From: a virus
Taxonomy: Duplodnaviria > Heunggongvirae > Uroviricota > Caudoviricetes
DNA: 64,000 nt
Strand: one strand, 5' to 3'
IMG/VR virus record: IMGVR_UViG_3300028563_000009
Shown: piece by piece, positions 1-64,000 of the stretch
Layout of the letters: the number at the start of each line of letters is the position of its first letter
How positions within the stretch are numbered: the stretch's first letter is position 1
The notes under the pieces: model-generated
The model's database searches: none
What the model was told of the DNA's origin: nothing
The model's input: the letters and a program-made list of their open reading frames with translations, nothing else
Position numbers and translations under genes: made by a program

Positions 1-138
1 CTGAGTTGGGGCGGCTGTACCTGCCGCTGAGGCGCGGGAGGGGGGACAGCCTTACTGGCCTCCTCTGAAAAAGAAGGACCCGTGAACAGTAAAATTCCTA
101 GTAAAATTTTAATCATAATGTATTATAACACCTTTAGG

Positions 139-465
139 TTAGGGAGTCAAGTACTCTATCTTGAGATTCTCTTCCCTCATTTGTTCGTCAACTGCCCGAT
201 CTACTTCTCGGAGCTTGCCGAGTCTTCGTAGGGTTTCGACTTTATGCCACGCTTTGAACTCCGGAGTTTCAGCACATTTTCTAAAAGCTTCTTGCTTATT
301 CCGGAACTGATCTCTACCGTCACGGTGTTCCGCCCTTGCACCAGATTCGGGATGTATGCACCTGACTCCATTCTGTTTAGCGTTACGATGTTGACCCCCC
401 TTGCCCCCCGTGCAGAACGTCTGGAACTCGAAGTCCTTCGCTGTCAGGCTGAATAACAGTGTCAT
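139..465 (-). CDS. release-factor GGQ-domain protein, ArfB/PrfH-like peptidyl-tRNA hydrolase (108 aa)
   Basis: Motif TGGKGGQHRNAKQNGVRCIHPESG matches class-I RF/ArfB GGQ loop; GGAG RBS 7 nt upstream on minus strand. Confidence 0.6.
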   Translation of the reverse strand: MTLLFSLTAKDFEFQTFCTGGKGGQHRNAKQNGVRCIHPESGARAEHRDGRDQFRNKQEAFRKCAETPEFKAWHKVETLRRLGKLREVDRAVDEQMREENLKIEYLTP

Positions 466-652
466 TGGTTAACTCCTCTACCACGGCCTTTACCCGTGCC
501 TCTTCTTTTGTTTTTATGTCGTGTAGCTCTTGGGCCATCGCCAAAATCTCCCCCGAAGTCGCCAAACTCCACGGGCAACAAGTAGGCCAAATAGCTGATT
601 TCTTTAGACTTGACTCGTCAATTATCTGCTGCAATCTCTGTTTAGTTACCAT
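383..652 (-). CDS. hypothetical protein (89 aa)
   Basis: Strong RBS GGGAGGG before ATG (rc); 83-nt overlap with downstream GGQ gene. Confidence 0.4.
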   Translation of the reverse strand: MVTKQRLQQIIDESSLKKSAIWPTCCPWSLATSGEILAMAQELHDIKTKEEARVKAVVEELTNDTVIQPDSEGLRVPDVLHGGQGGSTS

Positions 653-857
653 TCTTTCCCTCCCAGTAAAATGTATCGAAGTGGTGCTCTACATACCCAG
701 ACTCCATCAACGGGTTCGGGTCCGGAACAGGAACATACTCTACCCTTACCGCCAAGATTTTATTGAACCCACTCCACGCCCGTACCGCTTGCCAGAACCT
801 AAGCTCCGGGTGCTCTTGGCAAAACTTCACGAAATCCTCTAACTCCGCATTCACCAT
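642..857 (-). CDS. hypothetical protein (71 aa)
   Basis: ORF in same minus-strand cassette; weak RBS. Confidence 0.35.
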   Translation of the reverse strand: MVNAELEDFVKFCQEHPELRFWQAVRAWSGFNKILAVRVEYVPVPDPNPLMESGYVEHHFDTFYWEGKNGN

Positions 858-960
858 CCCAAACCTTTACCAACCGCTTCCCCGGCAGCACCCGATATAA
901 GGGCAATAATCACAATCGCCCCGATAACCAGCCCCGCCCCCAGCCCAATCAAAAACCACA

Positions 961-1269
961 TTAAAACCATCCCTTCGAGGGCAAGAAAGGCAGGTTCTTA
1001 ATCCCCGACGCCCTATCTTCCCTCACCCCTTGTATCTCTGTTACCACCAGAAGCCTATCCTCCCGGTTCTCGGGATCAGCAAGTTTGATAGTGCCCTTGC
1101 CCTCCCACGTCAACTTTTTATAATACAAATCCGTTGCTTCTCGTATTGTACCATAAAACACAAACTTACCATACCCGTAGCTAGGAAACTCCAGAATCCA
1201 GTATTCCGGCTTCGGGTCGTCCAACTGAAGAAAGCTCACCCGGTGAACCCCCGTACCCAAAATGTCCAC
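961..1269 (-). CDS. hypothetical protein (102 aa, GTG start)
   Basis: Long ORF, minus-strand cassette; no clear RBS. Confidence 0.35.
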   Translation of the reverse strand: MDILGTGVHRVSFLQLDDPKPEYWILEFPSYGYGKFVFYGTIREATDLYYKKLTWEGKGTIKLADPENREDRLLVVTEIQGVREDRASGIKNLPFLPSKGWF

Positions 1270-1812
1270 TGGAAGTATATTTCCAGATCGTCATACTCGG
1301 AGAGGTTTCCCCATCATAGTATTGTGCGCCAACCTGTACTGCAATAGAATTGTCTGGGTTTAGGTGGTCTTGGCCGCAAACTAAGCATCGAATCATACTC
1401 CATTATACCACGGATTCGCCTTTGTTGTCTAACTGATTGATTGTAAAGGGGTTAGCACAAGGGAGAAGTGTGGGGAGTCAGGTCAGGTCAAGCTCGCGTG
1501 CCGAGGTGCAGGGGGGCTTCCCAGTACCCCCACAAGCCAAAAGAGTACCCTACAGTACCTTAACTCCAATCCAATCAAATAGATGGCACACCATAGACTA
1601 TCATCTATCGCTCTATGTACTATCACATGGCAATCCCTCCTATACTCTGGTATCGAATCACTCATATATCGGACCAATTCTCAGCACTTGCGCGACAATT
1701 GCGCGTAACTCGTTTAAAATCAGTTGCATTTAGGAACTCGTCACGCGGTGTCGTATTGGATGCGTCTCAAACAGGTAAAATTTACATACTTATAACTCAA
1801 GTCAAATCAACA

Positions 1813-1849
1813 CCTTGCGACACTTGCGACACTTGCGACACCTTGCGAC
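1813..1849. repeat. 9-bp tandem repeat TTGCGACAC x ~4
   Basis: ccTTGCGACACTTGCGACACTTGCGACACCTTGCGAC in divergent intergenic region upstream of first + strand gene. Confidence 0.85.
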
Positions 1850-2012
1850 CCCAGTCCGACTGCCGATGTGGAAAACGCCGCAATCCACTCATTCTAAACG
1901 ATTTATTTTTTCTCTTGACACGTTTTTGCCTTTTCCTGTAGTCTCGTTTCAGCCGCAATTGAACGCGGCAATTCTGGTACGCTTCCCAACTGAAAGCAAG
2001 GAGAATCACCAC

Positions 2013-2423
2013 ATGGCCAATATGATCGCACCGAAGAACATGCAAGAGGCATTAGCGTTAATTGAACAAATGCGGAAAGAGGCTGAGGAACGGAACTCTG
2101 CCAAAGTCACTGTGAAAATGGCCGATTATGGCGCTGGTACCATCTCCCTGTATGGTATCAATCGCTTTCCACTGTCGGTTTATCCCTCGCAGATTGCCAC
2201 GCTGAAAGCCGCTATCCCGGACATGGAAGCTTTTGCGGCGAAGTATTCCAATGAGCTTCGTTGTGCCGCGTATGCTGCTGACTTCGCAAAAAAGTCAGGC
2301 GCGAAATGGCCGTCCAATGCGAAAGAAGACGACCCATCCGTCGTGGCATATAAGGCGAAGTATACCGAAGGGTACGCGCAAGCCATGAAGGATGCCACTC
2401 TGGTATCGTCTAAGGCGAAGTAA
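2013..2423 (+). CDS. hypothetical protein (136 aa)
   Basis: ATG 2013 preceded by AAGGAGAA; in-frame part of ORF 1815..2423. Confidence 0.6.
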   Translation: MANMIAPKNMQEALALIEQMRKEAEERNSAKVTVKMADYGAGTISLYGINRFPLSVYPSQIATLKAAIPDMEAFAAKYSNELRCAAYAADFAKKSGAKWPSNAKEDDPSVVAYKAKYTEGYAQAMKDATLVSSKAK

Positions 2424-2442
2424 CCCAACTGTTTTCCCTTTT

Positions 2443-2473
2443 CCCCTAGGCTTTGGCCTAGGGGTTTTTTTTT
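2443..2473 (+). terminator. rho-independent terminator
   Basis: CCCCTAGG-cttTgg-CCTAGGGG stem followed by T9. Confidence 0.85.
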
Positions 2474-2594
2474 GCCTCTAAAACTTCGTCTGTGCAAGTT
2501 CGCCCCCGCGCTGCGATATGCATTCCCGGCCAAGTAAAGCGATTTATAAACTGCCGATGACGGGTCGGTGTAGGGGAATACACCGGAAAATTAG

Positions 2595-2610
2595 GTAAAT
2601 CGATTTACCT
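2595..2610. promoter_or_regulatory. 16-bp perfect palindrome GGTAAATCGATTTACC (operator-like; recurs at 2760, 4296, 13724, 13785, half-site 14650)
   Basis: Self-complementary; related copies all lie in intergenic/promoter-proximal DNA. Confidence 0.5.
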
Positions 2611-2792
2611 TCGAGGGGACTGGTAACTGGTATCGGGTAACCTTGCGGCTGGTTACTTACCATGTCCATTCTGCCAGAGTCGAGTAGACTGCCATGCCGT
2701 GTGTGGGGTAGTAGTGCAGGTAGTCATGCCGTGGCGCGGCGAACTGTGGAAAACGCGCAGTAAATCGCTTTACTCGCGGGTGAAAATTTTTG

Positions 2793-2821
2793 TTGACGCG
2801 CTCGGTTTCGCGGTGTATGAT
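2793..2821 (+). promoter_or_regulatory. sigma70-like promoter TTGACG-17-TATGAT with A/T UP-like tract
   Basis: Exact hexamers and spacing; preceded by gaaaatttttg; palindrome and CTGTGGAAAAC motif upstream. Confidence 0.6.
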
Positions 2822-2851
2822 CGATTCCGGAAGTGGAGAGAGAGGGGTTAC

Positions 2852-3055
2852 ATGGTAGGTAAGCGCAATTACCCGAGGTTGTACTCATTGCACGAGGTTA
2901 GGCGGGTTGGGAGGAAGGTGTCCTATATCCGTGTGAGTGATGCTGGTATGCCGGTTCAGCAGGCGCGTAGGTATTGGCAGAACTCGTTGTTGAGTTACTT
3001 CATGGGTGGGAAGGTGGAGTATTCCCTTCGGCCAGTAAAGGCGTCTCAGCCATGA
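2852..3055 (+). CDS. hypothetical protein (67 aa)
   Basis: ATG 2852 after GAGAGAGGGG RBS, downstream of promoter 2793. Confidence 0.5.
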   Translation: MVGKRNYPRLYSLHEVRRVGRKVSYIRVSDAGMPVQQARRYWQNSLLSYFMGGKVEYSLRPVKASQP

Positions 3056-3423
3056 CAGACTTGGATTACTTCTCTGTCCAGCCTGATATGCCGGTAGGGA
3101 AGAAGAAAGCATTACCAAGAGCTTATGCCTATGTGCCTGCGCGTGGGTTGGGGAGAGTTTTTAGACCTACCCAGAAGGTGAACTTGCTGGGTAACATGGT
3201 ATTGCCCATATATCACCCGAGATTAGTTCCTTGGGGGTATTGTAAGACTGCCACTATGTCAATGGCCAAGCATAGCTATCTGGAGAGAAATCAGAAGTTG
3301 GCTGTCAAGGTGTGCAAGGCTATGGGCTGGAAGGACACTGAGAAAGAACAGCGGCAAAGGAGGATGGATGCTTATCACGATGCCAGTAACCACAATCGTG
3401 TCCCTGATGCAGCGCAAGTCTAA
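3052..3423 (+). CDS. hypothetical protein (123 aa)
   Basis: ATGA overlap with upstream stop; long ORF. Confidence 0.5.
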   Translation: MTDLDYFSVQPDMPVGKKKALPRAYAYVPARGLGRVFRPTQKVNLLGNMVLPIYHPRLVPWGYCKTATMSMAKHSYLERNQKLAVKVCKAMGWKDTEKEQRQRRMDAYHDASNHNRVPDAAQV

Positions 3424-3565
3424 GAGGATCAATGAGTTGCGTAGTGGTGACTCAGTGGATCGTATCTCTGCCGACAAGCTGCAACATGAATACAACGAGC
3501 TAGCACTGGCGTTATTCGCCGGAAAGCAGGTTCAAGTTGACTCGCACAACTCTCATTCAGGCTAA
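3368..3565 (+). CDS. hypothetical protein (65 aa)
   Basis: AGGAGG 4 nt upstream of ATG. Confidence 0.3.
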   Translation: MLITMPVTTIVSLMQRKSKRINELRSGDSVDRISADKLQHEYNELALALFAGKQVQVDSHNSHSG

Positions 3566-3800
3566 CAATGGATTCCACACGTCTCACAAACCAGTGATTC
3601 GGTTTGTGTCTAGGCGTACGCATAACCACTTCCAACCCAGCAAGTATGCGCTGGTAACGTTCCGGTCTGGTAAGCTGGAGCGTGTGGATTACAAGGACGC
3701 TGCTGAGTTCCACGCCCATGTCGAGGCAGTAAAGGCGAAGGTGAAGCACTTCCATCAGCGGATTGGTAAGCAGGCCGGGTGCCAGTGTGGATACTGTTAA
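3537..3800 (+). CDS. hypothetical protein, C-terminal CQCGYC (TTG start)
   Basis: ORF only; no clear RBS. Confidence 0.3.
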   Translation: MTRTTLIQANNGFHTSHKPVIRFVSRRTHNHFQPSKYALVTFRSGKLERVDYKDAAEFHAHVEAVKAKVKHFHQRIGKQAGCQCGYC

Positions 3801-3970
3801 GATTGTGTACTACCGCTGGAATGCCATGCTGGGTACTGACCAGAGTACCTTGAAGATTCGCAAGCCTGTATCCCTCCCATTCCCTTTGTCGGTGGAGTGG
3901 GAGAAGAAACAAGCAAGCACCTATGTGTTTGAGAACACAGGGGTTATACGGTACAGGAGGATCAAACCCG

Positions 3971-4180
3971 ATGGACTTTCGTAAAGGTAAGAAGGGTGGA
4001 TGGGTTATAATCCAGCGTCATGACCCATACGAGGCGACGTTCTACTTCTTCGATGAGGAGAGCGTAGCCCGTAAGAACTACGAGGAGAAGCTGAACTACA
4101 TGAAAGACCCGGATGGCCGGACTCTCCTCCTGTGCTCCATTGCTGAAATGGTAGGTGATACGTCGTTCGACGATGAGTAG
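3971..4180 (+). CDS. hypothetical protein (69 aa)
   Basis: AGGAGG 10 nt upstream of ATG 3971. Confidence 0.45.
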   Translation: MDFRKGKKGGWVIIQRHDPYEATFYFFDEESVARKNYEEKLNYMKDPDGRTLLLCSIAEMVGDTSFDDE

Positions 4181-4197
4181 TTGAGACGTTTTCATTG

Positions 4198-4226
4198 CCC
4201 CGTGGCTCCGGTCACGGGGTTTTTTG
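4198..4226 (+). terminator. rho-independent terminator
   Basis: CCCCGTG-gctccggt-CACGGGG then T6. Confidence 0.85.
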
Positions 4227-4326
4227 TGCTTATGTGCTGCTGGTATGCCGTTTTCCGGTTCCGGACGGCTGTGGAAAACTTGCCGCGCACCGTTAGAAAA
4301 TCGATTTACTTGCTGAAAAAATTTTT

Positions 4327-4355
4327 GTTGACAAAGGCTTTTTTGCGGCGTATCG
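4327..4355 (+). promoter_or_regulatory. sigma70-like promoter TTGACA-17-TATCGT
   Basis: Same upstream architecture as promoter 2793 (CTGTGGAAAAC .. AAATCGATTTAC .. aaaaatttttgTTGAC). Confidence 0.6.
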
Positions 4356-4396
4356 TCGGCTCAATCGCCCGATTCAGGGGCGACTACGGAGGAAGT

Positions 4397-5089
4397 ATGA
4401 GCACACTGCAATTGGTGAGCTTTGCCGATATAAACGAAGGTAGACGAGTGTTGGGAGAAAAGGCTTCCGCACTTGGATACCACAAACTGAAGCAGGCGAC
4501 AGGGAGTAACCTGTTAACTACTCTACGAGACTTGGATATCCGTCCATTCACGTCGGGTAGTGTGGACACCTACAAGGCCAGCAAAGAGAAGATTGGTTGG
4601 TGGTCTGGTAAGGTGTGGGCTGTTCGCTTGCTCGTGCTGAGTTTCCTGTTGGCTCCCCTCATGGCCAAATCCATTCAATTGAGCGACTTAACCTACGACG
4701 CTGCACCCTTCTCCGGTCTTGCCTCCCATCACATCCTTGTGCCTCTGGGCATCACTCTCACCATTCTGACAGGCGTGGCCATCGTCCTGTGTCAGATAAT
4801 TGGGTGGGTAATGCTGGTCGGCGAAGATTCACGAGGAAAACGATCCAAAATCTCTTGGCGTAGGTATACCATACAGGATTACCAAGGCACTATACCTGAG
4901 TTCGCCCTGAACAAGATGGTACAGATTGCTGCGGCCTACCCCGAGGCCAGATTCCAAGTCGATCAACTCGAAAAACACACAGAGAACTGGATTGTGCGGG
5001 AGCCTGACCCCTTTCTAGTTGTTTACGCAGGCAACGAACAGTACTACATCGAAGTCTGGGATGAGAAGGAGTACGAGAAGACCCTGTAA
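4397..5089 (+). CDS. membrane protein (230 aa, 2-3 TM helices)
   Basis: GGAGGA RBS; hydrophobic segments LLVLSFLLAPLMA, ITLTILTGVAIVLCQIIGWVMLV. Confidence 0.55.
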   Translation: MSTLQLVSFADINEGRRVLGEKASALGYHKLKQATGSNLLTTLRDLDIRPFTSGSVDTYKASKEKIGWWSGKVWAVRLLVLSFLLAPLMAKSIQLSDLTYDAAPFSGLASHHILVPLGITLTILTGVAIVLCQIIGWVMLVGEDSRGKRSKISWRRYTIQDYQGTIPEFALNKMVQIAAAYPEARFQVDQLEKHTENWIVREPDPFLVVYAGNEQYYIEVWDEKEYEKTL

Positions 5090-5140
5090 ACCCTCGTATT
5101 CCCCTGACTTAACGCAGTTAACCAGAAGAAGGAGGAAAGA

Positions 5141-5320
5141 ATGGCAGAAATTACCAAAGGATCGGTGGTTATCGTCAAGAAGTTCATCGAGGCCGGTAGC
5201 ACTAAATCGGCTGGGATGACAGAGATGAACGAGTTCTGGAAGTCTCTGACGGACGCCGAGAAGTTGCAGTTCACACTGGAAGCTGTGTCACTGATGCCTC
5301 AATTGGCTCCAGCGGCATAG
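5141..5320 (+). CDS. small hypothetical protein (59 aa)
   Basis: AGGAGG 10 nt upstream; below ORF-track size cutoff. Confidence 0.45.
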   Translation: MAEITKGSVVIVKKFIEAGSTKSAGMTEMNEFWKSLTDAEKLQFTLEAVSLMPQLAPAA

Positions 5321-5432
5321 TTTCAAGGCAGAGCTTAAGTGCTCTGTCTAGGATGCATCTTGGAGGGTGATAGTCCTTTAACCCTTGCTTGGTCAGACAA
5401 GGTGCATCCTAGAGAGCGCAGTTAGGAGGAAT

Positions 5433-5708
5433 ATGGTTCCGGAGTTTTTAGCTGATTGTTTGGGTCATCTTCCGTACCACCAAATAGCGGAACTGACTAT
5501 TTGGATGGACAAGCAGAAAGACGTTAGACAGTCCATCGAACAGATCATAAGTGAAAGTCTCCCCACCGTGGAGGAAGAAATCCCAGAAACTAATCCTGCA
5601 TGTCTCGGCAAGGGGAATAACAACGTCGTAGATTGTACTTGCAAAACGATTTACCGACGACTAAGGAGGGCGAAGGATGGAAGTTCCGGTATTGAAAGAG
5701 TGGATTAA
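5433..5708 (+). CDS. hypothetical protein (91 aa)
   Basis: AGGAGG 6 nt upstream of ATG 5433. Confidence 0.45.
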   Translation: MVPEFLADCLGHLPYHQIAELTIWMDKQKDVRQSIEQIISESLPTVEEEIPETNPACLGKGNNNVVDCTCKTIYRRLRRAKDGSSGIERVD

Positions 5709-6075
5709 AGCCTTGCGGAGTGGAAATTACGCGCAAGGTAAGACCCGTCTTCATTCGGAGTCGGGAGGGAAGCATACCTATTGCTGTTTAGGTGTGCTCT
5801 GCGAGTTGGCCGTGAAGGAGAAAGTTATTCCTCCTCCGGATTCTCTGGCTATGGAGGTAGATGGGAAAACCATTACCGTCTACTATTACGGGGATGATAA
5901 CTATGTCGATGCCAAGAACATTTGTATTCTTCCCCGTAAGGTGAGAAACTGGCTGACCGAGGGTCTCAGGTATGGGTATTTTCCCACCTCTGTACTCATT
6001 AACATGAACGACAGGACAGAGAATCCTCAGTCGTTCGAACAGATTGCGGACTACTTGGAGAAAGAATGGAGCTAA
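5677..6075 (+). CDS. paralog family 1 member (YCCLGVLCELAVK motif), 132 aa
   Basis: AGGAGG RBS; shares W.KAL.SG.Y.QGK..YCCLGVLCELAVK core with 6066 and 12164. Confidence 0.6.
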   Translation: MEVPVLKEWIKALRSGNYAQGKTRLHSESGGKHTYCCLGVLCELAVKEKVIPPPDSLAMEVDGKTITVYYYGDDNYVDAKNICILPRKVRNWLTEGLRYGYFPTSVLINMNDRTENPQSFEQIADYLEKEWS

Positions 6076-6509
6076 CGACAGATTCCAGACCAGCAGAGAT
6101 TGTTAAGGCGTGGGTAGCAGCGTTGCTATCCGGGGAGTACAAACAAGGGAAATTCTATCTTCGACATGAAGATAAGTACTGCTGCTTAGGCGTGCTGTGT
6201 GAGTTGGCAGTCAAAGCCGGGGTTATCGTGCCGGGGAAGCCTTCCCTCGGTAGCGCCGATAAAGTCACAGTGTATGTGGGGGAGACTAAAACCCTTCCAC
6301 GCGAGGTGGCGTGGTGGGCGGGTGTTGGCGCAAACCCTCAAATGTCAAGCACGGGTCATACCTTGGGATACCTGAACGACAATGGCATGAAGTTTCCGGA
6401 TATAGCAGAACTTATCCGGGCAAACCTCCATCCGGAACCGGAAAGTGTCTCTCAACCTGATGGGTTCGGTACTTACGACCCCAACGACAACGGAAATCAA
6501 CCTATTTAG
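6066..6509 (+). CDS. paralog family 1 member, 147 aa
   Basis: Identical YCCLGVLCELAVKAGVI motif. Confidence 0.6.
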   Translation: MELTTDSRPAEIVKAWVAALLSGEYKQGKFYLRHEDKYCCLGVLCELAVKAGVIVPGKPSLGSADKVTVYVGETKTLPREVAWWAGVGANPQMSSTGHTLGYLNDNGMKFPDIAELIRANLHPEPESVSQPDGFGTYDPNDNGNQPI

Positions 6510-6517
6510 GAGGGGAA

Positions 6518-6958
6518 ATGGCAAACAAGAAGCAGTTGTTGAAACTCGCGGACTTTCTCGAAATAGTCCCGGCTAATAAGGTGTGCATGGGATCATGGGC
6601 AAACTTGGGCGACTTGGAGAAAGAATGTGCCACTCAGGAAGACATGCTACATACTTGCGGTACAACAGCGTGTCTTGCGGGATGGGCCGTTATAGCCAAT
6701 GGTTACTGTGTTACTGAAAAGGCGAGAGCGGAGAAAAAGCAGATCAGGACTCTTGATATCGCGGACAGAGCCGCTAGACTACTCGGGTTGACATACGACC
6801 AGCAGCAGGCTCTGTTTTATAGGTCTGGCTGGCCGAAGGAATTCCAGTTCCAACTGGACTTTAGTTACGAACAAGGCAAAAAGCTGGCCATTAGTTACGA
6901 ACAAGGCAAAAAGCTGGCCATTGCCCGTGTAAGGCACATGGCAGAGACGGGAGAGTGA
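6518..6958 (+). CDS. hypothetical protein with CGTTACLAGWA motif (distant relative of family 1), 146 aa
   Basis: GGAGGGG RBS; contains in-frame 30-bp tandem duplication. Confidence 0.55.
   Translation: MANKKQLLKLADFLEIVPANKVCMGSWANLGDLEKECATQEDMLHTCGTTACLAGWAVIANGYCVTEKARAEKKQIRTLDIADRAARLLGLTYDQQQALFYRSGWPKEFQFQLDFSYEQGKKLAISYEQGKKLAIARVRHMAETGE
6861..6920. repeat. perfect 30-bp tandem duplication (x2) inside CDS
   Basis: TTAGTTACGAACAAGGCAAAAAGCTGGCCA repeated; encodes SYEQGKKLAI twice. Confidence 0.9.
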
Positions 6959-7090
6959 GTTGGGATGAGTCGGCGGCGGGAGTAGGGAAACCCGCCAAGA
7001 GTGTCTGCAATACCTTCGAAGGACATACCAAACCGGGTGGAGTATGTTGGAATTGTAGGCACGAGTATCAAGAGCACAAGGAGGAGAACC

Positions 7091-7495
7091 ATGCTGAACA
7101 AAGAAGGAATTGACAAACTCGAAGCAATCATGCTGGCGAATGGTAAGTACTTCTACAACCAGCGGGTTTGGGCGTCAAAAACAGACTGTGGTACTCAGCT
7201 TTGTGCCGCAGGTTTTTCCCTTCTGATAGAGATGGGAGACGGAGCATTCCTTTATGCCTTGGACAGTTCCAGCAAGTCCTCTTTTGCGCGGCTTTGCATA
7301 GAGGCGGGTAAGAAACTTCTGGGAGTTACAACCTTCTCCCAACTGCCTCAAATTTTCGATGCTGTATCCCAATGGCCCGAAGATTTAGCACGGGCATACG
7401 ACGCAGCGGATGCCAAGGGACAGATTGCGGTATACATCAACATGCTTCGTACCAGAACCAACGACAATGGTACGATAAATGAGTTGGAAGACTAA
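7091..7495 (+). CDS. hypothetical protein with DCGTQLCAAG motif, 134 aa
   Basis: GAGGAG RBS before ATG 7091. Confidence 0.5.
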   Translation: MLNKEGIDKLEAIMLANGKYFYNQRVWASKTDCGTQLCAAGFSLLIEMGDGAFLYALDSSSKSSFARLCIEAGKKLLGVTTFSQLPQIFDAVSQWPEDLARAYDAADAKGQIAVYINMLRTRTNDNGTINELED

Positions 7496-7755
7496 TGTCT
7501 CTATCCAGCGTCAAACGAAGGATGCAGGTAGGACAGAAAATCCAGATGGTCAGTCATTCTTGGTACCCCGTTTTATCTGAGAGAGTTAGCGGGGTACGGG
7601 AAGTTGTTAAAGTGCAAACCAACGGAGTGCAGTTCTCCGGTGGGAGTTGGCTTTACTGGCCTAGAGCAAGTTGGATTTACTCAAATGAGGAAGGATTCCG
7701 AATCTCCCTCACGGATGAAAGTTTCGACGAATCAATGACTTACGAATGGAGGTAA
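7495..7755 (+). CDS. hypothetical protein (86 aa)
   Basis: TAATG coupling. Confidence 0.5.
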   Translation: MSLSSVKRRMQVGQKIQMVSHSWYPVLSERVSGVREVVKVQTNGVQFSGGSWLYWPRASWIYSNEEGFRISLTDESFDESMTYEWR

Positions 7756-7756
7756 C

Positions 7757-7936
7757 ATGACCAGCGATACCCTGAGAAACACTGCCTTATTGGTGTTTTT
7801 CTTGTTCTTAATCGCTCAGTACGTTCTTTTTATCGGCATTAGGCGAGAGCTTAATACCATAAGAGTGCCGTCTGAGAGACTTATCCATCCTTCGGATATA
7901 CCTTGGAAGGATAACTACCACTATCGCAGAGCATAG
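7757..7936 (+). CDS. small membrane protein (59 aa)
   Basis: GGAGG 2 nt.. ATG 7757; TM helix TALLVFFLFLIAQYVLFIGI; not in ORF track (<60 aa). Confidence 0.45.
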   Translation: MTSDTLRNTALLVFFLFLIAQYVLFIGIRRELNTIRVPSERLIHPSDIPWKDNYHYRRA

Positions 7937-7938
7937 GA

Positions 7939-8292
7939 GTGGCTGTGGGACTCAAAAGAGTGATTGTGAAAAACATGAGTGCCGCCAAGGTGCAGGCGTT
8001 TATTAGGCGTCGTTCCGCTTGCTGGTCTGCAACGGAGTGGCAGAAAGGAAAGGACTTAAGAACCATTTGGCGCACATGCCCTAACCCCGGATGGCTGCTA
8101 TGGTTCATCTTCGAAATGGCTGTGGATGGCGAACCCGCCGAACACGCAAAATGGGGAGGAGACGACAACTTCTATAAGTTTCGCAACGTATACTGGGACC
8201 TTGACTTAAGGAACAGCAACCCAAAGGTCCTTTTAACCTTCATCAAACGACACTACCAAGTGGAGGCAAAACGTGTCAAAGCTAAGAAATAG
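7939..8292 (+). CDS. hypothetical protein (alt. GTG start 7945)
   Basis: AGGAG precedes GTG. Confidence 0.45.
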   Translation: MAVGLKRVIVKNMSAAKVQAFIRRRSACWSATEWQKGKDLRTIWRTCPNPGWLLWFIFEMAVDGEPAEHAKWGGDDNFYKFRNVYWDLDLRNSNPKVLLTFIKRHYQVEAKRVKAKK

Positions 8293-8533
8293 GCTTTGGT
8301 TTCTCGCCTTGTTGTTACTCCTGTTCTGTCTGACTGAAGCCATGCCGAGGGCAGAGCGGGGAAGCAGTAAGGATAAGATACAACTCATTTACCGCGAACA
8401 AGCTGACGGTAGATGGCAAGTATCTGTTTATGGCACCGTCTGTGAGGATATGATGGTGATGCACCTCAAACAGCCAGATCAACCAGTGATCGAGCCTTTT
8501 GTTGTATCCTGCGATCACCCGAAGGAGAAGTGA
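8273..8533 (+). CDS. secreted/signal-peptide protein (86 aa, GTG start)
   Basis: GGAGG RBS; N-terminal LWFLALLLLLFCLTEA. Confidence 0.5.
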   Translation: MSKLRNRLWFLALLLLLFCLTEAMPRAERGSSKDKIQLIYREQADGRWQVSVYGTVCEDMMVMHLKQPDQPVIEPFVVSCDHPKEK

Positions 8534-8697
8534 TGAAGAATATCACGTTACACGCTCACCACGAGTCGAACTCCCCGGTAGAGGTGGAGGACTACCGGGA
8601 GAGGAAAGAGGATATCAGAGAGAATAAGGCGAATTGGGAGCAACCCAAGTGTGGTTGGACTCCCAAAAACAATAACATCTTGCACTACAAGCTGTAG
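8533..8697 (+). CDS. small hypothetical protein (54 aa)
   Basis: AAGGAG RBS, ATGA coupling. Confidence 0.4.
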   Translation: MKNITLHAHHESNSPVEVEDYRERKEDIRENKANWEQPKCGWTPKNNNILHYKL

Positions 8698-8706
8698 GAG
8701 GAAGTA

Positions 8707-9087
8707 ATGAAGGAGAAGATGAATGAAGCAATCGCATGGTTCCAAGGGTATGTCCAAGCCAAGGCGGAGAGTTTCGCTCACGGTGTCGGTGTCTCTCCAG
8801 ACCTACTTACCGAAGGCTTGGGTAGGGTTGTTCAGTCCAGCAGGCAGCGGGTTAGCAATCGAGTGCCCGACATGCCAGAAACGCCCACCAAGATCAATCG
8901 AAAGCTCTTATCGAAGGCTACGGTGGATAGCCGCGCATCAAGCGGTGGTCCACGGTCAGTAAAGAGCATTCGTACCAGAAGCAAGCAGAGAGCTTTCTGG
9001 CAGAAGAAATTTCCAACTAAGGCGGCACGTTCGGCAGAAATGTCCCGACGCCGTGCCGTTGCTCAAGCCAAGAAGGAGGGGAAGTAA
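8707..9087 (+). CDS. hypothetical protein with basic C-terminus (126 aa)
   Basis: AGGAGG RBS. Confidence 0.55.
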   Translation: MKEKMNEAIAWFQGYVQAKAESFAHGVGVSPDLLTEGLGRVVQSSRQRVSNRVPDMPETPTKINRKLLSKATVDSRASSGGPRSVKSIRTRSKQRAFWQKKFPTKAARSAEMSRRRAVAQAKKEGK

Positions 9088-9120
9088 TGACAAACCCTGA
9101 TTTCCGGAACCGGAGGAACA

Positions 9121-9285
9121 ATGCTCGAACGGGTTTACCATGTGTTAATGGCTATGGGTGTAATAGCCGCACTCGATAACTTCAGCCACAACGCCTATCT
9201 TGATAGGACTGGTAGAGCAATCTTCCATCTTTTCGTGCTAGGCATGTTTGTATGGCTGACGTTGGAATGGGTGGTGAAGGGATGA
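9121..9285 (+). CDS. small membrane protein (54 aa)
   Basis: GGAGGA RBS; two hydrophobic helices. Confidence 0.4.
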   Translation: MLERVYHVLMAMGVIAALDNFSHNAYLDRTGRAIFHLFVLGMFVWLTLEWVVKG

Positions 9286-9515
9286 TGAAGAATATCCTCA
9301 TCATCGTCGTGGGGTTAGTGTTGGGAGCGGGGTTGGAGGAATTTTTCTTCTCTGCTAAATTCCATACTCAGGACCCACAAGCAGCGGCGGGGGAGTGGAC
9401 AATCGCCGTACAACTTCCACCATGCGATAACGGGTATGTTAGTTTCCATCTGCCTGAACGGAATGGGGACGTAGCTATCATTTATTGCGAACAATTCGCG
9501 GTAAAGGAGAAATAA
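9282..9515 (+). CDS. membrane-anchored protein (77 aa)
   Basis: ATGA overlap; N-terminal ILIIVVGLVLGAGL. Confidence 0.45.
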   Translation: MMKNILIIVVGLVLGAGLEEFFFSAKFHTQDPQAAAGEWTIAVQLPPCDNGYVSFHLPERNGDVAIIYCEQFAVKEK

Positions 9516-9742
9516 TGACGCAACGACTTAAGAAGCGTGCTTACGTGGGGTTGCGAGACTCCCAGAGGGAGAAGTTTACCTCCCACCACATGCCAACCAA
9601 GCAGACCCATCCGCAGTACGACGCTGTGGTAGGTCCATTCAGAACAGGGAGAGGAGCGGAGTATTTTGTCAACAACCCTCTTATCTCTAGCCGAGGGGAA
9701 GCCGAGAGGGAGGCTCTAAAACTAGGTGAGCAACGTAGTTAG
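9515..9742 (+). CDS. hypothetical protein (75 aa)
   Basis: AAGGAG RBS. Confidence 0.45.
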   Translation: MTQRLKKRAYVGLRDSQREKFTSHHMPTKQTHPQYDAVVGPFRTGRGAEYFVNNPLISSRGEAEREALKLGEQRS

Positions 9743-9825
9743 TTGGCTACAGGCTGGGGCGGTTGATGTAACCGTCCTACTCCTGTTTGGTGGAGTTTGC
9801 GTACTAATCAACTGTCGGAGGAGAA

Positions 9826-9957
9826 GATGATGTGTCTCAAGTGCAAAGGAAAGGGATGGGTGTACCGGACAATCCGCAGACACGGTAAGAAGATACAAGT
9901 TACTGCTGTCTGCAAAGGCCCCAACTGTCGTCAAGGAGTACTCATTACTGACTCGTA
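9826..9957 (+). CDS. small Cys-rich protein (43 aa; CxxC..CxxxxC)
   Basis: GGAGGAG RBS. Confidence 0.35.
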
Positions 9958-9974
9958 GTACGAAAAAAATTTTC

Positions 9975-10003
9975 TTGACTGTGGAAAACTTTTCGTGTAT
10001 CGT
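9975..10003 (+). promoter_or_regulatory. sigma70-like promoter TTGACT-17-TATCGT
   Basis: Spacer contains GTGGAAAAC motif; upstream aaaaattttc tract. Confidence 0.6.
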
Positions 10004-10020
10004 CGAATGAATGGAGGTTC

Positions 10021-10230
10021 GTGCTAATACCTGAGAGTGTTAAGTGTGATGTTTGCGAAATCTACCACGGAGAATCTAACGGATGGTTTACCGTCGTAAT
10101 AGGAGGAGGAGTCCTTACCATCCTCGCCTACTCTGACGAATACAAAAACCGTCCCGCAGTTTGTGGAGAAAACTGTTTGCATCGTTTTCTCTCTCCCCAC
10201 CTTAACCAACTACATCGAAAAGGAGAATAG
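10021..10230 (+). CDS. Cys-rich small protein (CDVC..CGENC), GTG start
   Basis: GGAGG RBS. Confidence 0.45.
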   Translation: MLIPESVKCDVCEIYHGESNGWFTVVIGGGVLTILAYSDEYKNRPAVCGENCLHRFLSPHLNQLHRKGE

Positions 10231-10231
10231 G

Positions 10232-11752
10232 ATGACGACAGCAGTTGAGCATTTGAAGTCCTATGGGTTGAAATCTCTCCCCGGTTTTGCTTCTTCGGCA
10301 GAGAACATTCTGTCTGGTTGGATAACAGGAAAGGATTTTTCCCCAAGAGCAGTAATTGGATTGTCCAGAGCGGGGCTGATGGGGTATATCATCACCAAGT
10401 ATGTTCTGGGCCGACACGATTACGGGATGGAGCCTAACGAGCTACAGTACGTCTGTAATTTTCTGTTAAGGAATTATCGAGTAAGGGATACCCCTGAATT
10501 TGAGAACTACACAGGCGACGAGGCACAGAACAAGCGCATTGATATGGCTTTGTCGCTGGTCGGGGGAATTCATCCAAATGGCACCGAATTCGGGCAAGGG
10601 GCGTGTAACAATTTCTTCTCGGGCCATGTAGATTTTAGCATTCCCAACGTCCTCCGGAAGACGAAAATTGCGATAATCGGGCATGGGGCTGCTGGCATCA
10701 TACTCCAGAGAGCCTTAACCTTTCATGGTTTTAGCCCCATGATATTCGAGAAAGCACACTCGTTGGGGTTGTGGCAACAAGAGAACGTCTACAAGCGTTC
10801 TAGAAACAACCCTAAGGTGCTTAGCGTGTTAGGCAACACTCTCGACAAGGCTCCGGGGCCGGGGAATCACGTTAAGAATCTCTTGGAGAACCTAGCTCCC
10901 GGCATAAGTAAGTACAACGTCAAAGGTGTTAAAAAGTCTGGCGACGGGTATTTGGTGCATTACGACAACGAGTCTGTTTATGAGGCTAGCATCGTGATTA
11001 ACTGTTCTGGGATTGGCACACCCAAATCCCCTCACGACCCGTTAAAAATGATTACCAATGCTACTGCGACTTCGTGCGGGGAGCGTTGGCAGCGGGAGCT
11101 TAAAGCCGGAGAGGAGCATCGACAGATGTTTATATTCATCGGGCTAGGCAACTCCACAGCAGAAATGCTTCGTCAAATCCACGTCCTACAGGACAAAGGA
11201 TCGGATTGCGATTACCGAATCCTTACTCATTACCCCGAGGAGAGCGTCCGGAACCCGAATGACACGATAACGACAAAACATGGCAAGTATCGTGTTTTCA
11301 GGGATTTAAGCCTCCCAAACCTCACCTCTTTCCAAGGTGATTTACCGGACTCTCGCTCTGACTACTATAGAGCTTTGAGAAACGGTAAGATTATCTCAGA
11401 TGTAGTTCACTGGGATAAAAGTAGTACCGGTTGCGTCTTATACCAGACCCGCCCCCGTCGTATCTCCAAGTATATCAAGGCAGACAAGCTTTTCTGCCTG
11501 ATTGGATACAGGAATTCGACTGTCAGTGCTCTCGGGGTCTCAAGTAGCTACTACGGCCCCGTCCTTGATTACGATGGGGAAGTTATCGACAGCGAAGGGG
11601 AGAGGTTGAAGGGTTACTACTGTTTTGGGGCCTGCGCTGCTTCTCGGGGGGATAAGAATGCGATTGTCCTGCCCGGTATGTTGTTCAGGCTGCATGACTT
11701 GGTTCCCTCCATCATCATGAGAGCAGCGGAGACTGTGCTGGATAGTTTATGA
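10232..11752 (+). CDS. FAD/NAD(P)-binding oxidoreductase (two dinucleotide-binding motifs), 506 aa
   Basis: KIAIIGHGAAGIIL (GxGxxG) and FIFIGLGNSTAEML; AAGGAG RBS. Confidence 0.55.
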   Translation: MTTAVEHLKSYGLKSLPGFASSAENILSGWITGKDFSPRAVIGLSRAGLMGYIITKYVLGRHDYGMEPNELQYVCNFLLRNYRVRDTPEFENYTGDEAQNKRIDMALSLVGGIHPNGTEFGQGACNNFFSGHVDFSIPNVLRKTKIAIIGHGAAGIILQRALTFHGFSPMIFEKAHSLGLWQQENVYKRSRNNPKVLSVLGNTLDKAPGPGNHVKNLLENLAPGISKYNVKGVKKSGDGYLVHYDNESVYEASIVINCSGIGTPKSPHDPLKMITNATATSCGERWQRELKAGEEHRQMFIFIGLGNSTAEMLRQIHVLQDKGSDCDYRILTHYPEESVRNPNDTITTKHGKYRVFRDLSLPNLTSFQGDLPDSRSDYYRALRNGKIISDVVHWDKSSTGCVLYQTRPRRISKYIKADKLFCLIGYRNSTVSALGVSSSYYGPVLDYDGEVIDSEGERLKGYYCFGACAASRGDKNAIVLPGMLFRLHDLVPSIIMRAAETVLDSL

Positions 11753-12163
11753 CAATCCGAGACGTTCTCTCGTTGTTTCGATACCATTTGTCCGACCTGC
11801 CGGAGAACTACGAACCGGCAGATTGCGACGATAGTTGGGATACTGGTGCTTTTATAGTAACTGTATCCTTGGTCATTATCCTCGGTTTACTCAGCAGGAG
11901 GTAACTTGAAAAGCGTGGTTGTGTGGGTAGTGGGAACTGTCTTCACGGCAATCCTCTTGCCGTTCGCGGTAGTGCAGATTGTGGGTACGTTTGTATCTAC
12001 TGGGCTTAACTGTGCGATGGAAGCGTTATGGGACTGGGAGGGGAAGTGAAGGAGAGGAAGAAAACCTACGATGTGGGGCAGAGCCTCCTTCAAACGCTGT
12101 TAGGGCCGGATCATGTGTCCGCTCTGATAGCCCAAACCAAGGCTGACCTTGAAAGGATGAAAC

Positions 12164-12550
12164 ATGAAAACAGAAGTGGGCAAGAAGTGGGTGGAGGCAC
12201 TACGAGGCGGGGAGTATTTACAGGGGATGAGAGCCTTGCGAATTGGAATGGGAACTCCCGAAAACCCTTTTAGGTACTGCTGTCTCGGGGTTCTGTGCGA
12301 GTTGGCTGTGAAGGCCGGGGCCATTGCTCCTGCTACGTTTGATTCGGCTAGTAGTCAGGCCCGGTACGAAAACAATCCTAGCTACCTCCCCGACCAAGTA
12401 ATGCAGTGGGCTGGGCTAGATGACTCTAACCCCCTTGTCGGAGAGCGTTCCCTCAGTTATGCGAACGATAAAGACAAGGTGTCTTTCGATGGCATCGCGG
12501 ATTTGATCGAGCAGCATCTAATACCGAAGGAGGAGAGTGTTGCCAAATGA
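12164..12550 (+). CDS. paralog family 1 member, 128 aa
   Basis: WVEALRGGEYLQG..YCCLGVLCELAVKAGAI. Confidence 0.6.
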   Translation: MKTEVGKKWVEALRGGEYLQGMRALRIGMGTPENPFRYCCLGVLCELAVKAGAIAPATFDSASSQARYENNPSYLPDQVMQWAGLDDSNPLVGERSLSYANDKDKVSFDGIADLIEQHLIPKEESVAK

Positions 12551-13002
12551 CCTTTGGACACGCACAAACGACAGAAACAGGAAAGGCTGGTTACTTGCCC
12601 ACGGGTTTAGGGAGACGTGGGCAGAGAGGACATATTACGACCTTCCCCAGTACATCAGAGATCACTGGGAACACGAAAGTATCTCTTACTAACCCGGAGG
12701 CTGTGGTGGGTCAGATCGTATCAGCGAAGAAGAATGAGAAAGGAAACTACGTTCTGGAAGTTAAGCCCCTACCCGAGCACTCTGTGAGCGAGACAGGAGC
12801 TAATATCCATGTGGCGGGTACGGTTGGCTGGGCTGAGATTCTGCCCGGTCTTACCATCGAAGACCCGGATGGCAACCTACAGCAGTTAAGAGGGACGGTT
12901 GATATCAGGTATATCAACCCGTTTAGCTCAAAGAAGAAGAGGGGTAAGACAGGCAAGCCCTTGACTTCAGAAGATTTACGCAAAGCCGCAGACAAACTCT
13001 AG
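12547..13002 (+). CDS. paralog family 2 member (GQIVSAKKNEKGNYVLEVKP..VAGTVGWAEILPGL), alt GTG start 12706
   Basis: ATGA coupling at 12547; GGAGG before GTG 12706; Lys-rich C-terminus. Confidence 0.5.
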   Translation: MTFGHAQTTETGKAGYLPTGLGRRGQRGHITTFPSTSEITGNTKVSLTNPEAVVGQIVSAKKNEKGNYVLEVKPLPEHSVSETGANIHVAGTVGWAEILPGLTIEDPDGNLQQLRGTVDIRYINPFSSKKKRGKTGKPLTSEDLRKAADKL

Positions 13003-13065
13003 TAGTTTCCCCGTAGCCGCCGTACCGGGGGGAGTCCAACCACGGCGGAAACTTAAGGAGAAGAC

Positions 13066-13527
13066 ATGCCAACAGCGGTACAGAATTTGCAAAAGCTCTT
13101 TCCGCAGGTTACTAACGTGGTCAACGCCAAGAGGGGTCTTCGAGTAGAAGTGACTAAACAGGACGCCTCTTCCGCGAAAGTCAAAAACCACAAAGCGTGT
13201 GCAATGGCTGTAGCTTGCAAGAGGAAGTTCAATCCAGATGGGGTTTTGTTCGGCGTCAGCACTGCCTACATGGTTAGGGGAAACACGGCAACCAGATACT
13301 CCGTTCCCCAATCCGTATCAAGAGAAGTGGTTTCGTTTGATCGAGGGGGAGCTAAATCTTTTGAACCGGGAGAGTACAGGCTCCTCCCCAACAAGACTCC
13401 GCTGGGGGTAAAGCACAGTCCTCCTCCTAAGAAGTCCCCGAACAGTAACAACGGAAATATGTGGAAGAGAGCATACCACCAAACAACGGGAATCAGGGCG
13501 CACCTCGGAAGCAATCAAGTAGTATAA
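13066..13527 (+). CDS. hypothetical protein (153 aa)
   Basis: AAGGAGAAG RBS. Confidence 0.5.
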   Translation: MPTAVQNLQKLFPQVTNVVNAKRGLRVEVTKQDASSAKVKNHKACAMAVACKRKFNPDGVLFGVSTAYMVRGNTATRYSVPQSVSREVVSFDRGGAKSFEPGEYRLLPNKTPLGVKHSPPPKKSPNSNNGNMWKRAYHQTTGIRAHLGSNQVV

Positions 13528-13541
13528 GGAGGAGGGATTTT

Positions 13542-13658
13542 ATGTACGTTCCCATCGTGCTTTTGGGGTTTTTAGTTGTCCTGTCCCTTGTCGGCGTTAG
13601 TGCGATACAAGACGCTATCGTGTCGGCGTACCGCACATATCGCCTTACCAAAAAGTAA
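13542..13658 (+). CDS. small membrane peptide (38 aa)
   Basis: AGGAGGAGGG RBS. Confidence 0.4.
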   Translation: MYVPIVLLGFLVVLSLVGVSAIQDAIVSAYRTYRLTKK

Positions 13659-13683
13659 TCTACCAGACAGCGGGTAAAAGAGT

Positions 13684-13714
13684 CCCTCAGCCTTCGGGCT
13701 GGGGGATTTTTTTG
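13684..13714 (+). terminator. rho-independent terminator
   Basis: CCCTCAGCC-ttcg-GGCTGGGGG + T7. Confidence 0.85.
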
Positions 13715-13723
13715 TCTTTAAAA

Positions 13724-13800
13724 GGTAAATCGCTTTACTAGTTTTCCGGCTTGCTGGGGTCCACGCCGCGTGCGGTGTCGAGTAGGTAAATCGATTTATC
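13724..13800. promoter_or_regulatory. two copies of GGTAAATCG(C/A)TTTA palindrome between convergent terminators
   Basis: 13724-13738 and 13785-13800. Confidence 0.4.
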
Positions 13801-13851
13801 TCGCCGGGAAATGGCATCTGGCGAGGGGTCGCGGAGCGGAATAAAAGGACC

Positions 13852-13877
13852 AAAAAAAACCCCAGCCGAAGCTGGGG
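13852..13877 (-). terminator. rho-independent terminator for minus-strand genes
   Basis: CCCCAGC-cgaa-GCTGGGG preceded by A8 on + strand. Confidence 0.7.
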
Positions 13878-13895
13878 CAAGGGTTTAAAAGGAAG

Positions 13896-14171
13896 TTACT
13901 TAAAGGGCACAGAAGGAATTGAGTTGTCTCTACGAGCCGGGACTACAAACAACCCGCTATGGTAGTTAGACGGGTACCGAATAGAGACGTTTGCCATTAG
14001 AGGCACATCGTTTCCATCGGGGTCTTTGTCATACAAGCCCGGTAAAGGCTCGTACCAGCTTGTTCCCGCGACCTGAACAGTCTTGACGCGAGAATTCCTA
14101 ATCATACTAGGCTTGACTTCTAGAACGAAGTTGCCTTGTTCGTTTCGTGCGAAGGCTACTATCTGTCCCAT
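13896..14171 (-). CDS. paralog family 2 member (91 aa)
   Basis: MGQIVAFARNEQGNFVLEVKP..VAGTSWYEPLPGL; AAGGAG RBS (rc). Confidence 0.55.
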   Translation of the reverse strand: MGQIVAFARNEQGNFVLEVKPSMIRNSRVKTVQVAGTSWYEPLPGLYDKDPDGNDVPLMANVSIRYPSNYHSGLFVVPARRDNSIPSVPFK

Positions 14172-14189
14172 ACATCTCCTTTCGCACCG

Positions 14190-14504
14190 TTAAGCGGTTT
14201 TGCCCATTGAGGTTTGGGCCTTCTTCTTCAGGAGTTCAGCGGTAACTGGCTGACTCTTCTTGGTCGGCGAGGAGCTTCCCGTCTTGTACGGGTTGCGGTA
14301 GCGAACCTGAATTGCAGCCGTGAGAGGAACGGAACGACCTTCGGGGTCTTGTCCAGTAAGGTTAACCAAAGGCTCAGCCCACCCATTTGTCCCGGCAACC
14401 TGAACGGTGTCTCCGGACTTGCTGGCACGCTGGCTATCCAATGGTTTGAACTCGATAACGAAGTTTCCATTTTCCTTTACGGTTGCTGATACGATCTGCG
14501 CCAT
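14190..14504 (-). CDS. paralog family 2 member (104 aa; ORF extends to 14633 but ATG 14504 has AAGGAG RBS and matches paralog N-termini)
   Basis: MAQIVSATVKENGNFVIEFKP..VAGTNGWAEPLVNL. Confidence 0.5.
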   Translation of the reverse strand: MAQIVSATVKENGNFVIEFKPLDSQRASKSGDTVQVAGTNGWAEPLVNLTGQDPEGRSVPLTAAIQVRYRNPYKTGSSSPTKKSQPVTAELLKKKAQTSMGKTA

Positions 14505-14954
14505 TTTATTGCTCCTTTGTTGCGGGTTTTGGGCTATAGTCGAATGGTAGCCTACCACTAGCCCGGAAAGTTTTTCCGAACTGTTCTCCACTTTATATTT
14601 TTCGATTTTCGCCGTCCGGTCAATTGTGCTCACTTTGAAGAAAATGTGCGTAAATCGTTTGTTTTCAACAGTTTACGGCGCGACGCTCGACACTCGACGC
14701 TCGACATTCGAAAAAAGAGGCTGGAGACTCGGGTGTATAGGCTCTAGGTACGTCACTGGTCGTATGTCTGTTGCTCTCGGCGGCAGAGTCGCGCAAAGAG
14801 CCATGCCGTTTAGGTGCTCCCCCCGTACTGAGCGGGAGACACAATTTTTTTCGGCGGCGGCAAAAAATTTTTCGCACTATATATGGGCGACCGTGTGGAA
14901 AACTTTTCTTCGAGCTTTTGCAAATTGTTGAAAATAAAGATTTTAAAAATTTTC

Positions 14955-14986
14955 TTGACAATTTTTTTCCGGCGCTATAAATTTTT
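14955..14986 (+). promoter_or_regulatory. sigma70-like promoter TTGACA..TATAAAT in AT-rich divergent region
   Basis: GTGGAAAAC motif 60 bp upstream. Confidence 0.5.
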
Positions 14987-15036
14987 GTCATCGGCGCAAC
15001 GGCGACGTTGGGCGGAAATCCGAAACTGGAGGGGGT

Positions 15037-15318
15037 ATGGACCCCGTTCAAGAAATCCATCTGAATCTCCAAGACCTCGATTGGTCCTCAGTCGTTGGTC
15101 TGGAGTTGCGCGGCTCTCGTGATGTTTATAAGGGTGCCGAGTATTCTCATTCTATTGAGGATAACTTCAACCCTCAATACGTGTCCGTTTTCATCAAGCA
15201 GAAAAACCAAAATGTTAGCTGGATTGGGGATGAGCCTAATCTTGCGTCGGCTAAAACCTTCGCAAATTCATTGGGCGGTATTCATCACATCCCAGTTAAG
15301 GATTATGTGAGGGAGTAA
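15037..15318 (+). CDS. hypothetical protein (93 aa)
   Basis: GGAGGGGG RBS. Confidence 0.55.
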   Translation: MDPVQEIHLNLQDLDWSSVVGLELRGSRDVYKGAEYSHSIEDNFNPQYVSVFIKQKNQNVSWIGDEPNLASAKTFANSLGGIHHIPVKDYVRE

Positions 15319-15599
15319 TGTTCGCTGGAGTCGGTTTCGCAGATAAGTTCACGAATGACAACTTCAATATTCGCAGGAGCATGGGCAATTGGTATGATCC
15401 TGAGAGTTTGATATCGGGCAAAGAGATTGCGCGTGGGATGACTTATAAGAATTCCAAACGCAACTGGGTTGCGGAGTTCCATTACCTCGAAGCCGTTGAG
15501 GGAAGAATGTCCGTAGAGGATATCTTGGCCACGGCTCCTAGAGAGTTTACCCCCATGACTCCGTGGGATTTTGTGGAAGAGGAGGACGAAGGACTGTGA
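15318..15599 (+). CDS. hypothetical protein (93 aa)
   Basis: TAATG coupling. Confidence 0.55.
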   Translation: MFAGVGFADKFTNDNFNIRRSMGNWYDPESLISGKEIARGMTYKNSKRNWVAEFHYLEAVEGRMSVEDILATAPREFTPMTPWDFVEEEDEGL

Positions 15600-15727
15600 A
15601 GAAATTCGTTTTGGAAAGCTGGACGCGCAGTGTAGTAGTCGAGGCGAAAGACATTTTCGAAGCAGTTAGAAAAGCGGAAGGGGTTATCCACTTCCGGAAA
15701 GGTTACGAGGTCAAAGAGAAAGCATGA
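15596..15727 (+). CDS. small hypothetical protein (43 aa, GTG)
   Basis: Fills gap with start/stop overlaps on both sides. Confidence 0.35.
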   Translation: MKKFVLESWTRSVVVEAKDIFEAVRKAEGVIHFRKGYEVKEKA

Positions 15728-15933
15728 TTACCGAAACGAAGAGGTACGACGTACACGTTCAAGGGCAGATTCACGGACTGGTGGATGATGAATACATCCA
15801 CACATACACCGTGGACCACAAACCCGCCAGCATGGACGAAGTGGCGAAGATCGCGGGAGACTTTCAAAGTCTCAAGAAGGTTCGGGTGGAAGAGATCGTC
15901 ATCCGGACAGAAAAGAGATTGATTAAGCTGTGA
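15724..15933 (+). CDS. hypothetical protein (69 aa)
   Basis: ATGA coupling. Confidence 0.5.
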   Translation: MITETKRYDVHVQGQIHGLVDDEYIHTYTVDHKPASMDEVAKIAGDFQSLKKVRVEEIVIRTEKRLIKL

Positions 15934-16292
15934 GACGCCAACGAGGAACGATTTACTTTACCGATTCGCAGGTGGTTTTGGTAAAGCCGAAGGATGGAGT
16001 TAGGTTCCAACTGGACGAGCTTCAGAAGGCGGTTCAAGGGTACATCGAGCAAGTCCCCGCGTTGGATAGGTCAACAACTGTTTGGGCAAACGAAGAAAGC
16101 TGGTTACAAGAGCCTGTTCCTCCCCCAAACCCTCACGCTCAATCTGTTGTGGCGGTAGACAAGGTACTTACCGTAGACGGCACTATCAGAGGGAATATGA
16201 TCGGTATCTACACGATTAAGCCCGATGAAGACGCCAACGAGGTAGACAAAGGCCGAGTAACCGTGGAGGAAGCGTATGCTGTACGAGGCTAG
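15930..16292 (+). CDS. hypothetical protein (120 aa, GTG)
   Basis: Coupled start. Confidence 0.5.
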   Translation: MRRQRGTIYFTDSQVVLVKPKDGVRFQLDELQKAVQGYIEQVPALDRSTTVWANEESWLQEPVPPPNPHAQSVVAVDKVLTVDGTIRGNMIGIYTIKPDEDANEVDKGRVTVEEAYAVRG

Positions 16293-16458
16293 GTTCAGCA
16301 AAGAGGACGAAATCATAGTATTTGAACGAGTTACCTCTGAGGAAGTGAATATTATCTTCAGAGAGAACGTAACAGAACATACGCGATTTACCAGCGTGAG
16401 AAGGATACATGACGTTACTGGAAGCAAAAAGCTTAGCGGAGAGCGTACTGGGGTATGA
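16276..16458 (+). CDS. hypothetical protein (60 aa)
   Basis: GGAGGAAG RBS. Confidence 0.4.
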   Translation: MLYEARFSKEDEIIVFERVTSEEVNIIFRENVTEHTRFTSVRRIHDVTGSKKLSGERTGV

Positions 16459-16807
16459 GGTACTGACTCCAGAAACTTTAGTTACCAGAATCTACAACGC
16501 AGTGTGTATGAGGGAGGACAATACTTTCAGAGTTTATGGCGATGGTGTATTGTTGGGCGAAAGTTCAGAAGGTCCCAGCAAGGCTTGGGAAGAGGCTTCA
16601 TTAAATCTTCCCGACGATTTTTACAAACCCTTCAGGGTGGAAACCACTCTCACTGAAATCTTTTACAGAAAGGAGAGCGATGAAGAAGATCATCCCCCCG
16701 GTTCCTGTGATCGTACATCGTCTGAGCGTCCGTCGCTTAGAGGTTGCAGTAACAGTAGCAGGAGTATCCCTTATACTCGGGACGGTACTCCACAGCGAAG
16801 CATTTAA
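16409..16807 (+). CDS. hypothetical protein (132 aa); 3' end overlaps next gene by 128 nt
   Basis: ORF; overlap region contains C6 run. Confidence 0.4.
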   Translation: MTLLEAKSLAESVLGYEVLTPETLVTRIYNAVCMREDNTFRVYGDGVLLGESSEGPSKAWEEASLNLPDDFYKPFRVETTLTEIFYRKESDEEDHPPGSCDRTSSERPSLRGCSNSSRSIPYTRDGTPQRSI

Positions 16808-16871
16808 GCACTGCTTCGAAATCACCATCGTTCCTTGTTTGGAAGCAATTGTTTCCCGTAGGATCGAATAA
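16680..16871 (+). CDS. small membrane protein (63 aa)
   Basis: AAAGGAG RBS 6 nt upstream; hydrophobic VAVTVAGVSLILGTVL. Confidence 0.4.
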   Translation: MKKIIPPVPVIVHRLSVRRLEVAVTVAGVSLILGTVLHSEAFKHCFEITIVPCLEAIVSRRIE

Positions 16872-16953
16872 CCTGCCGGGGGAAACCCCGGTTGGACTCA
16901 CAGAGAGCCTTCACGCGGCGAGTCTGAGCACCTACCAATCTCTAGGAGAGAAC

Positions 16954-17199
16954 ATGAAAATCGAAATATCGAAGAACGAAAGTGTAGCCATAAAGGGGGA
17001 TCAAATACCCCGTGGCCGCATCGCAAAAGTTGTTGGCTCGGATTTGTATATCTTTCGAACCCGATCCTCAACGTCAACAGGCGAAGTAATTAGGGTATGG
17101 GTGGCGGGTAATGATTTTGAATCCATACGCCTAGACGCAATTTCAACTTGGGAAGTTGAACTTCTTCCAGAGGGAACAACAGTAACTTTCACCTTTTAG
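16954..17199 (+). CDS. hypothetical protein (81 aa)
   Basis: TAGGAGAGAACATG start context. Confidence 0.5.
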   Translation: MKIEISKNESVAIKGDQIPRGRIAKVVGSDLYIFRTRSSTSTGEVIRVWVAGNDFESIRLDAISTWEVELLPEGTTVTFTF

Positions 17200-17207
17200 G
17201 AGAGAAC

Positions 17208-17444
17208 ATGAGACTCGAATTCGTAGAACCTAATGAGAACTGCGAAATCAAGATGGGCACATTCCAATTTACGGAGAACGGTGCCCATGTTGAGTGTGAT
17301 TTCTTCGTAAAAACCTGTGTGGGGGACGTTACCAAACAGGCCGACGACTACAATGAGCAGCTAGCCGATCAATGGGATGCTTTGAGCGACAAAGGAATCA
17401 AGGATATCTCATACACGGAAGTTGTTCCTAACCCAATTTTCTGA
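17208..17444 (+). CDS. hypothetical protein (78 aa)
   Basis: Identical TAGGAGAGAACATG start context. Confidence 0.5.
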   Translation: MRLEFVEPNENCEIKMGTFQFTENGAHVECDFFVKTCVGDVTKQADDYNEQLADQWDALSDKGIKDISYTEVVPNPIF

Positions 17445-17452
17445 GGAGAAGC

Positions 17453-17680
17453 ATGGTAATAAGCAAAGCAATTCTGGTCAATAAGGACTTGGGAGATATC
17501 GGAACCATCGCTTCCCATGTTCCTATCGGGTTTGTTTACGAAGTTCAACCAGAAAGCATTCGGGATGCTGAAGTGGAAGTGGATGGGAAGATCACCACAT
17601 TTCAATTGATTTTAACCAAACAAGATGACGGAAGCTGGGGATGGTTCCCTCTCTCCGCGCTCAGACTGGAGGACAACTAA
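17453..17680 (+). CDS. tandem paralog family 3, copy 1 (75 aa)
   Basis: MxxxKAxLxxKxLGDxGxIxxxxPxGxVYxVxP....GKIT....DGSWGWFPL. Confidence 0.55.
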   Translation: MVISKAILVNKDLGDIGTIASHVPIGFVYEVQPESIRDAEVEVDGKITTFQLILTKQDDGSWGWFPLSALRLEDN

Positions 17681-17928
17681 TGAAGGCAGTACTCATTGGG
17701 TACGACACAAAGTTTGGGGCGGTAAATGTCACGAGGGAGACACCCTTAGGTACGGAGTTTGAGATAGACTTATCCCAGATTCTAACTTGGAGGATGAGAA
17801 ACGACAGGGATCGTATCACGGTTGACGTTCCTATGGTCATGATTATTTCTCCAGAATCGGAAAAAGGGTGGTTTCCCAAAGAACTTCTACTCATCGAAGG
17901 AGAGACGAATGAAAGCAACGCTCATTAA
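17680..17928 (+). CDS. tandem paralog family 3, copy 2 (82 aa)
   Basis: Shares MKA.LI...G...PLGT.F.....GWFP. Confidence 0.55.
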   Translation: MKAVLIGYDTKFGAVNVTRETPLGTEFEIDLSQILTWRMRNDRDRITVDVPMVMIISPESEKGWFPKELLLIEGETNESNAH

Positions 17929-18205
17929 GAAGGAGAGTCTGGGTGATGTACCCGGAATCAAGGACGAAATTCCTTTGGGGACTGTATACCAAGTGGACCC
18001 AACCAGAATGTCCATCCACTTCCTGCAAAACAAGAAAAGTGGGAAAATAACCCCGGTTCCTTCTATTTGGGCGGACCCCGGAGACGGAGCAAGAGCCGGG
18101 TGGCTTCCATTAGAGTTTCTGAAAATGGAGCCTACCACCGAAGAAGAAATCATGCTGGCGATGGAAGACGGTGTTGAAGACTTTTCACCCAAATACATGA
18201 ACTAG
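17909..18205 (+). CDS. tandem paralog family 3, copy 3 (98 aa)
   Basis: MKATLIKKESLGDVPGIKDEIPLGTVYQVDP..KSGKITPVP..GWLPLEFL. Confidence 0.55.
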   Translation: MKATLIKKESLGDVPGIKDEIPLGTVYQVDPTRMSIHFLQNKKSGKITPVPSIWADPGDGARAGWLPLEFLKMEPTTEEEIMLAMEDGVEDFSPKYMN

Positions 18206-18213
18206 GAGGAAAC

Positions 18214-18669
18214 ATGATTCTTTACCACGGCACTGCCGACGTATACCTTCCGAGTATCCTCAAGGAGGGGTTGAAGCCAAATCCTGATAACGTGTGGAAA
18301 GCCAAATGGCCCTCCGGCGACACCATCGTTTCTACTGAAGAACAAGGGGTAGTCTACCTTACCACCAAGAAAGCAGACGCACAGATGATGGCTGACGCAA
18401 GGGCCAGTTACCTGAAAACAGACAGAGGAGGAAAGTTTCTTTTCACCGCTAAACCGGACCCCTTCGTATTGAGTTTTATAGGGTTCAAGAAGGACGAGGA
18501 CGCTCCTGTGGTGAAAACCGCGAAGCCCGTAATTCTTCGTATTGAGGTCGAGAGTAAAATCTTCCTCAAGCCTGATCCTCACTTCGACAGCGGTAAAGGA
18601 ACTGGATTCATGTACAAGGGATTTATCCCCCCGGAGAAAATCTCGGTGTTGACAAAAAATTCTCGATGA
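18214..18669 (+). CDS. hypothetical protein with N-terminal LYHGT motif (151 aa)
   Basis: AGGAGG RBS. Confidence 0.5.
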   Translation: MILYHGTADVYLPSILKEGLKPNPDNVWKAKWPSGDTIVSTEEQGVVYLTTKKADAQMMADARASYLKTDRGGKFLFTAKPDPFVLSFIGFKKDEDAPVVKTAKPVILRIEVESKIFLKPDPHFDSGKGTGFMYKGFIPPEKISVLTKNSR

Positions 18670-18675
18670 GGTAAA

Positions 18676-18996
18676 GTGAAAATGTGGCGAATCACAACGG
18701 AACACAAAAACATGGGGAAAATCCGGGAGATATTGCTAGCAAACAGCATACCGGATTATACCATGATCCCAGCCGTGGGAAGCTGGAAGGGCGTAGAAGA
18801 GGACTCCTTAATCATTGAGGTATCTGGAGATAACTCCTTTTACCGAATTGCAAAGATAGCCTCCCAAATAGCGATAGAGAACCAACAGGAGAGTGTGATG
18901 ATACAGAGAATCAAAGATCATCCACAATTCATAACCAAAGAAGATTTTGGCATTTACACAGGAGAAGCATGTCTGAACACAAGTACCATTTCGTAG
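18676..18996 (+). CDS. hypothetical protein (106 aa)
   Basis: GAGGT RBS, GTG start. Confidence 0.5.
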   Translation: MKMWRITTEHKNMGKIREILLANSIPDYTMIPAVGSWKGVEEDSLIIEVSGDNSFYRIAKIASQIAIENQQESVMIQRIKDHPQFITKEDFGIYTGEACLNTSTIS

Positions 18997-19343
18997 TCAA
19001 TGAGCAGGATGTGGATTATATTCGCATCCTCCGAGAAGCCCCACGGCAAACTCCGTTTATTCTGGTGGAGGAGAAAACCAGAACCAACCAGCCAAAAGTA
19101 TCCGTACTTCTGGTACATAAGTCCGTTCTCAACAACCCTGAACTTCAGGGCCTTCGGTTGGGAACTGGAGAGGTTTCCCCGACTTGGGGAGGCGATACTG
19201 AGTTGGGAGAGATTGAAAAACTTCACTCCTATCGGTATGTTTGGTACAATAAGAAGTTCCCCGGAATTATCAAGCAGCAGATCGAGGCAATCCGGAGGAC
19301 TCTAAATCCCAAAAACACGAAGGTTGCGGTTACATACCTGTGA
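18969..19343 (+). CDS. hypothetical protein (124 aa)
   Basis: AGGAGAAG RBS. Confidence 0.5.
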   Translation: MSEHKYHFVVNEQDVDYIRILREAPRQTPFILVEEKTRTNQPKVSVLLVHKSVLNNPELQGLRLGTGEVSPTWGGDTELGEIEKLHSYRYVWYNKKFPGIIKQQIEAIRRTLNPKNTKVAVTYL

Positions 19344-19416
19344 TCTTCCGGGGGTTCTCCCCCGTAATGCGGCCATAGACGGTGACAAGCCCGTAAACGC
19401 AGAGTCAGAGGAGAAT

Positions 19417-19674
19417 ATGATTACTACAAAGAAACCACCACTGCAAGTGATGGCGCAGGACCTTCCGGACGGGGCGTACGCTTTAGATTCAAAAGGCGTT
19501 CTAGTCCTCAAGGTGTCGGGAAGGTATTGTTTCCACGAAGGATTGAGGGACTGGGATAGAATCCTTAACATTCCTTCTGCCCAATTCGGAAAATACGGGG
19601 GATCGGACTACTTCACTCCCTTGATTGACAACCAAATCACCATAACCACGAATTCTGAAGCAAAGAATCTGTAA
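19417..19674 (+). CDS. hypothetical protein (85 aa)
   Basis: GAGGAGAAT RBS. Confidence 0.45.
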   Translation: MITTKKPPLQVMAQDLPDGAYALDSKGVLVLKVSGRYCFHEGLRDWDRILNIPSAQFGKYGGSDYFTPLIDNQITITTNSEAKNL

Positions 19675-19679
19675 ACAAC

Positions 19680-19753
19680 GGGTCATTAGCTCAATGCAGA
19701 GCAACGCCCTTTTAAGGCGGAGGTTCTAGGTTCAAACCCCAGATGACCCACCA
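19680..19753 (+). tRNA. tRNA-Lys (anticodon UUU), CCA encoded
   Basis: Acceptor GGGTCAT/ATGACCC, D-arm GCTC..GAGC, anticodon loop CTTTTAA, T-loop TTCAAAC (one stem mismatch). Confidence 0.65.
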
Positions 19754-19755
19754 CC

Positions 19756-19830
19756 GGGGCTATAGCTCAATGGCAGAGCAGGGGACTCATAATCCCTTGG
19801 TTCTAGGTTCGAGTCCTAGTGGCCCCACCA
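19756..19830 (+). tRNA. tRNA-Met (anticodon CAU), CCA encoded
   Basis: Acceptor GGGGCTA/TGGCCCC, D-loop AATGGCA, anticodon loop CTCATAA, T-arm CTAGG-TTCGAGT-CCTAG. Confidence 0.8.
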
Positions 19831-19843
19831 AGAATGGAGAAAA

Positions 19844-20089
19844 ATGGCGAAAGTAAAAGCACAAGCAACTACTGACGAATTTAAGCCGGGGAGAAAGGTA
19901 AAGGACTATGATTATCCCGTCCTTCTCAAATCCACTGAAAGCGACTTGTTAGTGGTTAAATTGTCGAATAGCGTAGTATTCGCTATTTCAAGCAGTGGGA
20001 GAGTCACTGCTTACGACGAGCCGGAGACCTACGGAGATTTGTACTTGCCCGTAAATGGCACTATCGTTTTAACTTTCACGAACGACTAA
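19844..20089 (+). CDS. hypothetical protein between tRNA genes (81 aa)
   Basis: GGAGAAAA RBS. Confidence 0.5.
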   Translation: MAKVKAQATTDEFKPGRKVKDYDYPVLLKSTESDLLVVKLSNSVVFAISSSGRVTAYDEPETYGDLYLPVNGTIVLTFTND

Positions 20090-20093
20090 CCGT

Positions 20094-20171
20094 GGTCCCG
20101 TAGCTCAGATGGATTAGAGCATCTGCCTTCTAAGCAGAGGGTCGCAGGTTCGAGTCCTGCCGGGACCACCA
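20094..20171 (+). tRNA. tRNA-Arg (anticodon UCU), CCA encoded
   Basis: Acceptor GGTCCCG/CGGGACC, anticodon stem TCTGC/GCAGA loop CTTCTAA, T-arm GCAGG-TTCGAGT-CCTGC. Confidence 0.8.
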
Positions 20172-20190
20172 AGACAAGCGAAGGAGGAGG

Positions 20191-20289
20191 ATGAGCAAAT
20201 CTCCAAAGTTGAAATGGACGCCCTCTCTAGAGCGCAGACTCGCTGATCTCATCGAGAGCAACCCCCCGAAATTGTACAAGGAGGAATAA
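20191..20289 (+). CDS. small hypothetical protein (32 aa)
   Basis: Strong AAGGAGGAGG RBS; TAATG into next gene. Confidence 0.4.
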   Translation: MSKSPKLKWTPSLERRLADLIESNPPKLYKEE

Positions 20290-21239
20290 TGTCAGTTAGT
20301 TTCATCGAGGAAGCAGGAGTAGAACGGACAGCCAATGGAGGCTACACCGTACTCCCTGAGAATGTGATCCTAAAACCCGAACTCAGCGGGAGAAGCGAAG
20401 AAACAGATGTGACGGAGTTAGCAGAAGACATTCAACACAGGGAACAGTTGGTTCCGGCTGTCTGCTACAAGGATGAAGATGGGTGGCCTGTACTTATCGC
20501 TGGCCATCGCCGCATCCGGGCGATTATGCTCCTGAATAAGGGAGTAAAAGACCCCGAAAAGAAAACCCGGCTCAAGTTTAACTACAGTAAAGTGAAAGAC
20601 TTGGAAGAGGCTCTCGACATTACTGTGGCTGAAAACCGGAACCGGACAGACACAAACTCTTTGGATGACGCTTACAACATTAGCGTTTATACCAATCGCT
20701 TTGGGAAGGGTTTGGAGGAAATCGCCAAGAAGTACTTCCCCGGCGCGGCCAGTGACGTGAAGAAGTTGGCTTCAGCCGTTCAATGGGTGAAGGATAGACA
20801 GAAGCTTCTGGAACTCTCCCCCGAAGCTCAGGAAAAACTGAGAAAAGGAGAATTCTCAACCTCTGCTGCTCAGCAATTGGCCAAACTACAGCCAACAGAG
20901 CAGAACAAACTTCTGACCAAAAAAGCAGAAGAGGGGAAGAAGCTGAAGGTAAACGATGCCAAGGAAGCTGTTGCTGCGCGAAAGCCTGAACGCAATATCT
21001 CGGACAAGTCTCCAGCGAAGTTGCTGAAAAGGTTCAAGATTCTCGCGGAAGTGGCCGGTGCTCTGGCGGCAGAAGACATGGCGAAGGACTTCAAACGCTC
21101 TCGTGATCCGGAAATGGTTAAGGAGTTTGCTCCGCAGCTTCTGGTCATGTGCTACCGTCTAGGGGTGGAGCTTGAACCACACTCCCTCAAGTGGGCGGAG
21201 CAGAACAAGAGCATCAAGACTGCGATGGATAACGTTTAG
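20289..21239 (+). CDS. ParB-like nuclease/partition domain protein (316 aa)
   Basis: ParB N-domain signature VLIAGHRRIRA; Lys-rich helical C-terminus. Confidence 0.6.
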   Translation: MSVSFIEEAGVERTANGGYTVLPENVILKPELSGRSEETDVTELAEDIQHREQLVPAVCYKDEDGWPVLIAGHRRIRAIMLLNKGVKDPEKKTRLKFNYSKVKDLEEALDITVAENRNRTDTNSLDDAYNISVYTNRFGKGLEEIAKKYFPGAASDVKKLASAVQWVKDRQKLLELSPEAQEKLRKGEFSTSAAQQLAKLQPTEQNKLLTKKAEEGKKLKVNDAKEAVAARKPERNISDKSPAKLLKRFKILAEVAGALAAEDMAKDFKRSRDPEMVKEFAPQLLVMCYRLGVELEPHSLKWAEQNKSIKTAMDNV

Positions 21240-21246
21240 GGGGTAA

Positions 21247-21630
21247 ATGGGTGTATCAACTGTACTAAAAGAACAGTTGTATATAAGACAAAGTGGTAAG
21301 TGCTTCTGGTGCGGGAGGGATATGGCTCCTTTAGATGTATTCCCTCCCAATCCATTAGCAGCCACGGTTGACCATGTGATCCCTAAGGCGGCAACCAGAA
21401 ACTTTAACACGTCTTTCCGAGCGGCTTGTAACGAGTGTAACAATTTACGAAGTGTGTTCAATCCCGGTAGTTACCAAAAAGAAAAGGAAGACCGGGTTGA
21501 AACTATCCGAAAACAAACGGAAGAAATAGCAAGACTTCGCAAACTAGCATACGATCTACAAACCGAACTGGATAGATTAACCCACCGTAACTGGTGGCAG
21601 AAATTTACGAATTGGAGAAAAAATGAGTAG
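21247..21630 (+). CDS. HNH endonuclease (127 aa)
   Basis: CFWCG..VDHVIPK..N..ACNECN. Confidence 0.65.
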   Translation: MGVSTVLKEQLYIRQSGKCFWCGRDMAPLDVFPPNPLAATVDHVIPKAATRNFNTSFRAACNECNNLRSVFNPGSYQKEKEDRVETIRKQTEEIARLRKLAYDLQTELDRLTHRNWWQKFTNWRKNE

Positions 21631-22102
21631 GAAAAACAAAGCAAACCGCGAAGGCATTCTTAGCCTTGCTGACGATCTCATCAAACATGCTCGACTCTAC
21701 AACCAAGAGGTATATGGGAATATTGAGCCTTGTGGCACCGTACGCTGCATGGCTGGGCAGTGTCTGGCCAACGAGATAGGGTCCAAGGAGTTTATCAAAA
21801 GAGTCAAAGCAGGAGAATCCCTATGGCCAGATGCAGTGGAGGCAGGAAAAAGGCAGTTGGGCCTTAGTTTGGCAAAGCACAAACACCCTTTGATCTTCTT
21901 GGATCATTATTCGTGGCCTAATGACCTCACACATGAGTATAACGAGGCCAAGACCAACATCGGAAAGGTTATCGCTGCCCTCAAGGCCCTTTCCCGTCTT
22001 CGTATCGACGGCACCATTAGTTCCAAGGTGCAAACCCGCATCCCTCAACTAACCGCGCTTCTGAAGGACCAGAAGGCACCAGCAAAGAAGGGAAGAAAAT
22101 GA
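21623..22102 (+). CDS. hypothetical protein with PCGTVRCMAGQ motif (related to 6518/7091), 159 aa
   Basis: ORF; shared L..YNQ.V....CGT..C.AG pattern. Confidence 0.5.
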   Translation: MSRKNKANREGILSLADDLIKHARLYNQEVYGNIEPCGTVRCMAGQCLANEIGSKEFIKRVKAGESLWPDAVEAGKRQLGLSLAKHKHPLIFLDHYSWPNDLTHEYNEAKTNIGKVIAALKALSRLRIDGTISSKVQTRIPQLTALLKDQKAPAKKGRK

Positions 22103-22311
22103 GGAAATTAACGGAAGAGTATCGCCAAAAATCAGCAGAGACGTTGAAGAAGAAGTACCCCGACTTTACGGACGAGGTTCGGCTTCAGCTTGTCGATGAC
22201 TACTGGTGGTGGTATAATCAGGGGGTGGACGAGACGACGGAGAAGATTCTGACTACCGTCCTTCGAAAAATGACAGATAAAGAAACCCCCAAACCAACCC
22301 CAGTAAACTAA
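22099..22311 (+). CDS. hypothetical protein (70 aa)
   Basis: ATGA coupling. Confidence 0.5.
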   Translation: MRKLTEEYRQKSAETLKKKYPDFTDEVRLQLVDDYWWWYNQGVDETTEKILTTVLRKMTDKETPKPTPVN

Positions 22312-22595
22312 TCCTTCGGAGGTTCTTCCACCGGGTGTCCCTTAAAGACGCCCGGTTTTTTTGTGCCTTTAAGTGCCTCAATAATGGCCTTTTCTTTGTC
22401 CGTCTTGCGACGAGGGGATGGGCGAAGGGGGATAGCCTCAAGCGAGAGCTTCGCGGCCTGTAGACGCTCCGCAATCGAGGCGTCCGGGTCCTCCAATATG
22501 CCTGCCAATGCGGAGAGCAGCCGATTAGGATACGAATGCCCACGTTTCTTTTTGGTTCTCTTTGGTTCTGTTTCAGGATTACTTTTTTCTAACAT
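22308..22595 (-). CDS. basic ORF immediately downstream, likely frameshifted C-terminal DNA-binding part of the GIY-YIG enzyme
   Basis: +1 frame relative to 22579..23055, junction at A6 run; K/R rich; combined length ~250 aa like I-TevI. Confidence 0.35.
   Translation of the reverse strand: MLEKSNPETEPKRTKKKRGHSYPNRLLSALAGILEDPDASIAERLQAAKLSLEAIPLRPSPRRKTDKEKAIIEALKGTKKPGVFKGHPVEEPPKD
22331..22362 (+). terminator. rho-independent terminator
   Basis: CCGGGTGTC-ccttaaa-GACGCCCGG + T7. Confidence 0.75.
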
Positions 22596-23055
22596 CGCTT
22601 CTTCTTAGATACCCCTCTTCAATCAACACATTTTCGTAGATCATTCTTTCTCCTTCCGGAATTTTAAAAATATCATAGTCTATGAAACGCTTCAGAGATT
22701 TATTCTTGGCCATGTTCCTTATTAACCCGCGCACTTCGTCCTTGGTATACTTACCAGTGTCGGGGTACCCCCTGTGGGTTCCCCCAGCGTGCCTATTGTA
22801 TCCTAGAGATTTTCTACGGGTTCCTAAAAAAGATATAAAAAACTTCTCCGCTCTGTTCATGGCCTCGAAACTAGGGCATTCACACAAAGCCTCGATGGTA
22901 AAAGCTTCCTTTCCGTAGCGATAAATGTCGTCCTCAAGCTCCTTGTTTGGCCGGTAGTAACAGTGCATTCTCCATCTTTCGTACAGAGGCATGATGGTTT
23001 GACCCACGTACCTCTTGCCGTTTTCTTTGCAGGTTATTAAGTATATGGTTTTCAT
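22579..23055 (-). CDS. GIY-YIG homing endonuclease catalytic domain (158 aa)
   Basis: KTIYLITCKENGKRYVGQT (GIY..YIG), conserved R/E/N; minus strand inside + strand block, AT-rich. Confidence 0.7.
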   Translation of the reverse strand: MKTIYLITCKENGKRYVGQTIMPLYERWRMHCYYRPNKELEDDIYRYGKEAFTIEALCECPSFEAMNRAEKFFISFLGTRRKSLGYNRHAGGTHRGYPDTGKYTKDEVRGLIRNMAKNKSLKRFIDYDIFKIPEGERMIYENVLIEEGYLRRSDVRKK

Positions 23056-23176
23056 AACTCTCTTGTCTCAGTTAGGATGCCTCAAGCTCCGCTTTCGGCG
23101 TCAGTAAAGGAGAGCATCGTCGGCCTCCCGGCCTCCTCAAGCTCTTAACTATTTGCTATTATACTATCTTAACTGC

Positions 23177-23215
23177 GGGGGGTTCGGGGGGTGTTCTGCA
23201 ACCCCCCGTCACTTC
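23177..23215. other. strong GC hairpin (9-bp stem CGGGGGGTT/AACCCCCCG)
   Basis: No flanking U-run on either strand. Confidence 0.6.
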
Positions 23216-23426
23216 TCCAGCTAAGAAAGAACAAAAATAGTTGAGAGAGGCAGAGCCGAACTCGAATAGAGCCGCTGAGCGGAGCGAAGCATCCTATAGA
23301 GGAGTTACTTGCCTTCTGATTTCCTTCTAACTGTACATACTTTAGCATGACTTTTCGCAAAAGTCAATAGTTTGTAACACAATTTTAACAATTGACTCGA
23401 AATAAATTGTGTGTCATACTGGATTC

Positions 23427-23615
23427 ATGATTCCCAAAAGGGTAGTGTTTGAAAAATTTGAACCAGATACAAGTTTCAGTATATTGAAGCGTAGGCAAAA
23501 GAGGGCGTACGCATCCGGCTCCGCGCTGGCCAATCATGCGAAGGTTTGCCACAAGGGTATTTTCGACCCTCTATGCGCGGCTTGCCGGGAGTTGAAGGAG
23601 AAATCTAAGTCATGA
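23427..23615 (+). CDS. small Cys/His-rich protein (62 aa; alt GTG 23409)
   Basis: HAKVCHKGIFDPLCAAC. Confidence 0.4.
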   Translation: MIPKRVVFEKFEPDTSFSILKRRQKRAYASGSALANHAKVCHKGIFDPLCAACRELKEKSKS

Positions 23616-24637
23616 CAGAACTTGAACTTGTGCACAAACGTCTGCTGGCGGCGGTGACGGTAGAGGAAGTGTTCGGGATGGGTTCCCCCGCCAAGACCGT
23701 GTTCCGGCAGTTAGCTAAGGTCGTACACCCTGACCAGAACCCCGGTAATCCCCTCTCTAAGGCGGCGTTTGAACTTCTGACGCAGTTGTATAGGGAAGCG
23801 GAAGACAGAGCCAAGGAGGGCACCTACGGCCTCAACAAGACTGTCTGGTGGAAGACCCCGATTACGATTGGGGCGTACGAGGTATCGAAGTTTCCCATCA
23901 GCGGTAGTATATGCGACCTGTACGAGGGGAAGGACGTGTTTGTCAAGGTGGCTAGAAACCATGACGATAACGATCTTCTCCGCGCAGAGAGGGAGGCTCT
24001 TGGTATTCTAACCAGAGTCATGCCGCCTGTGAGGGATGGGATACCTGTGCTCCGAGATTCCTTTTCCATTTCCGGAAGATTTAAGCGCAACGCCAACGTT
24101 ATCAATAAGATGCAAGGGTTCTTGACTTTAGAAGAGGTTAAGCGTAGAGTGAAATCTGACCCGCGAATGCTGGTTTGGTTGTTCAAGCGGACTTTGATCC
24201 TGTTGGGATGGGCGCACAATTTGGGCGTGATTCACGGCGCAGTTTTGCCGCCACATATAATGGTGTTTCCGGACAACGCAACGCCGGACCGAGACGCGAG
24301 AAAACACACAATCCGTTTAATCGATTGGTGTTACTCCGTCGGTAAAGATAGAACTAGGTTAAGCGCCTTGGTGCCGGAGTATGAGTCTTTTTACGCCCCG
24401 GAGATTTTAGACCGTAAGCTCACCACGTCTTCGGATGTGTACGCGGCGGCGAAGACGATACAGTTCTTGGGGGAAGTTCCAGACCCTCTCTCGAAGATTT
24501 TAGAGAGGGCACTTGACAAAACACCGAGTAAGCGGTATAAAAATACTAACGAGATTTTTAACGAGTGGGTTGTAGCGGCAGAGGCCGCATACGGCCCTCC
24601 GAGTTGGAGCAAGTTCGAAGTACCAGAGGAGAAATAA
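23612..24637 (+). CDS. J-domain (DnaJ HPD) fused to protein-kinase-like domain (341 aa)
   Basis: FRQLAKVVHPDQNPGNP..FELLTQLYREA = J domain; VFVKVAR, LRAEREAL, IHGAVLPPHIMV (degenerate HRD loop), IDWCYS (DFG-like), FYAPE, SDVYAAAKT. Confidence 0.55.
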   Translation: MTELELVHKRLLAAVTVEEVFGMGSPAKTVFRQLAKVVHPDQNPGNPLSKAAFELLTQLYREAEDRAKEGTYGLNKTVWWKTPITIGAYEVSKFPISGSICDLYEGKDVFVKVARNHDDNDLLRAEREALGILTRVMPPVRDGIPVLRDSFSISGRFKRNANVINKMQGFLTLEEVKRRVKSDPRMLVWLFKRTLILLGWAHNLGVIHGAVLPPHIMVFPDNATPDRDARKHTIRLIDWCYSVGKDRTRLSALVPEYESFYAPEILDRKLTTSSDVYAAAKTIQFLGEVPDPLSKILERALDKTPSKRYKNTNEIFNEWVVAAEAAYGPPSWSKFEVPEEK

Positions 24638-25224
24638 TGTTTGGTTGGGGAAAAGAAAACATGGGCAGTCAAGAGCCGGAGTATCCAGAGACAGTAATAG
24701 TAGAGGAACCACCTAAGCCAGAACCAGAAAAGGTTCCGGACCCACAGACGTACGAGGCAAAACCCGATCTTTCTTCGTTAGAACTTGAGGAATACCTCAA
24801 AGTCTGTGAAGAGATTGGACTTACAAATAACGCAGACGTAATATCGCAAAAACTTCTTTGTTGCTTCAAAGAGGAAAACATTCATGTATACAATGGTTCA
24901 CAGGTTGTTAATTACCTAGATAAGGAACTCGGAGATACGTGGCAGTGGAGAGGGTTGCGCGACTCGGATGTAGAGCATCTTGCAGGCTGGTCGCAAGATT
25001 ACAAAAACGCGAGAGATGTTAGTTTCTCAGATAGAAAATATAACGGAGCTATTCCTCTTCCTGTTCTTCTCACAGTGAAGAAGATAATGAAGGCAGTTCC
25101 GGAAGCTCACTTCTATGTTTCTGCTACCGAAGAGGACGGGGACCCTTTCCTTTCTGTGGCGCATAGAAATTCGCCTACATACATAGTCGAACGATGGAAC
25201 GAACCGGGATTCAGAGAAAGATAA
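24637..25224 (+). CDS. hypothetical protein with Pro/Glu-rich N-terminus (195 aa)
   Basis: TAATG coupling, GAGGAG RBS. Confidence 0.5.
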   Translation: MFGWGKENMGSQEPEYPETVIVEEPPKPEPEKVPDPQTYEAKPDLSSLELEEYLKVCEEIGLTNNADVISQKLLCCFKEENIHVYNGSQVVNYLDKELGDTWQWRGLRDSDVEHLAGWSQDYKNARDVSFSDRKYNGAIPLPVLLTVKKIMKAVPEAHFYVSATEEDGDPFLSVAHRNSPTYIVERWNEPGFRER

Positions 25225-25234
25225 AGGAGAAATA

Positions 25235-26188
25235 ATGGGCGGTGGTAGTTGGGATACACATTCATACACGTCTAATGCGGCAGACCGTAAGGCCAACAAA
25301 GTAGACGACTTCGCATACACACGCAGCGCAACCAAGGTTCACAAGAATCTCGATCCGCTGAGGATCAACAAGAAGGCAGATTCGAAACTGGAGTCTAGGG
25401 ATAGCAAGGAACATCCTAACTCGACGCCGGTTCTGATTAGCTTCGATGTGACTGGCAGCAATATCAACAGGGCTGTCGTGGCTCAGAAGAAGCTTCCGGC
25501 TCTGATGGACCTTCTCAAGAAGTATCTTCCGGATGCTCAGGTGGCATTCGCGGCTAACGATGATTACAAGGTGGAAGGCACCAATAGCATCCAGATTTCT
25601 GAGTTCGAGTCTGACAACAGAGCGGACGACCATCTTAGAAAGATTTGGTTGGTTGGGAACGGTGGCGGGAATTCGCAAGAGAGCTATGAGTTGATTCTGT
25701 ACGCGGCTGCTAGAAAGGTTTCTCTAGACTCCATCGACAAACGCGGTAAAAAAGGATACCTGTTCATGTATGCCGACGAGCGCATTCCTACTTCTGTCCT
25801 CAAGGGAGAAGTAAAGGATGTTTTCGGTGACGCACTGGAAGCAGATATTCCGGTTAAGGAAATCATCGAGGAAGCGCAACGCAACTTCAATGTGTTCCTT
25901 CTCTGGCCCCACGGTGGATACATTCCCGATGCGCGTGCTCAGTATGAAAAACTGTTCGGGGAAGACAACGTGATTACCCTCGAAGACCCAAGTCTTATTT
26001 GCGAAGTCATCGCAAGTACCATCGGGTTGTTCGAAGATCGCGCTACTCCTGCCTCGCTGGTTACTGACCTCGTTGCGGTTGGAGTGAGCGACAAGGACGC
26101 TAAGGCAGTCTCTAAGTCCCTCAAGAAGATTGAGAAGGGTGAGGAGTTAGCGGTAGCGGGTGGCGGAAAGAAGGCGAAGAGAGTATGA
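25235..26188 (+). CDS. von Willebrand factor A (vWA) domain protein (317 aa)
   Basis: MIDAS-like FDVTGS .. Lys-rich tail. Confidence 0.55.
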   Translation: MGGGSWDTHSYTSNAADRKANKVDDFAYTRSATKVHKNLDPLRINKKADSKLESRDSKEHPNSTPVLISFDVTGSNINRAVVAQKKLPALMDLLKKYLPDAQVAFAANDDYKVEGTNSIQISEFESDNRADDHLRKIWLVGNGGGNSQESYELILYAAARKVSLDSIDKRGKKGYLFMYADERIPTSVLKGEVKDVFGDALEADIPVKEIIEEAQRNFNVFLLWPHGGYIPDARAQYEKLFGEDNVITLEDPSLICEVIASTIGLFEDRATPASLVTDLVAVGVSDKDAKAVSKSLKKIEKGEELAVAGGGKKAKRV

Positions 26189-27201
26189 AGCAATACATAG
26201 GAATCGCTAGAGATCATTCCGGTTCCATGAGTAGTCTCAAGACTACGGCCACTTCGGACTACAATTCGAATGTGGAAAGTATTAAAGAGGGTGCCACTGA
26301 CCACGGTATTGACACTGTGGTCAGTGTTATCAAGTTCGGGGTAAGAGCGGCGACTGGTATTGAGTTCGAGGTTAAGAACTCAAGCGTGAATAGCCTTAAG
26401 AAACTAACCTCGTACGAGACGTATGGCTCTACTCCCTTGTTCGATAGTGTTGGAGAACTTATTGAGCAGTTGTCGAAAGTTCCAGATGCGGAAGACCCGG
26501 ATGTTTCATTCCTTATCATGGTGATTACGGATGGAGCGGAAAACTCAAGCCGGAATTACAATGGCAACAGTATCTCTAAGAAAATAAAGGAGTTGCAGAA
26601 CACCGATAAGTGGTCATTTGTGTTTCGCGTTCCTCAAGGGTACGGCCATAACCTTTCTCGACTTGGGATTCCAGAGGGGAATATCCTCGAATGGGAGCAA
26701 ACCAAACAAGGTTTTGAGAAGGCAACGCAGAGAACCAAGGAAGCGGTGACGCGATTCTATGCCGCTAGAGCCAGTGGGCAAAGACGTACTACCAGTTTCT
26801 ACTCCGATCTTAGCCAAGTATCGGTTAAAGAAGTGGAAAGAGAGTTGGTAGAAATTACCAAGCAAGTATCTTTTTGGTCGGTCCGAAAGAACTCTTCCGT
26901 GCGAGATTTTGTGGAAGACCACATCGGCGGGGGAATGATAATTGGAGCAGCCTTCTACCAGTTAACTAAACCCGAGAAGCTTCAGAGCTATAAGCTTATC
27001 TGTATTCGTAACAAGGCAACAGGAGAAGTTTTCTCCGGCGATGCCGCGAGAGATTTGCTCAACCTTCCTAGAGGGGGAGAGATTAAACTTCAACCGGGAG
27101 ACCACGGGAAGTTCGACGTGTTTATCCAGAGCACCAGCACAAATCGGAAGTTATTACCCAATACAGAGCTATTGTATTGGCCGAAAGTGAGGAGTCTTTA
27201 A
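26185..27201 (+). CDS. vWA domain protein (338 aa)
   Basis: IARDHSGSM (DxSGS MIDAS), ITDGAEN. Confidence 0.6.
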   Translation: MKQYIGIARDHSGSMSSLKTTATSDYNSNVESIKEGATDHGIDTVVSVIKFGVRAATGIEFEVKNSSVNSLKKLTSYETYGSTPLFDSVGELIEQLSKVPDAEDPDVSFLIMVITDGAENSSRNYNGNSISKKIKELQNTDKWSFVFRVPQGYGHNLSRLGIPEGNILEWEQTKQGFEKATQRTKEAVTRFYAARASGQRRTTSFYSDLSQVSVKEVERELVEITKQVSFWSVRKNSSVRDFVEDHIGGGMIIGAAFYQLTKPEKLQSYKLICIRNKATGEVFSGDAARDLLNLPRGGEIKLQPGDHGKFDVFIQSTSTNRKLLPNTELLYWPKVRSL

Positions 27202-27202
27202 G

Positions 27203-27424
27203 ATGAGCAGGCTAACTTTACAGAAAAGAAAGGACCCCCGAGACGACCAAGATACTTGGGGGTTCATGCTGGGAGACCTATTCTACGCCTTCTCGGACTT
27301 CGGAGGAAGCACCAGTAAGGAATTAGCTACTATAGGTCTGGACTGGATTAAACAGGGATACGGGAATCCTTTCGACGGAGAGGACCCTAATAACTACGGA
27401 CCAGTGTTGGAGGAGATAGAATAG
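27203..27424 (+). CDS. hypothetical protein (73 aa)
   Basis: Coupled start. Confidence 0.45.
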   Translation: MSRLTLQKRKDPRDDQDTWGFMLGDLFYAFSDFGGSTSKELATIGLDWIKQGYGNPFDGEDPNNYGPVLEEIE

Positions 27425-28566
27425 TGAAGGCAATCCTGCTTCAGGGTATGGCGTTCGGCGACGAGAGCAAAGGCGCGACAGTCGATGCTCTTTGTCGTAA
27501 GTTCCCTGTGGATCAGATAGTTCGGTATAATGGCGGTCCACAGACGGCCCATAACGTAGTAACACCACAAGGAGTACATCACACTTTCAGCCAGTTCGGG
27601 TCTGGAATGCTAGCTAACTCTACTGTTAAGACACACTTATCTCGTTTCATGTTGATTAACCCGTTTAGTATGATGAGGGAAGCCGCCGCGTTGCCTACCT
27701 ATACTCCGGTCTGGAACCGAGTTACCATAGACAGACAGTGCGTAGTCATCACTCCAATGCACAAAAGGCTTAATCAGTTAAGAGAGAAGGCAAGACGGGA
27801 AGGTGCCCACGGAAGTTGTGGGGTCGGTGTAGGGGTTGCCAGAGAACTCAGCCTGAGGTATGGTGATAGAGTGTTGTTAGTGGAAGACTTCGCGGACGAA
27901 AACAGAATCCACATGAAGCTATTGTTCATGTTCTCGCAGTTAGGTTTCGAGATAGACAGGCTACAGAGAGAACTGAAGATTCCGGATATGGACTTTGATT
28001 TCGAGCACATGGCCCGTGCTTACAAAGATTTCGGAAGTTACGCAAAAGTCGTTGACAAACTGGAGCCGAGTGACTTAATGTTGTTTGAAGGCGCTCAGGG
28101 CGTCCTGTTGGATGAGCGGAAGGAATTCCTGCCACACAACACTTGGACAAACTGCACCTTCGGAAACGCAGACAACCTCTTGTCAGAAGTCGGATGCAGT
28201 GATAGATTAAGGATTGGGTGCTTCAGATCGTACTTCACGAGGCACGGCCACGGGCCATTCCCAACGGAAGACGTGGACTTGACAAAATCCTTTAAGGAAG
28301 CGCATAATGGAACCGGAGAGTTTCAGGGTGCTTTTAGGTGTGGTAAATTTGATTTTGATTTAGCCAAAAAAGCACTTGACATTGTTGGCGGTTTGGATTA
28401 TCTTTCTATTAGTCACTTGGATCGGGCCTCGTTAGAAGTGGGCGATGAAATTTCAAGCACTCTAGGAGTTCCGGTAGGAGTCTGGGCCACGGGTCCCACA
28501 TCAAACCACCGTGGTTTTAACTGTGAGTTGATCGACAGACTTGACAAGGTTTTGGAAACGTGTTAA
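27424..28566 (+). CDS. adenylosuccinate synthetase (PurA) family enzyme, PurZ candidate (380 aa, GTG start)
   Basis: GDESKGATVD P-loop region, RYNGGPQTAHNV, AHGSCGVGVGVARE; GGAGGAG RBS. Confidence 0.65.
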   Translation: MKAILLQGMAFGDESKGATVDALCRKFPVDQIVRYNGGPQTAHNVVTPQGVHHTFSQFGSGMLANSTVKTHLSRFMLINPFSMMREAAALPTYTPVWNRVTIDRQCVVITPMHKRLNQLREKARREGAHGSCGVGVGVARELSLRYGDRVLLVEDFADENRIHMKLLFMFSQLGFEIDRLQRELKIPDMDFDFEHMARAYKDFGSYAKVVDKLEPSDLMLFEGAQGVLLDERKEFLPHNTWTNCTFGNADNLLSEVGCSDRLRIGCFRSYFTRHGHGPFPTEDVDLTKSFKEAHNGTGEFQGAFRCGKFDFDLAKKALDIVGGLDYLSISHLDRASLEVGDEISSTLGVPVGVWATGPTSNHRGFNCELIDRLDKVLETC

Positions 28567-28578
28567 AATGGATTTGGG

Positions 28579-28866
28579 AATAGCGTTAGAAACAGTTACT
28601 TCTCATGCTTAATGAATTGCCGAAAGGCAGTCTCTGTTTCGCTTGTTCTTTCCCATATTTGAAGTTCTAGGTAGTGTAGATACAGTTACTTCGGTTAAAG
28701 TAGCTTCGGCTATGAGAGGTTTCGACGCCTCACCTTCTTTCGAGAAGGGTTACTGTGTCGCTTGTGCTCCTAGATGTTTTAAGGTTCTAGGTAGTGAAGA
28801 CCACGGTTACTTCTTTGGTGATAAACACCGTATGTCGCTTATTCTCCTAGATAAGATTAGCCTAGT
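28579..28866 (+). repeat. three tandem imperfect repeat units (R1-R3): conserved flanks GTAGTGTAGAnACAGTTACTTC / CTGTnTCGCTTGTTCT..TTCTAG bracketing variable hairpin inserts
   Basis: Direct reading; flank segments AAACAG/CTGTTT, ATACAG/CTGTGT co-vary; UUCG tetraloop hairpins in R2 insert. Confidence 0.7.
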
Positions 28867-29083
28867 TCGCAAGAGCGCGAGTCGGCAAACCCCCGGGAAC
28901 CCTTGATTTCGAATATATAGGGGCAACAAGGCAATGGTATGCGACAGTGGCTAAAACAGGGGCATTATACGGGTAGCTCCCGTGCCCCGAAGGTTGTAGG
29001 GTGGCAGAGAGTATTAGAATTGCGGGTCCTGTTACGGACTCAACGCTGGCGACGAATCTCCAGCCCCTACTAAAATTCAGTAG

Positions 29084-29217
29084 CAGTAGTGTTGAAACAA
29101 TTCCTTCTTCCAAACCGTAGGTCATGGGTTCGAATCCCATCTATCAGGGTTTCGATAGTAGCTCAGTTGGTAGAGCAACAGTACAAGGTGTTTCGCTCGT
29201 TCTCTGCTATAATCTGG
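29084..29217 (+). ncRNA. repeat unit R5 carrying tRNA-like module (T-arm ATGGG-TTCGAAT-CCCAT, acceptor-like hairpin CTATC/GATAG, D-arm TAGCTCAGTTGGTAGAGCA)
   Basis: Module at 29124-29177; flanks TGAAACA / TGTTTCG complementary. Confidence 0.4.
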
Positions 29218-29339
29218 TAACGGGTTTCACCGGTCGTGGCGGAGTCGTTAAAGAGAACAAAAACGGGAATGACTCTAACCGGTAAAGTGACCACGAATTT
29301 GCTTGCCGCCTAGAGCGTGATTATGTTGCCAATTTTTTA

Positions 29340-29476
29340 GGTATAGTGTTAGATACAGTTACTTCAATGCTAATGAAGAAACGTCGGTTCGAATCCGACT
29401 CCCGGTGTGTGCCGGGATCGTCTAGGGGTTAGGACGCTAAAATATCTGTGTCGCTTGTTCTTACCTAAGTTCTAAG
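29340..29476 (+). ncRNA. repeat unit R4 carrying complete but circularly permuted tRNA-like cloverleaf (AC arm, T-arm, acc-3', 5-nt loop, acc-5', D-arm)
   Basis: 29362-29436: CTTCA-ATGCTAA-TGAAG, GTCGG-TTCGAAT-CCGAC, TCCCGGT/GCCGGGA, GTCT-AGGGGTTA-GGAC. Confidence 0.4.
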
Positions 29477-29480
29477 AAAT

Positions 29481-29660
29481 ATGAGAATAACCCAGTGTTG
29501 TTTAGCATTTACGTCGGCTGTGGCGTTAGTAGTTGCCGCAATAGCGTCCAAACCACAAGGACTATCGAGTCCTTTAGAAGCATTAGGATTCTTGGTTTTG
29601 CTTGGAAACGTGGCGATACAAGTTTTTGGCGTCGTCATCGCAGTACACGAACTGGAGTAG
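29481..29660 (+). CDS. small membrane protein (59 aa)
   Basis: Weak RBS; hydrophobic. Confidence 0.3.
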   Translation: MRITQCCLAFTSAVALVVAAIASKPQGLSSPLEALGFLVLLGNVAIQVFGVVIAVHELE

Positions 29661-29661
29661 T

Positions 29662-30021
29662 ATGGGTATAAAAGACCTACTTGAAAATGAAATGAAGGCC
29701 AGCCACGAGTTTTCTAAAAGTAACTTTGGTGCTCAGGTGGGAGCGGCATACCCAGAGTTAGTAAAAGAAGTTTCTTCTAGCGATCCCGTATGCGCGACGT
29801 TGATGGTCGAATTGTGTATTGCTGGCATTACTGGAAAACAGGTAGCGGACAGTCTTAAGAAGCATAATGACTCAAAGGATTTACAGAAAGCTATCCTTGA
29901 GAATCTTCCCTCGTTTAACGGGCAGTTGTCCATGCTATACTGGGGTATCAACATAGGGCGTAAACTGGAAAAAGAAAGCCTCGAAGTTAACAAGCTTGAG
30001 GAAATGTTTGGAGGGAAATGA
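29662..30021 (+). CDS. hypothetical protein (119 aa)
   Basis: GGAG RBS; ATGA coupling to next gene. Confidence 0.45.
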   Translation: MGIKDLLENEMKASHEFSKSNFGAQVGAAYPELVKEVSSSDPVCATLMVELCIAGITGKQVADSLKKHNDSKDLQKAILENLPSFNGQLSMLYWGINIGRKLEKESLEVNKLEEMFGGK

Positions 30022-31385
30022 AAACCAATACTGCAATTAAGACCCCCGCTCCGAAGACGCACGAAGGTGCCACGGCAGCGCGTATCAATCCTGAGCAACA
30101 GCTTCGTCGTGTTGTTCTAGCATCCATGTTGTTTGAAGACACCTTCTATTTGGACGGAGTTAGCTCTGCCCAGATCGTTGAAGACTCGGTTCAGGAAGTT
30201 CTTAAGAAAAAGAATGGCCCTCAAATCGTGTCCGATCTGGCATACGAAACCCGTACTAACGGTAAACTGCGCCATATCCCGTTGTTCTTGGCCCTGACTC
30301 TTGTTAGAGCAGGCAACAAAAATACCAAACTCGGCGAGGAATGCCGTGCCGTGGTTGCGGAAACGCTGACCAAGATCATCCAGCGTCCGGACGAACTGGC
30401 GGAGTTTTTAGCTCTGTACTGGAAGGACAAGAAAGTTCCTTTGTCCAATCAGGTTAAGAAAGGACTCGCTGCTGCGTTCCAAAAGTTTGACAGGTACTCT
30501 CTGTCGAAGTACGCGAACCGGGAAGGCTCTATCTCTCTGCGCGACGTGTTGTTCTTGGTACACCCGCGTCCTCTGAACTCCGATCAACAGGAGTTGTGGA
30601 ACGAGTTGGCCGAGAAGAAATTGGTTGCTCCGGATACTTGGGAGTCGAATCTGTCTGCTGGTGCGGATAAGAAAGAGACTTTCATTCGTCTGATCGAAGA
30701 GAAGAAGCTGGGTGCTTTGGCACTACTCCGCAACTTGCGTAACATGCAACAGGCGGGAGTCCCGGATGATACCATCCGCAAAGCTTTGTCCGAAATGAAG
30801 ACCGAACGTGTTCTTCCTTTCCGGTATATCTCTGCCGCTAACTACGCTCCGCAACTGGAGCCTGAGTTGGAACAGGCCATGTATCGTAGCCTTAAGGATC
30901 ACGAGAAGCTGTCCGGCAAGACCGTTCTGTTGGTGGACAATTCTGGAAGCATGGGTTCTCCCGTTTCCGGAAGATCGCAAATCAGCAGAGCCGATGCCGC
31001 TCAAGCACTGGCAATGTTGGTCCGTGAGATCAGCGAAACCAGCGAAGTGATTGTGTTTGGTACGACGGCTGGAAGCATTCCTCCCCGTAGAGGATTTGCT
31101 CTCCGCGATGCTGTCAGACATAGCCAACACGGAGGCGGGACTAACACGGAAGTTGCTAAGAAACTAGCAGATAAAGTTGGATACGACAGACTCATCATCT
31201 TCACCGATGAACAGTCGCATCAGGCTCTCTCTGCTCCTAAGGAAGGCTCCAAGGCTTACGTCATCAATGTGGCCGCATACCAGAACGGAGTTGGGTATGG
31301 GAAGTGGGTTCATATTGACGGGTTCTCGGAAGCTGCGGTAGACTTTATCCAGCAGTATGAGAAAGAGAAAAATGAGCTTGCTTAA
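30018..31385 (+). CDS. rsr: Ro60/Rsr orthologue (TROVE domain + C-terminal vWA), 455 aa
   Basis: LRHIPLFLALTLVRAG, ALLRNLRNM (TROVE-like), C-terminal LLVDNSGSMGS (MIDAS) .. IIFTDEQSH. Confidence 0.6.
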   Translation: MKTNTAIKTPAPKTHEGATAARINPEQQLRRVVLASMLFEDTFYLDGVSSAQIVEDSVQEVLKKKNGPQIVSDLAYETRTNGKLRHIPLFLALTLVRAGNKNTKLGEECRAVVAETLTKIIQRPDELAEFLALYWKDKKVPLSNQVKKGLAAAFQKFDRYSLSKYANREGSISLRDVLFLVHPRPLNSDQQELWNELAEKKLVAPDTWESNLSAGADKKETFIRLIEEKKLGALALLRNLRNMQQAGVPDDTIRKALSEMKTERVLPFRYISAANYAPQLEPELEQAMYRSLKDHEKLSGKTVLLVDNSGSMGSPVSGRSQISRADAAQALAMLVREISETSEVIVFGTTAGSIPPRRGFALRDAVRHSQHGGGTNTEVAKKLADKVGYDRLIIFTDEQSHQALSAPKEGSKAYVINVAAYQNGVGYGKWVHIDGFSEAAVDFIQQYEKEKNELA

Positions 31386-31578
31386 AATACTGGCGGGTCT
31401 CTCGTGGGTCGTAATTGGTTTTTACGTCCTACAAGGGGCCTTCTGGCTTATGACCTACCCGAGCGACTTTACTTTCTTGGGCGGTATACTCTCGGTATTC
31501 CTTTACGGCTTTGTAACCTTCAAAATGATACAATACGCAGTAAGAAAATTCTTTAAGGAGAATAATGAACCTCGTTAA
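31372..31578 (+). CDS. small two-TM membrane protein (68 aa)
   Basis: Upstream partner of SPFH gene. Confidence 0.4.
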   Translation: MSLLKILAGLSWVVIGFYVLQGAFWLMTYPSDFTFLGGILSVFLYGFVTFKMIQYAVRKFFKENNEPR

Positions 31579-32461
31579 GTTGGCTCTGGCAGGATTCCTA
31601 ATGACTTTCCTCGCCGGTTGCGGAGTAGATAGAATTGGACCCGGCCACGTCGGTATTAAGATCAACATGGCTGGCGATAACAAAGGTGTGCTGGATACAC
31701 CAGTGAGTACGGGATGGGTGTTTTATAACCCCCTCGGCACCACGGTGATCGAGTACCCAACCAACATGAAGAATGTAGTGTGGACTAAAAGCCTCGATGA
31801 AGGCAACGCGAAGGACGAAAGCATTACGTTCACCAACAAAGAGAGCATGGTGGTTAACGCCGACTTCTCTCTGAACTACTACCTACTTCCTGAGAAGGTT
31901 CCGGCCTTTTATGTGAAGTTTCTCCAGAGGGATTTGGACGATTTCAGCAACGGGTACCTTCGTACCATCGCAAGAAATTGCGTGAACGACAGTGCTGGTA
32001 AGTATGAGATCGCACAGATCATGGGGGACAACACTGCCTTCCTGCTAGATAGTAAGGCATGTATTAACAAAACTCTCACGTCTTATGGTATCTTTGTCGA
32101 TAGCTTTGGCTTGATTGGTGCTCCGCGTCCTCCTCCGGTGGTAATCGAAAACATCAACGCCAAGATTCAGGCGCAACAGATCGCTCTCCAGAAGCAGAAC
32201 GAACTCCTTCAGGTTCAGGCAGATGCCGCGAAACAGGTGGCCGCTGCTGAAGGTAAGGCTAAGTCTATGGTCACTGAGGCCAACGGAGAAGCGGAAGCTA
32301 ACCGTATCAGAGCAGCTAGCATTACCCCGGCTATCATCCAGAAGCTTTCTCTGGAGAACCAGCACGACGCTATCTGGCGTTGGGATGGACACATGCCAAC
32401 CACTGTAGCCAACGGCGATAAGGGGGGACTGTTGTTCAACATCCCTACGGACAGTAAGTAA
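31565..32461 (+). CDS. SPFH/band-7 domain lipoprotein (298 aa)
   Basis: Lipobox FLAGCG; SPFH core plus coiled-coil QAQQIALQKQNELLQVQADAAKQ. Confidence 0.55.
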   Translation: MNLVKLALAGFLMTFLAGCGVDRIGPGHVGIKINMAGDNKGVLDTPVSTGWVFYNPLGTTVIEYPTNMKNVVWTKSLDEGNAKDESITFTNKESMVVNADFSLNYYLLPEKVPAFYVKFLQRDLDDFSNGYLRTIARNCVNDSAGKYEIAQIMGDNTAFLLDSKACINKTLTSYGIFVDSFGLIGAPRPPPVVIENINAKIQAQQIALQKQNELLQVQADAAKQVAAAEGKAKSMVTEANGEAEANRIRAASITPAIIQKLSLENQHDAIWRWDGHMPTTVANGDKGGLLFNIPTDSK

Positions 32462-32847
32462 TGGGTATTGAAGAAGTAGTAGAAAAAACAGTAACCATGA
32501 GCTTTGAGGATTTTGGGTACTTGTCCAAGACTCAAAGATTCTGGGACGAACAAGCTGAGTGGTCCCGAGCCACGTTTGGTAGCGATACCGAGCGTGGCCC
32601 ACTCGGACCTCTAAAGCATCTAGAGAAGGAAACCGAGGAAGCACGGCAGTCTTGGATTAAGCAAGACATTCCGGAAGCTAAGGTTGAGATCGCTGATTGT
32701 CTTTTCCTTACATTCGATGCGGCACGTAGAGCAGGCATGTCTTTAGACGACCTTCTAGACACAGCTTTCCGGAAACTGGAAATTAACAAACAACGCGAGT
32801 GGCAGAAACCAACGAACGACGGGCCAGTGGAGCATGTGAGGGAATGA
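32461..32847 (+). CDS. MazG-like nucleotide pyrophosphohydrolase (128 aa)
   Basis: LKHLEKETEEA .. EIADCLFLTFDAARRAGMSLDDLLDTAFRKLEINKQR (EExxE..ExxD). Confidence 0.55.
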   Translation: MGIEEVVEKTVTMSFEDFGYLSKTQRFWDEQAEWSRATFGSDTERGPLGPLKHLEKETEEARQSWIKQDIPEAKVEIADCLFLTFDAARRAGMSLDDLLDTAFRKLEINKQREWQKPTNDGPVEHVRE

Positions 32848-33053
32848 AAGACAGACTTCTAGAAACTTTGTGGGTACTGCCTAAGTTAGCGTTTTGCCTA
32901 CTGTTGGGTGTGCCCAAGCTTTTCCTCCTACCCTTGGTTGCTTATGTGTATTGGGTAGTAACAGGGGAGCAGTCTGATGGCTGGTACTTTAAGGACGATG
33001 CCACAGGAAAGCTGATCGAGGTAACGGGAACCATCGTAATCGAGCAGGAATAA
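32844..33053 (+). CDS. membrane protein (69 aa)
   Basis: ATGA coupling. Confidence 0.4.
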   Translation: MKDRLLETLWVLPKLAFCLLLGVPKLFLLPLVAYVYWVVTGEQSDGWYFKDDATGKLIEVTGTIVIEQE

Positions 33054-33056
33054 AAA

Positions 33057-33227
33057 TGAAAAAGATACTCCTTAGTTTTCTAGCAGTGGTTGCGAATGCC
33101 CTTTTAGTGGGGATATGTGCTAACCTTCCCGCTTGTTTTGCCATCCCGTTAGTGGTAGTGTTTGTGCTCTCGGGGACAGCCACTGTCGTCATTTGTGGGT
33201 ACTTTTTGTGTACCTTCATTGGATGAT
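33057..33227 (+). CDS. small membrane peptide (56 aa)
   Basis: Hydrophobic; weak RBS. Confidence 0.3.
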
Positions 33228-33233
33228 TTTTAA

Positions 33234-34241
33234 ATGAAAAACATATATCGCTGTGAATTCGGAAGTCATCTGTACGGTACTAATACGGAGGCTTCCGATC
33301 ACGATTTTAAGTCGATCCATATCCCATCCTCGGAGCAGATTCTACTTCAGAGGGTTCAGGATAGTACCGGCCATGTCGTGAAGAGGGAAGAAGGGGATAG
33401 AAACACCAAGGACGATACTGATGACGAAAGTTACTCCCTTCAGAGATATTTATCTCTTCTAGCCGAAGGGCAGACCGTAGCTATCGATATGTTGTTCGTC
33501 CCTAAACCTCTGATTACAAGTGAAATATGGGAAGAAATCGTTGCGAACAAGGACAGGCTGGTCACTAAGAAGTCTTATTCCTTCGTGGGGTATTGTCGCA
33601 CTCAGGCCAATAAGTATGGTATAAAGGGTAGTAGGGTGTCAGCGGCTAAAGAGGCTATGGACTTCTTCGAGGAGGCAATTACTTTCAAAGGGCCGTTGGC
33701 TAAAGTAGGTGACTTGGGTTTGTTCCCCGCTGGAGAACACTCTCACACGGTGGTCAAGGAAACCACTCCCGGAAAGTTTGAGACGTACTTCGAGTGCTGC
33801 AATCGTATGGTAGGATATAAGAACACTCTCAAGGAAGCGCACCATATCTTTTCCCGCATCTACGAGGAGTACGGCAAGAGAGCCAAGCTGGCCGAGTCCA
33901 ACAATGGGATCGACTGGAAGGCTTTGAGTCACGCAGTAAGGGTAGGACATGAGGCTTTGGCTTTGTTATCAACTGGCGAAATTTCTTTTCCGTTGTTTAA
34001 CGCACCGCATTTACTTGATATTAAAAAGGGCAGACTCCCCTACAAGGAAGTTGCTCAAGAAATAGAAGAGTTGCTGGAGGACGTGGAAGCGGCCTCTAAA
34101 ACATCCCCGCTCCGGAAAGAGCCGGACTACAAGTACATCGATGGGTTGGTAAGGAGAGTTTATGGTAGAGAAGTTTTTAACGATTACTGTTTGGACAGTA
34201 CTTACCACAATGGCGTATGCTCTGTTGCAGGGGAGGTTTAA
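33234..34241 (+). CDS. Pol-beta superfamily nucleotidyltransferase (335 aa)
   Basis: GSHLYGTNTEASDHDF (GS-x9-DhD) plus downstream Asp. Confidence 0.5.
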   Translation: MKNIYRCEFGSHLYGTNTEASDHDFKSIHIPSSEQILLQRVQDSTGHVVKREEGDRNTKDDTDDESYSLQRYLSLLAEGQTVAIDMLFVPKPLITSEIWEEIVANKDRLVTKKSYSFVGYCRTQANKYGIKGSRVSAAKEAMDFFEEAITFKGPLAKVGDLGLFPAGEHSHTVVKETTPGKFETYFECCNRMVGYKNTLKEAHHIFSRIYEEYGKRAKLAESNNGIDWKALSHAVRVGHEALALLSTGEISFPLFNAPHLLDIKKGRLPYKEVAQEIEELLEDVEAASKTSPLRKEPDYKYIDGLVRRVYGREVFNDYCLDSTYHNGVCSVAGEV

Positions 34242-34444
34242 TGTCTCTGCTTGATTTCATCCCTTGCTTTATCTTGGCAGTTGCCAGCGGATACTTCGTT
34301 GCTATAAACTGGTATGCACAAGCAGTGTTTTCCGCTTTGTGTTTTTTCCTGTTATTGGTCAACGTGGTGTTGCACTACGTCAGTCACCCCCTCCCCCGGT
34401 TTGTGATAGGGGAGTTAACCGTAACACCGGACAAAGAGGAATAA
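34241..34444 (+). CDS. membrane protein (67 aa)
   Basis: TAATG coupling. Confidence 0.35.
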   Translation: MSLLDFIPCFILAVASGYFVAINWYAQAVFSALCFFLLLVNVVLHYVSHPLPRFVIGELTVTPDKEE

Positions 34445-34586
34445 TGCTACTCATAGCCTTTTTAATTTTGTTCATCATATTGGTGAATAGATGATAGACT
34501 TTATGTCGGCACATCCGTTCTTGACGGTAGTGTTAGTTATTTTAGTATCCAACTTTGTGTACGAGACGATCAAGCTTTTTAGGTAA

Positions 34587-34669
34587 GGCCGCGTGGTGAA
34601 ATCGGCAGACACACTTGCCTTAGGAGCAAGCGCGAAAGCATGGGGGTTCAAGTCCCTCCGTGGCCACCA
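34587..34669 (+). tRNA. tRNA-Leu (anticodon UAG), type II, CCA encoded
   Basis: Acceptor GGCCGCG/CGTGGCC, anticodon stem CTTGC/GCAAG loop CTTAGGA, long variable arm, T-loop TTCAAGT. Confidence 0.75.
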
Positions 34670-34671
34670 GT

Positions 34672-34763
34672 GCGCTAGTGGCGAAGCTGGTTGAAACGCA
34701 TCGGACTTAAAATCCGACACTGATAAGTTCACAACGGGGGTTCGAACCCCTCCTAGCGTACCA
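34672..34763 (+). tRNA. tRNA-Leu (anticodon UAA), type II, CCA encoded
   Basis: Acceptor GCGCTAG/CTAGCGT, anticodon stem TCGGA/TCCGA loop CTTAAAA, long variable arm, T-loop TTCGAAC. Confidence 0.7.
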
Positions 34764-34765
34764 AT

Positions 34766-34954
34766 ATGACAGAAAAAACAAACAAAGAAAAATTGCAAGA
34801 AGTTAAGAGAGAGATCGAGGTCAACGGCCTTGATATTCTCAACGGGTTAAACTGTACTGATATCGACAACAAGACATTTCAAAGGCTCTTAGAAGCGTAT
34901 AGGAAAGCGTCAGAGAGAGTTGAAAAGTATATCTACAAGCACTCAAAGGATTAG
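34766..34954 (+). CDS. hypothetical protein (62 aa)
   Basis: ORF directly after tRNA. Confidence 0.45.
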   Translation: MTEKTNKEKLQEVKREIEVNGLDILNGLNCTDIDNKTFQRLLEAYRKASERVEKYIYKHSKD

Positions 34955-34955
34955 C

Positions 34956-35459
34956 ATGAAACTCTACATTGGACTCCTCGCTTTACTTCTGACCCCTACG
35001 CTGCTGGGACAGTCAGTAGAGCCTACCGCTAAGGTGATAGTTCTTTCGGCGGATGAAGCTGCTGAGGCGCGTTCCATACAGTTACAGGAAGCCGCGCTAG
35101 AGGCTCGTCGAGAGGTATTCCATGACCAGTTGGTAAAACACTACCTGATATTCAGAACTGACGAGTGTTATACCAGTACGGGAAGACTCTATGCGGTTCA
35201 TGTGCGGGACAATGGCACCGCTGTTTGCGATGGTTATTATAAACCGGGTTGGGAGAACGGCTTTAAGTTTAGCGAGGACTACAAGGCTATCGTCGCCTCC
35301 GCTCCACCACCTCCCACGGCGGAAGATTGGTACCATTTCACAACTCCCCCTAACTGTTATCCTCGCATAGTGTTGGATGCGTTTGGTAGGTGGATACAGT
35401 ATGAGGCCGACGGTACGTGGCAGATGTGCGGAATTGGACATGCGTGTGAGAACAAGTAG
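34956..35459 (+). CDS. secreted protein with signal peptide (167 aa)
   Basis: MKLYIGLLALLLTPTLLGQS. Confidence 0.5.
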   Translation: MKLYIGLLALLLTPTLLGQSVEPTAKVIVLSADEAAEARSIQLQEAALEARREVFHDQLVKHYLIFRTDECYTSTGRLYAVHVRDNGTAVCDGYYKPGWENGFKFSEDYKAIVASAPPPPTAEDWYHFTTPPNCYPRIVLDAFGRWIQYEADGTWQMCGIGHACENK

Positions 35460-35874
35460 TGTTGGGATAAACTTAATCAAAAACAATGAGGGGTTCCGGG
35501 GGCATGTTTACAACGATGTGGTCGGAAAACCAACGGTAGGATACGGGCATTTGGTTATCCCCGGAGAGGACTTCTCCGCAGGGCTGACCGAAGACCAAGC
35601 AACTGCTTTGCTTCTCAAGGACATTGCTCACGTCGAGCTATACCTTAATGCGGCTATGGGAGGGTTGTACCAGAACGAGTTCGACGCTCTTATAGACTTT
35701 GGGTTCAATCTAGGAGTCGGGGCCTTGCATCAGCTACTAACGCACGGGCTGTCTCAGATACCCACCCAGATTCTTTTGTGGGATCACGCGGGTGGTAAGG
35801 TTGTGCCGGGGCTGCTGGAAAGACGGCAGAGAGAGCTAGCCTTGTGGGGGCAGGAGACTGAGGAGGGTGTATAA
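35440..35874 (+). CDS. GH24 lysozyme / endolysin (144 aa)
   Basis: NEGFRGHVYNDVVGKPTVGYGHL (T4 lysozyme-like EG..Y.D..G..T.G.GH). Confidence 0.65.
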   Translation: MRVRTSSVGINLIKNNEGFRGHVYNDVVGKPTVGYGHLVIPGEDFSAGLTEDQATALLLKDIAHVELYLNAAMGGLYQNEFDALIDFGFNLGVGALHQLLTHGLSQIPTQILLWDHAGGKVVPGLLERRQRELALWGQETEEGV

Positions 35875-35887
35875 TGGTGGGTAAAGA

Positions 35888-37960
35888 GTGTACCTTTATT
35901 TAGACACAGAATTTAGATCAGAATTAGACCTTGAAGACGTTGGCCACTATAAGTATCTGAACCACACAAGTACAGAGCTTCTTATGGTGGCTTACGCTTT
36001 TGGGGATGAACCTATTAAGATTTGGGAAACCCATAAAGGCCCCATTCCAGAGGAGTTAAAGCAGGGTCTTGAGGACTACTTACAGATCATTGTTGCGTGG
36101 AACTCCGCCTTCGAGAGAATCGCTTTCCGTAGGCATTTAGGAATCAACATACCTCCTGAACGGTGGGAAGACCCGATGATCCGCTCTCGGTATATGTCTA
36201 TGCCGGGAAGGTTAGAAAAAGTCGGCAAGATTCTAGATATCAAGGCCAAGAAGGTCACGGAGTTCTTTGTTAAAGAACAATCCATGATAAGCCTCTTCTC
36301 TTTTCCTTTACGGATGGGAGGAGATATAACGCTATGGGGTTTAGAACCAACAACATACAGGGACTGGGACACCCACCCGAAAGAGTGGGCCGCGTTCTGT
36401 GACTACTGCAAGACCGACGTGGCCGCGATGCGGGAAATCTTGTATCGGTTAGAAAAGTTTCCACTTCCGGACTTCGAGTACGAGCTATTCGCGCTCAATG
36501 AGGAGATCAACGACTACGGGATATACACGGATAAGATGCTGATCGAAGGCGCAGGGATCGTCGTAGATCGGGAATTTGCCGCGCTAAAGAAGGAGTTCAC
36601 AGAGATCACGGGGTTAATAAACCCTCGTTCGAACAAGTCCGTTCTGTTCTTTGCTAGGCAGCATGGGTATACCTTCTCTTCCCTGAACAAGCAGTATGTT
36701 AACAGAGCATTAAAAGGTGAGTGTACTCTAGACGCTTTGGGCCGACGAGCGTTGGAGCTACGTCTACAACTCGGTAAGAGTAGCGTTAGCAAGCTTGAGG
36801 CGGTCCGTAGCGCCGTCGAAGATGATCGGAGGATACGTGGGCTGTTCAACTTCATGGGAGCGGCTAGAACAGGCCGCTGGACCTCGGGAATCGTGCAAGT
36901 ACAGAACCTTGTGAAGGCGTCTAAGGAAGTCGAAGCGAACTTCGATCTTGCCTTGGATTTGCTTAAGGCCGGGAATTACGAACGAATTAAGCAGGAGTTC
37001 AAGAGTCCTATCGACGTAGCGGCCTCAGCCATACGCCCGATGCTCCGCGCTCCTGAGGGTAAGAAGTTCATTATAGCGGACTTAAACGCCATCGAGACTA
37101 GGGGAGCAGCATGGGTTGCGGACTGCCAGCCTCTCATGGAAGTGTTTAGGCAGGGCAGATGCCCTTACATATCCTTTGCCGCCCAGATGGACCCATCCCG
37201 CAGCTATGATGAGTTATACAAGGAGTACAAAGCAGGCAACAAGACCACTCGTACTAACGCCAAGCCCCCTACCTTAGGGTGTGGGTACGGCCTTACTCCC
37301 GGCATCATCGATGTAGATGAGGATGGTAACACGGTTAAGACGGGTCTGTTGGGGTACGCTGCGGCTATGGGTATCGAACTCCTCCCTGAGTACGCAGAGA
37401 AAGCTGTGCAAGTTTACCGGAATGCCTACCGCGAGATACCTAAGTTCTGGTATGATTTACATGCGTGTGTAGTAGAAGTAATCGAGCACGGTGGGCTGGT
37501 ACAGATCGGCCCCCTTACCATCGAGAAGATTGGGAGGGTGTTGTGTGTTTGGCTTCCGTCCGGTAGAGCACTACACTACATCAACCCGAGAGTAAGGGAA
37601 GTAGAGAGGGTATCGCTACGCACTGGTAGACCCTACAAGACTACTGAGATTACTATTGAGGGGATAGATCAGAAGACCCACCAGTGGCAGGATATAACAA
37701 CCCACGGGTCTAAGATTTTCGAGAACGTTGTCCAAGCAATTTGCAGGGACATACTCGGTCATGGTATGCTGGAAGCGAAACGTGATGGCTTCCCCATCGT
37801 CCTAACCTGCCACGATGAGATTGTGGCAGAGGTCGAGAACGGTTCTCCGTTAGGGGTACCAGAGCTAGTAGACTGTATGACTAGGAAGATTAGTTGGGCC
37901 GGAGGGTTTCTAACCGGAGCGGAAGGCTTCGAGACGGATTACTACAGGAAGGATGGGTAA
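35888..37960 (+). CDS. family A DNA polymerase with 3'-5' exonuclease (690 aa, GTG)
   Basis: Exo I LDTEF; motif A ADLNAIETR; motif B KPPTLGCGYG; motif C CHDEI. Confidence 0.8.
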   Translation: MYLYLDTEFRSELDLEDVGHYKYLNHTSTELLMVAYAFGDEPIKIWETHKGPIPEELKQGLEDYLQIIVAWNSAFERIAFRRHLGINIPPERWEDPMIRSRYMSMPGRLEKVGKILDIKAKKVTEFFVKEQSMISLFSFPLRMGGDITLWGLEPTTYRDWDTHPKEWAAFCDYCKTDVAAMREILYRLEKFPLPDFEYELFALNEEINDYGIYTDKMLIEGAGIVVDREFAALKKEFTEITGLINPRSNKSVLFFARQHGYTFSSLNKQYVNRALKGECTLDALGRRALELRLQLGKSSVSKLEAVRSAVEDDRRIRGLFNFMGAARTGRWTSGIVQVQNLVKASKEVEANFDLALDLLKAGNYERIKQEFKSPIDVAASAIRPMLRAPEGKKFIIADLNAIETRGAAWVADCQPLMEVFRQGRCPYISFAAQMDPSRSYDELYKEYKAGNKTTRTNAKPPTLGCGYGLTPGIIDVDEDGNTVKTGLLGYAAAMGIELLPEYAEKAVQVYRNAYREIPKFWYDLHACVVEVIEHGGLVQIGPLTIEKIGRVLCVWLPSGRALHYINPRVREVERVSLRTGRPYKTTEITIEGIDQKTHQWQDITTHGSKIFENVVQAICRDILGHGMLEAKRDGFPIVLTCHDEIVAEVENGSPLGVPELVDCMTRKISWAGGFLTGAEGFETDYYRKDG

Positions 37961-38212
37961 ATGTTTTGGGATAAAAGGTGCGACCAATGCAGCACTAAAA
38001 CTAAAGAAAAATGTCTATGCCGTACCTGCCGCGAGAACAGGAACCACGATTGGTGGAGATTGGGATATGTAAAAGGGTTAGAAAAAGCGAAGCAAAACAA
38101 ACTACCCCAAGATGTTCTCAAGAAAATGCTGGTTTTGTGCCATCCCGATAAGCACGGTAACTCCCCTGTTTCTAACGAAGTAACTAGGTGGCTTTTGGAG
38201 AGGAGAAAGTAA
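37961..38212 (+). CDS. zinc-finger protein with partial J-domain (HPD), 83 aa
   Basis: CDQCS..CLCRTC; KKMLVLCHPDKHGN. Confidence 0.45.
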   Translation: MFWDKRCDQCSTKTKEKCLCRTCRENRNHDWWRLGYVKGLEKAKQNKLPQDVLKKMLVLCHPDKHGNSPVSNEVTRWLLERRK

Positions 38213-38664
38213 TGTCGAAGATGAATAGGTTGGGTAATGTTACCAACAAGTATCAAGGGGATTTCAAAAGAGTTCTATGTGTTTGTTCGGGAGGGATACT
38301 TAGATCGCCTACCACTGCCGTTGTGTTATCTCAACCTCCCTACAACTACAATACCAGAGCCGCAGGAACAGACCAAGAGTTTGCCCTCGTGCCTGTCGAT
38401 GACGTTCTCATTGAGTGGGCAGACGAGATCGTGTGCATGGAGAAGGAGCACGAGGAAGCGTTAAGAAGTAAGTTCAAGATCGAAGCTCCCATCTACGTGC
38501 TGGGTATCGAAGATAGGTATCCTTACAGAGACCCCCTGCTAATCAGCCTTATCACCCAGAACTACAATGACATACAGATAATGAAGATGGGACTGGGGCC
38601 TAAGTATACGGTAGGGGACCACATCAACGAGAAAGGTTTGAAAAAGCTAGATGAAGAAGGATAA
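38212..38664 (+). CDS. low-molecular-weight protein tyrosine phosphatase (150 aa)
   Basis: P-loop VLCVCSGGILRSPTA (C-x5-R). Confidence 0.6.
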   Translation: MSKMNRLGNVTNKYQGDFKRVLCVCSGGILRSPTTAVVLSQPPYNYNTRAAGTDQEFALVPVDDVLIEWADEIVCMEKEHEEALRSKFKIEAPIYVLGIEDRYPYRDPLLISLITQNYNDIQIMKMGLGPKYTVGDHINEKGLKKLDEEG

Positions 38665-39580
38665 TCCTTTGTTCGCCATAGCAGCCGACAACTACGTGAA
38701 TGAAATCTTGGGGTTGAACAAGTACGGCAGCTTTAAGTCTAACAAAAGAATAGTCAAACATCTAATACAAGAGTTCGGTCACAAGCGGGTGCAGAGCGTA
38801 ACGCGCCAAGATATCCAGAGGTATATCGGTAAGTTAAACGAAACAATGGGCACTGAGTATCTCCGCCATCACCTCAGTACGTTTCGTGGTATAATGGAGT
38901 ATGCCGACGACGACTGGGTAATGCCAAGGGTAAAACTGCCCAAACGAATCAAGCCGAAGCAGGATTTTTACTCGTTCGAAGAAGCCCGAAAACTGATGGA
39001 AATAACCTCTGGTCAGGATAAGGTTTTGGTCATGGTACTGGCAGAGACTGGTTGTAGGTTAGGGGAAGCATTGGCTTTAACCCCGGATGATATAAAACCG
39101 TACGAGGTCAACATCACTAGGAACGTGTACGAGGGGTTCGTGCAGGATACACCGAAGACAGATTCCAGTATCCGGAAAGTTACAATCTCTGAAAGACTTT
39201 ACAATCAGATACTTACACTGAAGAGAAAACAAAACGAGTTTATTTTCCAGAGTAAGACCGGGAGGCCGGAGTGGCCACAGATTCTAAGTGTAAGATTCCG
39301 GGAGATTTGTGACAAGCATTCGGTGGAATACAAAGGGTTCCACGCATTCCGCAGAGGGAACATCACAGAGTTGTGTACGGTAATTGGAATCCCTGAACGC
39401 ATCGTGGGTGTTAGGGTCGGGCATTTATCAAGCGGCACCACCCTCGGGGTGTATTGCAAAACTTTGCCGGGGTGTGATAAAATCTGGATTCCAGAGATTG
39501 AAAAAAGATTGTACTTGACAGAAGACAAACGAAATGATAGCGTAATTAGAGAGGAAATAAATGGCATTACCGACAATTAA
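38651..39580 (+). CDS. int: tyrosine recombinase / integrase (309 aa)
   Basis: LAETGCRLGEAL (box I R), HAFRRGNITEL (H-x-x-R), LGVY. Confidence 0.65.
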   Translation: MKKDNPLFAIAADNYVNEILGLNKYGSFKSNKRIVKHLIQEFGHKRVQSVTRQDIQRYIGKLNETMGTEYLRHHLSTFRGIMEYADDDWVMPRVKLPKRIKPKQDFYSFEEARKLMEITSGQDKVLVMVLAETGCRLGEALALTPDDIKPYEVNITRNVYEGFVQDTPKTDSSIRKVTISERLYNQILTLKRKQNEFIFQSKTGRPEWPQILSVRFREICDKHSVEYKGFHAFRRGNITELCTVIGIPERIVGVRVGHLSSGTTLGVYCKTLPGCDKIWIPEIEKRLYLTEDKRNDSVIREEINGITDN

Positions 39581-40328
39581 CATCAAGGGTAAAGAGTATA
39601 CAATGGTCAAGGACCGTATACTTTTCTTCAATGAAACCTACGAAAACGGAAGCATCACCAACAGACTTGTGTCAGCACCCGATGATCCTAGAGTAGTCAT
39701 TGAGTCCACAGTAGTTCCAGACGTGTCAAACCCTCACCGTTATTTTAGGGATTACTCCCAAGCGGTAGTGGGTGACGGTCTGATTAACAAACAAGCGGCT
39801 CTAGAGAACGCTTCTACCTCAGCGGTGGGTAGAGCATTAGCTCTAATGGGCATTGGAGTTATCGAGAGCGTAGCCTCCGCAGACGAGATCAAGAAAGCGA
39901 CTTCTTTCGGCAAGCCGGTGAACACGGTGGCACAGGTAGAGAAGGCTACCAGTAAATCAACCAGCTTTGAGTACGGGGCAAACAGGGTAAACCCGGAGAT
40001 CACGGACGATGATATTCCTAAGTTCGACGGTCCGGTGAGAACGACTGAGAACTTATCCCCAGAAGCAGTAGCTGTGGCGGATCATCTTATTCATTTTGTT
40101 CCTCTAACCCAAGATAGAAACAAACAGATTCAGGATAGACTTGCCGAGTTAGTGAAAGCTAAGACGTTGGACAGACGTAAGTTGCAAGTGTTTCTAGATA
40201 AAGAGCATGACGGCAAACGTAGCATCGATGTTCCGGCTGATAAGTGGGAGCAGACCATTAAGAAGATTGAGGACGCCGTTAAGGACGGAGCAGAGTCTAT
40301 CAAGACGCTGTTTAAGAAGGGGGACTAA
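39561..40328 (+). CDS. ERF-family single-strand annealing protein (255 aa)
   Basis: ASTSAVGRALALMGIGV resembles P22 Erf ATSSYARKYCLNGLFGI. Confidence 0.5.
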   Translation: MALPTINIKGKEYTMVKDRILFFNETYENGSITNRLVSAPDDPRVVIESTVVPDVSNPHRYFRDYSQAVVGDGLINKQAALENASTSAVGRALALMGIGVIESVASADEIKKATSFGKPVNTVAQVEKATSKSTSFEYGANRVNPEITDDDIPKFDGPVRTTENLSPEAVAVADHLIHFVPLTQDRNKQIQDRLAELVKAKTLDRRKLQVFLDKEHDGKRSIDVPADKWEQTIKKIEDAVKDGAESIKTLFKKGD

Positions 40329-40624
40329 TGCTGACCAAAGCTGAGGAGGAAAGACTAAATCTTTTACAAGAGGAGTGCGCTGAGATTATTCAGGCAGTCA
40401 GTAAGATAAAGAGATTTGGTTTCGACTCTAAGAAGCCGCGAGACCCGGACGGACCAAACAACAAAGAGCATTTGGAAACAGAACTGGGAGGGTTAGCAGC
40501 GGTTCTCGACCTTATGATCGTAGCTGGGGATGTTGATGAAGAACACTGCGAGGCCGCTCAAATGGCCAAAGCGTGTAGCATCCATACTTACACCAAACAC
40601 CAAGGAGAGGAATGCGAAGCATAG
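40328..40624 (+). CDS. hypothetical protein, possibly small MazG/HisE-like (98 aa)
   Basis: EECAEI .. ETELGGLAAVLDLM weak EExxE..ExxD pattern. Confidence 0.4.
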   Translation: MLTKAEEERLNLLQEECAEIIQAVSKIKRFGFDSKKPRDPDGPNNKEHLETELGGLAAVLDLMIVAGDVDEEHCEAAQMAKACSIHTYTKHQGEECEA

Positions 40625-40789
40625 GGAACGGCATAGTCGGATTACTTAACTTACTACTAGCAGTTGTGTTGGCGCACGACCTTCTTGTGGGCGTTGGGAA
40701 TGTCGGCATAGACATAGGCTTACTCATTGGCAATCTTTTATTCAGTGGGATCAACTTATTCATTTTTATCAAAGCAAATAAGGAGAACA

Positions 40790-41161
40790 ATGTCGGTTAA
40801 TTCAATCGTAGTTTCGGGTCGTCTTGGGAAAGACCCCGAGTTGAGATCAACAAGTGGCGGCAAAAGCGTTGCCGGATTTACGCTAGCAGTGGACGAGGGG
40901 TACGGAGAGCACAAGAAAACCATCTGGCTTTACTGTGAGGTCTGGGGTAAGACTGCGGAAGCTGTTGCCAGACTCGTTACCAAAGGCAAGCGTGTTGTGG
41001 TTACTGGCCGGTTGTCCGAGGACAAGTGGACGGATAAGCAATCCGGTCAGGAGCGTAGCAAGCCCAAGGTAATTGCGAACGAAGTTGAGATTGTTGACTT
41101 CGCGGACAAGGATCAGGCAGACGGGCACGGAGAGGTTTCGGATGACGATATCCCTTTCTAA
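40790..41161 (+). CDS. ssb: single-stranded DNA-binding protein (123 aa)
   Basis: MSVNSIVVSGRLGKDPELR .. acidic tail DDDIPF. Confidence 0.75.
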   Translation: MSVNSIVVSGRLGKDPELRSTSGGKSVAGFTLAVDEGYGEHKKTIWLYCEVWGKTAEAVARLVTKGKRVVVTGRLSEDKWTDKQSGQERSKPKVIANEVEIVDFADKDQADGHGEVSDDDIPF

Positions 41162-41297
41162 GCAGCCTAGTTGGGACGACTTCCTCCGGGAACGGCACCG
41201 GAAGGGAGGACGAAGGCGTAGCTAAGAAGTACACCCGGTATGTGTATTTAGGCAGGGGTCACTTCAGAACCGATATTTGCCGGGTGCAGGAGTATTG

Positions 41298-41471
41298 ATG
41301 TTTGGTTTCTGGTACTGGGCGGTTTTCGCGGTAAGTTTGTTTATCATCGGAGGACTCGGAAATGTAATCCGGAGAGAGTACGGGAATGTGTATTGGGTCG
41401 TGTACTTGATTCTGGTGTTTATTTACGGGTTCAATTATTCAACAATTTGGAATGTGTTAGGTGGACAATGA
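41298..41471 (+). CDS. small two-TM membrane protein (57 aa)
   Basis: AGGAG RBS. Confidence 0.35.
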   Translation: MFGFWYWAVFAVSLFIIGGLGNVIRREYGNVYWVVYLILVFIYGFNYSTIWNVLGGQ

Positions 41472-42136
41472 GAAATGCAACAAGAATATTGATCGTGTTA
41501 GACCGATCTGGTAGTATGGAGTTAGCTAGAAAATCTACGATAAGTGGATTGAACGAGTTTATCTCCATGCAAAAACAAAACAAAGGGGATATCTCTCTCA
41601 AGCTGATTCAGTTTGATTCGGACTCCGCGAACAACTTGAGTTACGAAGTCACTCTCGATAAACCGATTCAGGATATTAAACCCTTGACCGTCGAAGACTT
41701 CCAACCGAGAGGCGGGACTCCACTTCTGGACGCCCAAGGAAAGACAATTACTGAATTAGGAAAAGAGCTAGCCAATCTCCCTGAATGGGCACGCCCCGAC
41801 AAGGTGATTGTGGTTACTATCACAGACGGGTATGAGAATACCAGCAAGAAGTATTCGAACCATAAAATCCGTGAAATGATTAAGCACCAGACGGAGAAAT
41901 ACAACTGGGATTTCGTTTACCTCGGAGCTAACCAAGACGCCGTAGCAGTGGGTCAGTCGATGGGATACTCCGGTTCCAAGTCCATGAGTTATAGCGTGTG
42001 CGACCCGGCTGCGGTTGCAAACACATACGCTAACTTAGGGCAGTATGCAACTAGAGCAGTAGCTGCCGGATCAGCAGGGTTAGCGAGTAATCAGTTCGAA
42101 GACGAGGAGCGTTCTAGTTCTCTGACGGGCAAGTAA
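41468..42136 (+). CDS. vWA domain protein (222 aa)
   Basis: IVLDRSGSM, ITDGYEN. Confidence 0.55.
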   Translation: MRNATRILIVLDRSGSMELARKSTISGLNEFISMQKQNKGDISLKLIQFDSDSANNLSYEVTLDKPIQDIKPLTVEDFQPRGGTPLLDAQGKTITELGKELANLPEWARPDKVIVVTITDGYENTSKKYSNHKIREMIKHQTEKYNWDFVYLGANQDAVAVGQSMGYSGSKSMSYSVCDPAAVANTYANLGQYATRAVAAGSAGLASNQFEDEERSSSLTGK

Positions 42137-42290
42137 GTAAATATTTCTCTGTGGCGGAATAGAAGTTTGCTGAATATCGGACCCGATCACGTCCGGAATA
42201 AGCTAAATAGTAGACGCTAGGGTTAGCTCGTGACGGTGAGAGCCGTAGTGGACACCCCGAAACTCATAAAAGAAATCCACACAAAAGGTT

Positions 42291-44093
42291 ATGTGGGGTG
42301 GATACTGGAATCCCCACCGGAGAGATATGTTAGACGAAGATCAGCAAAAGATAGTCAACCTTAAGAACGGCAACTACGCGGTGATGGCTGGCGCAGGATC
42401 GGGTAAGTCAACCGTCCTGCTTCACCGCTGTGGGAGTCTTAACAACGAGGGAGAGAAGGATATAATCTGTGTCACGTTCACCAGCGAAGCGGCAAAGAAT
42501 CTTAGGACGCGCAGTAGTAAGCTATTCCCTACCCTTGATTCTAATATCTTTTGTACTTTACATTCTTTGGCTTTGCGTTTCGCTTACGATCACTCAGACG
42601 CTTTCCCCTTTAAACTAGCCGATAATATATTAGCCGAGGACGGCGTAGCCGCCAACATGATCTTCCGGATCATAGGCGACAAGATTAACTTCAAGGCGTT
42701 TACGACTTGGGTTAGTCTCCAGAAGCGTAACCGGGTATCATACACTGACGCTATCATCAAGGGGGATAAGCCCGACTTCGCAGCGGCGTACAAAGCGTAC
42801 GAGGCAGCAAAGAGAAAAGTGGGTATCCTAGACTTTGATGACCTGATATACTACATGGTAGAGTTACTAGAGACCCGCCCGGATATCCGGTCTAAGTGGC
42901 AGTATAAATGGGTGATGATGGACGAGGCGCAAGACGCCTGCGAGTTAGATTGGAGGATGCTGCAATTACTAACAGAGAAGCACCAAAACCTGATGTGCGT
43001 GGGAGACGCGGGACAGGCATTGTTTGGTTTCCGTGGGGGGATTGCGGGTCATTTCCTGAATATGGACGAGCTTTTCCCTACTACCTCGAAATTATATCTT
43101 GGGAACAACTACAGAAGCACCCAGAGTATTGTAGATTTTGGTAAGCAAGCGTATCCGTATCCGGAAATATCCACCAAGTTCCGGAGCATGTCTTCAGAGA
43201 TAGGCGTGGAGCCGGTGGTTACTATGTACTCTACAGACTACAGGGAGGCGCAGGAGGTAGTGGGGAGTATTACACAGTACAACCCTGACTCGTGTGCTAT
43301 CTTAGCGAGAACCAACTTAGCTCTACGACCTTTCGAGGAAGCTCTGCTGGACGCGGGGCTGGAGTATTACGTTCTAGGAGACTCAGGATTCTGGGAATCT
43401 CCCGAGGTTAAGAACGTGCTATACTGGATACGTTGCTGCGCGATGCTCACAGACAACTCTGTGATCGGGGCTATCCGTACTCCGTTCTGGCCAACTAAGT
43501 ACCTGAAGAAAAGGATCATAGTCGAGAAGATTACAGCACGTACGGACGCAGGGGAGACGGCGTGGGAAGCCTGCAAAAACATCTACGAGTTATCCACCTT
43601 CCGGAATTTCTTAGGCGGGTTGTTTAAGTACCAGTATCTCCCGGCAGACGAAGCAGTTAAGGGAATCATAACCGAGCTTAAGGCTGTAGAGTTTTACAAA
43701 GAAGAAGATAACATAAGCCCAGACAGGGACCCGGTTGCAAACCTTCGAGAGTTATCTCATGCCGCACGCCGGTTCGGAAACCTAGCGGACTTCATAGACT
43801 TCATTAGACGGCTTCAGTATATTCGTAAGAATCGTAAGGGGGTATGTCTTAGTACGATACACGCTTCGAAGGGTAAGGAGTGGCCTCATGTGTTTGTCGT
43901 GTCGGTTAACGAGGGAATCCTTCCTCACTCCAAGTCTGAAAACATTGAAGAGGAAAAGGCTTGTTTCTTTGTTGGGGTATCCCGAGCGGAAGAGACACTT
44001 AACGTAAGCTACTACGGGGCACGTAGTAGATTTTTAACACCTTGGATGAATCGAGAAGATGGCGTACTTATACAAGAACCCGAAAGGGTATGA
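42291..44093 (+). CDS. UvrD/PcrA-like SF1 DNA helicase (600 aa)
   Basis: AGAGSGKST (motif I), MMDEAQDA (motif II). Confidence 0.75.
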   Translation: MWGGYWNPHRRDMLDEDQQKIVNLKNGNYAVMAGAGSGKSTVLLHRCGSLNNEGEKDIICVTFTSEAAKNLRTRSSKLFPTLDSNIFCTLHSLALRFAYDHSDAFPFKLADNILAEDGVAANMIFRIIGDKINFKAFTTWVSLQKRNRVSYTDAIIKGDKPDFAAAYKAYEAAKRKVGILDFDDLIYYMVELLETRPDIRSKWQYKWVMMDEAQDACELDWRMLQLLTEKHQNLMCVGDAGQALFGFRGGIAGHFLNMDELFPTTSKLYLGNNYRSTQSIVDFGKQAYPYPEISTKFRSMSSEIGVEPVVTMYSTDYREAQEVVGSITQYNPDSCAILARTNLALRPFEEALLDAGLEYYVLGDSGFWESPEVKNVLYWIRCCAMLTDNSVIGAIRTPFWPTKYLKKRIIVEKITARTDAGETAWEACKNIYELSTFRNFLGGLFKYQYLPADEAVKGIITELKAVEFYKEEDNISPDRDPVANLRELSHAARRFGNLADFIDFIRRLQYIRKNRKGVCLSTIHASKGKEWPHVFVVSVNEGILPHSKSENIEEEKACFFVGVSRAEETLNVSYYGARSRFLTPWMNREDGVLIQEPERV

Positions 44094-45168
44094 AGTCAGA
44101 TCGCACAGTCACTCTGGTGGCGCGGATTGGTCCTGCCCTAAAAGGTACTACTGGAAGCGGGTAGAGGGTTGGCAGAACAAAGAGGACGGTGCCCCTCAGC
44201 AATTCGGGAAGTGTACCGAAGCGGCAATTCAGTACTTCCACCAACAGGGATTCGTCGCGGGGACGGGTGTGGAGGAATTCAAAAAACTTTGGTGGAACTT
44301 CAAGGACGACAACAGTTTAGTCTACACAGAAAAGTCTGGTAACTGGGACGACTTCTATCGCTGCGGGGTCGAGTTGATAACCCTGTACGAGTTAACATAC
44401 CAAGACCTTCCTATTACCAACGCTAGGTTTCAGGTAGAGTTCAAGAAAGATTTGACCACGGATGGGTTGCAGTTCCGAGCAATCATCGATATGCTTTGTA
44501 TTGCCCCCAATAAGCACCCATCTTTACCGGCGCAGGAGGGGGAAGATTTCCGGGAGTTCGTGGTGGATATCAAGACTTCCACGGCAAGCTACTACACCGA
44601 CCCTAGACTCTCTTCGCTGGACGATCAGCTAAGGGACTATGCTTGGATGACTGGGTGTTCGACGGTGGCCTTTCTGGTACTGGTAAAGAACCACACTAGC
44701 ATAGGAACCGGAGATTGGATCACGGTTTTATACGGCCCCAAGAAGGGGAAGAAGTACCAAGTCTTCGACGCCAAAGACGATAAGATACTTGTCCTACCCA
44801 AGGATATGTACGAGGAGTACCAGTCCAGAAAAAAGGATATCAAAGGCAAAGGGTCGAAGGAAAGAACCGACGCCCTACTCACAGAGTACTTTTATAAGGG
44901 TCTTTCTTTTCAACGACACGAGATCACCAAACAAAAGATACAGTTCCTTCCTGCTATAATCAGCAAAGAAGACGCGGCTGAGGCTAAGCGAGAGGCTATC
45001 CATGAAGCAATGGACATATCGAAACATGGGACTGAAGGATATTGGCCTAAGCGCCCCGGCGTTCGTTTTCCTCACAATCCTTGTACTACTTGCGATTGCT
45101 TGGGATTGTGTATCGGGGATCAAGAAATGGTTCAGCAGAAGCTAGTACAGATAGGAGGGGTATTTTAG
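44059..45168 (+). CDS. PD-(D/E)xK nuclease with Cys cluster, Cas4/RecB-like (369 aa)
   Basis: IIDMLCI..EFVVDIKTS; N-terminal C and C-terminal CTTCDCLGLC. Confidence 0.55.
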   Translation: MAYLYKNPKGYEVRSHSHSGGADWSCPKRYYWKRVEGWQNKEDGAPQQFGKCTEAAIQYFHQQGFVAGTGVEEFKKLWWNFKDDNSLVYTEKSGNWDDFYRCGVELITLYELTYQDLPITNARFQVEFKKDLTTDGLQFRAIIDMLCIAPNKHPSLPAQEGEDFREFVVDIKTSTASYYTDPRLSSLDDQLRDYAWMTGCSTVAFLVLVKNHTSIGTGDWITVLYGPKKGKKYQVFDAKDDKILVLPKDMYEEYQSRKKDIKGKGSKERTDALLTEYFYKGLSFQRHEITKQKIQFLPAIISKEDAAEAKREAIHEAMDISKHGTEGYWPKRPGVRFPHNPCTTCDCLGLCIGDQEMVQQKLVQIGGVF

Positions 45169-45419
45169 TGTGGGTTTTTGTAATACTTTATATACTCCAA
45201 GTATTCCTAGCTCCTTACGCTTTGATTAGAAGGGTAAGGCGTTTGGAGGACGTGTACTTACTCGAAGTAATTTTTTTCGTTATGATAGGGTTGCTACCTT
45301 TCGTGGGAGCCGCAGTGGTAGCACTCTCTCTACTTCTGGACAGTCCTGCTTTCACCAAACCGTTGATAAAGAAATACGAGACTGAGTACGACGTTAAACC
45401 CAAGATCAAAAAGATATGA
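45168..45419 (+). CDS. membrane protein (83 aa, GTG)
   Basis: AGGAGGGG 8 nt upstream. Confidence 0.45.
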   Translation: MWVFVILYILQVFLAPYALIRRVRRLEDVYLLEVIFFVMIGLLPFVGAAVVALSLLLDSPAFTKPLIKKYETEYDVKPKIKKI

Positions 45420-46102
45420 AAATTCTTATTATAAGCGACACTCACGGACTGCACGACTTAGTACCAGCCCTTCCTCCTGCGGATGTGTTTATCTTTGCGG
45501 GGGATATGATGAATTCCGGAAGGTACTTGGGCGAACTGGCTGCGTTTAACGCTTGGTTAGAAAAGATTCCTGTTCCGAAGGAGCGGAGATTATTGTGTGC
45601 AGGCAACCACGACATATCTCTGGACGGAACACACCCGGAGTCAAGTCCGAATAAGTCGGCGAAAGCACGGGAACTGCTTACTAACGGGGTTTATCTCCAA
45701 GACCAAAGGATCGAAATCGACGGGGTTAAATTTTGGCTTTCCCCGCAGTCCCCCTTCTTCCTTAACTGGGCTTTCAATTCTCAAAGGGGAGAGGATATCA
45801 AAACTTTCTGGGATAGAATACCAGAAGATACTAATGTGCTCGTGACCCACGGCCCTCCTCATGGCATCCTAGATGAGGTTCCGGGTAGCCCGTACAACAA
45901 ATGGGTTACAGAATCCGTGGGGTGCGAGGAACTTAAGAAGAAAATAGCAACCCTTCCTAACCTGAAACTACATGCTTTTGGGCACATACACGCTCCAAGA
46001 GGGTTGTATAATGATGGAAGAGTGCAATACGTTAACGCTTCCTTTCTGGACGATGCGTATAGACCCCACAAGGGTGATGGATATTTTCTAGTGGAGATTT
46101 AA
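45416..46102 (+). CDS. calcineurin-like metallophosphoesterase (228 aa)
   Basis: ISDTHG, GDMMNSG, GNHD, THGPP, GHIH. Confidence 0.7.
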   Translation: MKILIISDTHGLHDLVPALPPADVFIFAGDMMNSGRYLGELAAFNAWLEKIPVPKERRLLCAGNHDISLDGTHPESSPNKSAKARELLTNGVYLQDQRIEIDGVKFWLSPQSPFFLNWAFNSQRGEDIKTFWDRIPEDTNVLVTHGPPHGILDEVPGSPYNKWVTESVGCEELKKKIATLPNLKLHAFGHIHAPRGLYNDGRVQYVNASFLDDAYRPHKGDGYFLVEI

Positions 46103-46972
46103 GTGAAGACATACAAAGTCCTTTCGGTGAATACTTTTTTCACAGAGGTGTTGGAGTTAATGGTTAAGTTCAATTTTCTCGAAGAGATCGAGGAAGCAAA
46201 CGACGACAAGCCTTCTTTAACTCAGGCTCAAGTAGAGACAACGAGATACATGGCCTCAAACACAACAAGTAGTTCTTGGCCTGTTACGCTCCGCACCGCT
46301 AACCCCCTTCTAGGGGAACCGTACAACATCACAGGCCCCATGCCTAAAGACCCCTACGTGGCGATGGCTGTGCGTATCAAGTACATAGGTAATGGCCTTC
46401 CAATCGAATCCAACATGGAGAAGATTTCAAAAGAACACCTTGGGCTAGTAGACGACAAAAAGGATTGGGGTAAGGCTCTCAAGCAAGCAGTAAAGGATTA
46501 CGGCCACGATGAAGTCCTCACGGCTTTCTACGAGTGGAGTCAAAGCCAAGGCAACACAATCATCCGCAAGCCTATCGGTAATTTCCTGAAGAACGTAGGA
46601 AGCCACATCGGCGTGGTGAACAAGCCGGTAGTATCCAGTCCAGTCCTCGGAAGAGTCGAAGCGAGGGTTGCTTTTGTGTCCGATAATCTGATATTCTTTA
46701 CCGGGGATTATCGCTTCAGACTGTCCGCTCTGATTCGGGAGTATGGGGAGGAGCTAGTCATCGAAGCCTTCGAGCAGTTCTTCCAGACCGTAGACGACAA
46801 GGAAATTAAATGGGCGTCCAGAAACTTTATTGAACGCGCTCCGGTTATGATACAGACCATCGTAGCTAAGAAGGAACAAGAAAGAGTTGCGAAGGAAATG
46901 CTAAACTTGAGTTACAAGCAGGCGCAAGAAGGAGTCCTTCCGGAACTGGAGGACGAAGAAGAGGAATTATAA
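46103..46972 (+). CDS. hypothetical protein (289 aa, GTG)
   Basis: Long ORF. Confidence 0.5.
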   Translation: MKTYKVLSVNTFFTEVLELMVKFNFLEEIEEANDDKPSLTQAQVETTRYMASNTTSSSWPVTLRTANPLLGEPYNITGPMPKDPYVAMAVRIKYIGNGLPIESNMEKISKEHLGLVDDKKDWGKALKQAVKDYGHDEVLTAFYEWSQSQGNTIIRKPIGNFLKNVGSHIGVVNKPVVSSPVLGRVEARVAFVSDNLIFFTGDYRFRLSALIREYGEELVIEAFEQFFQTVDDKEIKWASRNFIERAPVMIQTIVAKKEQERVAKEMLNLSYKQAQEGVLPELEDEEEEL

Positions 46973-48864
46973 TGGCGAGTAATCTTAAGGCGCATCCCGC
47001 GCTCCTTAGTATCTTCGCTTCTCGCATCCCCGGATTACAAAAGAAGGACGGCTCCTATTGGGGCAAGTGCATATTCCACGCAGAGAATACTCCCAGCCTC
47101 ACGGTGGGTAAGGACGAGCACGGGGAGTATTGCTACCATTGTTTCGGGTGCGGTGTAGGCGGAGACGTAGTACAATTCATACAAGCGGTAGACAATGTTA
47201 CGTTTAAACAAGCCAAGGAATTAGTAGAGAAGGTTACGGGAGGAAATTGGGAAGAGACCAAGAAGCTAGCCGATGCGACCTTCAAGAGACTGGAGCTAGA
47301 CGAAACCAAGCCAGCGAAGAGATACAAGCTAGAGCAGTACGCCAAGTTTGAAATCAATCTGTACGAGTCCAAGGAAGCACAAGAGTGGTTGTTCAGAGAG
47401 AGAGGGATTACTTATGAAACAGCAAGAAAACTCCACTTCGGATACTGTAAAGATTTATCCGATCTCAACAAGAACCCAAACAAGAGTTTTGAACCAATTA
47501 AGGAAAAAGGCTGGATTATTACCCCTGCGGTCGAAGGCGAAGAAGTAGTAGCCATCGAAGCTAGGAGCATGGAGATTAAGGAGTTTGCCCGAAAGCCGGG
47601 GATGGATTACAAAATCCTCTGGGGGGTAGACTTCATATCATGGGATGAACCTGTGTATCTGGTCGAGGGAAAGTTCGATCAGGCCATCTTCATCCAAGCT
47701 GGGTACCGGGCGGTTAGCCTCCCCAACTCTTCCTCCAAGCTGTCACCGCAGCAAAGAGACCTCCTCATGTCCGCATCGGTTATTATCTTAGCTGGGGACA
47801 ACGACGGGGGAACCGGGACTGACTCTATGATAAAGCTCTGGAATGAGCTTCAGGAGCGCACGTACCGGCTAGTATGGCCCAAGGGGAAGAAGGATGCCAA
47901 CCAGACGTTCCTAGAGACTTGTGGGCGCGATATCGATGCTTTTAAGAAGGTAGTGGATAGCCTTACTCTGAGCGCGTTCTCTAACCCGATGCCGGGAATC
48001 AAGAGCCTTCAGGACATTCTGAAGTCTGATACCTCGGAAAGTGCTGAAAACAGAGAGGATAGATTCAAGTTCAGCATCAAGCCGTTGGATCGCATGGCTT
48101 ACGTGTTTCCGGGGAGCGTGGTTTACATCAGCGCGGCTAGCACCGGGACAGGCAAGACCCAGCTTACCATCCAAGAAACCCTCAACGCCGCTATGAAAAA
48201 TGACGCGGTTGTGTTAAACTACCAGACACAGATGCAGGGGGAGGAGTTGGGAGAGGTAGTAACCTCCCACATATTAGCGAAGGATAGGGATACAATAGGC
48301 AGGCAGGACCGACTAGAGGCAGCAAAGAGATTAAGGGGCGTCCAGTATTACATCGGTCACGACCCGACAGCCTCTTCCTCGGCGCAAGTTCTTGATTTGA
48401 TTGAGGCTGGGATACGCCGGGTAGGAGCTAATGTCTTTGTGATTGACTTGATCCACGATATCTGTAATACTGAAAAGGATGAGATTAAGGCCCAACAAAG
48501 AGCCATGAGACGTATTAAACTTATGGCGCAGAAGTACTTAGCCATAGGCATCGTGATCGGACAGCCGCGAAAGGTAGATTCTAAGAACGTGGGAAGGCCC
48601 CTAGATATTTATGACAGTAAGGGAAGCGAGGCTCTTGTTTCGGAATCAGATGTGGTATACTATCTTTACCGCGAACCAATCAAGAAGATGAACGACGACA
48701 CCAAGGACAGATTATCTCCGGAAGTGGAAATCAGATGTATGAAAGCTCGTAACCAAGGGAGAGGATCAGCGTTTGCTAAAGTGTTCTTTCTAGGGAAGAT
48801 AGCCACGTTCAGGGAAATCATACCTATCGAGGAGCCGAAGGTCGATAACAGAAAGGACTTCTAA
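46972..48864 (+). CDS. bifunctional primase-helicase (DnaG zinc ribbon + TOPRIM + DnaB-like), 630 aa
   Basis: CIFHAENTPSLTV..YHCFGCG; TOPRIM E..DxD LAGDNDGGTG; Walker A ASTGTGKT. Confidence 0.8.
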   Translation: MASNLKAHPALLSIFASRIPGLQKKDGSYWGKCIFHAENTPSLTVGKDEHGEYCYHCFGCGVGGDVVQFIQAVDNVTFKQAKELVEKVTGGNWEETKKLADATFKRLELDETKPAKRYKLEQYAKFEINLYESKEAQEWLFRERGITYETARKLHFGYCKDLSDLNKNPNKSFEPIKEKGWIITPAVEGEEVVAIEARSMEIKEFARKPGMDYKILWGVDFISWDEPVYLVEGKFDQAIFIQAGYRAVSLPNSSSKLSPQQRDLLMSASVIILAGDNDGGTGTDSMIKLWNELQERTYRLVWPKGKKDANQTFLETCGRDIDAFKKVVDSLTLSAFSNPMPGIKSLQDILKSDTSESAENREDRFKFSIKPLDRMAYVFPGSVVYISAASTGTGKTQLTIQETLNAAMKNDAVVLNYQTQMQGEELGEVVTSHILAKDRDTIGRQDRLEAAKRLRGVQYYIGHDPTASSSAQVLDLIEAGIRRVGANVFVIDLIHDICNTEKDEIKAQQRAMRRIKLMAQKYLAIGIVIGQPRKVDSKNVGRPLDIYDSKGSEALVSESDVVYYLYREPIKKMNDDTKDRLSPEVEIRCMKARNQGRGSAFAKVFFLGKIATFREIIPIEEPKVDNRKDF

Positions 48865-49238
48865 TGGGAATGTTTGATACAATACGTACGAAGATGCCAT
48901 TGCCCGGAATCACTCTCCCGGACTTCGTAGAGCCGGGTTTCCAAACCAAGGACCTTCACTGTAACCTCGACGATTATACCCTCACTGAGGAAGGGACTTT
49001 AAAGCTAGACGGAGAACTTGTACCATACACCGGAGAGGTAAATATGTATACTTGTAATTCGTCAATTTGGTCCGGGGGTAGTACTTATACTAGGGGCGGG
49101 GTAGACGAAGTTTGGGTAGAGTACAAACTACTATTCGCGGAGGGCAGGCTTATCTACATAAACCAAACCAAATACGAACAGAAACCAGCCAAGGATGCAG
49201 ATAACTTTTGGCAGGAACGAGCGAAGGAAGCAAAGTAA
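48864..49238 (+). CDS. hypothetical protein (124 aa)
   Basis: TAATG coupling. Confidence 0.5.
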   Translation: MGMFDTIRTKMPLPGITLPDFVEPGFQTKDLHCNLDDYTLTEEGTLKLDGELVPYTGEVNMYTCNSSIWSGGSTYTRGGVDEVWVEYKLLFAEGRLIYINQTKYEQKPAKDADNFWQERAKEAK

Positions 49239-49903
49239 TGGACGTTCTCGAAGGGATAGCAAACAGTTTCAGCGACAAAGAGCGTAAGGAAGCTGCGGAA
49301 TTAGAGTCGAAGAAAGACCAGATAATCAAAGTCATCGTCCGGGAAAGAGAAAGCCTAGACAGGAACTTCGTTAAGCTGGCTCAGATAATCAACGAAGTAC
49401 GACAAAAGAAGTACTGGCTGTTAGGCAACTACAAGAACTTCGGAGAGTACTTAGCAGGTTGTGAAACGAAGTTCGGGGTTGGGCACTCCCAGATTTACGT
49501 GGGGATGAAGATCGTCCGTAACCTTCTTCCGGCATTAGCTGGGGAAGACCTAGTGAACATGGGTATTACCAAGGCGGGGGTGTTGAGTAAGTTTGTCGAG
49601 CAGTCTGGACAAACCAGCATTCCTGATGATATACTTCAGATTGCTAAGGACCCGGATAAGAAAACGGAAGACCTTGAGATAGCGGTAAACGCAAAGCTAC
49701 ATAACGTTCCCTTGGAGAAGGGAACTTGGATTAACCTTGGAGGGTTCTTCTGTACCGAGGAGGAGAAGCAAGAGATTAACGACGCGCTAGAGTTAGCTGG
49801 CAGCATCGATCCGGTGGTGCCTAATAACATCCCAGCGTGGCAACAACACCGGGAGAAAGTACTTCGGTTGGCTAGAGAGTTTCTAGGGAGCTACGATGGA
49901 TAA
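49238..49903 (+). CDS. hypothetical protein (221 aa)
   Basis: GAAGGAAG RBS. Confidence 0.5.
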   Translation: MDVLEGIANSFSDKERKEAAELESKKDQIIKVIVRERESLDRNFVKLAQIINEVRQKKYWLLGNYKNFGEYLAGCETKFGVGHSQIYVGMKIVRNLLPALAGEDLVNMGITKAGVLSKFVEQSGQTSIPDDILQIAKDPDKKTEDLEIAVNAKLHNVPLEKGTWINLGGFFCTEEEKQEINDALELAGSIDPVVPNNIPAWQQHREKVLRLAREFLGSYDG

Positions 49904-50090
49904 CGCATACATAGTAGAATACGAAGCCGCTAAGGTCCGTAAGGGGTATCTGGAGCCGCTGTCTACCGAGCAGCAGATCGAATGCGCGTTCGCCGCAGGA
50001 TTTAGGGTTGGGTATATGAGGTGTACCCAAGAAATGATTGACAAGGTAAACGAAAAGAGACAGCAGGAGATAGACGAACTTCGTGGGTAG
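49896..50090 (+). CDS. hypothetical protein (64 aa)
   Basis: AGGGAG RBS. Confidence 0.45.
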   Translation: MDNAYIVEYEAAKVRKGYLEPLSTEQQIECAFAAGFRVGYMRCTQEMIDKVNEKRQQEIDELRG

Positions 50091-50445
50091 ACAAACTGTT
50101 TTTGTTGAGGTAGACTTAGATACAGAGCTTCCGATAAGGATTCTCAAGACGAACAAACAGGCATACGAATTACCCCCTGAAAAAGTCAGGATGATGGCGC
50201 GGTCAGTGGCTGTCAAGTACATACGAGATCAAGTAGTAGAAAGAGCCAGAAAAGATAAAAACATTCTGTGCGAGTTTTGTGGGCTTATAATTACAGAGGA
50301 TACAGGGCACATGCACGAAGTCCTGTCTCGCGGAAAGGGAGGAGAGGTCAGTCTTGAAAACAGCAGATTCATTTGCGCCCAATGCCATTTGGGGCCAGAC
50401 GGCGAACACGGAGACCGTCGATGGCAGAAAGGGAATATTGTCTAA
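50083..50445 (+). CDS. HNH endonuclease domain protein (120 aa)
   Basis: CEFCG..HMHEV..N..CAQCH. Confidence 0.5.
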   Translation: MGRQTVFVEVDLDTELPIRILKTNKQAYELPPEKVRMMARSVAVKYIRDQVVERARKDKNILCEFCGLIITEDTGHMHEVLSRGKGGEVSLENSRFICAQCHLGPDGEHGDRRWQKGNIV

Positions 50446-51767
50446 TGTATAATACTTACGTTCCAGAAAAGACCTATGTCCATGCTGTCCTCAAAGATTC
50501 CGAGAAGAGTATAGCGCAATACCTATCCTCCGCCAGAGAGAATTGGGCAGTCCTCCACTACTCCGACGAGGACGGGAGCGGATTGGATACCATCGAGAAC
50601 GCTCTTAACCTAGCCGTCTGCCAATCGAACAAGCCGAAACAATTTTCATACGAATTGGATATTAAGAAACAGATTTCCGATATCCAATTCCTAAACGGTT
50701 CTGAGTGGTTCTTCATGATGCGCCCCTCGATGGAAGGACGAACCATAAAAGAAATGGAACTCGAAAGAGGGAAGTCCAAAAACACGATGGTTGGTTTCAC
50801 TGTCAATGGGATCAAAATGATCCACCTTCGTACGGAGATCAACACATCCCCCGGTTCCGAAGGAACGCAGATGGGAGATTTTTTCATCCTTGATAACAGG
50901 AGCATCCGTGCCCTGAAGGATTACATCATCGGATTTCTGTCCTCCACCAAACGCTCCTACGAGGTTAAGACGTACGACTGCGACAACTCTGGGGATATTA
51001 TGATCGACCACGCGGAAGGTCTTCCTCAGTCTTGGGATAACTTAGTCCTGAACGACGACGTTGTTAACCTAGTCAAGAGGGATATCGAATCCTTCCTGCG
51101 GAGAAAGGCGTGGTTTCTTAAGAACTCACTCCCCTTCCGTAGAGGATATTTGTTCCACGGACCTCCGGGGAATGGTAAAACCAGCGTCATCAAGACGATC
51201 CTATCCACGTCCAACATGAACGTGTACAAGATCAGGCTATTCAACAAACACCTGAACGACCAGACGTTAGAGAAGATGTTTGAGGACGCGCAGAAGTCCG
51301 GACCGAACATCGTGGCGCTGGAGGATATCGACAGAGCGTTTCCCAAGACCGGAGAATCAGGATGCCCACTCGGCCTCCACACCCTCCTTAACTGCTTGGA
51401 CGGATTGACTTCTCAAGAGGGAGTGATTACAATAGCTACAGCTAACGAACCCACCATCCTCGACAGAGCTATCCTCAAGAGGCCGGGTCGGTTTGATCGC
51501 GTGGTGCTGTTCGACAATCCGAATCCGGAAACGAGGGAGAAGTACTTTCGCAAGAAAGCTCCCTACCTTACGGTGGTCGGCGAGGTGATTGAGGCAACCG
51601 AAGGGTTCTCCTTCGCGCAGCTTCAGGAAACCTACATCCTAGCGGGGCAGTATGCTTACGATAGGAACGAAGAAGAAATTAAGGAAAAAGATTTGATCGA
51701 GTGCGCGTCTCTCCTCAAAGGAGCTACCATTAACATCACCGGCAAATCAGAGAGGAAAGGATTTTAA
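50421..51767 (+). CDS. AAA-family ATPase (alt start 50445)
   Basis: Walker A GPPGNGKTS, Walker B IVALEDID, RPGRFDR. Confidence 0.7.
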   Translation: MAEREYCLMYNTYVPEKTYVHAVLKDSEKSIAQYLSSARENWAVLHYSDEDGSGLDTIENALNLAVCQSNKPKQFSYELDIKKQISDIQFLNGSEWFFMMRPSMEGRTIKEMELERGKSKNTMVGFTVNGIKMIHLRTEINTSPGSEGTQMGDFFILDNRSIRALKDYIIGFLSSTKRSYEVKTYDCDNSGDIMIDHAEGLPQSWDNLVLNDDVVNLVKRDIESFLRRKAWFLKNSLPFRRGYLFHGPPGNGKTSVIKTILSTSNMNVYKIRLFNKHLNDQTLEKMFEDAQKSGPNIVALEDIDRAFPKTGESGCPLGLHTLLNCLDGLTSQEGVITIATANEPTILDRAILKRPGRFDRVVLFDNPNPETREKYFRKKAPYLTVVGEVIEATEGFSFAQLQETYILAGQYAYDRNEEEIKEKDLIECASLLKGATINITGKSERKGF

Positions 51768-52192
51768 TGCCCGTATTCATTGACGAATACATCAAGATCA
51801 GAGACGTAGAGGGTAAAGAGCAGACAGGAAAGGCTTTAGCTAGCAATCTGGTTGCGGTGGAGGACGAAGAGAAGGTGATTCACTACGGGTTAGCCGTGGG
51901 CATGGATCACCTTCATACCACCATCGTGTGCGATAACCCTCAGTGTGAGAACTCTACTGTGGACGACAGCTTCAAGACAGTCCCCAAGACTATCGAGTTC
52001 GATGAGTCCGAAGACACCGCCGGTACTTTCCTTAAGGATGTGGTGGACGTGGTTATCGTGTCGGACTTCAAGGGGCAGAAGACGGTATTCTGTTCTGACA
52101 AGTGCTACGCCAAGTTCACCAAGAAGGCACCAGCTACCGTGCTGGCTATGCCTAGCGGTAAGGGAAGCAAGACGGTCCTGACGGAGGAGTAG
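51767..52192 (+). CDS. hypothetical zinc-ribbon protein (141 aa)
   Basis: CDNPQC .. CSDKC. Confidence 0.5.
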   Translation: MPVFIDEYIKIRDVEGKEQTGKALASNLVAVEDEEKVIHYGLAVGMDHLHTTIVCDNPQCENSTVDDSFKTVPKTIEFDESEDTAGTFLKDVVDVVIVSDFKGQKTVFCSDKCYAKFTKKAPATVLAMPSGKGSKTVLTEE

Positions 52193-52728
52193 TGGACTTT
52201 AAGACCTTTGATAAGTGCATGATACTTATCCGCGCGTGGCGCAGCAGAACCGACCAGAACAACAACGAGTGGCCGGATTCCCGCGATCCTTCCTTGAGAG
52301 AACTTCTCACGGAGTTCTCGGTGGTGCCTCAGGACCTAGAGAAAAGCATGGTTGCGTTAGCGGCATGGAGAGAAGCCGGTGAAGACATTTATCAAAAAAT
52401 GTCTACCATCACCCATGTAATAAGAAACCGTCAGAAGCAGGGGCTGTTCAGAACTCACCTAGTCTCTTCCGGATTGGATCAGTTTCCGACCATGACTGGC
52501 GATGGCTCCTCGGGGTATCCTACTGAGACTGAAAACTTTAAGAAGATTCTCCAGAATTTAGATATCATCCTCGAAGACAAGGCCGTGGACTTAACCCAGA
52601 ATGCTATTTACTTTGGGGTTGTAGGGGATGGTATGCCGGACTGGTTTCGTGGTATAGTAGAATCTACTAACTACGAGAGAACAGTTCAGGCAGCGAACCT
52701 GACGTTCTACAGGGAAAGGAAAAAATGA
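52192..52728 (+). CDS. hypothetical protein (178 aa, GTG)
   Basis: ORF. Confidence 0.45.
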   Translation: MDFKTFDKCMILIRAWRSRTDQNNNEWPDSRDPSLRELLTEFSVVPQDLEKSMVALAAWREAGEDIYQKMSTITHVIRNRQKQGLFRTHLVSSGLDQFPTMTGDGSSGYPTETENFKKILQNLDIILEDKAVDLTQNAIYFGVVGDGMPDWFRGIVESTNYERTVQAANLTFYRERKK

Positions 52729-53189
52729 ACTGGCCTGACCAACCGATTGTGATAGTAGATATCGACGGGACGCTAGCTGATGGTACGCATCGAGAACACT
52801 TCATTCGTAAGACGCCTAAGGACTGGAAGAACTACTTGGGCGGGACCTCCGAGGACGTTCCTATCCTACACGTTTTTAGATGGGTGCAGGAGCTAAGCAA
52901 GGATCATACCATCGTCATAGCCACAGGAAGAATGGAGGAGCGGAGACAGCCTACGCTAGAGTGGTTCGAAAGAGTGTGGGCAGAAGGAGCACCCCGGTTT
53001 CCTGTATTCAAATATTACTTCCGTCCGCAGAACGACTATCGGCCCGACTACGAAGTCAAGCCGGAATTTTTAAAAGACATGCCTACCCAACCCGTTCTTA
53101 TTCTGGAAGATAGACCTTCGGTTATCCGGATGTGGAGAGGGCTAGGCTTGAACGTAATCCCCGTAAAAGGGGAGTGCGAAGATTTCTAA
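52725..53189 (+). CDS. HAD-superfamily phosphatase (154 aa)
   Basis: IVIVDIDGTLAD (DxDGT), IATGR, ILEDRP. Confidence 0.55.
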   Translation: MNWPDQPIVIVDIDGTLADGTHREHFIRKTPKDWKNYLGGTSEDVPILHVFRWVQELSKDHTIVIATGRMEERRQPTLEWFERVWAEGAPRFPVFKYYFRPQNDYRPDYEVKPEFLKDMPTQPVLILEDRPSVIRMWRGLGLNVIPVKGECEDF

Positions 53190-53203
53190 TGAAAGGAATG
53201 AAA

Positions 53204-53482
53204 ATGTTTATCGCAGTTTGTGTATTAGCGTGGTTGGGATGCAGCTTCCTTACTTATGGTTTCACCCTCGGAGAGTTCTCGCACCTTTGGCCGGACCAGT
53301 CAAATGTGGAATTCGTGATACCATTCTCACTTTTTTCTGGTCCGATTGGTTTACTCATTTCTGCCGCCGATGGAAGATTCAAGTATTGGCAATTGGTTCC
53401 GTACACTAGAGAACAGCGTTGGGAATTTTTTGATAAAAAGTTCCCGTCGCTAGGTAGAGAGTACTTCGACCAGAGGAGATAA
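53204..53482 (+). CDS. lipoprotein (92 aa; alt start 53189)
   Basis: Lipobox LAWLGCS. Confidence 0.45.
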   Translation: MFIAVCVLAWLGCSFLTYGFTLGEFSHLWPDQSNVEFVIPFSLFSGPIGLLISAADGRFKYWQLVPYTREQRWEFFDKKFPSLGREYFDQRR

Positions 53483-53483
53483 C

Positions 53484-53951
53484 GTGGTTAGCAAATACAA
53501 ATCCAACAGAGACGGATACCTGCAAAGAAAGTTCGGTATCACGGAGGAAGAGGTAGACGCGGCATTGGCGCAGCAGGGAGGGGTCTGTAAGGCGTGCAGC
53601 CAGCCACCCGGCGCAAGGTCCTTGCACATAGACCACGACCACGAGATCGCCAACTGGAAGATAACATCGCAGAAGCTAGGAGTTAAAAGGTGGGAAGCGA
53701 GGCCAGAGACGTTGATCGGCTCTCGGTTGGACTTCCGATGCTACGCCACAACTAAGCCAGAGGCTAGAAAACTAGCAAAGGCCAAACTCAAAAGACTATC
53801 CGTACGCGGCATACTCTGCTGGCACTGCAACGCAGGGCTGAAGAAGTATCAAGACGACCCGGTTAGAATACACAAGATCGCGGAGTATTTGGATGAATAT
53901 TATGAGTTTGTAAACGGAGAAGGAGCAACAAGAAACGGGTTTGGGGAATGA
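53484..53951 (+). CDS. endonuclease VII-like Holliday junction resolvase (155 aa, GTG)
   Basis: CKAC..LHIDHDHE..RGILCWHCNAGL. Confidence 0.7.
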   Translation: MVSKYKSNRDGYLQRKFGITEEEVDAALAQQGGVCKACSQPPGARSLHIDHDHEIANWKITSQKLGVKRWEARPETLIGSRLDFRCYATTKPEARKLAKAKLKRLSVRGILCWHCNAGLKKYQDDPVRIHKIAEYLDEYYEFVNGEGATRNGFGE

Positions 53952-54109
53952 AAACATTTAACGTAATAATTGAAATAGATGATTACTCTAATAGCGATGG
54001 GGAAGATGTAGAAGAGATTTTACAGTCACTGCTAGACGGAGAACTTCCGGAAGGTTTGCCTCGGGATTTAGAGGCTAGGATTATAGAGGTAGTAGACGAT
54101 GAAGATTGA
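53948..54109 (+). CDS. small highly acidic protein (53 aa)
   Basis: ATGA overlap both ends; ~36% D/E. Confidence 0.35.
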   Translation: MKTFNVIIEIDDYSNSDGEDVEEILQSLLDGELPEGLPRDLEARIIEVVDDED

Positions 54110-54359
54110 AGATATCTTAAAGGGGAATAACGTAAAGACAGTCGTAGACTTCCTGCAAAATGCGCCCGTGGACGAGCTATACTCAACCAACGAACTGACA
54201 GAAAAATTTGGAGTACCCCCAAGTACTATTCGACACTCTCGGGTGTTGAGCACATACTCTTTGTGGTATAACGAGAATCGTTTTTATGGTTCCCCCTCCG
54301 CTCTTTTTGAGTTCAACAATAAGATAGGTTCTAATGAAGACGAACGACATTCTGACTAA
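54099..54359 (+). CDS. hypothetical protein (86 aa)
   Basis: Coupled start. Confidence 0.45.
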   Translation: MKIEDILKGNNVKTVVDFLQNAPVDELYSTNELTEKFGVPPSTIRHSRVLSTYSLWYNENRFYGSPSALFEFNNKIGSNEDERHSD

Positions 54360-55464
54360 AAAAACCCCAGAAGAAACCCACGAGATCAAAGGGGATACGT
54401 GGACAATATCTTTACCGAAAACTAGAATCCACACCCTAGAGGAACTACTTGAGTACTGCGAAGCTGACCTATCCGTTTGGGAGGTAGAGAGATTCGTTTG
54501 CAACAAGTGGGAAATGGGATTCAAGAACAAGAACGAGGAAGCGGAAGTCGTTCCTCTGTTTCAGGTTAAGGCATTTCTTAGACGGCGCAAAGATGTAGAA
54601 GCGGTAAAGAAAGAACTAGAAGCACTGAAGCATTTAGCTAAGGAGTTCCCTTGGCCCGAAGTATCGATTCCATTCAGTCCCACTCCTCAGACTGGGTTGA
54701 TGCTAGAAGTTAACGTGCCCGACCTACACTCAGGGAAGCTAAGCTGGGGAGTGGAAACCGGTGGGCCTAACTACGATGTGAAGATAGCGGAGGAAACTTT
54801 CAACCGGGCGTTGGAAACTCTCCTTCAACGAACATCGATGTATCGTTTTGATTACATTGTGTTTGTGATCGGGAACGACCTTCTCAACTCGGATGACATT
54901 GAGGGGCGAACCACAGCCGGGACGTACGTTAGTACCGACGCTAGGTACCACAAGACTTTCGCAGCTACCCGCACCATGATTATCAAAGCGGTTCAAAGAC
55001 TTCTCCAAGTAGCTCCGGTGAAAGTAATTCCAGTTTACGGAAACCACGACAGGCTGTCGTCTTGGCACTTGGCCGATAGCGTGGAAATGTTCTTCACCAA
55101 CGATAGTCGTGTTACTATAGACAACAGACCGAGAACCAGAAAGTACCACCAGCACGGCAAAGTTATGCTGATGCTAACCCACGGTGACAAGGGCAAGAAG
55201 ACAGACTACCCTCTAGTCATGGCGGCGGAAGAACCGGAAATGTTCGGGAAGACCTTGCATAGAGAGTGCCATACGGGACACACTCACATGACCAAGCTTG
55301 ACGAGCAGCATGGTATTCGTGTTAGAGTATTACCAGCTTTGTGTCCTGCGGACGATTGGCACTCCGCCAACTTCTTCGTGGGGAACAAGCGAAGCGCGGA
55401 AGCGTACATATGGGATCATGAGGAAGGGCTAATCTCGGTGGTGTTCCATACGGAGAAAGAATGA
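54334..55464 (+). CDS. metallophosphoesterase with N-terminal extension (376 aa)
   Basis: IGNDLL, GNHD, THGDKG, GHTH. Confidence 0.65.
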   Translation: MKTNDILTKKTPEETHEIKGDTWTISLPKTRIHTLEELLEYCEADLSVWEVERFVCNKWEMGFKNKNEEAEVVPLFQVKAFLRRRKDVEAVKKELEALKHLAKEFPWPEVSIPFSPTPQTGLMLEVNVPDLHSGKLSWGVETGGPNYDVKIAEETFNRALETLLQRTSMYRFDYIVFVIGNDLLNSDDIEGRTTAGTYVSTDARYHKTFAATRTMIIKAVQRLLQVAPVKVIPVYGNHDRLSSWHLADSVEMFFTNDSRVTIDNRPRTRKYHQHGKVMLMLTHGDKGKKTDYPLVMAAEEPEMFGKTLHRECHTGHTHMTKLDEQHGIRVRVLPALCPADDWHSANFFVGNKRSAEAYIWDHEEGLISVVFHTEKE

Positions 55465-55991
55465 CAGAGTGCTGGCTAATTTCGGACAACCATTTTCACC
55501 ACGCGAATATCCTTACCTTTCTGGATTATGAAGGGAAGGTAATGCGTTCGTTCGCGGACGTGAATCACATGAACGACTACATGGTAGATCGCTGGAACTC
55601 GGTTGTAAAACCGGGCGATAAGGTGTACCATCTAGGAGACGTGGTTATGGGGGACAGCGCGGAGAGGATGCAGATTATCGGGAGGCTTAACGGTACCAAG
55701 ACTCTGATCTTGGGGAACCACGATACGCCGAACATGAACAGGTATCGAGGATACTTCCAGCGGGTGTACTCTAGCCGTATGCTAGACAAGCTTCTGCTTA
55801 GTCACATTCCGGTTCACCCTATGAGTCTGGGAAAGGCTAGGGCCAACGTCTTCGGCCACGTCCACAACAACATCACTCCCGGACAATACGGCCCCCAGTA
55901 CTACAACATCAGCGCAGAGGTTATCAACTACACTCCTATCAACTTAACCGAGTTAAACCAAAGAATCGACAAGCAGTTGGAGGCAAAATGA
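55461..55991 (+). CDS. metallophosphoesterase (176 aa)
   Basis: ISDNHFHH, HLGDVV, GNHD, GHVH. Confidence 0.65.
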   Translation: MTECWLISDNHFHHANILTFLDYEGKVMRSFADVNHMNDYMVDRWNSVVKPGDKVYHLGDVVMGDSAERMQIIGRLNGTKTLILGNHDTPNMNRYRGYFQRVYSSRMLDKLLLSHIPVHPMSLGKARANVFGHVHNNITPGQYGPQYYNISAEVINYTPINLTELNQRIDKQLEAK

Positions 55992-56299
55992 GTCCGAACT
56001 TTTTTTATGTTTATAAAGTAACGTACGTCAGACCCGGACATGCCGGATATGTTCCCGCTTCGGGGTGGACTGTACACGTCTTAGCCGAGAGTGTAGAGGA
56101 GGCTATCGAAGCGGCAGAACAGTATCTCGCCTGCCTTGGAACAAACGACGAAGGTCCGGGAAATTTGATATACGAAATACTTTCCGTGCAGAGGCTATTT
56201 GAAGTGTTTTGTGGGTTAGATGCCGCGCAAATAGGAGAGTTAGAATCGACGGTAGAAGACGATCTTAGGCCGTCTACGAGGGAGACACTACGGGGGTAG
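55988..56299 (+). CDS. hypothetical protein (103 aa)
   Basis: ATGA coupling. Confidence 0.45.
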   Translation: MSPNFFYVYKVTYVRPGHAGYVPASGWTVHVLAESVEEAIEAAEQYLACLGTNDEGPGNLIYEILSVQRLFEVFCGLDAAQIGELESTVEDDLRPSTRETLRG

Positions 56300-56300
56300 C

Positions 56301-56525
56301 ATGGGAGTAGACATGATTAACAGGCCACCGCACTACGCGAGACTGGACCCCGAGCCTATAGACGTTATAGAAGCTTGGGGGCTAGGGTACCATCTGGCTA
56401 CTGCGGTAAAGTATATTAGCCGAGCGGGGCATAAGGAAGATGAAATACAAGACTTAGAAAAAGCAGTATGGTTCTTGAACCGGAAAATCCAACAACTAAA
56501 AAATGAAAAAGAAAACGGTATCTGA
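56301..56525 (+). CDS. hypothetical protein (74 aa)
   Basis: ORF. Confidence 0.45.
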   Translation: MGVDMINRPPHYARLDPEPIDVIEAWGLGYHLATAVKYISRAGHKEDEIQDLEKAVWFLNRKIQQLKNEKENGI

Positions 56526-56889
56526 AACCGCACAAGAAATTATCGAGTACTGGCAACCTATACTCCGTCTCCAGAACTGGAAAATCACAGTAACAGTAGT
56601 AGAAGATGTTAAAGACATTCGGTGCTTTGCGACCAATACGCAAGACCCCCATTACGAAATCTCTTCTATATCTGTTCTCAACCCAGAAAAAATCCCTCCC
56701 GAATGGAAGGGATGCAAAGATTTGGAAGTCACAATTGTGCATGAGCTTATGCACACGCGCCTTATTTATGTGGCACCTAGACCTAAGAAGAACAAAAGAA
56801 AAAGCTGGCAATTAGAAATGGCCGTCGAGACCATCGCTAAAGCATTAGTAGCCAGCAGACGGGGCGTAGACCCAGAGGATATTAAGTGA
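56503..56889 (+). CDS. HExxH zinc-metallopeptidase-like protein (128 aa)
   Basis: TIVHELMHTRL. Confidence 0.45.
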   Translation: MKKKTVSETAQEIIEYWQPILRLQNWKITVTVVEDVKDIRCFATNTQDPHYEISSISVLNPEKIPPEWKGCKDLEVTIVHELMHTRLIYVAPRPKKNKRKSWQLEMAVETIAKALVASRRGVDPEDIK

Positions 56890-58745
56890 AAGAATGGAGC
56901 AACCTTGCCAAGGTCGTTTACCGTAGAACCTATAGCCGCAAGGATGAGGGTAATCTAGAGAATTGGGATCAAACAATCGAGCGAGTCATCGCTGGGAACG
57001 TGAAGGGAAAGAATGTACCTGAGTCGGAAGTTAAGGAACTTCTTAGGCTAGCTAAGGAGAGGAAAGCTGGTCCTGCCGGTAGAGGATACTGGTTCTCCGG
57101 CGCACCCAGCCACTCCAAAATCGGAGGCGCTGCCCTCAACAACTGCTGGTTCTTAACAGCCGAAGAGTGGCATAGCTTCGTTATCGCGCAAGACCTTCTT
57201 ATGCTGGGAGGGGGCGTAGGACTGAGCGTCGAGCACCGCTTTACCAGCAAGTTGCCTAAAGTGAAGAAGGATGTTATCATTGTTCACAAAGGCACCAACG
57301 ACGCAGATTACATTGTACCGGATAGCAGGGAAGGATGGTGCGAACTTACCTACAGATGTTTGGAGAGTTACTTCGTTACCGGCAAAAGCTTTAGCTACTC
57401 GACGGTCTGTCTTCGCGGGTCCGGAGAACCAATCGTGGGATTCGGAGGAGTCTCTAGTGGGCCGATTCCTCTTATCGACTTCGTAAAGAATATATCTTCG
57501 ATCTTGACAAACCGTTCTGGACGTAGTATAAGACCTATAGATGCGGCGGATATCCTTACCGCGATTGGGCAGATGGTTGTAAGCGGAAACGTCCGTAGAT
57601 CGGCTATCATCATCCTCGGCGATTGCTGGGATAAAGAGTACCTGAAAGCGAAGCGTTGGGACTTGGGGCAGATACCCTCCCATCGTAGCAAGGCGAACTA
57701 CTCAGTGGTGTGCGATGATGTAGAAGACCTACATCCTTTATTTTGGAAGACTTACGAGCAGGGAGAACCATTTGGGATTGTTAACCGAACCAATATTCAA
57801 CGGTACGGAAGAATGGGGGAACTTAAACCCGACGCCGCTATCGGCGTTAACCCTTGTGCTGAAGCAACCCTCGAACACGGGGAACCGTGTAACCTTACAG
57901 AGACGGCATTGTGTAATATTGAAGATGAGCGGGAACTGCTATCGGTGGTTCGATATATGCAGCGATACGCCAAACGAGTTACTTTAGAGAAATACCATCA
58001 CAAGGTATCAGATGAGGTTATCAAAAGGAATAGAAGAACGGGTAACGGTATTACGGGCTGCTTGGCGAGTCCGCTATTTGTTCCGGAAATTCTTGATCGT
58101 GCGTATAATGCGATACAGGACGAAGACGAGAAGTACTCCAAAGAGCTTGGCGTACCGCGCAGCAAGCGCACTACTGTGGTTAAGCCGTCTGGGACAATAA
58201 GCAAGGTAATGGACTGCATGGGGTACGAGGGCATACACGCGGCATTCTCTAGGTACATGGTACAGAGAGTCCGGTTCGCTTCGAATGACCCTTTGCTGCC
58301 TAAGCTAAAAGCAGCGGGGCACTACATGGAACCCCAGAATGATTTTGGGGTTGTTGATCCGGGGACAATGGTGGTAGACTTTTACCAGCAGGCACCAGAA
58401 GGTTTTCCAGTTGCGGACGAGGACTGGACAACTTGGAAGCAATTGGATATACTGAAAATGGCTCAGAAACATTGGGCAGACCAAGCGGTGTCGGTTACTG
58501 TGTACTACAAAAGAGAGGATATCCCACAGCTAAAAATCTGGGTCTCGGAGAATCTTCAGTACTTGAAAAGCATTAGCTTTTTATGCCATAACGACCACGG
58601 GTTTAAGCAGGCCCCCAAGGAAGCAATTACGAGGGAGCGGTACGAGAAACTTTCAAGCAAGATTAAACCAATTGAGTTTGACGATATCGGAGAAGGTGAT
58701 ATGATCCAAGAAGAGTGCGAAGGGGGAGCATGTCCGGTAAGATAA
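56886..58745 (+). CDS. ribonucleotide reductase, monomeric class II-like (619 aa, GTG)
   Basis: Active-site NPCAEATLEHGEPCNL; C-terminal redox pair CEGGAC; no ATP cone, no small subunit nearby. Confidence 0.65.
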   Translation: MKEWSNLAKVVYRRTYSRKDEGNLENWDQTIERVIAGNVKGKNVPESEVKELLRLAKERKAGPAGRGYWFSGAPSHSKIGGAALNNCWFLTAEEWHSFVIAQDLLMLGGGVGLSVEHRFTSKLPKVKKDVIIVHKGTNDADYIVPDSREGWCELTYRCLESYFVTGKSFSYSTVCLRGSGEPIVGFGGVSSGPIPLIDFVKNISSILTNRSGRSIRPIDAADILTAIGQMVVSGNVRRSAIIILGDCWDKEYLKAKRWDLGQIPSHRSKANYSVVCDDVEDLHPLFWKTYEQGEPFGIVNRTNIQRYGRMGELKPDAAIGVNPCAEATLEHGEPCNLTETALCNIEDERELLSVVRYMQRYAKRVTLEKYHHKVSDEVIKRNRRTGNGITGCLASPLFVPEILDRAYNAIQDEDEKYSKELGVPRSKRTTVVKPSGTISKVMDCMGYEGIHAAFSRYMVQRVRFASNDPLLPKLKAAGHYMEPQNDFGVVDPGTMVVDFYQQAPEGFPVADEDWTTWKQLDILKMAQKHWADQAVSVTVYYKREDIPQLKIWVSENLQYLKSISFLCHNDHGFKQAPKEAITRERYEKLSSKIKPIEFDDIGEGDMIQEECEGGACPVR

Positions 58746-59974
58746 AAACAAGTTCTGTCCCTTCCTTGCGGAATTGGATAGAACAACTAGAAGAAGAAAT
58801 GGAAAAGGAGAGCATGGCTTACACATTAGGATTGGCGAAAGCGAAAAAGAAGATGGATATCTTAGCAGAACAACCCGAGAAGCAGCCCGGTGTCGGCTTT
58901 GGCTTGAAGACGTATTTTCTCAAGCAGGGTAACACCTTTACCGTTAGCTCCGAGGGCGCGTTAGACCTTCACGAAAAGCTTCCTGTTGGGAACTATGTTG
59001 TTAAAGTCAGCATGGATAGAGGATTTTATCTAGAGAAGACGGAGAACTTTTCTATTCCCAGCAAGATTTACGGGGACACGCCCAAAACGGCAGAGCGTAT
59101 TCTCAACACGTTCCACGAGCGCAATACCTCTACCGGCGTTCTTCTGTGCGGACAGATGGGTAGTGGCAAGACCCTTCTGGCTAAGTTGATTGGCGCAGAG
59201 GGAGCGAGTCTCGGTATTCCTACCCTTATCGTTAACAGCCCTTTCTGCGGGGATGCTTTCAACAGCTTTATCGCCACCATCACCCAACCAGTGATCGTGT
59301 TCTTTGACGAGTTCGAGAAGGTGTACGACGAGGAGCACCAGCAAGCCTTGCTCACCCTGTTTGACGGCGTGTTTGGTAACAAGAAATTGTTCCTTACCAC
59401 GTCCAACAACAAGTGGAAGATCGACGTTCACATGAAGAACCGCCCCGGAAGATTTTTCTATTTCTTGGAATTCTTTGGTCTGGACTACGACTTCATCCGT
59501 GAGTACTGCGAACTGAATCTGCTAGACCAGAAGTACACGGAGCAGGTGTGCGTGCTGTCTACTCTGTACGAGGACTTCAACTTCGACATGCTTCAAGCAT
59601 TGGTCGAGGAAGTCAATCGGTACGACGAGTCTCCGCGTCAGGCAGTGAAGTTCCTTAACGTCAAGCCCACCAACACCGTTCAGGGTAAGTACACTGTTAC
59701 CTTCTTGAACAGCGGACAGGAGTTCAAGGACGAGAACCTGTATACGTCAACTTGGGGTGGTAGCCCATTGACCCAACAAATCGAAATCACGTACGCAGTC
59801 GGCAAAGACGAGGACGGGGATATCGAGTGGGAACAGGCGGAGTTCACTCCGGATAACGTCAAGTTTCTTGATGTTCGGAACGGCATCATCAAGTTCAAGA
59901 ACAGCAAGAACCAAGAGCTAACCCTAACCAGAAAAGCAGACACCAAAGAGTTTGACTACGAGAAGTATCTGTGA
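58730..59974 (+). CDS. P-loop ATPase, AAA-like (415 aa)
   Basis: Walker A GQMGSGKT, Walker [15 protein letters not shown]. Confidence 0.6.
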
Positions 59975-60942
59975 GTATTTCTGATTCAGTAGCTCAAATA
60001 GAAAAGCAATTTGGGAAAGGCTCCGTTATGCAGTTAGGTGCTAAAGGGGCCTTAATTCCCGTTGACAGCATATCGACTGGGTGCTTAAGCTTAGACTCAG
60101 CGTTAGGCATTGGCGGTCTCCCGAAGGGGAGAATAATCGAGGTGTTCGGTCCGGAGTCTTCGGGCAAGACAACTCTATCTTTACAGGTAATTGCAGAGGC
60201 TCAGAAGCTAGGAGGAGGGGCCGCTTTCGTTGACGCGGAGCACGCTCTCGATCCTATCTACGCCAAAAGACTTGGTGTGGATACTGACAGCTTATGGGTA
60301 TCCCAGCCGGATTCCGGAGAACAAGCACTGGAGATTACAGAGGCTTTGATTCGCTCTGGAGAGATCGCAGTGCTGGTTGTGGACTCTGTGGCTGCGCTCG
60401 TGCCTAAGGCAGAGCTAGAAGGCGATATGGGAGACTCCCACATGGCCCTACAAGCTAGGCTGATGGCTCAGGCGTTGCGTAAGCTGAACAGCACCGTATC
60501 CAAGACTAAGACTGTTCTTATCTTCATTAACCAGTTAAGAGATAGTATGTCGAAGTACGGGCCGTCTGAAACCACCACGGGAGGAAAGGCTCTCAAGTTC
60601 TATGCCTCGGTCAGAATCGATATCCGTCGCATCGCGTATATCAAAGATTCTAAAGAGGATAACATCGGTTCTCGCACTGTAGCGAAGATCGTAAAAAACA
60701 AACTGGCCGCACCTTTCAAGAAGGCTGAGTTCGATATCATGTACGGAGAGGGTATCAGTCGAGAAGGTGACAGCTTAGACCTCGCAGCCGCAGCAGGGAT
60801 CGTGGAAAAATCCGGAAGCTGGTATAGCTACGGAGGGGAAAGACTGGGGCAAGGAAGAGAGAAGGCAAAAGAATTTCTCAAAGAGAACCCAAAGATTCTA
60901 CAGAAGATAGAAGAAGAGATCAAAACAAAACCCCCGGTTTAG
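59971..60942 (+). CDS. recA: RecA recombinase (323 aa, GTG)
   Basis: [21 protein letters not shown], full-length similarity. Confidence 0.85.
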
Positions 60943-60957
60943 GCCGGGGGTTCTTTA
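60931..60957. terminator. bidirectional rho-independent terminator between convergent genes
   Basis: CCCCCGG-tttag-GCCGGGGG with A/T runs both sides. Confidence 0.7.
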
Positions 60958-63900
60958 TTCTTCGGATTCAATTACCGGAGCTATTCGTTGCGCTCGTTTG
61001 AAGATCGGGTCCTCTGCTCTTTCGGCAGGGGTGAAATCCTTACGAGCTTTCTTAAGATAGCTCTTTGCTTTTTTGGTGATTAGTTTCTCCAGCACTTGCT
61101 TCTCTGAAGGGTTAGCAGTATCCCATACGGTCAACGCCCCACCGAAGTCGAGGCGGCTAACACGGGAATACAATCTAGCCGTTTCTGGGTCTTCCCCGGC
61201 AGTCTCCTTGACGTTCTTGATGATCGCCTTGGCGTCCGCTTCCGGAAGATTACCTTGGTCTACCATCTGGGACAAATCTGCCGTTCTCAAGTTCCCTTGA
61301 CGCATCTGATCCTCTAACTGGAGAATCAAACGGTGATGGGAGATTTGAGCCTGATTGATAGGACCCCCCTCGCTGCGCTCTGAAGCCAGTTTGGCGGCTT
61401 CCTTTTGCGCCGGGGTACGGAACACCTGTGCTGTTAAGCCTCCCGCCTTAGCCAACTGCGGACCCAAACCAACGTCCGAAGCCGTGGCCAAGTGACTGAT
61501 ATCCTTCAGACCAGACTGACCCCAGATCGGAACCAAGTTCGATACCAGATCGACGTACTTTTCGCCGTCCGATAACTTCTGGTCGTACTGGTTTCTGCCG
61601 GTACGAATCTCTTCCTCTGTACGGAGGAAGGGACTCATACGCCCGTTAAGAAAGCCCATAGGGTCGGTAGCCATGTGTAGAATATCTGTCGGCATAGTAC
61701 GGACAGAGAACTCTACCTCGCGCCCGTCCTTGTCTTTGGTAGCCAATCCGAATGGGGTTTCGTAGTGGGCATTTCCTGAGTACAACTGGTTCAGAAGGCG
61801 CATAGATACCCACAGCGCAGCCGCAGTACCGGCTACTTGTTCTCTAGAGAAGTTTCGACCATGTTCCGGTTCGTACTTTGCCGGACCTATGCCTGCTCCC
61901 TTGAACAACCCGGCAGCGAATCTCATTTCAGATTCCAGCCAGTCCGGAGCTAGCGCGATCAAATGGAACCAGTCCTGCGTGGCCGCAGACCTTCCCATTT
62001 CTCTCCAGTTCTGACCACCGAAGGCATTGTTGACATGCGTAGCTGCGGCATGAGCAACAGCGTCATCGGACCATTCCGGGTGAGCCGAAGCGTACTTATC
62101 AAACATTTTCCGGAATCCGGAAGCTTTGTAGGAAGGGATGAGACGATTGAATAACAGATCGTGAATCTGATCCGAGTATCTTAGGTAATGCCCTACCACA
62201 GGAACCTTATCCAATGCCCCTCTGAAGGCCCCTCCGTGGCTGGCAACCCCTACAGCATAGTCTTCTGCCTCGAACCGGTTAGAGAACAGCGTGAGGCCGT
62301 TATTGACCCCCAGCCGCATTAGAGGGAGGTCGCCTTTCACTGTCTTGTAAGTAGCGTTTAGGTCCTCGATTGGGTTAGGGCGAACAAACGGATTCGTCCA
62401 TAACATAGCCGCTCTAAGAACTTCCTGCATAACGTGGAAGGGAGAACCGCTTAAAATGGCAGACTTCGCCTCTGCCCCTACCTTGAGTAGAGGAGCCGTG
62501 ATTTTTCCTAGCCCTTCCGGCTTACGCAGCCAAGAAGGTTCTAACCCTAACCGATTGACTAAGTACCTATAGTAGTAACGAGATACAGCCATATCGGATT
62601 CGGCTAACGTGGGGGTTCCGTCCGAAGCGGTGGCCATCCATTTGTACTTCGAGAAAGAAGGATGGTCGATGGTGATGTGCTGCTTCGGTGCCCACAAGTA
62701 TTGCTTCTGCTGTCTGGCGTTAATCTCCTTAAGATGATCGACAGCTTCCGCCCGGTTCTGTTCAACTGTCTGAGGGCTAATCGGAGGACGGGTTTTTACT
62801 TCCTTCCAAGGATACACTCCAGACTGTTCAGAACTAAGCACGTTGTCAACCCACTTCAAATCCAGAAGGTCTTGATGAAGTTGTTTGTAGTGCGGGTTTT
62901 CGGCCACATGCGCGATATGGTACAACGCACTGTTAGTTCCTTTTAGGTCCCAGTTAGTTCCCAACTTACCGTGAACATCGTTCAGGTATTTGGTCAACTC
63001 TGGGTCTAGGTGATCCTTCTCTTGTAAAAGAAGTCTCGCAACCTCATGTGGACGGATGGGGGAATCCTTGTAGGAACTTTTCCCATCGGCGTAATCTCTA
63101 TTGCGCTCCGAGTACTCCTCAAGTCTTTGGATATCCGCAGGAGAAATCTTACGGCCCGACCCTCCGTGGAGAACACTATCCAAGTACTTAGCCATCGACA
63201 AGTCCTTAGGCTTGTCGGCGGGGTCCCAAGGAGCGTAGTTCTTCCCGTCTATGGTGTCGCCTTTAGTGATTTGAGCAATGGTAGAATCTAGATAATCTGC
63301 GATCTTTCCCGCTTGCTCTCTGGCGAATAGCTGTAGCTGGCCCCATCCGGCTTCGTGGTCTCTGAGATTATCTCTCGAATCCACTAGCAAAGGATTCTTC
63401 TTTTCTAGAAGCCCTATCTTGGTCTGGGTGTCCTTTATCCACTCCTTGACGTTATCAATACTAACCTGAGGAGTTTGGTCTACGACCTTACCCGCCTTAA
63501 TGTACGAATCCAGAAGTTTAGAATCGGTTAGATTCTTCACGTCCGCTTCGCTCATCATTATGTTACGGACAGCATTGGGGTTAACGAGTAGGCTACTCTT
63601 GGTTTTGTCCACGCCGGGAACAACATTACCACGACCCATAAAGGTCACGACAGGCATACCCTCAGGGTCCTTAAGACCCGAGTCGCGTAACGCTTCAATG
63701 AAGTTTCTGTGGGCAACAGCCGTAGCTATATTAGCCGCGTCGTGGGATATGATCGACACGGGATCGTGAACCTTGAGTTGACGGCCAGCTAAGAAACCTT
63801 CGAAGGCTGTTCCCCAGCTTCTATGACGGGCCTGAGCGGCGTTGATGGAGTAGGCTCCACTCGCCGCGTGCTGCATGGTATTGTTGCCGCCTTCTTTGTC

Positions 63901-64000
63901 TCCCCAGATATGGTGGATATGGTTATCCACAATAGAGTGGATGATGTTATGGTTAGAACCTACCGCCCAGTTATCATCATCTGCGTTACGGAGAGTCTTG
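60955..64000 (-). CDS. very large hypothetical protein, N-terminus beyond window (>1014 aa)
   Basis: Open frame continues past GTG at 63930 to window edge without stop. Confidence 0.6.
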   Translation of the reverse strand, partial: KTLRNADDDNWAVGSNHNIIHSIVDNHIHHIWGDKEGGNNTMQHAASGAYSINAAQARHRSWGTAFEGFLAGRQLKVHDPVSIISHDAANIATAVAHRNFIEALRDSGLKDPEGMPVVTFMGRGNVVPGVDKTKSSLLVNPNAVRNIMMSEADVKNLTDSKLLDSYIKAGKVVDQTPQVSIDNVKEWIKDTQTKIGLLEKKNPLLVDSRDNLRDHEAGWGQLQLFAREQAGKIADYLDSTIAQITKGDTIDGKNYAPWDPADKPKDLSMAKYLDSVLHGGSGRKISPADIQRLEEYSERNRDYADGKSSYKDSPIRPHEVARLLLQEKDHLDPELTKYLNDVHGKLGTNWDLKGTNSALYHIAHVAENPHYKQLHQDLLDLKWVDNVLSSEQSGVYPWKEVKTRPPISPQTVEQNRAEAVDHLKEINARQQKQYLWAPKQHITIDHPSFSKYKWMATASDGTPTLAESDMAVSRYYYRYLVNRLGLEPSWLRKPEGLGKITAPLLKVGAEAKSAILSGSPFHVMQEVLRAAMLWTNPFVRPNPIEDLNATYKTVKGDLPLMRLGVNNGLTLFSNRFEAEDYAVGVASHGGAFRGALDKVPVVGHYLRYSDQIHDLLFNRLIPSYKASGFRKMFDKYASAHPEWSDDAVAHAAATHVNNAFGGQNWREMGRSAATQDWFHLIALAPDWLESEMRFAAGLFKGAGIGPAKYEPEHGRNFSREQVAGTAAALWVSMRLLNQLYSGNAHYETPFGLATKDKDGREVEFSVRTMPTDILHMATDPMGFLNGRMSPFLRTEEEIRTGRNQYDQKLSDGEKYVDLVSNLVPIWGQSGLKDISHLATASDVGLGPQLAKAGGLTAQVFRTPAQKEAAKLASERSEGGPINQAQISHHRLILQLEDQMRQGNLRTADLSQMVDQGNLPEADAKAIIKNVKETAGEDPETARLYSRVSRLDFGGALTVWDTANPSEKQVLEKLITKKAKSYLKKARKDFTPAERAEDPIFKRAQRIAPVIESEE

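Follow-up and report, generated by a model that had tools for sequence, protein, structure and literature searches.

The early region of an uncultured phage carries a short palindrome that recurs between its genes, and this raises the question of what kind of protein would recognise it and whether that protein comes from the phage or from its host. The DNA analysed here is a stretch of 64,000 nucleotides (the window), and it is part of a phage of about 115 kb, as shown by identical proteins on longer contigs and by the lack of a close phage in GenBank. Two metagenome contigs of 114,911 bp carry proteins identical to those of the window, as do contigs from the JGI samples 3300028573 and 3300031712. 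A near-identity search against GenBank phages gave no match to the window, and its DNA polymerase has at most 36% identity to any deposited phage. The first 20 kb is a run of small genes, mostly orphans, with early transcription running rightward from about position 1,900 and a short leftward block before 1,400. This early run is followed by tRNA genes and by genes for replication and nucleotide metabolism, including DNA polymerase A, primase-helicase, single-stranded DNA-binding protein, a UvrD-like helicase, ribonucleotide reductase and PurZ, the last of which suggests the presence of 2-aminoadenine in the phage genome. The phage is probably lytic, and the element is probably not a plasmid.

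The palindrome is perfect in one copy, GGTAAATCGATTTACC at 2594-2609, and differs from it by one to three changes at 2759, 4295, 13724 and 13785. These copies had been listed in an earlier note made from the sequence, and all of them are real, although two others had been missed, at 2533 (AGTAAAGCGATTTATA) and 5640 (TGCAAAACGATTTACC). With up to three mismatches to GGTAAATCGATTTACC allowed, six matches are found in the window (2594, 2759, 4295, 5640, 13724 and 13785) against 0.27 expected, and none of 100 shuffles reached that number. A position weight matrix (PWM) was also built from 16 sites of the window phage and its relatives. It gives seven sites of at least 16 bits in the 64 kb (16.4-27.3 bits), at 2533, 2594, 2759, 4295, 5640, 13724 and 13785, all within the first 14 kb, with the next best match at 10.9 bits. 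No palindrome site was found in the 5.6 kb upstream of the window. By our own gene calls, non-coding DNA makes up 12.4% of the window and holds all seven sites, the chance of which is about 0.124^7, or 5e-7. The earlier description of the copies as intergenic is therefore upheld by these calls, with the caveat that a public annotation places a 91-aa ORF (5433-5708), without a detectable homolog, over site 5640, the weakest of the seven, whose membership in the motif is uncertain. A similar density of the motif inside genes, which the note had named as evidence against a binding site, was not observed, with all PWM sites being non-coding and the remaining matches reaching no more than 10.9 bits.

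In twelve sites of the window and of the related contig L030, the positions G2, A4-6, C8, G9 and T11-13 are invariant (own tabulation, with which the 16-site PWM agrees), and positions 7 and 10 beside the central CG vary between T, G and A and between A and C, respectively. The motif is thus of the type G-T-AAA-N-CG-N-TTT-A-C, its inner AAA-N-CG-N-TTT being invariant in the same twelve sites. Two pairs, 2533/2594 and 13724/13785, have the same centre-to-centre spacing of 61 bp. Helical phasing was checked across site spacings of 61, 72, 79, 165 and 303 bp and no consistent phase was found. The exact 16-mer has nine matches in IMG/VR, but each is a single occurrence in an unrelated contig, with G+C contents ranging from 30 to 69%, and these were dismissed as chance matches for that reason.

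The first cluster of sites begins downstream of a terminator at 2443-2464. Site 1 (AGTAAAGCGATTTATA, 2533-2548, 20.3 bits) is the upstream member of a 61-bp pair and site 2, the perfect GGTAAATCGATTTACC (2594-2609, 27.3 bits), has its centre 61 bp from that of site 1 and 165 bp from that of site 3. Between the paired palindromes lies a conserved core, CGGGTCGGTGTAGGGG (2561-2576, plus strand), and the pair is followed by an array of GGTAAC, GGTA, GGTTAC and TTACC short repeats (2617-2665, plus strand). A ten-base box, TGTGGAAAAC (2745-2754, plus strand), is then found 4 nt upstream of site 3 (AGTAAATCGCTTTACT, 2759-2774, 25.5 bits), the centre of which lies 26.5 bp upstream of the -35 hexamer, or at about -61, of promoter P2793 (2780-2821, plus strand). 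This promoter has a UP-like A/T tract, GTGAAAATTTTTG, followed by TTGACG (2793-2798), a 17-nt spacer and TATGAT (2816-2821). The arrangement is repeated at 4270-4279 (plus strand), where another TGTGGAAAAC box lies upstream of site 4 (AGAAAATCGATTTACT, 4295-4310, 23.9 bits), with its centre 25.5 bp upstream of the -35 of promoter P4328 (4315-4356, plus strand), which has a UP-like tract, TTGACA (4328-4333), a 17-nt spacer and TATCGT (4351-4356). The two promoters are similar, sharing a UP-like A/T tract, TTGACR, a 17-nt spacer and TATNNT, and the distances of 26.5 and 25.5 bp, measured to the first base of the hexamers at 2793 and 4328, bear out the figure of about 25 bp given in the earlier note.

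Site 5 (TGCAAAACGATTTACC, 5640-5655, 16.4 bits) sits just upstream of the ribosome-binding site of gene 5677-6075. Sites 6 (GGTAAATCGCTTTACT, 13724-13739, 25.7 bits) and 7 (GGTAAATCGATTTATC, 13785-13800, 24.6 bits) form the second 61-bp pair and do lie between convergent terminators, as had been proposed, namely 13691-13705 on the plus strand and 13878-13859 on the minus strand. There is indeed an element at the position near 14650 which had been described as a half-site, but it belongs to a longer split variant of 34 bp on the minus strand (14647-14680; CGTAAA...TGTTGAAAACAAACGA...TTTACG), separated by about 27 nt from the minus-strand TTGACC promoter downstream of it, which serves genes 14190-14504 and 13896-14171. 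This split element is conserved in L030 at 14013-14046, beside the same promoter. A half-site, TTCTAAACGATTTATT (1892-1907), whose right half is perfect, is present in the promoter region of gene 2013-2423 (1867-1920, plus strand), between a TGTGGAAAAC box (1867-1876) and TTGACA (1915-1920).

The box is a feature in its own right that the earlier note did not record, as it also missed the 61-bp paired module with its conserved core. TGTGGAAAAC occurs five times in the window against 0.74 expected (1867, 2745, 4270, 9980 and 14894), always on the plus strand and always at early promoters. Two of these promoters have the box without a good palindrome: at P9975 (9975-10003, plus strand) it lies inside the spacer (9980-9989) and there is no palindrome, and at P14955 (14894-14983, plus strand) it lies upstream (14894-14903) and there is no good palindrome. 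The reverse complement of the box, GTTTTCCACA, fits the DnaA-box consensus TTWTNCACA, and all five window copies match it exactly. Arrays of three to four boxes are found in the related contigs L051 and L062. The presence of a predicted DnaA box at the palindrome promoters suggests host DnaA as a possible second input to early transcription.

Related contigs were reached by two routes. Homologs of the ParB-like protein of the window led to several, including L030, which is from the 112-kb IMG/VR contig 3300036893_000013. A metagenome search with a composite box and palindrome pattern gave 39 matches, among which were three phage contigs, one from the same phage (L047) and two from relatives (L051 and L062), the remaining matches being mostly chance or bacterial operators. 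No relatives were found with the early proteins 4397-5089 and 10232-11752 or with an alignment of the product of gene 2013-2423 (gp2013) as queries. Proteins shared with L030, L062 and L051 are 29-75% identical to those of the window. L030 shares synteny with the window, its proteins being 30-72% identical (71% for the homolog of 961-1269), and the gp2013 homologs of L062 and L051 have only 29-35% identity.

Of the six palindrome sites in L030, a pair comes after the homolog of gene 2013-2423 and another pair upstream of the homolog of gene 15037, and the remainder are in the divergent early promoter region and at -61 of a promoter with the same order of box, palindrome, UP-like tract and TTGACA. 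Three sites are found in L062, two of which form a pair exactly 61 bp apart, along with four TGTGGAA-type boxes in tandem. In L051 there is a strong site besides a weak and a degenerate one, with a degenerate pair about 61 bp apart, and its boxes comprise two forward copies and one reversed copy. The layout common to the window and its relatives has four parts, these being the 61-bp pair (found twice in the window and once exactly in L062), the TGTGGAAAAC boxes, a palindrome about 25 bp upstream of the -35, and a UP-like tract followed by TTGACA. Alignment of the window, L062, L051 and L030 gives the order of the module as gene and terminator; palindrome, core CGGGTC(C)GGTGTAGGG and palindrome; GGTAAC/GGTTAC repeats; boxes; palindrome; and promoter. 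The pair comes after the gp2013 gene with its terminator in the window, L062 and L051, where it flanks the core and is succeeded by the boxes, palindrome and promoter, and arrays similar to the short repeats at 2617-2665 occupy the same place in L030, L062 and L051. The distance from site centre to -35 is 24.5-26.5 bp in four promoters of three phages. The 16-mer is kept nearly intact while the flanking non-coding DNA and the proteins diverge, which indicates selection on the motif itself.

It is very probable that a dimeric regulator docks at the palindrome, since the motif is confined to non-coding early control regions both in this phage and in its distant relatives. Its form resembles that of a known class. 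An invariant central CpG with free flanking positions is characteristic of operators of the LacI/GalR family, and the features expected of such operators, namely a palindrome of 14-18 bp, a central CpG, symmetric A/T-rich arms and tolerance of change beside the CG, are all found here. Like them, the window motif is a perfect palindrome of 14-16 bp with AA(A)/TT(T) arms and a free base on either side of an invariant CG.

The same sequence was therefore of interest in bacteria, where the exact palindrome RGTAAATCGATTTACY was searched in one genome per species and found at no fewer than 120 loci. It should be mentioned that about 550 exact copies are expected by chance in the 596 Gb searched, and most of the bacterial loci are expected to be chance occurrences. 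Among the matches listed, a LacI-family gene is present in 14 of 120 loci, and in nine of 120 such a gene starts no more than 300 bp downstream of the palindrome. Copies at the 5′ end of a LacI gene were found, among these matches, in Variovorax, Flavobacterium, Vibrio, Lachnospiraceae, Hyphomicrobiales and Amycolatopsis contigs. Three of the listed loci (Variovorax, Flavobacterium rivuli and L170) have two palindrome copies beside the LacI gene and adjoin transporter or glycosidase genes. Three of the palindrome-adjacent genes were confirmed to have the Pfam domains LacI and Peripla_BP. Examples of LacI-family proteins encoded beside the palindrome are those at 1750-2796 in the Variovorax contig L087 and at 3748-4800 in the Flavobacterium contig L115. 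In four contigs of Acidobacteriota-type metagenome-assembled genomes (L092, L097, L103 and L145), the palindrome has a promoter-like sequence of the TTGAC type just upstream of it. Thus, across many bacterial phyla, the sequence is placed where an operator of the LacI family would be, and may be regarded as a presumptive one. Phage-like genes were searched for in the palindrome-bearing bacterial loci without any match.

The phage itself does not appear to supply such a regulator from the DNA at hand. A LacI helix-turn-helix (HTH) profile was made from the palindrome-adjacent bacterial LacI proteins and compared with all ORFs of at least 30 aa in the window and the 5.7 kb upstream; the best E-value was 0.19 and no LacI-type protein was identified. 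Likewise, no LacI domain is listed in the precomputed Pfam tables for the region from about -5.6 to 56 kb. Given the LacI-type form of the operator and the lack of a LacI-type protein in the approximately 70 kb of phage DNA examined, a host LacI-family regulator is the likeliest occupant of the sites. The suggestion in the earlier note of a binding site for a dimeric transcription factor is therefore well supported, though indirectly, by the non-coding placement, the conservation, the fixed distance to the -35 and the adjacency to LacI genes in bacteria; of its two alternatives, phage or host, the host is favored by the bacterial evidence and by the lack of a LacI HTH in the phage DNA examined.

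A host regulator of the LacI/GalR family may accordingly be predicted to bind the palindromes, much as GalR binds at gal OE, although we hold this identification tentatively and at somewhat below an even chance. The palindrome would then act as the operator of a dimeric HTH regulator in the early control regions. One operator, at about -61, would border the upstream edge of the UP-like A/T tract in strong early promoters of the sigma-70 type, and a dimer bound there could contact or displace the C-terminal domain of the RNA polymerase alpha subunit. GalR at gal OE (-60.5) acts on the alpha C-terminal domain in this way. Auxiliary sites for cooperative binding or looping could be provided by the operator pairs with 61-bp spacing, located another 165-300 bp upstream, and auxiliary operators that cooperate by looping are likewise known from LacI/GalR systems. 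Together with the DnaA-like box TGTGGAAAAC, the operator would allow early transcription to integrate two host proteins. While the enrichment, placement, conservation and geometry of the motif and its position beside bacterial LacI-family genes are shown by the sequences, the identity of the binder in the phage is inferred, and the direction of its effect, activation or repression, cannot be given by the sequence alone.

There are also differences between the phage and the known LacI/GalR systems. With no LacI-family gene in the DNA examined, the regulator would have to come from the host; the phage sites do not belong to one operon but occur at several early promoters and in a single gap flanked by terminators, and they are always partnered with the TGTGGAAAAC box. 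LacI-family proteins usually repress from sites that overlap or follow the promoter and not from -61, and this counts against a host LacI-family protein, although there are exceptions which act from upstream, these being GalR at OE and the upstream sites of CcpA and Cra. For the sites between convergent terminators there is no obvious promoter that they might regulate, which also counts against it, and the other 45 kb or so of the phage genome could encode a regulator. If 2-aminoadenine is present in the genome, it would alter minor-groove contacts at the operator centre and in the UP-like tract. Furthermore, the phage has a ParB-type HTH protein of its own that needs a cognate site, and a 16-bp palindrome with a central CG is also the format of parS.

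This last protein (316 aa, 20289-21239, plus strand) is an orphan ParB-type CTPase with an HTH domain, and the palindromes could be its parS- or OB-like loading sites. Once made, the protein would load there and then spread over or bridge the early region, silencing or organising its promoters, much as KorB does on plasmid RK2. We consider it unlikely that the palindromes are loading sites of this kind, and more doubtful still that an orphan ParB-type CTPase clamps and silences or organises its own early region through them in a probably lytic phage with possible 2-aminoadenine. The protein has the arginine patch AGHRRIRA, an ENRNR box and the ParB HTH domain PF17762 (25.8 bits against a cut-off of 22.6), with the GHRR and ENRNR motifs conserved in 32 homologs, and the best matches of its profile among solved structures are chromosomal Spo0J/ParB and Noc. 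With 72% identity, it is one of the proteins most conserved between the window and L030, and L030 carries the motif. No gene annotated as a ParA-type partition ATPase is found in the Pfam tables (about -5.6 to 56 kb), and in this the phage protein is like the orphan ParBs, including Noc, that have no ParA partner (PMC12704722). The dispersal of the phage sites, some adjoining promoters and others far from them, recalls the OB sites of KorB (PMC11790492). OB sites, of classes I-III, likewise occur both beside promoters and far from any, and parS and NBS sites are palindromes of 14-16 bp. However, the phage palindrome is unrelated in sequence to parS (TGTTNCACGTGAAACA), NBS or OB, no KorA-like partner was identified in the phage, and the free positions beside the CG, typical of LacI operators, are to our knowledge not a feature of parS. 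The placement of the exact palindrome beside LacI-family genes in bacteria also argues against a ParB-type binder. The co-occurrence of ParB and motif fails in more distant relatives, within the 20 kb sampled: no palindrome is present within 10 kb on either side of parB in L025, L024 and L072 (ParB identity of 64-67%) or in L026-L029 (43-46%), which weighs lightly against such a binder. L072 and L027, the loci checked for boxes, keep TGTGGAAAA boxes. The over-represented window sequence TCCGGWWCCGGA was considered as an alternative parS and discarded, as no exact copy was present in the loci of relatives searched.

Another phage protein that might bind the palindrome is gp2013 (136 aa, 2013-2423, plus strand), the prime candidate for an early protein whose fold has not so far been associated with DNA binding and which would regulate its own gene and the downstream early operons. 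Its gene is the first of the rightward early genes, and its promoter has a TGTGGAAAAC box with a half-site in the window or a full site in L030 (1335). The gene is also directly followed by the palindrome cluster in each of the four phages (window, L030, L062 and L051), whose early gene order is otherwise poorly conserved, but this adjacency may mean no more than that the first early gene and the next promoter have stayed syntenic. In an AlphaFold model (42-sequence alignment, pLDDT 93) an N-terminal coiled coil, suited to a dimer, precedes a small beta/alpha domain, and members of the family are common among uncultured phages, forming 58 clusters at 50% identity. The model gave no significant match to solved or viral folds and the protein matches no Pfam or PHROG family, so that gp2013 was put aside for now as a recognisable DNA-binding fold. 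In one family member the domain is repeated 12 times in tandem, and such an architecture is unusual for a protein that binds operators. Binding by gp2013 or another phage protein of this kind is on balance rather improbable.

Uses of the palindrome other than transcription factor binding were also considered, and a role as a replication origin, recombination site or modification target is very improbable. The 430-bp region 2424-2851 does resemble plasmid-type origins with its DnaA-like boxes, GGTAAC-type iterated repeats, A/T-rich tracts and promoter, and recombination could be invoked from the tyrosine recombinase gene at 38651-39580 and from the two-gene cassette adjoining sites 6 and 7, which is inverted relative to L030. 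Nevertheless, the motif is present at five or more separate control regions and not at one locus, its distance to the -35 hexamers is fixed, and a spacer-free palindrome of 16 bp is too short for the core site of a tyrosine recombinase. Restriction or methylation of an ATCGAT core can be discounted, as only about half of the sites have it and the others read ATCGCT, AGCGAT or AACGAT. The palindrome is 75% A/T with a stem of 8 bp and no loop, so that it cannot form a useful hairpin, and it was excluded as an intrinsic terminator or RNA hairpin; the real terminators are separate, at 2443, 4197, 13691 and 13878. The position of about -61, adjoining the UP-element position of the alpha C-terminal domain, is like that of class I activator sites such as CRP at -61.5 (sites of the CRP/FNR/NtcA type are centred at -61.5 or -41.5), and the sequence formally fits the NtcA pattern GTA-N8-TAC. 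In the sites of these proteins, however, the inner six to eight bases are variable and the outer pentamers carry the specificity. The pattern of conserved outer and variable inner bases is not seen in the phage, where it is the inner bases that are conserved, and membership in this class was rejected on that basis.

Phage early promoters with operator sites are already familiar. DnaA acts at lambda pR, and NtcA and PhoB boxes are found in cyanophages; the embedding of host-regulator sites in phage promoters would be a principle common to those phages and to this one. The specific grammar is new, as are a LacI-type operator where the phage DNA examined has no LacI gene, the conserved module of sites paired at 61 bp, and a possible connection with an orphan ParB. 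The findings thus describe the early-region cis-regulatory grammar of a phage lineage without a cultured relative, consisting of a DnaA-like box, a LacI-type operator, a UP-like tract and a consensus -35. Should the phage's own ParB-type protein prove to be the binder, the system would be a phage counterpart of KorB long-range silencing and would provide a concrete and testable function for the many orphan ParBs of phages, a very common protein class. If instead a host LacI-family sugar regulator and DnaA dock at these promoters, the first transcription of the phage would be coupled to the carbon and replication status of the host, and replicating phage genomes would titrate a host repressor of low abundance. 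The motif may also help to infer the host of this phage, and its seven sites, with those of the relatives, are defined probes.

The palindrome is accompanied in the window by a partner motif, TGTGGAAAAC, with five copies against 0.74 expected, all five on the plus strand and located at early promoters (1867-1876, 2745-2754, 4270-4279, 9980-9989 and 14894-14903). Its complement fits the DnaA-box consensus TTWTNCACA. In the promoter regions of the related phage contigs L062 and L051 the motif occurs in arrays of three to four with a spacing of approximately 11 bp, and it is also kept in L072 and L027, relatives identified through their ParB-like protein, both of which lack the palindrome in the 10 kb on each side of parB.

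Other repeats are also present. A second palindrome, TCCGGWWCCGGA, is enriched in the window, with 10 matches at up to one mismatch (721, 4254, 6431, 9103, 11247, 20635, 43154, 46939, 51518 and 61235) against 0.6 expected. The majority of these are intragenic, one lying within the ParB-like gene (20289-21239), and no exact copy was found in the searched loci of the relatives. Iteron-like tandem repeats of CTTGCGACA (3.9 copies, 1814-1849) and CGACGCTCGACACT (2.2 copies, or 4.4 with a period of 7; 14681-14711) share a CGACAC core, and both are situated in divergent promoter regions. Following the paired palindromes is an array of the short repeats GGTAAC, GGTTAC and TTACC (2617-2665), the position and arrangement of which are kept in four phages (the window, L030, L062 and L051). 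In sequence they are similar to the palindrome's outer arm.

A two-gene cassette at 13896-14720 (genes 14190-14504 and 13896-14171), which includes its own promoter and a split palindrome element, has the opposite orientation in the related contig L030 (14000-15000), where the palindrome pair lies on the other side of the cassette compared to the window.

For the early protein encoded at 2013-2423, structure prediction gave a high-confidence fold (pLDDT 93), for which no match was found in PDB or BFVD. In metagenomes its family falls into 58 clusters when grouped at 50% identity, and it includes a protein of 1,702 amino acids with the domain repeated 12 times in tandem. The window also has three DUF8296 paralogues (5677-6075, 6066-6509 and 12164-12550; PF26948, PHROG 18067), with more copies in the relatives, frequently immediately 5′ of the ParB-like gene. 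A tyrosine recombinase (38651-39580) is encoded amid replication genes and a GIY-YIG endonuclease (22579-23055) on the minus strand, with no obvious target site for either. Also on the minus strand is a gene for an RF-1-domain protein (139-465; PF00472), ArfB- or peptidyl-tRNA-hydrolase-like, whose homolog in L062 has 75% identity.

The exact palindrome also occurs in bacterial contigs, namely L044 (2409), L065 (14013), L092, L097, L103 and L145; in the last four, among the matches listed, it lies immediately 3′ of a TTGAC-type promoter-like sequence. Acidobacteriota-type MAGs, these four contigs among them, account for roughly twelve of the first 80 exact genome matches listed, which may hint at the host lineage, as the phage derives from environmental metagenomes (ENA and JGI).

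The phage encodes a PurZ-like adenylosuccinate synthetase homolog (27424-28566; PHROG 1211, E-value 7e-58) and a MazZ-like dATP/dGTP pyrophosphohydrolase (32461-32847; PF04447), and the presence of these two genes suggests a genome containing 2-aminoadenine (Z). If so, recognition through the minor groove would change, both at the A/T-rich operators and at the UP-like tracts preceding the -35 elements of early promoters.

What the first reader, a model, noticed from the sequence alone, without database searches (positions are those of the whole stretch)
28579..31385. Phage-encoded Ro60/Rsr orthologue preceded by an array of Y-RNA-like structured repeats
Gene 30018-31385 combines a TROVE-like N-terminal region (LRHIPLFLAL, LLRNLRNM) with a C-terminal vWA/MIDAS domain, the diagnostic Ro60 architecture. 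Immediately upstream lies ~900 bp with no convincing ORF but five imperfect repeat units with conserved 5' and 3' flanks and variable, hairpin-rich inserts. Cellular Ro60 partners with Y RNAs encoded next to rsr, and bacterial YrlA Y RNAs carry a tRNA-like module. This locus looks like an expanded Y-RNA array feeding a phage Ro60 RNP, which has hardly been described in phages.
Basis: partly seen in the sequence, partly recalled or inferred. Interest (0 to 1): 0.85.

Follow-up and report, generated by a model that had tools for sequence, protein, structure and literature searches.

The report
Phage Ro60 gene with five Y-RNAs
A phage carries a Ro60-type RNA-binding protein gene preceded by five tandem small-RNA genes that share one protein-docking stem but carry different inner modules (two of them tRNA mimics); this kind of locus is already known in bacteria and a few phages, so it is a well-supported new example, not a new kind of system.

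Summary
ORF 30018-31385 is a Ro60/Rsr-type protein: Pfam TROVE and Ro60-vWA are both above cut-off, and its best solved relative is Thermus phage phiLo Ro60.

Upstream, after a strong sigma-70-like promoter (28541-28569), lie exactly five units. Each is closed by the same bipartite stem: variable outer helix, bulged U, R-Y and G-C pairs, conserved internal loop, second helix, then UUACUUC. Units 4 and 5 carry the T-arm / closed acceptor-like stem / D-arm module of YrlA-type Y RNAs. Units 1-3 carry only small hairpins.

A covariance model built only from other phage loci scores the five units at 95, 90, 42, 39 and 34 bits. Nothing else in the 64 kb scores comparably. The stem covaries across more than 100 units from about 60 related loci. 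Its 5' box occurs 194 times on the Ro60 strand and never on the other.

Such arrays of 1-5 units, about 8 in CcrColossus, are typical of this phage Ro60 clade. They are unannotated, or mis-called as tRNA, in GenBank. Phage Ro60 with Y RNAs was reported in 2014 and studied biochemically in 2025, so this is a new member of a known kind. Expression, processing and Ro60 binding remain untested.

The parts
28541..28569 (+). Sigma-70-type promoter-like site, TTGACA-17 nt-TAAAAT with TG. The predicted start at about 28576 coincides with the first base of unit 1's outer helix.
   Evidence: 11 of 12 hexamer matches. Similar TTGACA-type sites precede the arrays in L001, L005/L007, L099 and L101 (read).
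28575..28655 (+). Unit 1, a short Y-RNA-like gene. Outer helix UGGGAA/UUCCCA, bulged U28581, A-U and G-C pairs, inner helix GAAACAG/CUGUUUC. The insert holds two small hairpins, one with a GAAA loop.
   Evidence: MFE closes the stem, z=-2.9; R1, 37.7 bits; cognate 3' arm ranks first of 104; R2, 41.6 bits, E=3.8e-9.
28666..28774 (+). Unit 2, an intermediate Y-RNA-like gene. Outer helix UCUAGG/CCUAGA, inner helix GAUACAG/CUGUGUC. The insert has three hairpins; the middle one (GAGGUUUCGACGCCUC) looks like a degenerate T-arm. There is no D-arm.
   Evidence: rank 1; 34.3 bits, E=3.1e-7.
28786..28851 (+). Unit 3, the shortest Y-RNA-like gene. It carries the clade-typical GUAGUGAAG 5' motif. Its inner helix GACCACGG/CCGUAUGUC has a small internal loop.
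   Evidence: R1, 40.9 bits; 39.0 bits, E=1.8e-8.
28852..29079 (+). Non-unit stretch inside the array, function unknown. No boxes, no ORF, no homologue. Positions 28997-29071 can be drawn as a cloverleaf-like fold, but no tRNA tool calls it.
   Evidence: fold z=-0.7, not significant. The closest relative, L020, has no equivalent.
29080..29210 (+). Unit 4, a long YrlA-type Y RNA. T-arm CAUGGGUUCGAAUCCCAUC, closed acceptor-like stem CUAUC...GAUAG, D-arm GUAGCUCAGUUGGUAGAGC. Closed by the common stem.
   Evidence: Rfam YrlA, 37.5 bits, E=3.4e-6, below GA 69; aligned with 23 homologues; arms covary; R2, 89.6 bits, E=9e-22.
29211..29335 (+). Second non-unit stretch inside the array, function unknown.
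   Evidence: (z=-1.8), 32, 43, 73: no boxes and no homologues.
29336..29469 (+). Unit 5, a long YrlA-type Y RNA. V stem-loop CUUCA-AUGCUAA-UGAAG (5 bp, 7-nt anticodon-loop-like loop), T-arm GUCGGUUCGAAUCCGAC, acceptor-like stem CCCGG...CCGGG, D-arm CGUCUAGGGGUUAGGACG. Closed by the common stem.
   Evidence: (partial tRNA match, 24.1 bits), and 73 (R2, 95.1 bits, E=3.3e-23).
29481..29660 (+). Small ORF (59 aa, hydrophobic) between the array and Ro60. Whether it is coding is unverified.
   Evidence: No Pfam, NCBIfam or PHROG match. Found only in the identical contig L019.
29662..30021 (+). Small ORF (119 aa). Its stop overlaps the Ro60 start (ATGA). No known family.
30018..31385 (+). Ro60/Rsr-type protein: TROVE/HEAT ring region plus a C-terminal vWA domain with a DxSxS MIDAS motif.
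   Evidence: homologues in 94 phage records; IMG/VR and metagenome relatives.

Best explanation
The region is a phage Ro60/Y-RNA module. I read it as one transcription unit starting at a host-type promoter (28541-28569). It encodes five tandem Y-RNA-like RNAs, two small ORFs and a Ro60 orthologue.

All five RNAs share one closing module. It consists of a sequence-variable outer helix, a bulged U, a covarying R-Y pair, an invariant G-C pair, and a conserved asymmetric internal loop (5' UG-WW-G, 3' CGCUUGUU). A second variable helix follows, then UUACUUC. I infer that this is the Ro60-docking site. Three observations support that. It is the only element common to all units. It sits where the Ro60 site sits in known Y RNAs. 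Its 5' strand in the clade consensus (GGUGAAG) resembles the GNCGAA(N)G motif of YrlA and the GGUCCGA contacted by Xenopus Ro60.

The interior of each unit is the variable effector module. Units 4 and 5 carry a circularly closed tRNA mimic (V arm, T-arm, closed acceptor-like stem, D-arm), as in YrlA. Units 1-3 carry only short hairpins, like YrlB.

The likely mechanism is by analogy with D. radiodurans, Salmonella and phage phiLo. The RNAs are cut out of a common precursor and each binds the phage Ro60 ring. They then act as interchangeable adaptors or gates. These would tether Ro60 to host partners: PNPase in a RYPER-like complex, and tRNA-elbow-binding enzymes for units 4 and 5. That would redirect structured-RNA decay or tRNA quality control and repair during infection.

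Shown here: protein family, RNA family membership, secondary structure, co-orientation and conservation with Ro60. Inferred: transcription, processing, Ro60 binding, partners and biological role.
For: Protein:
- TROVE plus vWA_Ro60 above cut-offs.
- Full-length similarity to the crystallised phage phiLo Ro60.
- PHROG 850.

RNA units:
- The five units are defined by repeats and by paired half-site HMM hits.
- Each folds with its 5' and 3' boxes paired.
- On 21 units, the outer bulged helix is 99.4% paired, 7 of its 8 pairs show double-sided changes, and the R-Y pair is AU:12 / GC:9 with none unpaired. The covariation score is 0.80 against 0.215 for shuffles (0 of 500 reach it) and 0.13-0.27 for slid controls.
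- RNAalifold run on a plain MAFFT alignment of 25 long units independently recovers the outer helix, T-arm, AS stem and D-arm. 21 of 24 pairs have compensatory changes.
- In the partner test, the cognate 3' arm is the best of 104 for 41 units and in the top five for 70. Mean duplex energy is -18.0 against -11.1 kcal/mol.
- Model R2, built from 27 units of other loci only, scores the window units at 95.1, 89.6, 41.6, 39.0 and 34.3 bits. The next hit, 25.9 bits, is the tandem-tRNA artefact that Chen et al. 2014 predicted.
- Rfam YrlA gives sub-threshold hits at unit 4 and upstream of Ro60 in five relatives.

Association with Ro60:
- 5'-box hits above 8 bits number 194 on the Ro60 strand and 0 on the opposite strand in 584 kb. 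Almost all lie upstream of Ro60.
- 54 of 63 distinct loci have at least one unit and 42 have at least two.
- Flanking protein genes are not conserved with Ro60, whereas the array is.
- A promoter sits immediately before unit 1.

Literature:
- YrlA lies near Ro60 on the same strand in bacteria and 22 phages, with the GNCGAA(N)G and YUAY motifs and the T-AS-D order (PMC4201824).
- phiLo Ro60 binds two upstream Y-like RNAs and forms a ternary complex with host PNPase (PMC12135203).
Against: - There are no expression data. Nothing shows that the units are released as discrete RNAs or that they bind this Ro60.
- No intrinsic terminator separates the array from the downstream ORFs in this window, although several relatives have one. 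The units could therefore stay part of a long leader.
- Rfam's curated YrlA threshold is not reached (37.5 against 69 bits). Unit 5 is not hit by that model at all.
- Four of the five window units have GUGUUAGA-type 5' motifs, not the GNCGAA(N)G or GUGAAG motif.
- Two stretches inside the array (228 and 125 nt) are unexplained.
- The inner helix is only 73.5% paired in the hand-made alignment. I attribute that to register slips, but it is weaker evidence than for the outer helix.
- Many units come from related loci, so shuffle statistics overstate independence.
- No RNA ligase was seen in the ORFs I scanned, so any RNA-repair role is conjecture.
Confidence: 0.85

Rival explanations
1. The repeats are not stand-alone small RNAs. 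They are cis-acting structures in a long 5' leader of the Ro60 mRNA, for example autoregulatory Ro60-binding sites or stability elements that control expression of the downstream ORFs and Ro60.
For: No terminator-like hairpin lies between unit 5 and the downstream ORFs in this window. A single strong promoter precedes unit 1. The array and Ro60 are always co-oriented.
Against: In L001, L002, L003, L005 and L007 a terminator-like hairpin separates the array from the Ro60 ribosome-binding site (read). In L004 a separate gene lies between them, and in L008 units also lie downstream of Ro60. Each unit is an independently closed domain with its own covarying outer helix, as expected for excised RNAs. 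Homologous YrlA RNAs are discrete, Ro60-bound species in Salmonella and M. smegmatis (PMC4201824).
Confidence: 0.08
2. The units are decayed tRNA genes or tRNA pseudogenes left over from a phage tRNA array. They would have no relation to Ro60.
For: Relatives embed Ro60 in large tRNA arrays. Units 4 and 5 contain canonical T- and D-arm sequences. The Rfam tRNA model partly matches unit 5 at 24.1 bits. GenBank annotators called parts of homologous units tRNA-Thr and tRNA-Gln.
Against: ARAGORN finds no tRNA here, and the Rfam tRNA score is below its gathering score. The arm order is T, then a closed stem, then D, which is not a tRNA order. There is no free acceptor end. Three units have no T- or D-arm yet keep the same covarying closing stem. 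The boxes are conserved across loci whose Ro60 proteins are only about 41-67% identical to the query, and they occur only next to Ro60, which indicates selection and not decay.
Confidence: 0.03
3. The RNAs are made but act independently of Ro60. For example, they could be tRNA-elbow or anticodon-loop decoys that soak up host tRNA-targeting defence nucleases or tRNA-modifying enzymes.
For: Units 4 and 5 are close tRNA mimics. About half of the long units in the clade have a V stem-loop with a 5-bp stem and a 7-nt loop with U at position 2 and a purine at position 6, like an anticodon loop. An RlaP-type RNA-repair nucleotidyltransferase and tRNA genes lie within 3-5 kb.
Against: The strict linkage and co-orientation with Ro60 across about 60 loci, while all other neighbours vary, argues for a functional partnership. 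The element shared by all units is the closing stem and not the tRNA-like part. Short units have no tRNA-like features at all.
Confidence: 0.07
4. The repeats function at the DNA level, as protein-binding iterons, recombination sites or a replication-related repeat.
For: They are tandem imperfect direct repeats in a non-coding stretch of a phage replication and nucleotide-metabolism region.
Against: Compensatory base changes that preserve pairing and the absolute strand bias of the boxes (194 against 0) indicate RNA-level selection. The content is recognisably YrlA-like.
Confidence: 0.02

Closest known systems
Bacterial Rsr (Ro60) with YrlA/YrlB Y RNAs (Salmonella Typhimurium, M. smegmatis; Rfam RF02553; Chen et al. 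2014, PMC4201824; YrlA structure, bioRxiv 10.1101/312249)
   Same: A Ro60 orthologue with TROVE and vWA domains. The small RNAs are encoded within 4 kb on the same strand. A long 5'/3' closing stem carries a conserved purine-rich 5' motif. The tRNA-like module has the order V, T-arm, closed acceptor-like stem, D-arm. UUAC (the YUAY motif) begins the V region. A tRNA-like form (YrlA) coexists with shorter forms lacking it (YrlB).
   Different: The Rfam YrlA gathering score is not reached (37.5 against 69 bits). The RNAs lie upstream of Ro60, whereas in Salmonella they are encoded 3' of it. There are five copies instead of one or two. Both strands of the closing stem are conserved (5' URGUG..., 3' CGCUUGUUCY) with a bulged U, whereas only the 5' strand is recognisable in Salmonella and M. 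smegmatis. No rtcB/rtcA is adjacent. The protein is about 455 aa and scores only 20 bits on the NCBIfam Rsr equivalog model (cut-off 900).
Thermus phage phiLo Ro60 with Yrl1 and Yrl2 (PMC12135203; PDB 9KOP, 9L5Y)
   Same: A phage-encoded Ro60, and the closest solved relative (E=4.8e-27, full length). Its Y-like RNAs are encoded directly upstream. It is experimentally shown to bind them and to form a ternary complex with host PNPase.
   Different: phiLo has two RNAs, identified by a CGAA motif in an internal bulge; here there are five. I did not compare the phiLo RNA sequences with model R2. The host and environment differ.
Deinococcus radiodurans Rsr-Yrn1-PNPase (RYPER)
   Same: It supplies the mechanistic template: a Y RNA with a Ro60-binding stem conserved on both strands and a separate effector module that tethers Ro60 to an exoribonuclease.
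   Different: In Yrn1 the T- and D-like arms lie in a different orientation relative to the 5' end and the intervening stem-loop occupies the anticodon-arm position, so it is considered an independent lineage (PMC4201824). No PNPase link is shown for this phage.
RNA-repair gene neighbourhoods with Ro/TROVE, a Band-7 protein plus b7a-tRNA, RlaP and RNA ligases (Burroughs and Aravind 2016, as cited in 10.1101/312249, PMC7824862 and PMC12776372)
   Same: In the window, Ro60 is followed by a Band-7/SPFH gene (31565-32461). A PF10127 RlaP nucleotidyltransferase (33234-34241) and tRNA genes lie nearby. crAss001 also pairs TROVE with an SPFH gene.
   Different: No RtcB or Rnl ligase was found in the ORFs I scanned. 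The SPFH and RlaP neighbours are not conserved in the other Ro60 loci, so the link is suggestive only.

Membership tests
Ro60 / Rsr (TROVE-domain RNA-binding protein) | N-terminal TROVE (HEAT-repeat ring) domain | tested here: met
   Pfam PF05731, 59.3 bits against cut-off 23. Aligns over residues 11-448 with phiLo Ro60, 9KOP.
Ro60 / Rsr (TROVE-domain RNA-binding protein) | C-terminal vWA domain with a MIDAS motif | tested here: met
   PF25045 vWA_Ro60, 32.3 bits against cut-off 27.7. DxSxS (VDNSGSM, about residues 306-312) is aligned with VDVSGSM of phiLo Ro60.
Ro60 / Rsr (TROVE-domain RNA-binding protein) | Equivalog of bacterial Rsr by NCBI's curated model | tested here: not met
   NF041674, 20.2 bits against cut-off 900. 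It belongs to a divergent phage-type clade (PHROG 850, E=1.5e-55).
Ro60 / Rsr (TROVE-domain RNA-binding protein) | Ring-shaped fold that binds Y RNA on its outer surface | not tested
   No structure was predicted. The fold is inferred from full-length homology to a crystallised phage Ro60.
YrlA-type bacterial Y RNA (Rfam RF02553) | Score at or above Rfam's gathering threshold (69 bits) | tested here: not met
   Unit 4 scores 37.5 bits (E=3.4e-6 in a 1.7-kb search). Unit 5 is not reported by the YrlA model at all. Relatives score 30-49 bits.
YrlA-type bacterial Y RNA (Rfam RF02553) | Encoded within 4 kb of a Ro60 gene on the same strand | tested here: met
   The units lie about 550-1440 nt upstream on the + strand. 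The same holds in 54 of 63 related loci.
YrlA-type bacterial Y RNA (Rfam RF02553) | tRNA-like domain in the order T-arm, closed acceptor-like stem-loop, D-arm | tested here: met
   Units 4 and 5 only. RNAalifold on 25 homologues recovers all three arms with compensatory changes. R2 scores are 89.6 and 95.1 bits. Units 1-3 lack it.
YrlA-type bacterial Y RNA (Rfam RF02553) | GNCGAA(N0-1)G motif near the 5' end (putative Ro60 contact) and YUAY before the V region | tested here: inconclusive
   The clade consensus is (U/A)GGUGAAG or GUAGUGAAG, that is U in place of C. In the window only unit 3 has GUGAAG; the others have GUGUUAGA, GUGUAGA or GUGUUGA. UUAC (YUAY) is present in units 1, 2, 3 and 5, and is UUCC in unit 4.
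YrlA-type bacterial Y RNA (Rfam RF02553) | Bound by Ro60 in vivo; carries tRNA-type modifications | not testable with these tools
   This requires RIP, northern blots and modification mapping.
Metazoan-type Y RNA (Rfam RF00019) | Match to the Y_RNA covariance model | tested here: not met
   No hit at E<=10 in 28400-30100.
tRNA | Cloverleaf with an open acceptor stem, detected by ARAGORN or Rfam RF00005 | tested here: not met
   ARAGORN finds none in 28500-29700 at default or 80% thresholds. The Rfam tRNA model gives only a partial match at 24.1 bits, below 29.

The most novel reading that the evidence does not exclude
The array is a toolkit of interchangeable adaptors. One Ro60-docking stem is combined with different effector modules, so a single phage Ro60 ring can be directed to several targets or partners.

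The long units also preserve a near-complete permuted tRNA. It includes an anticodon-arm-like V stem-loop (5 bp, 7-nt loop of the form YU-NNN-RA, with different 'anticodons' in different phages). This has two implications:
- It is direct sequence support for the proposal that YrlA arose from a dimeric tRNA transcript.
- It could let the RNP sense, decoy or help repair the products of host anticodon nucleases. In that reading the RNP would work with the neighbouring RlaP nucleotidyltransferase, the Band-7 protein and the phage tRNAs as a counter-defence module.
Probability: 0.15. Interest if true: 0.75.

Novelty: new member of a known kind. Interest (0 to 1): 0.5.

Why it matters
Ro60/Y-RNA particles are conserved from bacteria to humans and are a major autoantigen, yet what Y RNAs do is still only partly understood.

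This phage clade offers a compact natural experiment. It has 1-5 Y RNAs per locus among the metagenomic relatives, and about 8 in CcrColossus. They share one docking stem, well defined by covariation and conserved on both strands, and they differ in their effector modules.

That gives three practical results:
- A precise, testable definition of the Ro60-binding element: the bulged U, the R-Y and G-C pairs, and the internal loop.
- Covariance models that find these RNAs where Rfam's YrlA threshold fails, and that correct 'tRNA' mis-annotations in cultured phages such as Xanthomonas phage 10KY502B and CcrColossus.
- Culturable systems (Xanthomonas, Caulobacter and Brevundimonas phages) in which to ask why phages carry Ro60.

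For this window alone the finding is a solid annotation, not a discovery of principle.

Tried and rejected
- **Rfam at gathering thresholds:** only five ordinary tRNAs elsewhere in the window, nothing in the region.
- **Model R1:** built from stem-only constructs with an artificial GAAA loop. It found only the two units with short inserts, because long inserts are penalised. I replaced it with half-site HMMs and model R2.
- **The two non-unit stretches (28852-29079 and 29211-29335):** no Rfam hit at E<=10. No tRNA at sensible ARAGORN thresholds; at 60-80% thresholds it returns implausible intron-containing tRNAs and a 'permuted tmRNA', which I discounted. No similarity to any related locus. 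Fold energies are not different from shuffles. They remain unexplained.
- **A near-identical phage genome:** none in the phage collection. The only 100% match is a 2.2-kb metagenome contig, so the spacers cannot be tested by comparison. The closest relative, at 67% protein identity, lacks them.
- **2-aminoadenine (Z-base) genome:** suggested by the PurA-like gene, the PF04447 dATP/dGTP pyrophosphohydrolase-like gene and the PolA-type polymerase. The PurA-like protein scores better on PurA models (130 bits) than on the PurZ model (35.9 bits), both far below cut-off. PDB hits are ordinary PurA. This is left open.
- **Conserved protein partners of Ro60:** none is shared with relatives except a MazG-like gene in L020.
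- **Supplementary tables of Chen et al. 2014:** not held. I could not check which phages, or how many RNAs per phage, were already listed.
- **Two Wolin-lab reviews:** not available.

Full report
**1. What is in the sequence**

The window reads as phage DNA. Nearly all genes are on the + strand. They include a family-A DNA polymerase, a primase-helicase, a UvrD-type helicase, a ribonucleotide reductase, a phage lysozyme, an integrase and five tRNA genes. Relatives of the central gene are found in IMG/VR viral contigs.

ORF 30018-31385 (455 aa) matches Pfam TROVE (59.3 bits) and the Ro60-specific vWA domain (32.3 bits), both above their curated cut-offs. It also matches PHROG 850 'RNA-binding protein' at E=1.5e-55. 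Its best solved relative is the Ro60 of Thermus phage phiLo (9KOP/9L5Y), E=4.8e-27 across residues 11-448. That alignment includes the MIDAS DxSxS motif. The protein does not reach NCBI's equivalog model for bacterial Rsr (20 against 900 bits). It is therefore a divergent, phage-type Ro60. Homologues occur in 94 phage GenBank records, with best identity 48%.

**2. The repeats**

The stretch 28575-29469 has no convincing ORF.

The five units, with the ends of their outer helices, are:
- Unit 1: 28575-28655
- Unit 2: 28666-28774
- Unit 3: 28786-28851
- Unit 4: 29080-29210
- Unit 5: 29336-29469

Each unit, folded alone, pairs its 5' box with its 3' box. The common architecture, read, is as follows:
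- a sequence-variable outer helix of 5-7 bp;
- a bulged U;
- an A-U or G-C pair, then an invariant G-C pair;
- a conserved asymmetric internal loop (5' UG-WW-G, 3' CGCUUGUU);
- a second variable helix of about 7 bp;
- UUACUUC, and then a variable insert.

A strong sigma-70-like promoter lies at 28541-28569 (TTGACA-17-TAAAAT with TG, 11 of 12 matches). It would start transcription at the first base of unit 1.

Stretches of 228 nt (28852-29079) and 125 nt (29211-29335) inside the array are not units. In addition, about 540 nt holding two small ORFs (29481-29660, and 29662-30021, whose stop overlaps the Ro60 start) separate the array from Ro60.

**3. Are the units Y-RNA-like?**

Units 4 and 5 contain, in this order, a T-arm (GGUUCGAAUCC loop region), a closed stem-loop and a D-arm. 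That is the permuted tRNA-like module that defines YrlA (PMC4201824; 10.1101/312249).

Rfam's YrlA model hits unit 4 at 37.5 bits (E=3.4e-6 in the local search), well below its gathering score of 69. Unit 5 gives only a partial tRNA match. ARAGORN calls no tRNA here.

The same sub-threshold YrlA hits occur upstream of Ro60, on the same strand, in five IMG/VR relatives. Reading those upstream regions showed that they all carry arrays of the same boxed units.

**4. Tests of structure and specificity**

(a) I used 21 stem constructs: five from the window and 16 from five other loci. The outer bulged helix is 99.4% paired, and 7 of its 8 pairs change on both sides. The pair next to the bulged U is A-U in 12 units and G-C in 9, and is never unpaired. 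The covariation score is 0.80. Shuffles give 0.215 (0 of 500 reach the observed value) and slid controls give 0.13-0.27. The inner helix is 73.5% paired in that alignment. I attribute the shortfall to register slips, for example in unit 3.

(b) RNAalifold was run on a plain MAFFT alignment of 25 long units. It independently predicts the outer helix, T-arm, closed stem and D-arm. 21 of 24 pairs have compensatory changes.

(c) HMMs of the 5' and 3' boxes were searched over 99 sources (584 kb). They give 194 5'-box hits above 8 bits on the Ro60 strand and none on the other strand. Almost all lie upstream of Ro60. In the window they find only the five units.

(d) In a partner test on 104 units, the cognate 3' arm is the best duplex partner of its 5' arm in 41 cases and is in the top five in 70. 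Mean energy is -18.0 against -11.1 kcal/mol. Four of the five window units rank first.

(e) Covariance model R2 was built from 27 long units of other loci only, with no window sequence. With filters off over the whole window it scores unit 5 at 95.1 bits, unit 4 at 89.6, and units 1, 3 and 2 at 41.6, 39.0 and 34.3 bits. The next hit, at 25.9 bits, is the junction of two adjacent tRNA genes. That is exactly the false positive Chen et al. 2014 warned of. E-values from this model are rough, but the bit-score gap is large.

Many units come from related loci, so the shuffle statistics overstate independence. The strand asymmetry, the slid controls and the held-out model do not depend on that.

**5. 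How typical is it?**

Across 63 distinct related loci with at least 700 nt upstream, the number of units is distributed as follows:

| Units per locus | Loci |
|---|---|
| 0 | 9 |
| 1 | 12 |
| 2 | 14 |
| 3 | 18 |
| 4 | 8 |
| 5 | 2 |

This tally does not include the window's own five units. The window was deduplicated against L019, a truncated copy of the same locus.

I collected 107 distinct units. They fall into two size classes. Short units of about 65-90 nt have no tRNA-like part. Long units of about 125-148 nt have T- and D-arms.

Cultured phages show the same pattern. Xanthomonas phage 10KY502B has five units, one of them annotated 'tRNA-Thr'. Caulobacter phage CcrColossus has about eight units in 1.2 kb, one overlapping an annotated 'tRNA-Gln'. 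None of the records annotates a Y RNA.

The flanking protein genes of the window are not conserved next to Ro60 in relatives. The conserved module is therefore Ro60 plus its RNA array, often set within tRNA gene clusters.

**6. Mechanism**

Shown: protein family, RNA family, secondary structure, and linkage.

Inferred: the shared stem is the Ro60-docking site. Three points support this:
- It is the only element common to all units.
- It occupies the position of the Ro60 site in known Y RNAs.
- Its 5' strand in the clade consensus (GGUGAAG) resembles the YrlA motif GNCGAA(N)G and the vertebrate GGUCCGA (PMC4201824).

Both strands are conserved here, as in D. radiodurans and metazoan Y RNAs.

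The variable interiors would be effector modules. The analogies are the D. radiodurans Rsr-Y RNA-PNPase machine, and phage phiLo, whose Ro60 binds two upstream Y-like RNAs and forms a ternary complex with host PNPase (PMC12135203). By those analogies, the RNAs are most likely excised from a common transcript and loaded on the phage Ro60. They would then tether or gate it, redirecting structured-RNA decay or tRNA quality control during infection.

The neighbourhood is reminiscent of described RNA-repair gene sets (10.1101/312249; PMC7824862; PMC12776372). It includes a Band-7/SPFH gene directly after Ro60, an RlaP nucleotidyltransferase at 33234-34241, and tRNA genes. However, no ligase was found, and these neighbours are not conserved.

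**7. Rivals**

- A purely cis-regulatory leader cannot be excluded for this window, because no terminator follows unit 5. It is disfavoured because relatives have terminators or genes between the array and Ro60, and because each unit closes on itself.
- tRNA pseudogenes are contradicted by the arm order and by the boxed short units.
- DNA-level repeats are contradicted by the compensatory changes and the strand bias.

**8. Novelty**

Phage Ro60 with adjacent YrlA-like RNAs was reported for 22 phages in 2014 (PMC4201824). One such system was characterised structurally in 2025 (PMC12135203). The locus is therefore a new member of a known kind.

Some features are not described in the texts I could read:
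- the clade-wide tandem arrays that mix long and short forms;
- the precisely defined, two-stranded docking stem with a bulged U;
- the anticodon-arm-like V stem-loop in about half of the long units. This fits the proposal that YrlA derives from a dimeric tRNA (10.1101/312249).

I could not see the 2014 supplementary tables, so some of this may already be listed there.

Noticed in passing
window 28997-29071 (within the 28852-29079 spacer): This sequence can be drawn as a cloverleaf: a 6-bp acceptor-like stem, a 4-bp D-like stem, a 6-bp stem with the 6-nt loop UGUUAC, and a 5-bp T-like stem with the loop CGACGAAUCU. ARAGORN and Rfam do not call it. The fold energy of the whole spacer is not different from shuffles, and no homologue was found.
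   Followed up: partly
window 29481-29660 and 29662-30021: Two small ORFs lie between the array and Ro60: a 59-aa hydrophobic one, and a 119-aa one whose stop overlaps the Ro60 start codon (ATGA). Neither has a Pfam, NCBIfam or PHROG match, and neither has a counterpart in related loci.
   Followed up: partly
window 27424-28566, 32461-32847, 35888-37960: A short PurA-like adenylosuccinate synthetase (380 aa; PHROG 1211), a PF04447 dATP/dGTP pyrophosphohydrolase-like protein and a family-A polymerase occur together. That combination recalls the 2-aminoadenine (Z-base) gene set. However, the PurA-like protein scores 130 bits on PurA models against 35.9 on the PurZ model, both far below cut-off, so the question is open.
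   Followed up: partly
window 31565-32461 and 33234-34241; tRNA-Leu genes at 34587-34763: A Band-7/SPFH gene directly follows Ro60, and an RlaP (PF10127) RNA-repair nucleotidyltransferase sits just before two tRNA-Leu genes. Ro60, Band-7 and RlaP are all components of described RNA-repair neighbourhoods. No RNA ligase was seen, and the neighbours are not conserved in relatives.
   Followed up: partly
L008, L012 and L030, positions 1081-1356: There is a bacterial class A RNase P RNA match (126.8 bits, above the gathering score of 100, only 276 nt long) inside a large tRNA gene array on a viral contig that also carries Ro60 and Y-like units. It may be a phage-encoded minimal RNase P RNA.
   Followed up: no
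L099 (Xanthomonas phage 10KY502B, OQ622092.1) 2331-2398; L101 (CcrColossus, JX100810.1) 1664-1731: The features annotated tRNA-Thr and tRNA-Gln in GenBank lie inside boxed YrlA-like units (L099 2327-2462; L101 1655-1826). They are probably mis-annotations. The 5' half of these units looks enough like a tRNA to fool tRNA finders.
   Followed up: partly
window 19709-19790: The junction of the adjacent tRNA-Lys and tRNA-Met genes scores 25.9 bits with the long-unit model. The T-arm of the first tRNA plus the D-arm of the second mimic YrlA. This is the dimeric-tRNA false positive noted by Chen et al. 2014, and it illustrates the proposed dimeric-tRNA origin of YrlA.
   Followed up: yes
L102 (Bacteroides phage crAss001) 3850-4756: An unannotated gap of about 900 nt lies downstream of the TROVE gene, and an SPFH gene lies about 2.3 kb further on. 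The box HMMs give only very weak hits there (about 5 bits). If crAss-like phages have Y RNAs, they are of a different type.
   Followed up: no
window 25235-27201: Two adjacent genes lie upstream of the PurA-like gene. One has a weak vWA match (26185-27201, PF00092, E=3.7e-4). Both belong to PHROGs of unknown function. Any relation to the Ro60 vWA domain is unknown.
   Followed up: no

What the first reader, a model, noticed from the sequence alone, without database searches (positions are those of the whole stretch)
28579..29476. Covariation in repeat flanks supports a conserved closing helix
Left-flank and right-flank segments change in a compensatory way between units. R1 has GAAACAG with CTGTTTC, R2 and R4 have GATACAG with CTGTGTC (G-U pairs), and R5 has TGAAACA with TGTTTCG. 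A helix maintained across five copies while the enclosed insert varies from 17 to about 80 nt is the signature of a structured RNA family. It is not that of protein-coding DNA, a CRISPR array or a simple DNA repeat.
Basis: seen in the sequence. Interest (0 to 1): 0.6.

Follow-up and report, generated by a model that had tools for sequence, protein, structure and literature searches.

The report
Phage Y RNA array beside Ro60
The five repeats are a tandem array of small structured RNAs of the Y RNA type, the partners of the Ro60/Rsr RNA quality-control protein, and they sit just upstream of a phage Ro60 gene; this is a real RNA family, but one whose kind is already known in bacteria and phages.

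Summary
Five units on the + strand (28573-29470) share a conserved bipartite stem that encloses inserts of about 14 to 81 nt. Within the window the closing helix shows A-U to U·G and A-U to G-C changes, and an outer basal stem differs between units but stays complementary.

Across 37 units from the window and 15 related viral contigs, 92% of cells pair (62% when shuffled). Sixteen of 18 pairs show double changes. No shuffle or slid control reaches the observed covariation score.

These are Y RNA-like RNAs:
- A Ro60/Rsr gene (TROVE plus Ro60 vWA domains) lies 550 nt downstream on the same strand.
- Two units carry a T arm, closed acceptor stem and D arm, and one of them matches Rfam YrlA below threshold.
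- The conserved 5' motif RGYG(A/U)AG resembles the published Rsr-binding motif GNCGAAN0-1G.
- UUAC matches the conserved YUAY of YrlA.
- Three units are minimal hairpins, like YrlB.

Relatives interleave such units with tRNA arrays. Rsr binding and any downstream function are inferred, not shown.

Verdict: a new, divergent member of a known kind. Rfam's threshold misses it. Interest is moderate to low.

The parts
28541..28569 (+). Sigma-70-like promoter TTGACA-17-TAAAAT with TG before the -10 hexamer, just upstream of unit 1 and overlapping the end of the PurA-like ORF. Candidate start of one transcript covering the array.
   Evidence: 11 of 12 matches. This is a consensus match only; no expression data.
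28573..28658 (+). Unit 1, a minimal Y RNA-like unit. Basal stem GGGAA/UUCCC, bulged U, AG pairing with CU, CG/CG, closing helix AAACAG/CUGUUU, UUACUUC. The 31-nt insert has two small hairpins; the first is homologous to the anticodon-like hairpin of unit 5.
   Evidence: MFE -27.1 kcal/mol, z -3.9; model R1, 51.8 bits, E 2e-13.
28664..28777 (+). Unit 2. Y-type stem (CUAGG/CCUAG; AUACAG/CUGUGU with U·G) enclosing a 59-nt insert with three short hairpins, two of them with UUCG-type loops.
   Evidence: z -2.7; 42.5 bits, E 2e-10.
28784..28854 (+). Unit 3, the smallest unit. Y-type stem (UCUAGG/CCUAGA; ACGG/CCGU plus GAC/GUC) closing a loop of about 19 nt that begins UACUUC. This is the YrlB-like long-hairpin form.
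   Evidence: 51.3 bits, E 2.5e-13; 41.7 bits with filters off.
28855..29074 (+). Spacer 1 inside the array, unexplained. It is G+C-richer with several local hairpins and has no Y-type flanks.
   Evidence: No similarity in the related loci. No Rfam match at E<=10. It does not fold better than shuffles (z -0.9).
29080..29209 (+). Unit 4, a YrlA-type tRNA-like Y RNA. Stem GUAGCAG/CUGCUA(U), bulged U, AG pairing with CU, closing helix GAAACA/UGUUUC extended by CCUU/AAGG. The insert has variable loop AGGUC, T arm AUGGG-UUCGAAU-CCCAU, a closed 5-bp acceptor-like stem CUAUC/GAUAG, UA, and D arm GCUC-AGUUGGUA-GAGC. The tRNA body is opened at the anticodon-loop position.
   Evidence: Rfam RF02553 YrlA, full-length match 29093-29198, 37.5 bits, E 2.3e-6, gathering score 69; (ARAGORN calls no tRNA here). 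Model R1 did not detect it; it is the most divergent unit, with UCCUUC in place of UACUUC.
29210..29335 (+). Spacer 2 inside the array, unexplained. A 7-bp helix UGGUAAC/GUUGCCA could close it.
   Evidence: no homology in the loci; z -1.75; no Rfam match.
29336..29470 (+). Unit 5, a tRNA-like Y RNA with a complete, circularly permuted cloverleaf. Stem UUAGGUA/UACCUAA, closing helix GAUACAG/CUGUGUC, UUA, anticodon-like arm CUUCA-AUGCUAA-UGAAG, variable loop AAAC, T arm GUCGG-UUCGAAU-CCGAC, 7-bp acceptor stem UCCCGGU/GCCGGGA closed by GUGU, D arm, and an A-rich linker.
   Evidence: MFE -43.1 kcal/mol, z -2.9; 42 bits, E 3e-10; partial tRNA match, 24 bits. In one search the un-permuted sequence is called a tRNA by ARAGORN, with anticodon GCU in 215 of 267 accepted constructs; the native order gives none.
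29481..30021 (+). Two small ORFs between the array and rsr: 29481-29660 (59 aa, hydrophobic) and 29602-30021 (139 aa; the start codon is uncertain). In most relatives the last Y unit instead abuts rsr.
   Evidence: no Pfam family; position of units in the loci.
30018..31385 (+). Rsr / Ro60 orthologue, 455 aa, with TROVE and Ro60 vWA domains. The presumed protein partner of the five RNAs.
   Evidence: TROVE 5e-16, vWA_Ro60 1e-7; PDB 9KOP/9L5Y, Thermus phage phiLo Ro60, E 5e-27, residues 11-448; phrog_850, RNA-binding protein, 1.5e-55.

Best explanation
The region is a tandem array of five Y RNA-like non-coding RNAs. They are probably transcribed from one promoter on the + strand and belong to the phage's Ro60/Rsr gene 550 nt downstream. 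Every unit has the same scaffold: a 6-bp basal stem of free sequence, a bulged U, an R-Y pair and a G-C pair, a conserved asymmetric internal loop (5' YG-(A/U)-AG, 3' CGYU-UGUU), a 6-8 bp closing helix of free sequence, then UUACUUC. By analogy with characterised Y RNAs, this scaffold is the Rsr-binding module. The variable insert is the effector module. In units 4 and 5 it is a tRNA mimic (YrlA type). In units 1 to 3 it is a short hairpin or set of hairpins (YrlB type). The likely function is that of known bacterial and phage Ro60-Y RNA particles. The RNA gates or tethers the Ro60 ring to other RNA-handling enzymes, such as PNPase and tRNA-recognising enzymes. That fits a phage RNA quality-control or repair module, given the neighbouring RlaP nucleotidyltransferase, Band7/SPFH and vWA genes. 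Shown here: the repeats, the helices and their covariation, the strand, the tRNA-like anatomy, and the exclusive association with rsr. Inferred: transcription and processing, Rsr binding, and every downstream function.
For: Structure. One position shows G-C in 25 units and A-U in 12, with no exception. G·U pairs occur only on the + strand reading. Association with rsr: model R1 finds 37 units at E<=0.001 (38 at E<=1) in the window and 15 related loci, all on the rsr strand and within about 2.5 kb of the gene, and none elsewhere in the 64-kb window. In about 0.9 Mb of unrelated bacterial DNA it hits only twice, both times in loci that also carry an rsr homologue. Family resemblance: unit 4 and seven tRNA-like units of relatives give full-length YrlA matches of 33-49 bits. 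The published YrlA features are present in recognisable form: the GNCGAAN0-1G motif, the conserved YUAY that begins the V loop, the V, T, AS and D stem-loops, and location within 4 kb of Ro60 (PMC4201824). The exact GGCGAAG occurs in L009. [quoted passage not shown]
Against: No unit reaches the Rfam YrlA gathering score of 69 bits, and most of the score comes from the T and D arms. None of the five window units has the literal GNCGAAN0-1G; they have AGCGUUAG, AGUGUAG, AGUGAAG, AGUGUUG and AGUGUUAG. There is no expression, processing or binding evidence. The two spacers inside the array (about 220 and 126 nt) are unexplained. The single-unit fold z-scores are modest (-1.9 to -3.9).
Confidence: 0.85

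Rival explanations
1. The conserved stem is a processing scaffold, not a protein-binding module. It would be a double-stranded cleavage site, for example for RNase III, that releases the enclosed small RNAs (tRNA-like pieces and hairpins) from a polycistronic precursor. The released inserts would be the functional products.
For: The units are tandem and probably co-transcribed. In relatives they are interleaved with tRNA genes, which are themselves excised from precursors. The stem sequence is free apart from its internal loop.
Against: A pure cleavage stem would not need an invariant bulged U, the invariant loop bases G13, U126, U127 and C128 (model columns), and the conserved UACUUC. The 5' motif resembles the published Rsr-contact motif. 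The units occur only beside rsr. The smallest inserts are 8-15 nt loops, too small to be a product.
Confidence: 0.07
2. Units 4 and 5 are decayed or dimeric tRNA genes, and the shared flanks are only recent duplicates of one segment. In that case the apparent compensation is inherited and is not selected for structure.
For: Within the window the closing helices are nearly identical. Units 1, 2 and 5 plainly share ancestry (families D3-D5). The 5x5 energy table shows little partner preference for the closing helix. Chen et al. warn that dimeric tRNAs can mimic YrlA.
Against: ARAGORN and Rfam find no tRNA there. The T arm and D arm are joined by a self-complementary acceptor-like hairpin with a loop of 4-8 nt, not by two unrelated acceptor halves. 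Relatives at 41-59% Rsr identity keep both helices while the sequence changes freely.
Confidence: 0.03
3. The tRNA-like units are circularly permuted tRNA genes. After cleavage in the acceptor loop and CCA addition, they would yield a functional, aminoacylatable two-piece tRNA, and the flanking stem would merely hold the halves together.
For: Un-permuting unit 5 and five units from relatives gives sequences that ARAGORN accepts as complete tRNAs, each with one dominant anticodon. Unit 5 has a 7-bp acceptor stem. [quoted passage not shown]
Against: Units 1 to 3 and many units of relatives have the same stem but no tRNA body, so the stem has a role of its own. Unit 5 pairs a Ser-type anticodon with a short variable loop and a Glu-like D arm (read from the sequence), so its identity elements are inconsistent. 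The brute-force junction search is permissive. The break between positions 26 and 27 carries 3 nt and 9 nt linkers.
Confidence: 0.04

Closest known systems
YrlA (Rfam RF02553), the tRNA-like bacterial and phage Y RNA (Chen et al. 2014, PMC4201824)
   Same: Encoded within 4 kb of a Ro60/Rsr gene on the same strand. The 5' and 3' ends pair into a long stem that carries a conserved purine-rich 5' motif. YUAY begins the V region. There is a T arm with UUCGAAU, a closed acceptor-like stem-loop and a D arm with GG. Several copies per locus were already reported, as were 22 phages. Units 4 and 5 here, and seven units of relatives, give full-length sub-threshold matches.
   Different: Scores of 33-49 bits against a gathering score of 69. 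The motif is RGYG(A/U)AG rather than GNCGAAN0-1G in most units. The 3' strand CGYUUGUUCY and the motif UACUUC are conserved in this group. Unit 5 and several relatives keep a full 5-bp, 7-nt anticodon-like arm, so the cloverleaf is complete and is opened between positions 26 and 27 rather than at the anticodon loop.
YrlB / Yrn2, the second, smaller Y RNAs of Salmonella, M. smegmatis and D. radiodurans
   Same: A long hairpin with the Ro-binding motif and a small pyrimidine-rich loop. It is co-encoded and co-transcribed with the tRNA-like Y RNA. Units 1 to 3 fit this description.
   Different: There is no sequence homology to test, because YrlB has orthologues only within Salmonella enterica serovars. 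Here the minimal and tRNA-like units share one scaffold and look like deletion derivatives of each other.
Thermus phage phiLo Ro60 with Yrl1 and Yrl2 (PMC12135203; PDB 9KOP, 9L5Y)
   Same: A phage-encoded Ro60 with Y RNA-like RNAs immediately upstream; binding was shown experimentally. The window protein aligns over residues 11-448 at E 5e-27.
   Different: Two RNAs there and five here. Those were found through a CGAA motif.
Metazoan Y RNAs (Ro60-binding bulged helix GGUCCGA / CUUGACU)
   Same: A terminal stem with a single bulged pyrimidine, and a conserved 3' strand containing CUUG (here CGCUUGUUCC; human Y RNAs have CACUUGACUA, recalled from memory).
   Different: No detectable homology. 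The effector loop is a tRNA mimic or a small hairpin rather than a pyrimidine-rich internal loop.
Circularly permuted tRNA genes (Cyanidioschyzon merolae, Thermofilum pendens; recalled from memory)
   Same: Gene order is 3' half, then linker, then 5' half. ARAGORN calls a tRNA only after un-permuting.
   Different: Those are cut at a bulge-helix-bulge motif, circularised and matured into real tRNAs. Here the junction is a conserved Ro-type stem that is also used by units without any tRNA body.

Membership tests
Bacterial/phage Y RNA, YrlA type | Encoded within about 4 kb of a Ro60/Rsr (TROVE) gene, usually on the same strand | tested here: met
   rsr at 30018-31385 (+) is 548 nt after unit 5. 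In the related loci all units lie on the rsr strand beside the gene.
Bacterial/phage Y RNA, YrlA type | The 5' and 3' ends pair into a stem that closes the RNA | tested here: met
   Two covarying helices: 92.4% of cells paired, 16 of 18 pairs with double changes.
Bacterial/phage Y RNA, YrlA type | GNCGAAN0-1G motif near the 5' end (the proposed Rsr contact) | tested here: inconclusive
   No window unit has the literal motif. The units have AGCGUUAG, AGUGUAG, AGUGAAG, AGUGUUG and AGUGUUAG. The family consensus is RGYG(A/U)AG, and the exact GGCGAAG is seen in L009. The position and purine pattern agree; the C is usually U.
Bacterial/phage Y RNA, YrlA type | Conserved YUAY beginning the V region | tested here: met
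   UUAC occurs in 4 of 5 window units (unit 4 has UUCC). UAC is nearly invariant in the 37 units.
Bacterial/phage Y RNA, YrlA type | tRNA-like module: T stem-loop, acceptor-like stem-loop, D stem-loop | tested here: met
   Present in units 4 and 5. Absent from units 1 to 3, which therefore fit only the YrlB-like class.
Bacterial/phage Y RNA, YrlA type | Score at or above the Rfam RF02553 gathering threshold (69 bits) | tested here: not met
   37.5 bits for unit 4; 33-49 bits for units of relatives; nothing at the gathering threshold.
Bacterial/phage Y RNA, YrlA type | The RNA is bound by and stabilised by Rsr; tRNA-type modifications are present | not testable with these tools
   This needs immunoprecipitation or EMSA, and modification mapping.
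CRISPR array | Identical direct repeats of fixed length separated by unique spacers of similar length | tested here: not met
   The repeat is bipartite and self-complementary around each insert. Copies are 63-94% identical. Spacing is 90 to 673 nt.
Canonical tRNA gene | A contiguous cloverleaf detectable by ARAGORN or Rfam RF00005 | tested here: not met
   No tRNA is called in 28573-29470. There is only a partial 24-bit match in unit 5.

The most novel reading that the evidence does not exclude
This phage lineage may use one Ro60-binding scaffold as a display cassette for a repertoire of anticodon-stem-loop and whole-tRNA mimics. The anticodon-like loops follow N-U-NNN-A-A and differ between units and phages (GCU, UGU, CUU, GUU, UUG, UCU). 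The cassettes are interleaved with the phage's own tRNA arrays. In this reading the Rsr-Y RNA particles would act on specific tRNAs. They might serve as decoys or sensors for host anticodon nucleases, or as guides that bring damaged tRNAs to the neighbouring repair enzymes (RlaP and others). They would not be generic tethers to PNPase.
Probability: 0.1. Interest if true: 0.7.

Novelty: new member of a known kind. Interest (0 to 1): 0.35.

Why it matters
Three things follow.

1. A divergent branch of Y RNAs escapes the Rfam YrlA threshold, so phage and metagenome annotation currently misses these RNAs. The covariance model built here finds 33 units in the 15 related viral loci where Rfam reports none.

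2. One locus carries five Y RNAs on an identical scaffold with very different effector modules. That is a natural experiment for asking what the effector module does.

3. The perfectly covarying R-Y pair next to an invariant bulged U pins down the likely Ro60 recognition element, and mutagenesis could test it.

None of this changes the current picture of Ro60-Y RNA biology.

Tried and rejected
- GenBank phage search with 28400-31400, distant mode: only weak hits to TROVE genes, so there is no annotated close relative.
- Rfam at gathering threshold on the window and the loci: no family in the region.
- The two spacers inside the array: no similarity to any related locus, no Rfam match, and folds no better than shuffles. 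They remain unexplained.
- The regex parser for T, AS and D arms mis-parsed several units, so I dropped it and read the units by eye.
- Model R1 with filters off on the whole window gave lower scores and lost units 2 and 5. It is useful only to show that nothing else in the window resembles the units.
- The genome-contig scan with TGGTGAAGN{8,10}TACTTC was a poor use of the single scan. With 14 specified bases about 10^4 chance matches are expected in 596 Gb. 117 of the 120 loci returned are noise. They served as a negative control, and three of them carry an rsr homologue (two titled as Acidobacteriota MAGs).
- Coding reading: the ORF 28643-28906 (87 aa, TTG start) crosses units 1-3, but it is one of many short ORFs and has no support.
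- PurZ identity of the upstream PurA-like gene: below both NCBIfam cut-offs, so unresolved.
- Two review papers on bacterial Y RNAs were not held in the library.

Full report
**What is in the sequence.** Between 28573 and 29470 on the + strand there are five units. Each has a left flank ending in (U)UACUUC and a right flank beginning with the complement of the bases just before that motif, followed by CGCUUGUUCU. GAAACAG pairs with CTGTTTC in unit 1. GATACAG pairs with CTGTGTC in the units at 28673 and 29345, where an A-U pair has become U·G. TGAAACA pairs with TGTTTCG in the unit at 29088. Outside this closing helix lies a second, basal stem that differs far more between units: GGGAA/UUCCC, CUAGG/CCUAG (twice), UAGCAG/CUGCUA and UUAGGUA/UACCUAA. 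Inserts run from about 14-19 nt (unit 3) to 80-81 nt (units 4 and 5). A sigma-70-like promoter, TTGACA-17-TAAAAT with an extended -10 TG, sits at 28541-28569. Each unit folds as expected, with z-scores of -1.9 to -3.9.

**Is it more than chance?** Within the window alone the closing helix is weak evidence, because the copies are recent duplicates. In a 5x5 table of duplex energies, units 1, 3 and 4 do not prefer their own 3' strand. The basal stem does prefer its own partner in every unit, though units 2 and 3 share identical strands.

The decisive evidence comes from relatives. The protein encoded at 30018-31385 retrieved 18 IMG/VR loci at 41-59% identity. A simple scan found the same architecture beside that gene in most of them, with freely varying helices. 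For 27 hand-defined units, the results were:

| Helix | Cognate duplex (kcal/mol) | Non-cognate duplex (kcal/mol) | Permutations as good |
|---|---|---|---|
| Closing helix | -7.1 | -2.9 | 0 of 10,000 |
| Basal stem | -8.7 | -3.6 | 0 of 10,000 |

I then built a covariance model from stem-only constructs (A1, R1). It found 37 units at E<=0.001 (38 at E<=1), all on the + strand and all beside the gene. These included more than a dozen units from loci or positions not used to build the model. It found nothing elsewhere in the 64-kb window.

On the resulting alignment, 90.7% of cells pair against 62% when shuffled, and slid controls give covariation scores of 0.11-0.19 against 0.775 observed. A mutual-information scan showed that the purine after the bulged U pairs with the last pyrimidine of GUUCY rather than where I first placed it. 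That pair is G-C in 25 units and A-U in 12, with no exception. With this correction, 92.4% of cells pair and 16 of 18 pairs show double changes. RNAalifold on the unfitted MAFFT alignment predicts the same bulged U and the same helices on its own.

As a negative control, about 0.9 Mb of unrelated bacterial DNA gave only two hits. That DNA came from an otherwise unproductive pattern scan. Both hits lie in loci that also carry a homologue of the same protein.

**What it is.** The downstream protein has a TROVE domain and a Ro60-type vWA domain. It aligns over nearly its full length with the solved Ro60 of Thermus phage phiLo (E 5e-27). It is therefore an Rsr/Ro60 orthologue.

Unit 4 gives a full-length match to Rfam YrlA, the tRNA-like bacterial Y RNA, at 37.5 bits (E 2e-6) against a gathering score of 69. 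Seven tRNA-like units of relatives give 33-49 bits. Nothing passes the threshold.

Chen et al. 2014 define YrlA by these features (PMC4201824):
- location within 4 kb of Ro60;
- a 5' motif GNCGAAN0-1G, thought to contact Rsr;
- a conserved YUAY that begins the V region;
- the V, T, acceptor-like (AS) and D stem-loops.

[quoted passage not shown] The units here fit both classes. The family consensus reads:

- basal stem (6 bp), bulged U, R-G
- Y-G-(A/U)-A-G
- closing helix
- N-UACUUC, then the insert
- closing helix 3' strand
- CGYU-UGUU-CY
- basal stem 3' strand

RGYG(A/U)AG is one base away from GNCGAAG, and the exact GGCGAAG occurs in L009. UUAC is the YUAY. Units 4 and 5 carry T, AS and D stem-loops. 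Units 1 to 3 are the hairpin class. Two Y RNA-like RNAs encoded upstream of a phage Ro60 gene have been shown experimentally to bind it (PMC12135203). A review of jumbo phages already notes TROVE proteins with a tRNA-like partner as part of phage RNA repair systems (PMC7824862).

**Anatomy of the tRNA-like units.** Unit 4 is opened at the anticodon-loop position, as in canonical YrlA. After the D arm come A26 and ACAGU, which pairs with ACCGU before the variable loop AGGUC. The Y stem continues from there through CCUU/AAGG.

Unit 5 is different. Its parts, in order after the closing helix, are:
1. UUA
2. a complete hairpin, CUUCA-AUGCUAA-UGAAG, with a 5-bp stem and a 7-nt loop that has U at position 2 and A at positions 6 and 7
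3. a 4-nt variable loop
4. the T arm
5. a 7-bp acceptor stem closed by GUGU
6. a D arm
7. an A-rich linker

When I cut such units in the acceptor loop and rejoin them in tRNA order, ARAGORN accepts them as complete tRNAs. Each gives one dominant anticodon: GCU for unit 5; UGU, CUU, GUU, GUU and UUG for five relatives. The native order gives no call, and the unit 4 type gives inconsistent calls. That search tried many junctions, so it supports the anatomy but does not prove function. The minimal units of relatives often keep only this anticodon-like hairpin and the A-rich linker, for example UUCA-CUCGCAA-UGAA. They look like tRNA-like units that have lost the T, acceptor and D parts.

**Context.**

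| Window coordinates | Feature |
|---|---|
| 26185-27201 | vWA protein |
| 27424-28566 | PurA-family protein |
| 31565-32461 | Band7/SPFH protein |
| 32461-32847 | dATP/dGTP pyrophosphohydrolase |
| 33234-34241 | RlaP nucleotidyltransferase |
| 34587-34763 | two tRNA-Leu genes |
| 35888-48864 | phage replication genes |

In relatives, rsr and the Y units sit inside large tRNA arrays. One contig (L008) also carries a short RNase P RNA.

**How it most likely works.** Shown: the conserved, covarying scaffold; the + strand reading; the modular inserts; and the exclusive link to rsr. Inferred from the characterised systems: the array is transcribed from the upstream promoter and cut in the A/U-rich linkers. 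Each RNA then binds Rsr through the bulged-U stem and the purine motif. The insert decides what the particle interacts with; for the tRNA mimics that would be tRNA-recognising enzymes or PNPase. I put 0.85 on this reading.

The rivals are:
- a pure processing stem (0.07);
- permuted functional tRNAs (0.04);
- decayed tRNA duplicates (0.03).

The invariant unpaired bases, the units with 8-15 nt loops and the cross-locus covariation argue against them.

**Novelty.** The kind is known, and several Y RNAs per locus as well as phage examples have been published. New here is a divergent lineage that Rfam's threshold misses. It has five units on one scaffold, a sharply defined recognition element, and a variant in which the tRNA mimic keeps a full anticodon-like arm. 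I rate it a new member of a known kind, with interest 0.35.

**Left open.** Two spacers inside the array (28855-29074 and 29210-29335) have no relatives, no Rfam match and no significant fold.

Noticed in passing
L008 1081-1356 (+) (IMG/VR contig IMGVR_UViG_3300020583_000158): A bacterial class A RNase P RNA match (126.8 bits, gathering score 100). It spans the full 367-position model in only 276 nt and lies inside a phage contig's array of about 25 tRNA genes, which also holds rsr and Y RNA units. A phage-encoded, shortened RNase P RNA would be worth a look of its own.
   Followed up: no
window 27424-28566 (+) and 32461-32847 (+): A PurA-family protein of 380 aa scores far below the NCBIfam cut-offs for both PurA (130 versus 402 bits) and PurZ (36 versus 300). 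A dATP/dGTP pyrophosphohydrolase lies nearby. Together they could indicate a modified-purine (2-aminoadenine-like) pathway, but the PurZ assignment is not supported by these scores.
   Followed up: partly
window 31565-32461, 33234-34241, 26185-27201 (+): A Band7/SPFH protein, an RlaP (RNA ligase-associated Pol-beta) nucleotidyltransferase and a vWA protein flank the rsr and Y RNA locus. This gene set is described for RNA repair systems, yet I identified no RNA ligase among the window ORFs I scanned.
   Followed up: partly
window 28855-29074 and 29210-29335 (+): Two stretches inside the Y RNA array have no Y-type flanks, no homologue in 18 related loci and no Rfam match. The second could be closed by a 7-bp helix UGGUAAC/GUUGCCA, and a perfect TATAAT lies at 29208-29213.
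   Followed up: partly
L039 (uncultured Acidobacteriota MAG, 703-kb contig), L050 (Acidobacteriaceae MAG, 574-kb contig), L104: rsr homologues (48-54% identity to the window protein) lie next to the same type of Y unit and, in L039, next to tRNA genes in large bacterial MAG contigs. These may be prophages or a clue to the host.
   Followed up: partly
L008 5646-5866 (+) (same in L012): A unit with the standard Y scaffold encloses a 181-nt insert that is not tRNA-like, so the scaffold can carry much larger modules than in the window.
   Followed up: no
window 19680-20171 and 34587-34763 (+): Five ordinary tRNA genes (Lys-UUU, Met-CAU, Arg-UCU, Leu-UAG, Leu-UAA) lie in two small clusters away from the Y array. 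In relatives the Y units lie inside the tRNA arrays.
   Followed up: no
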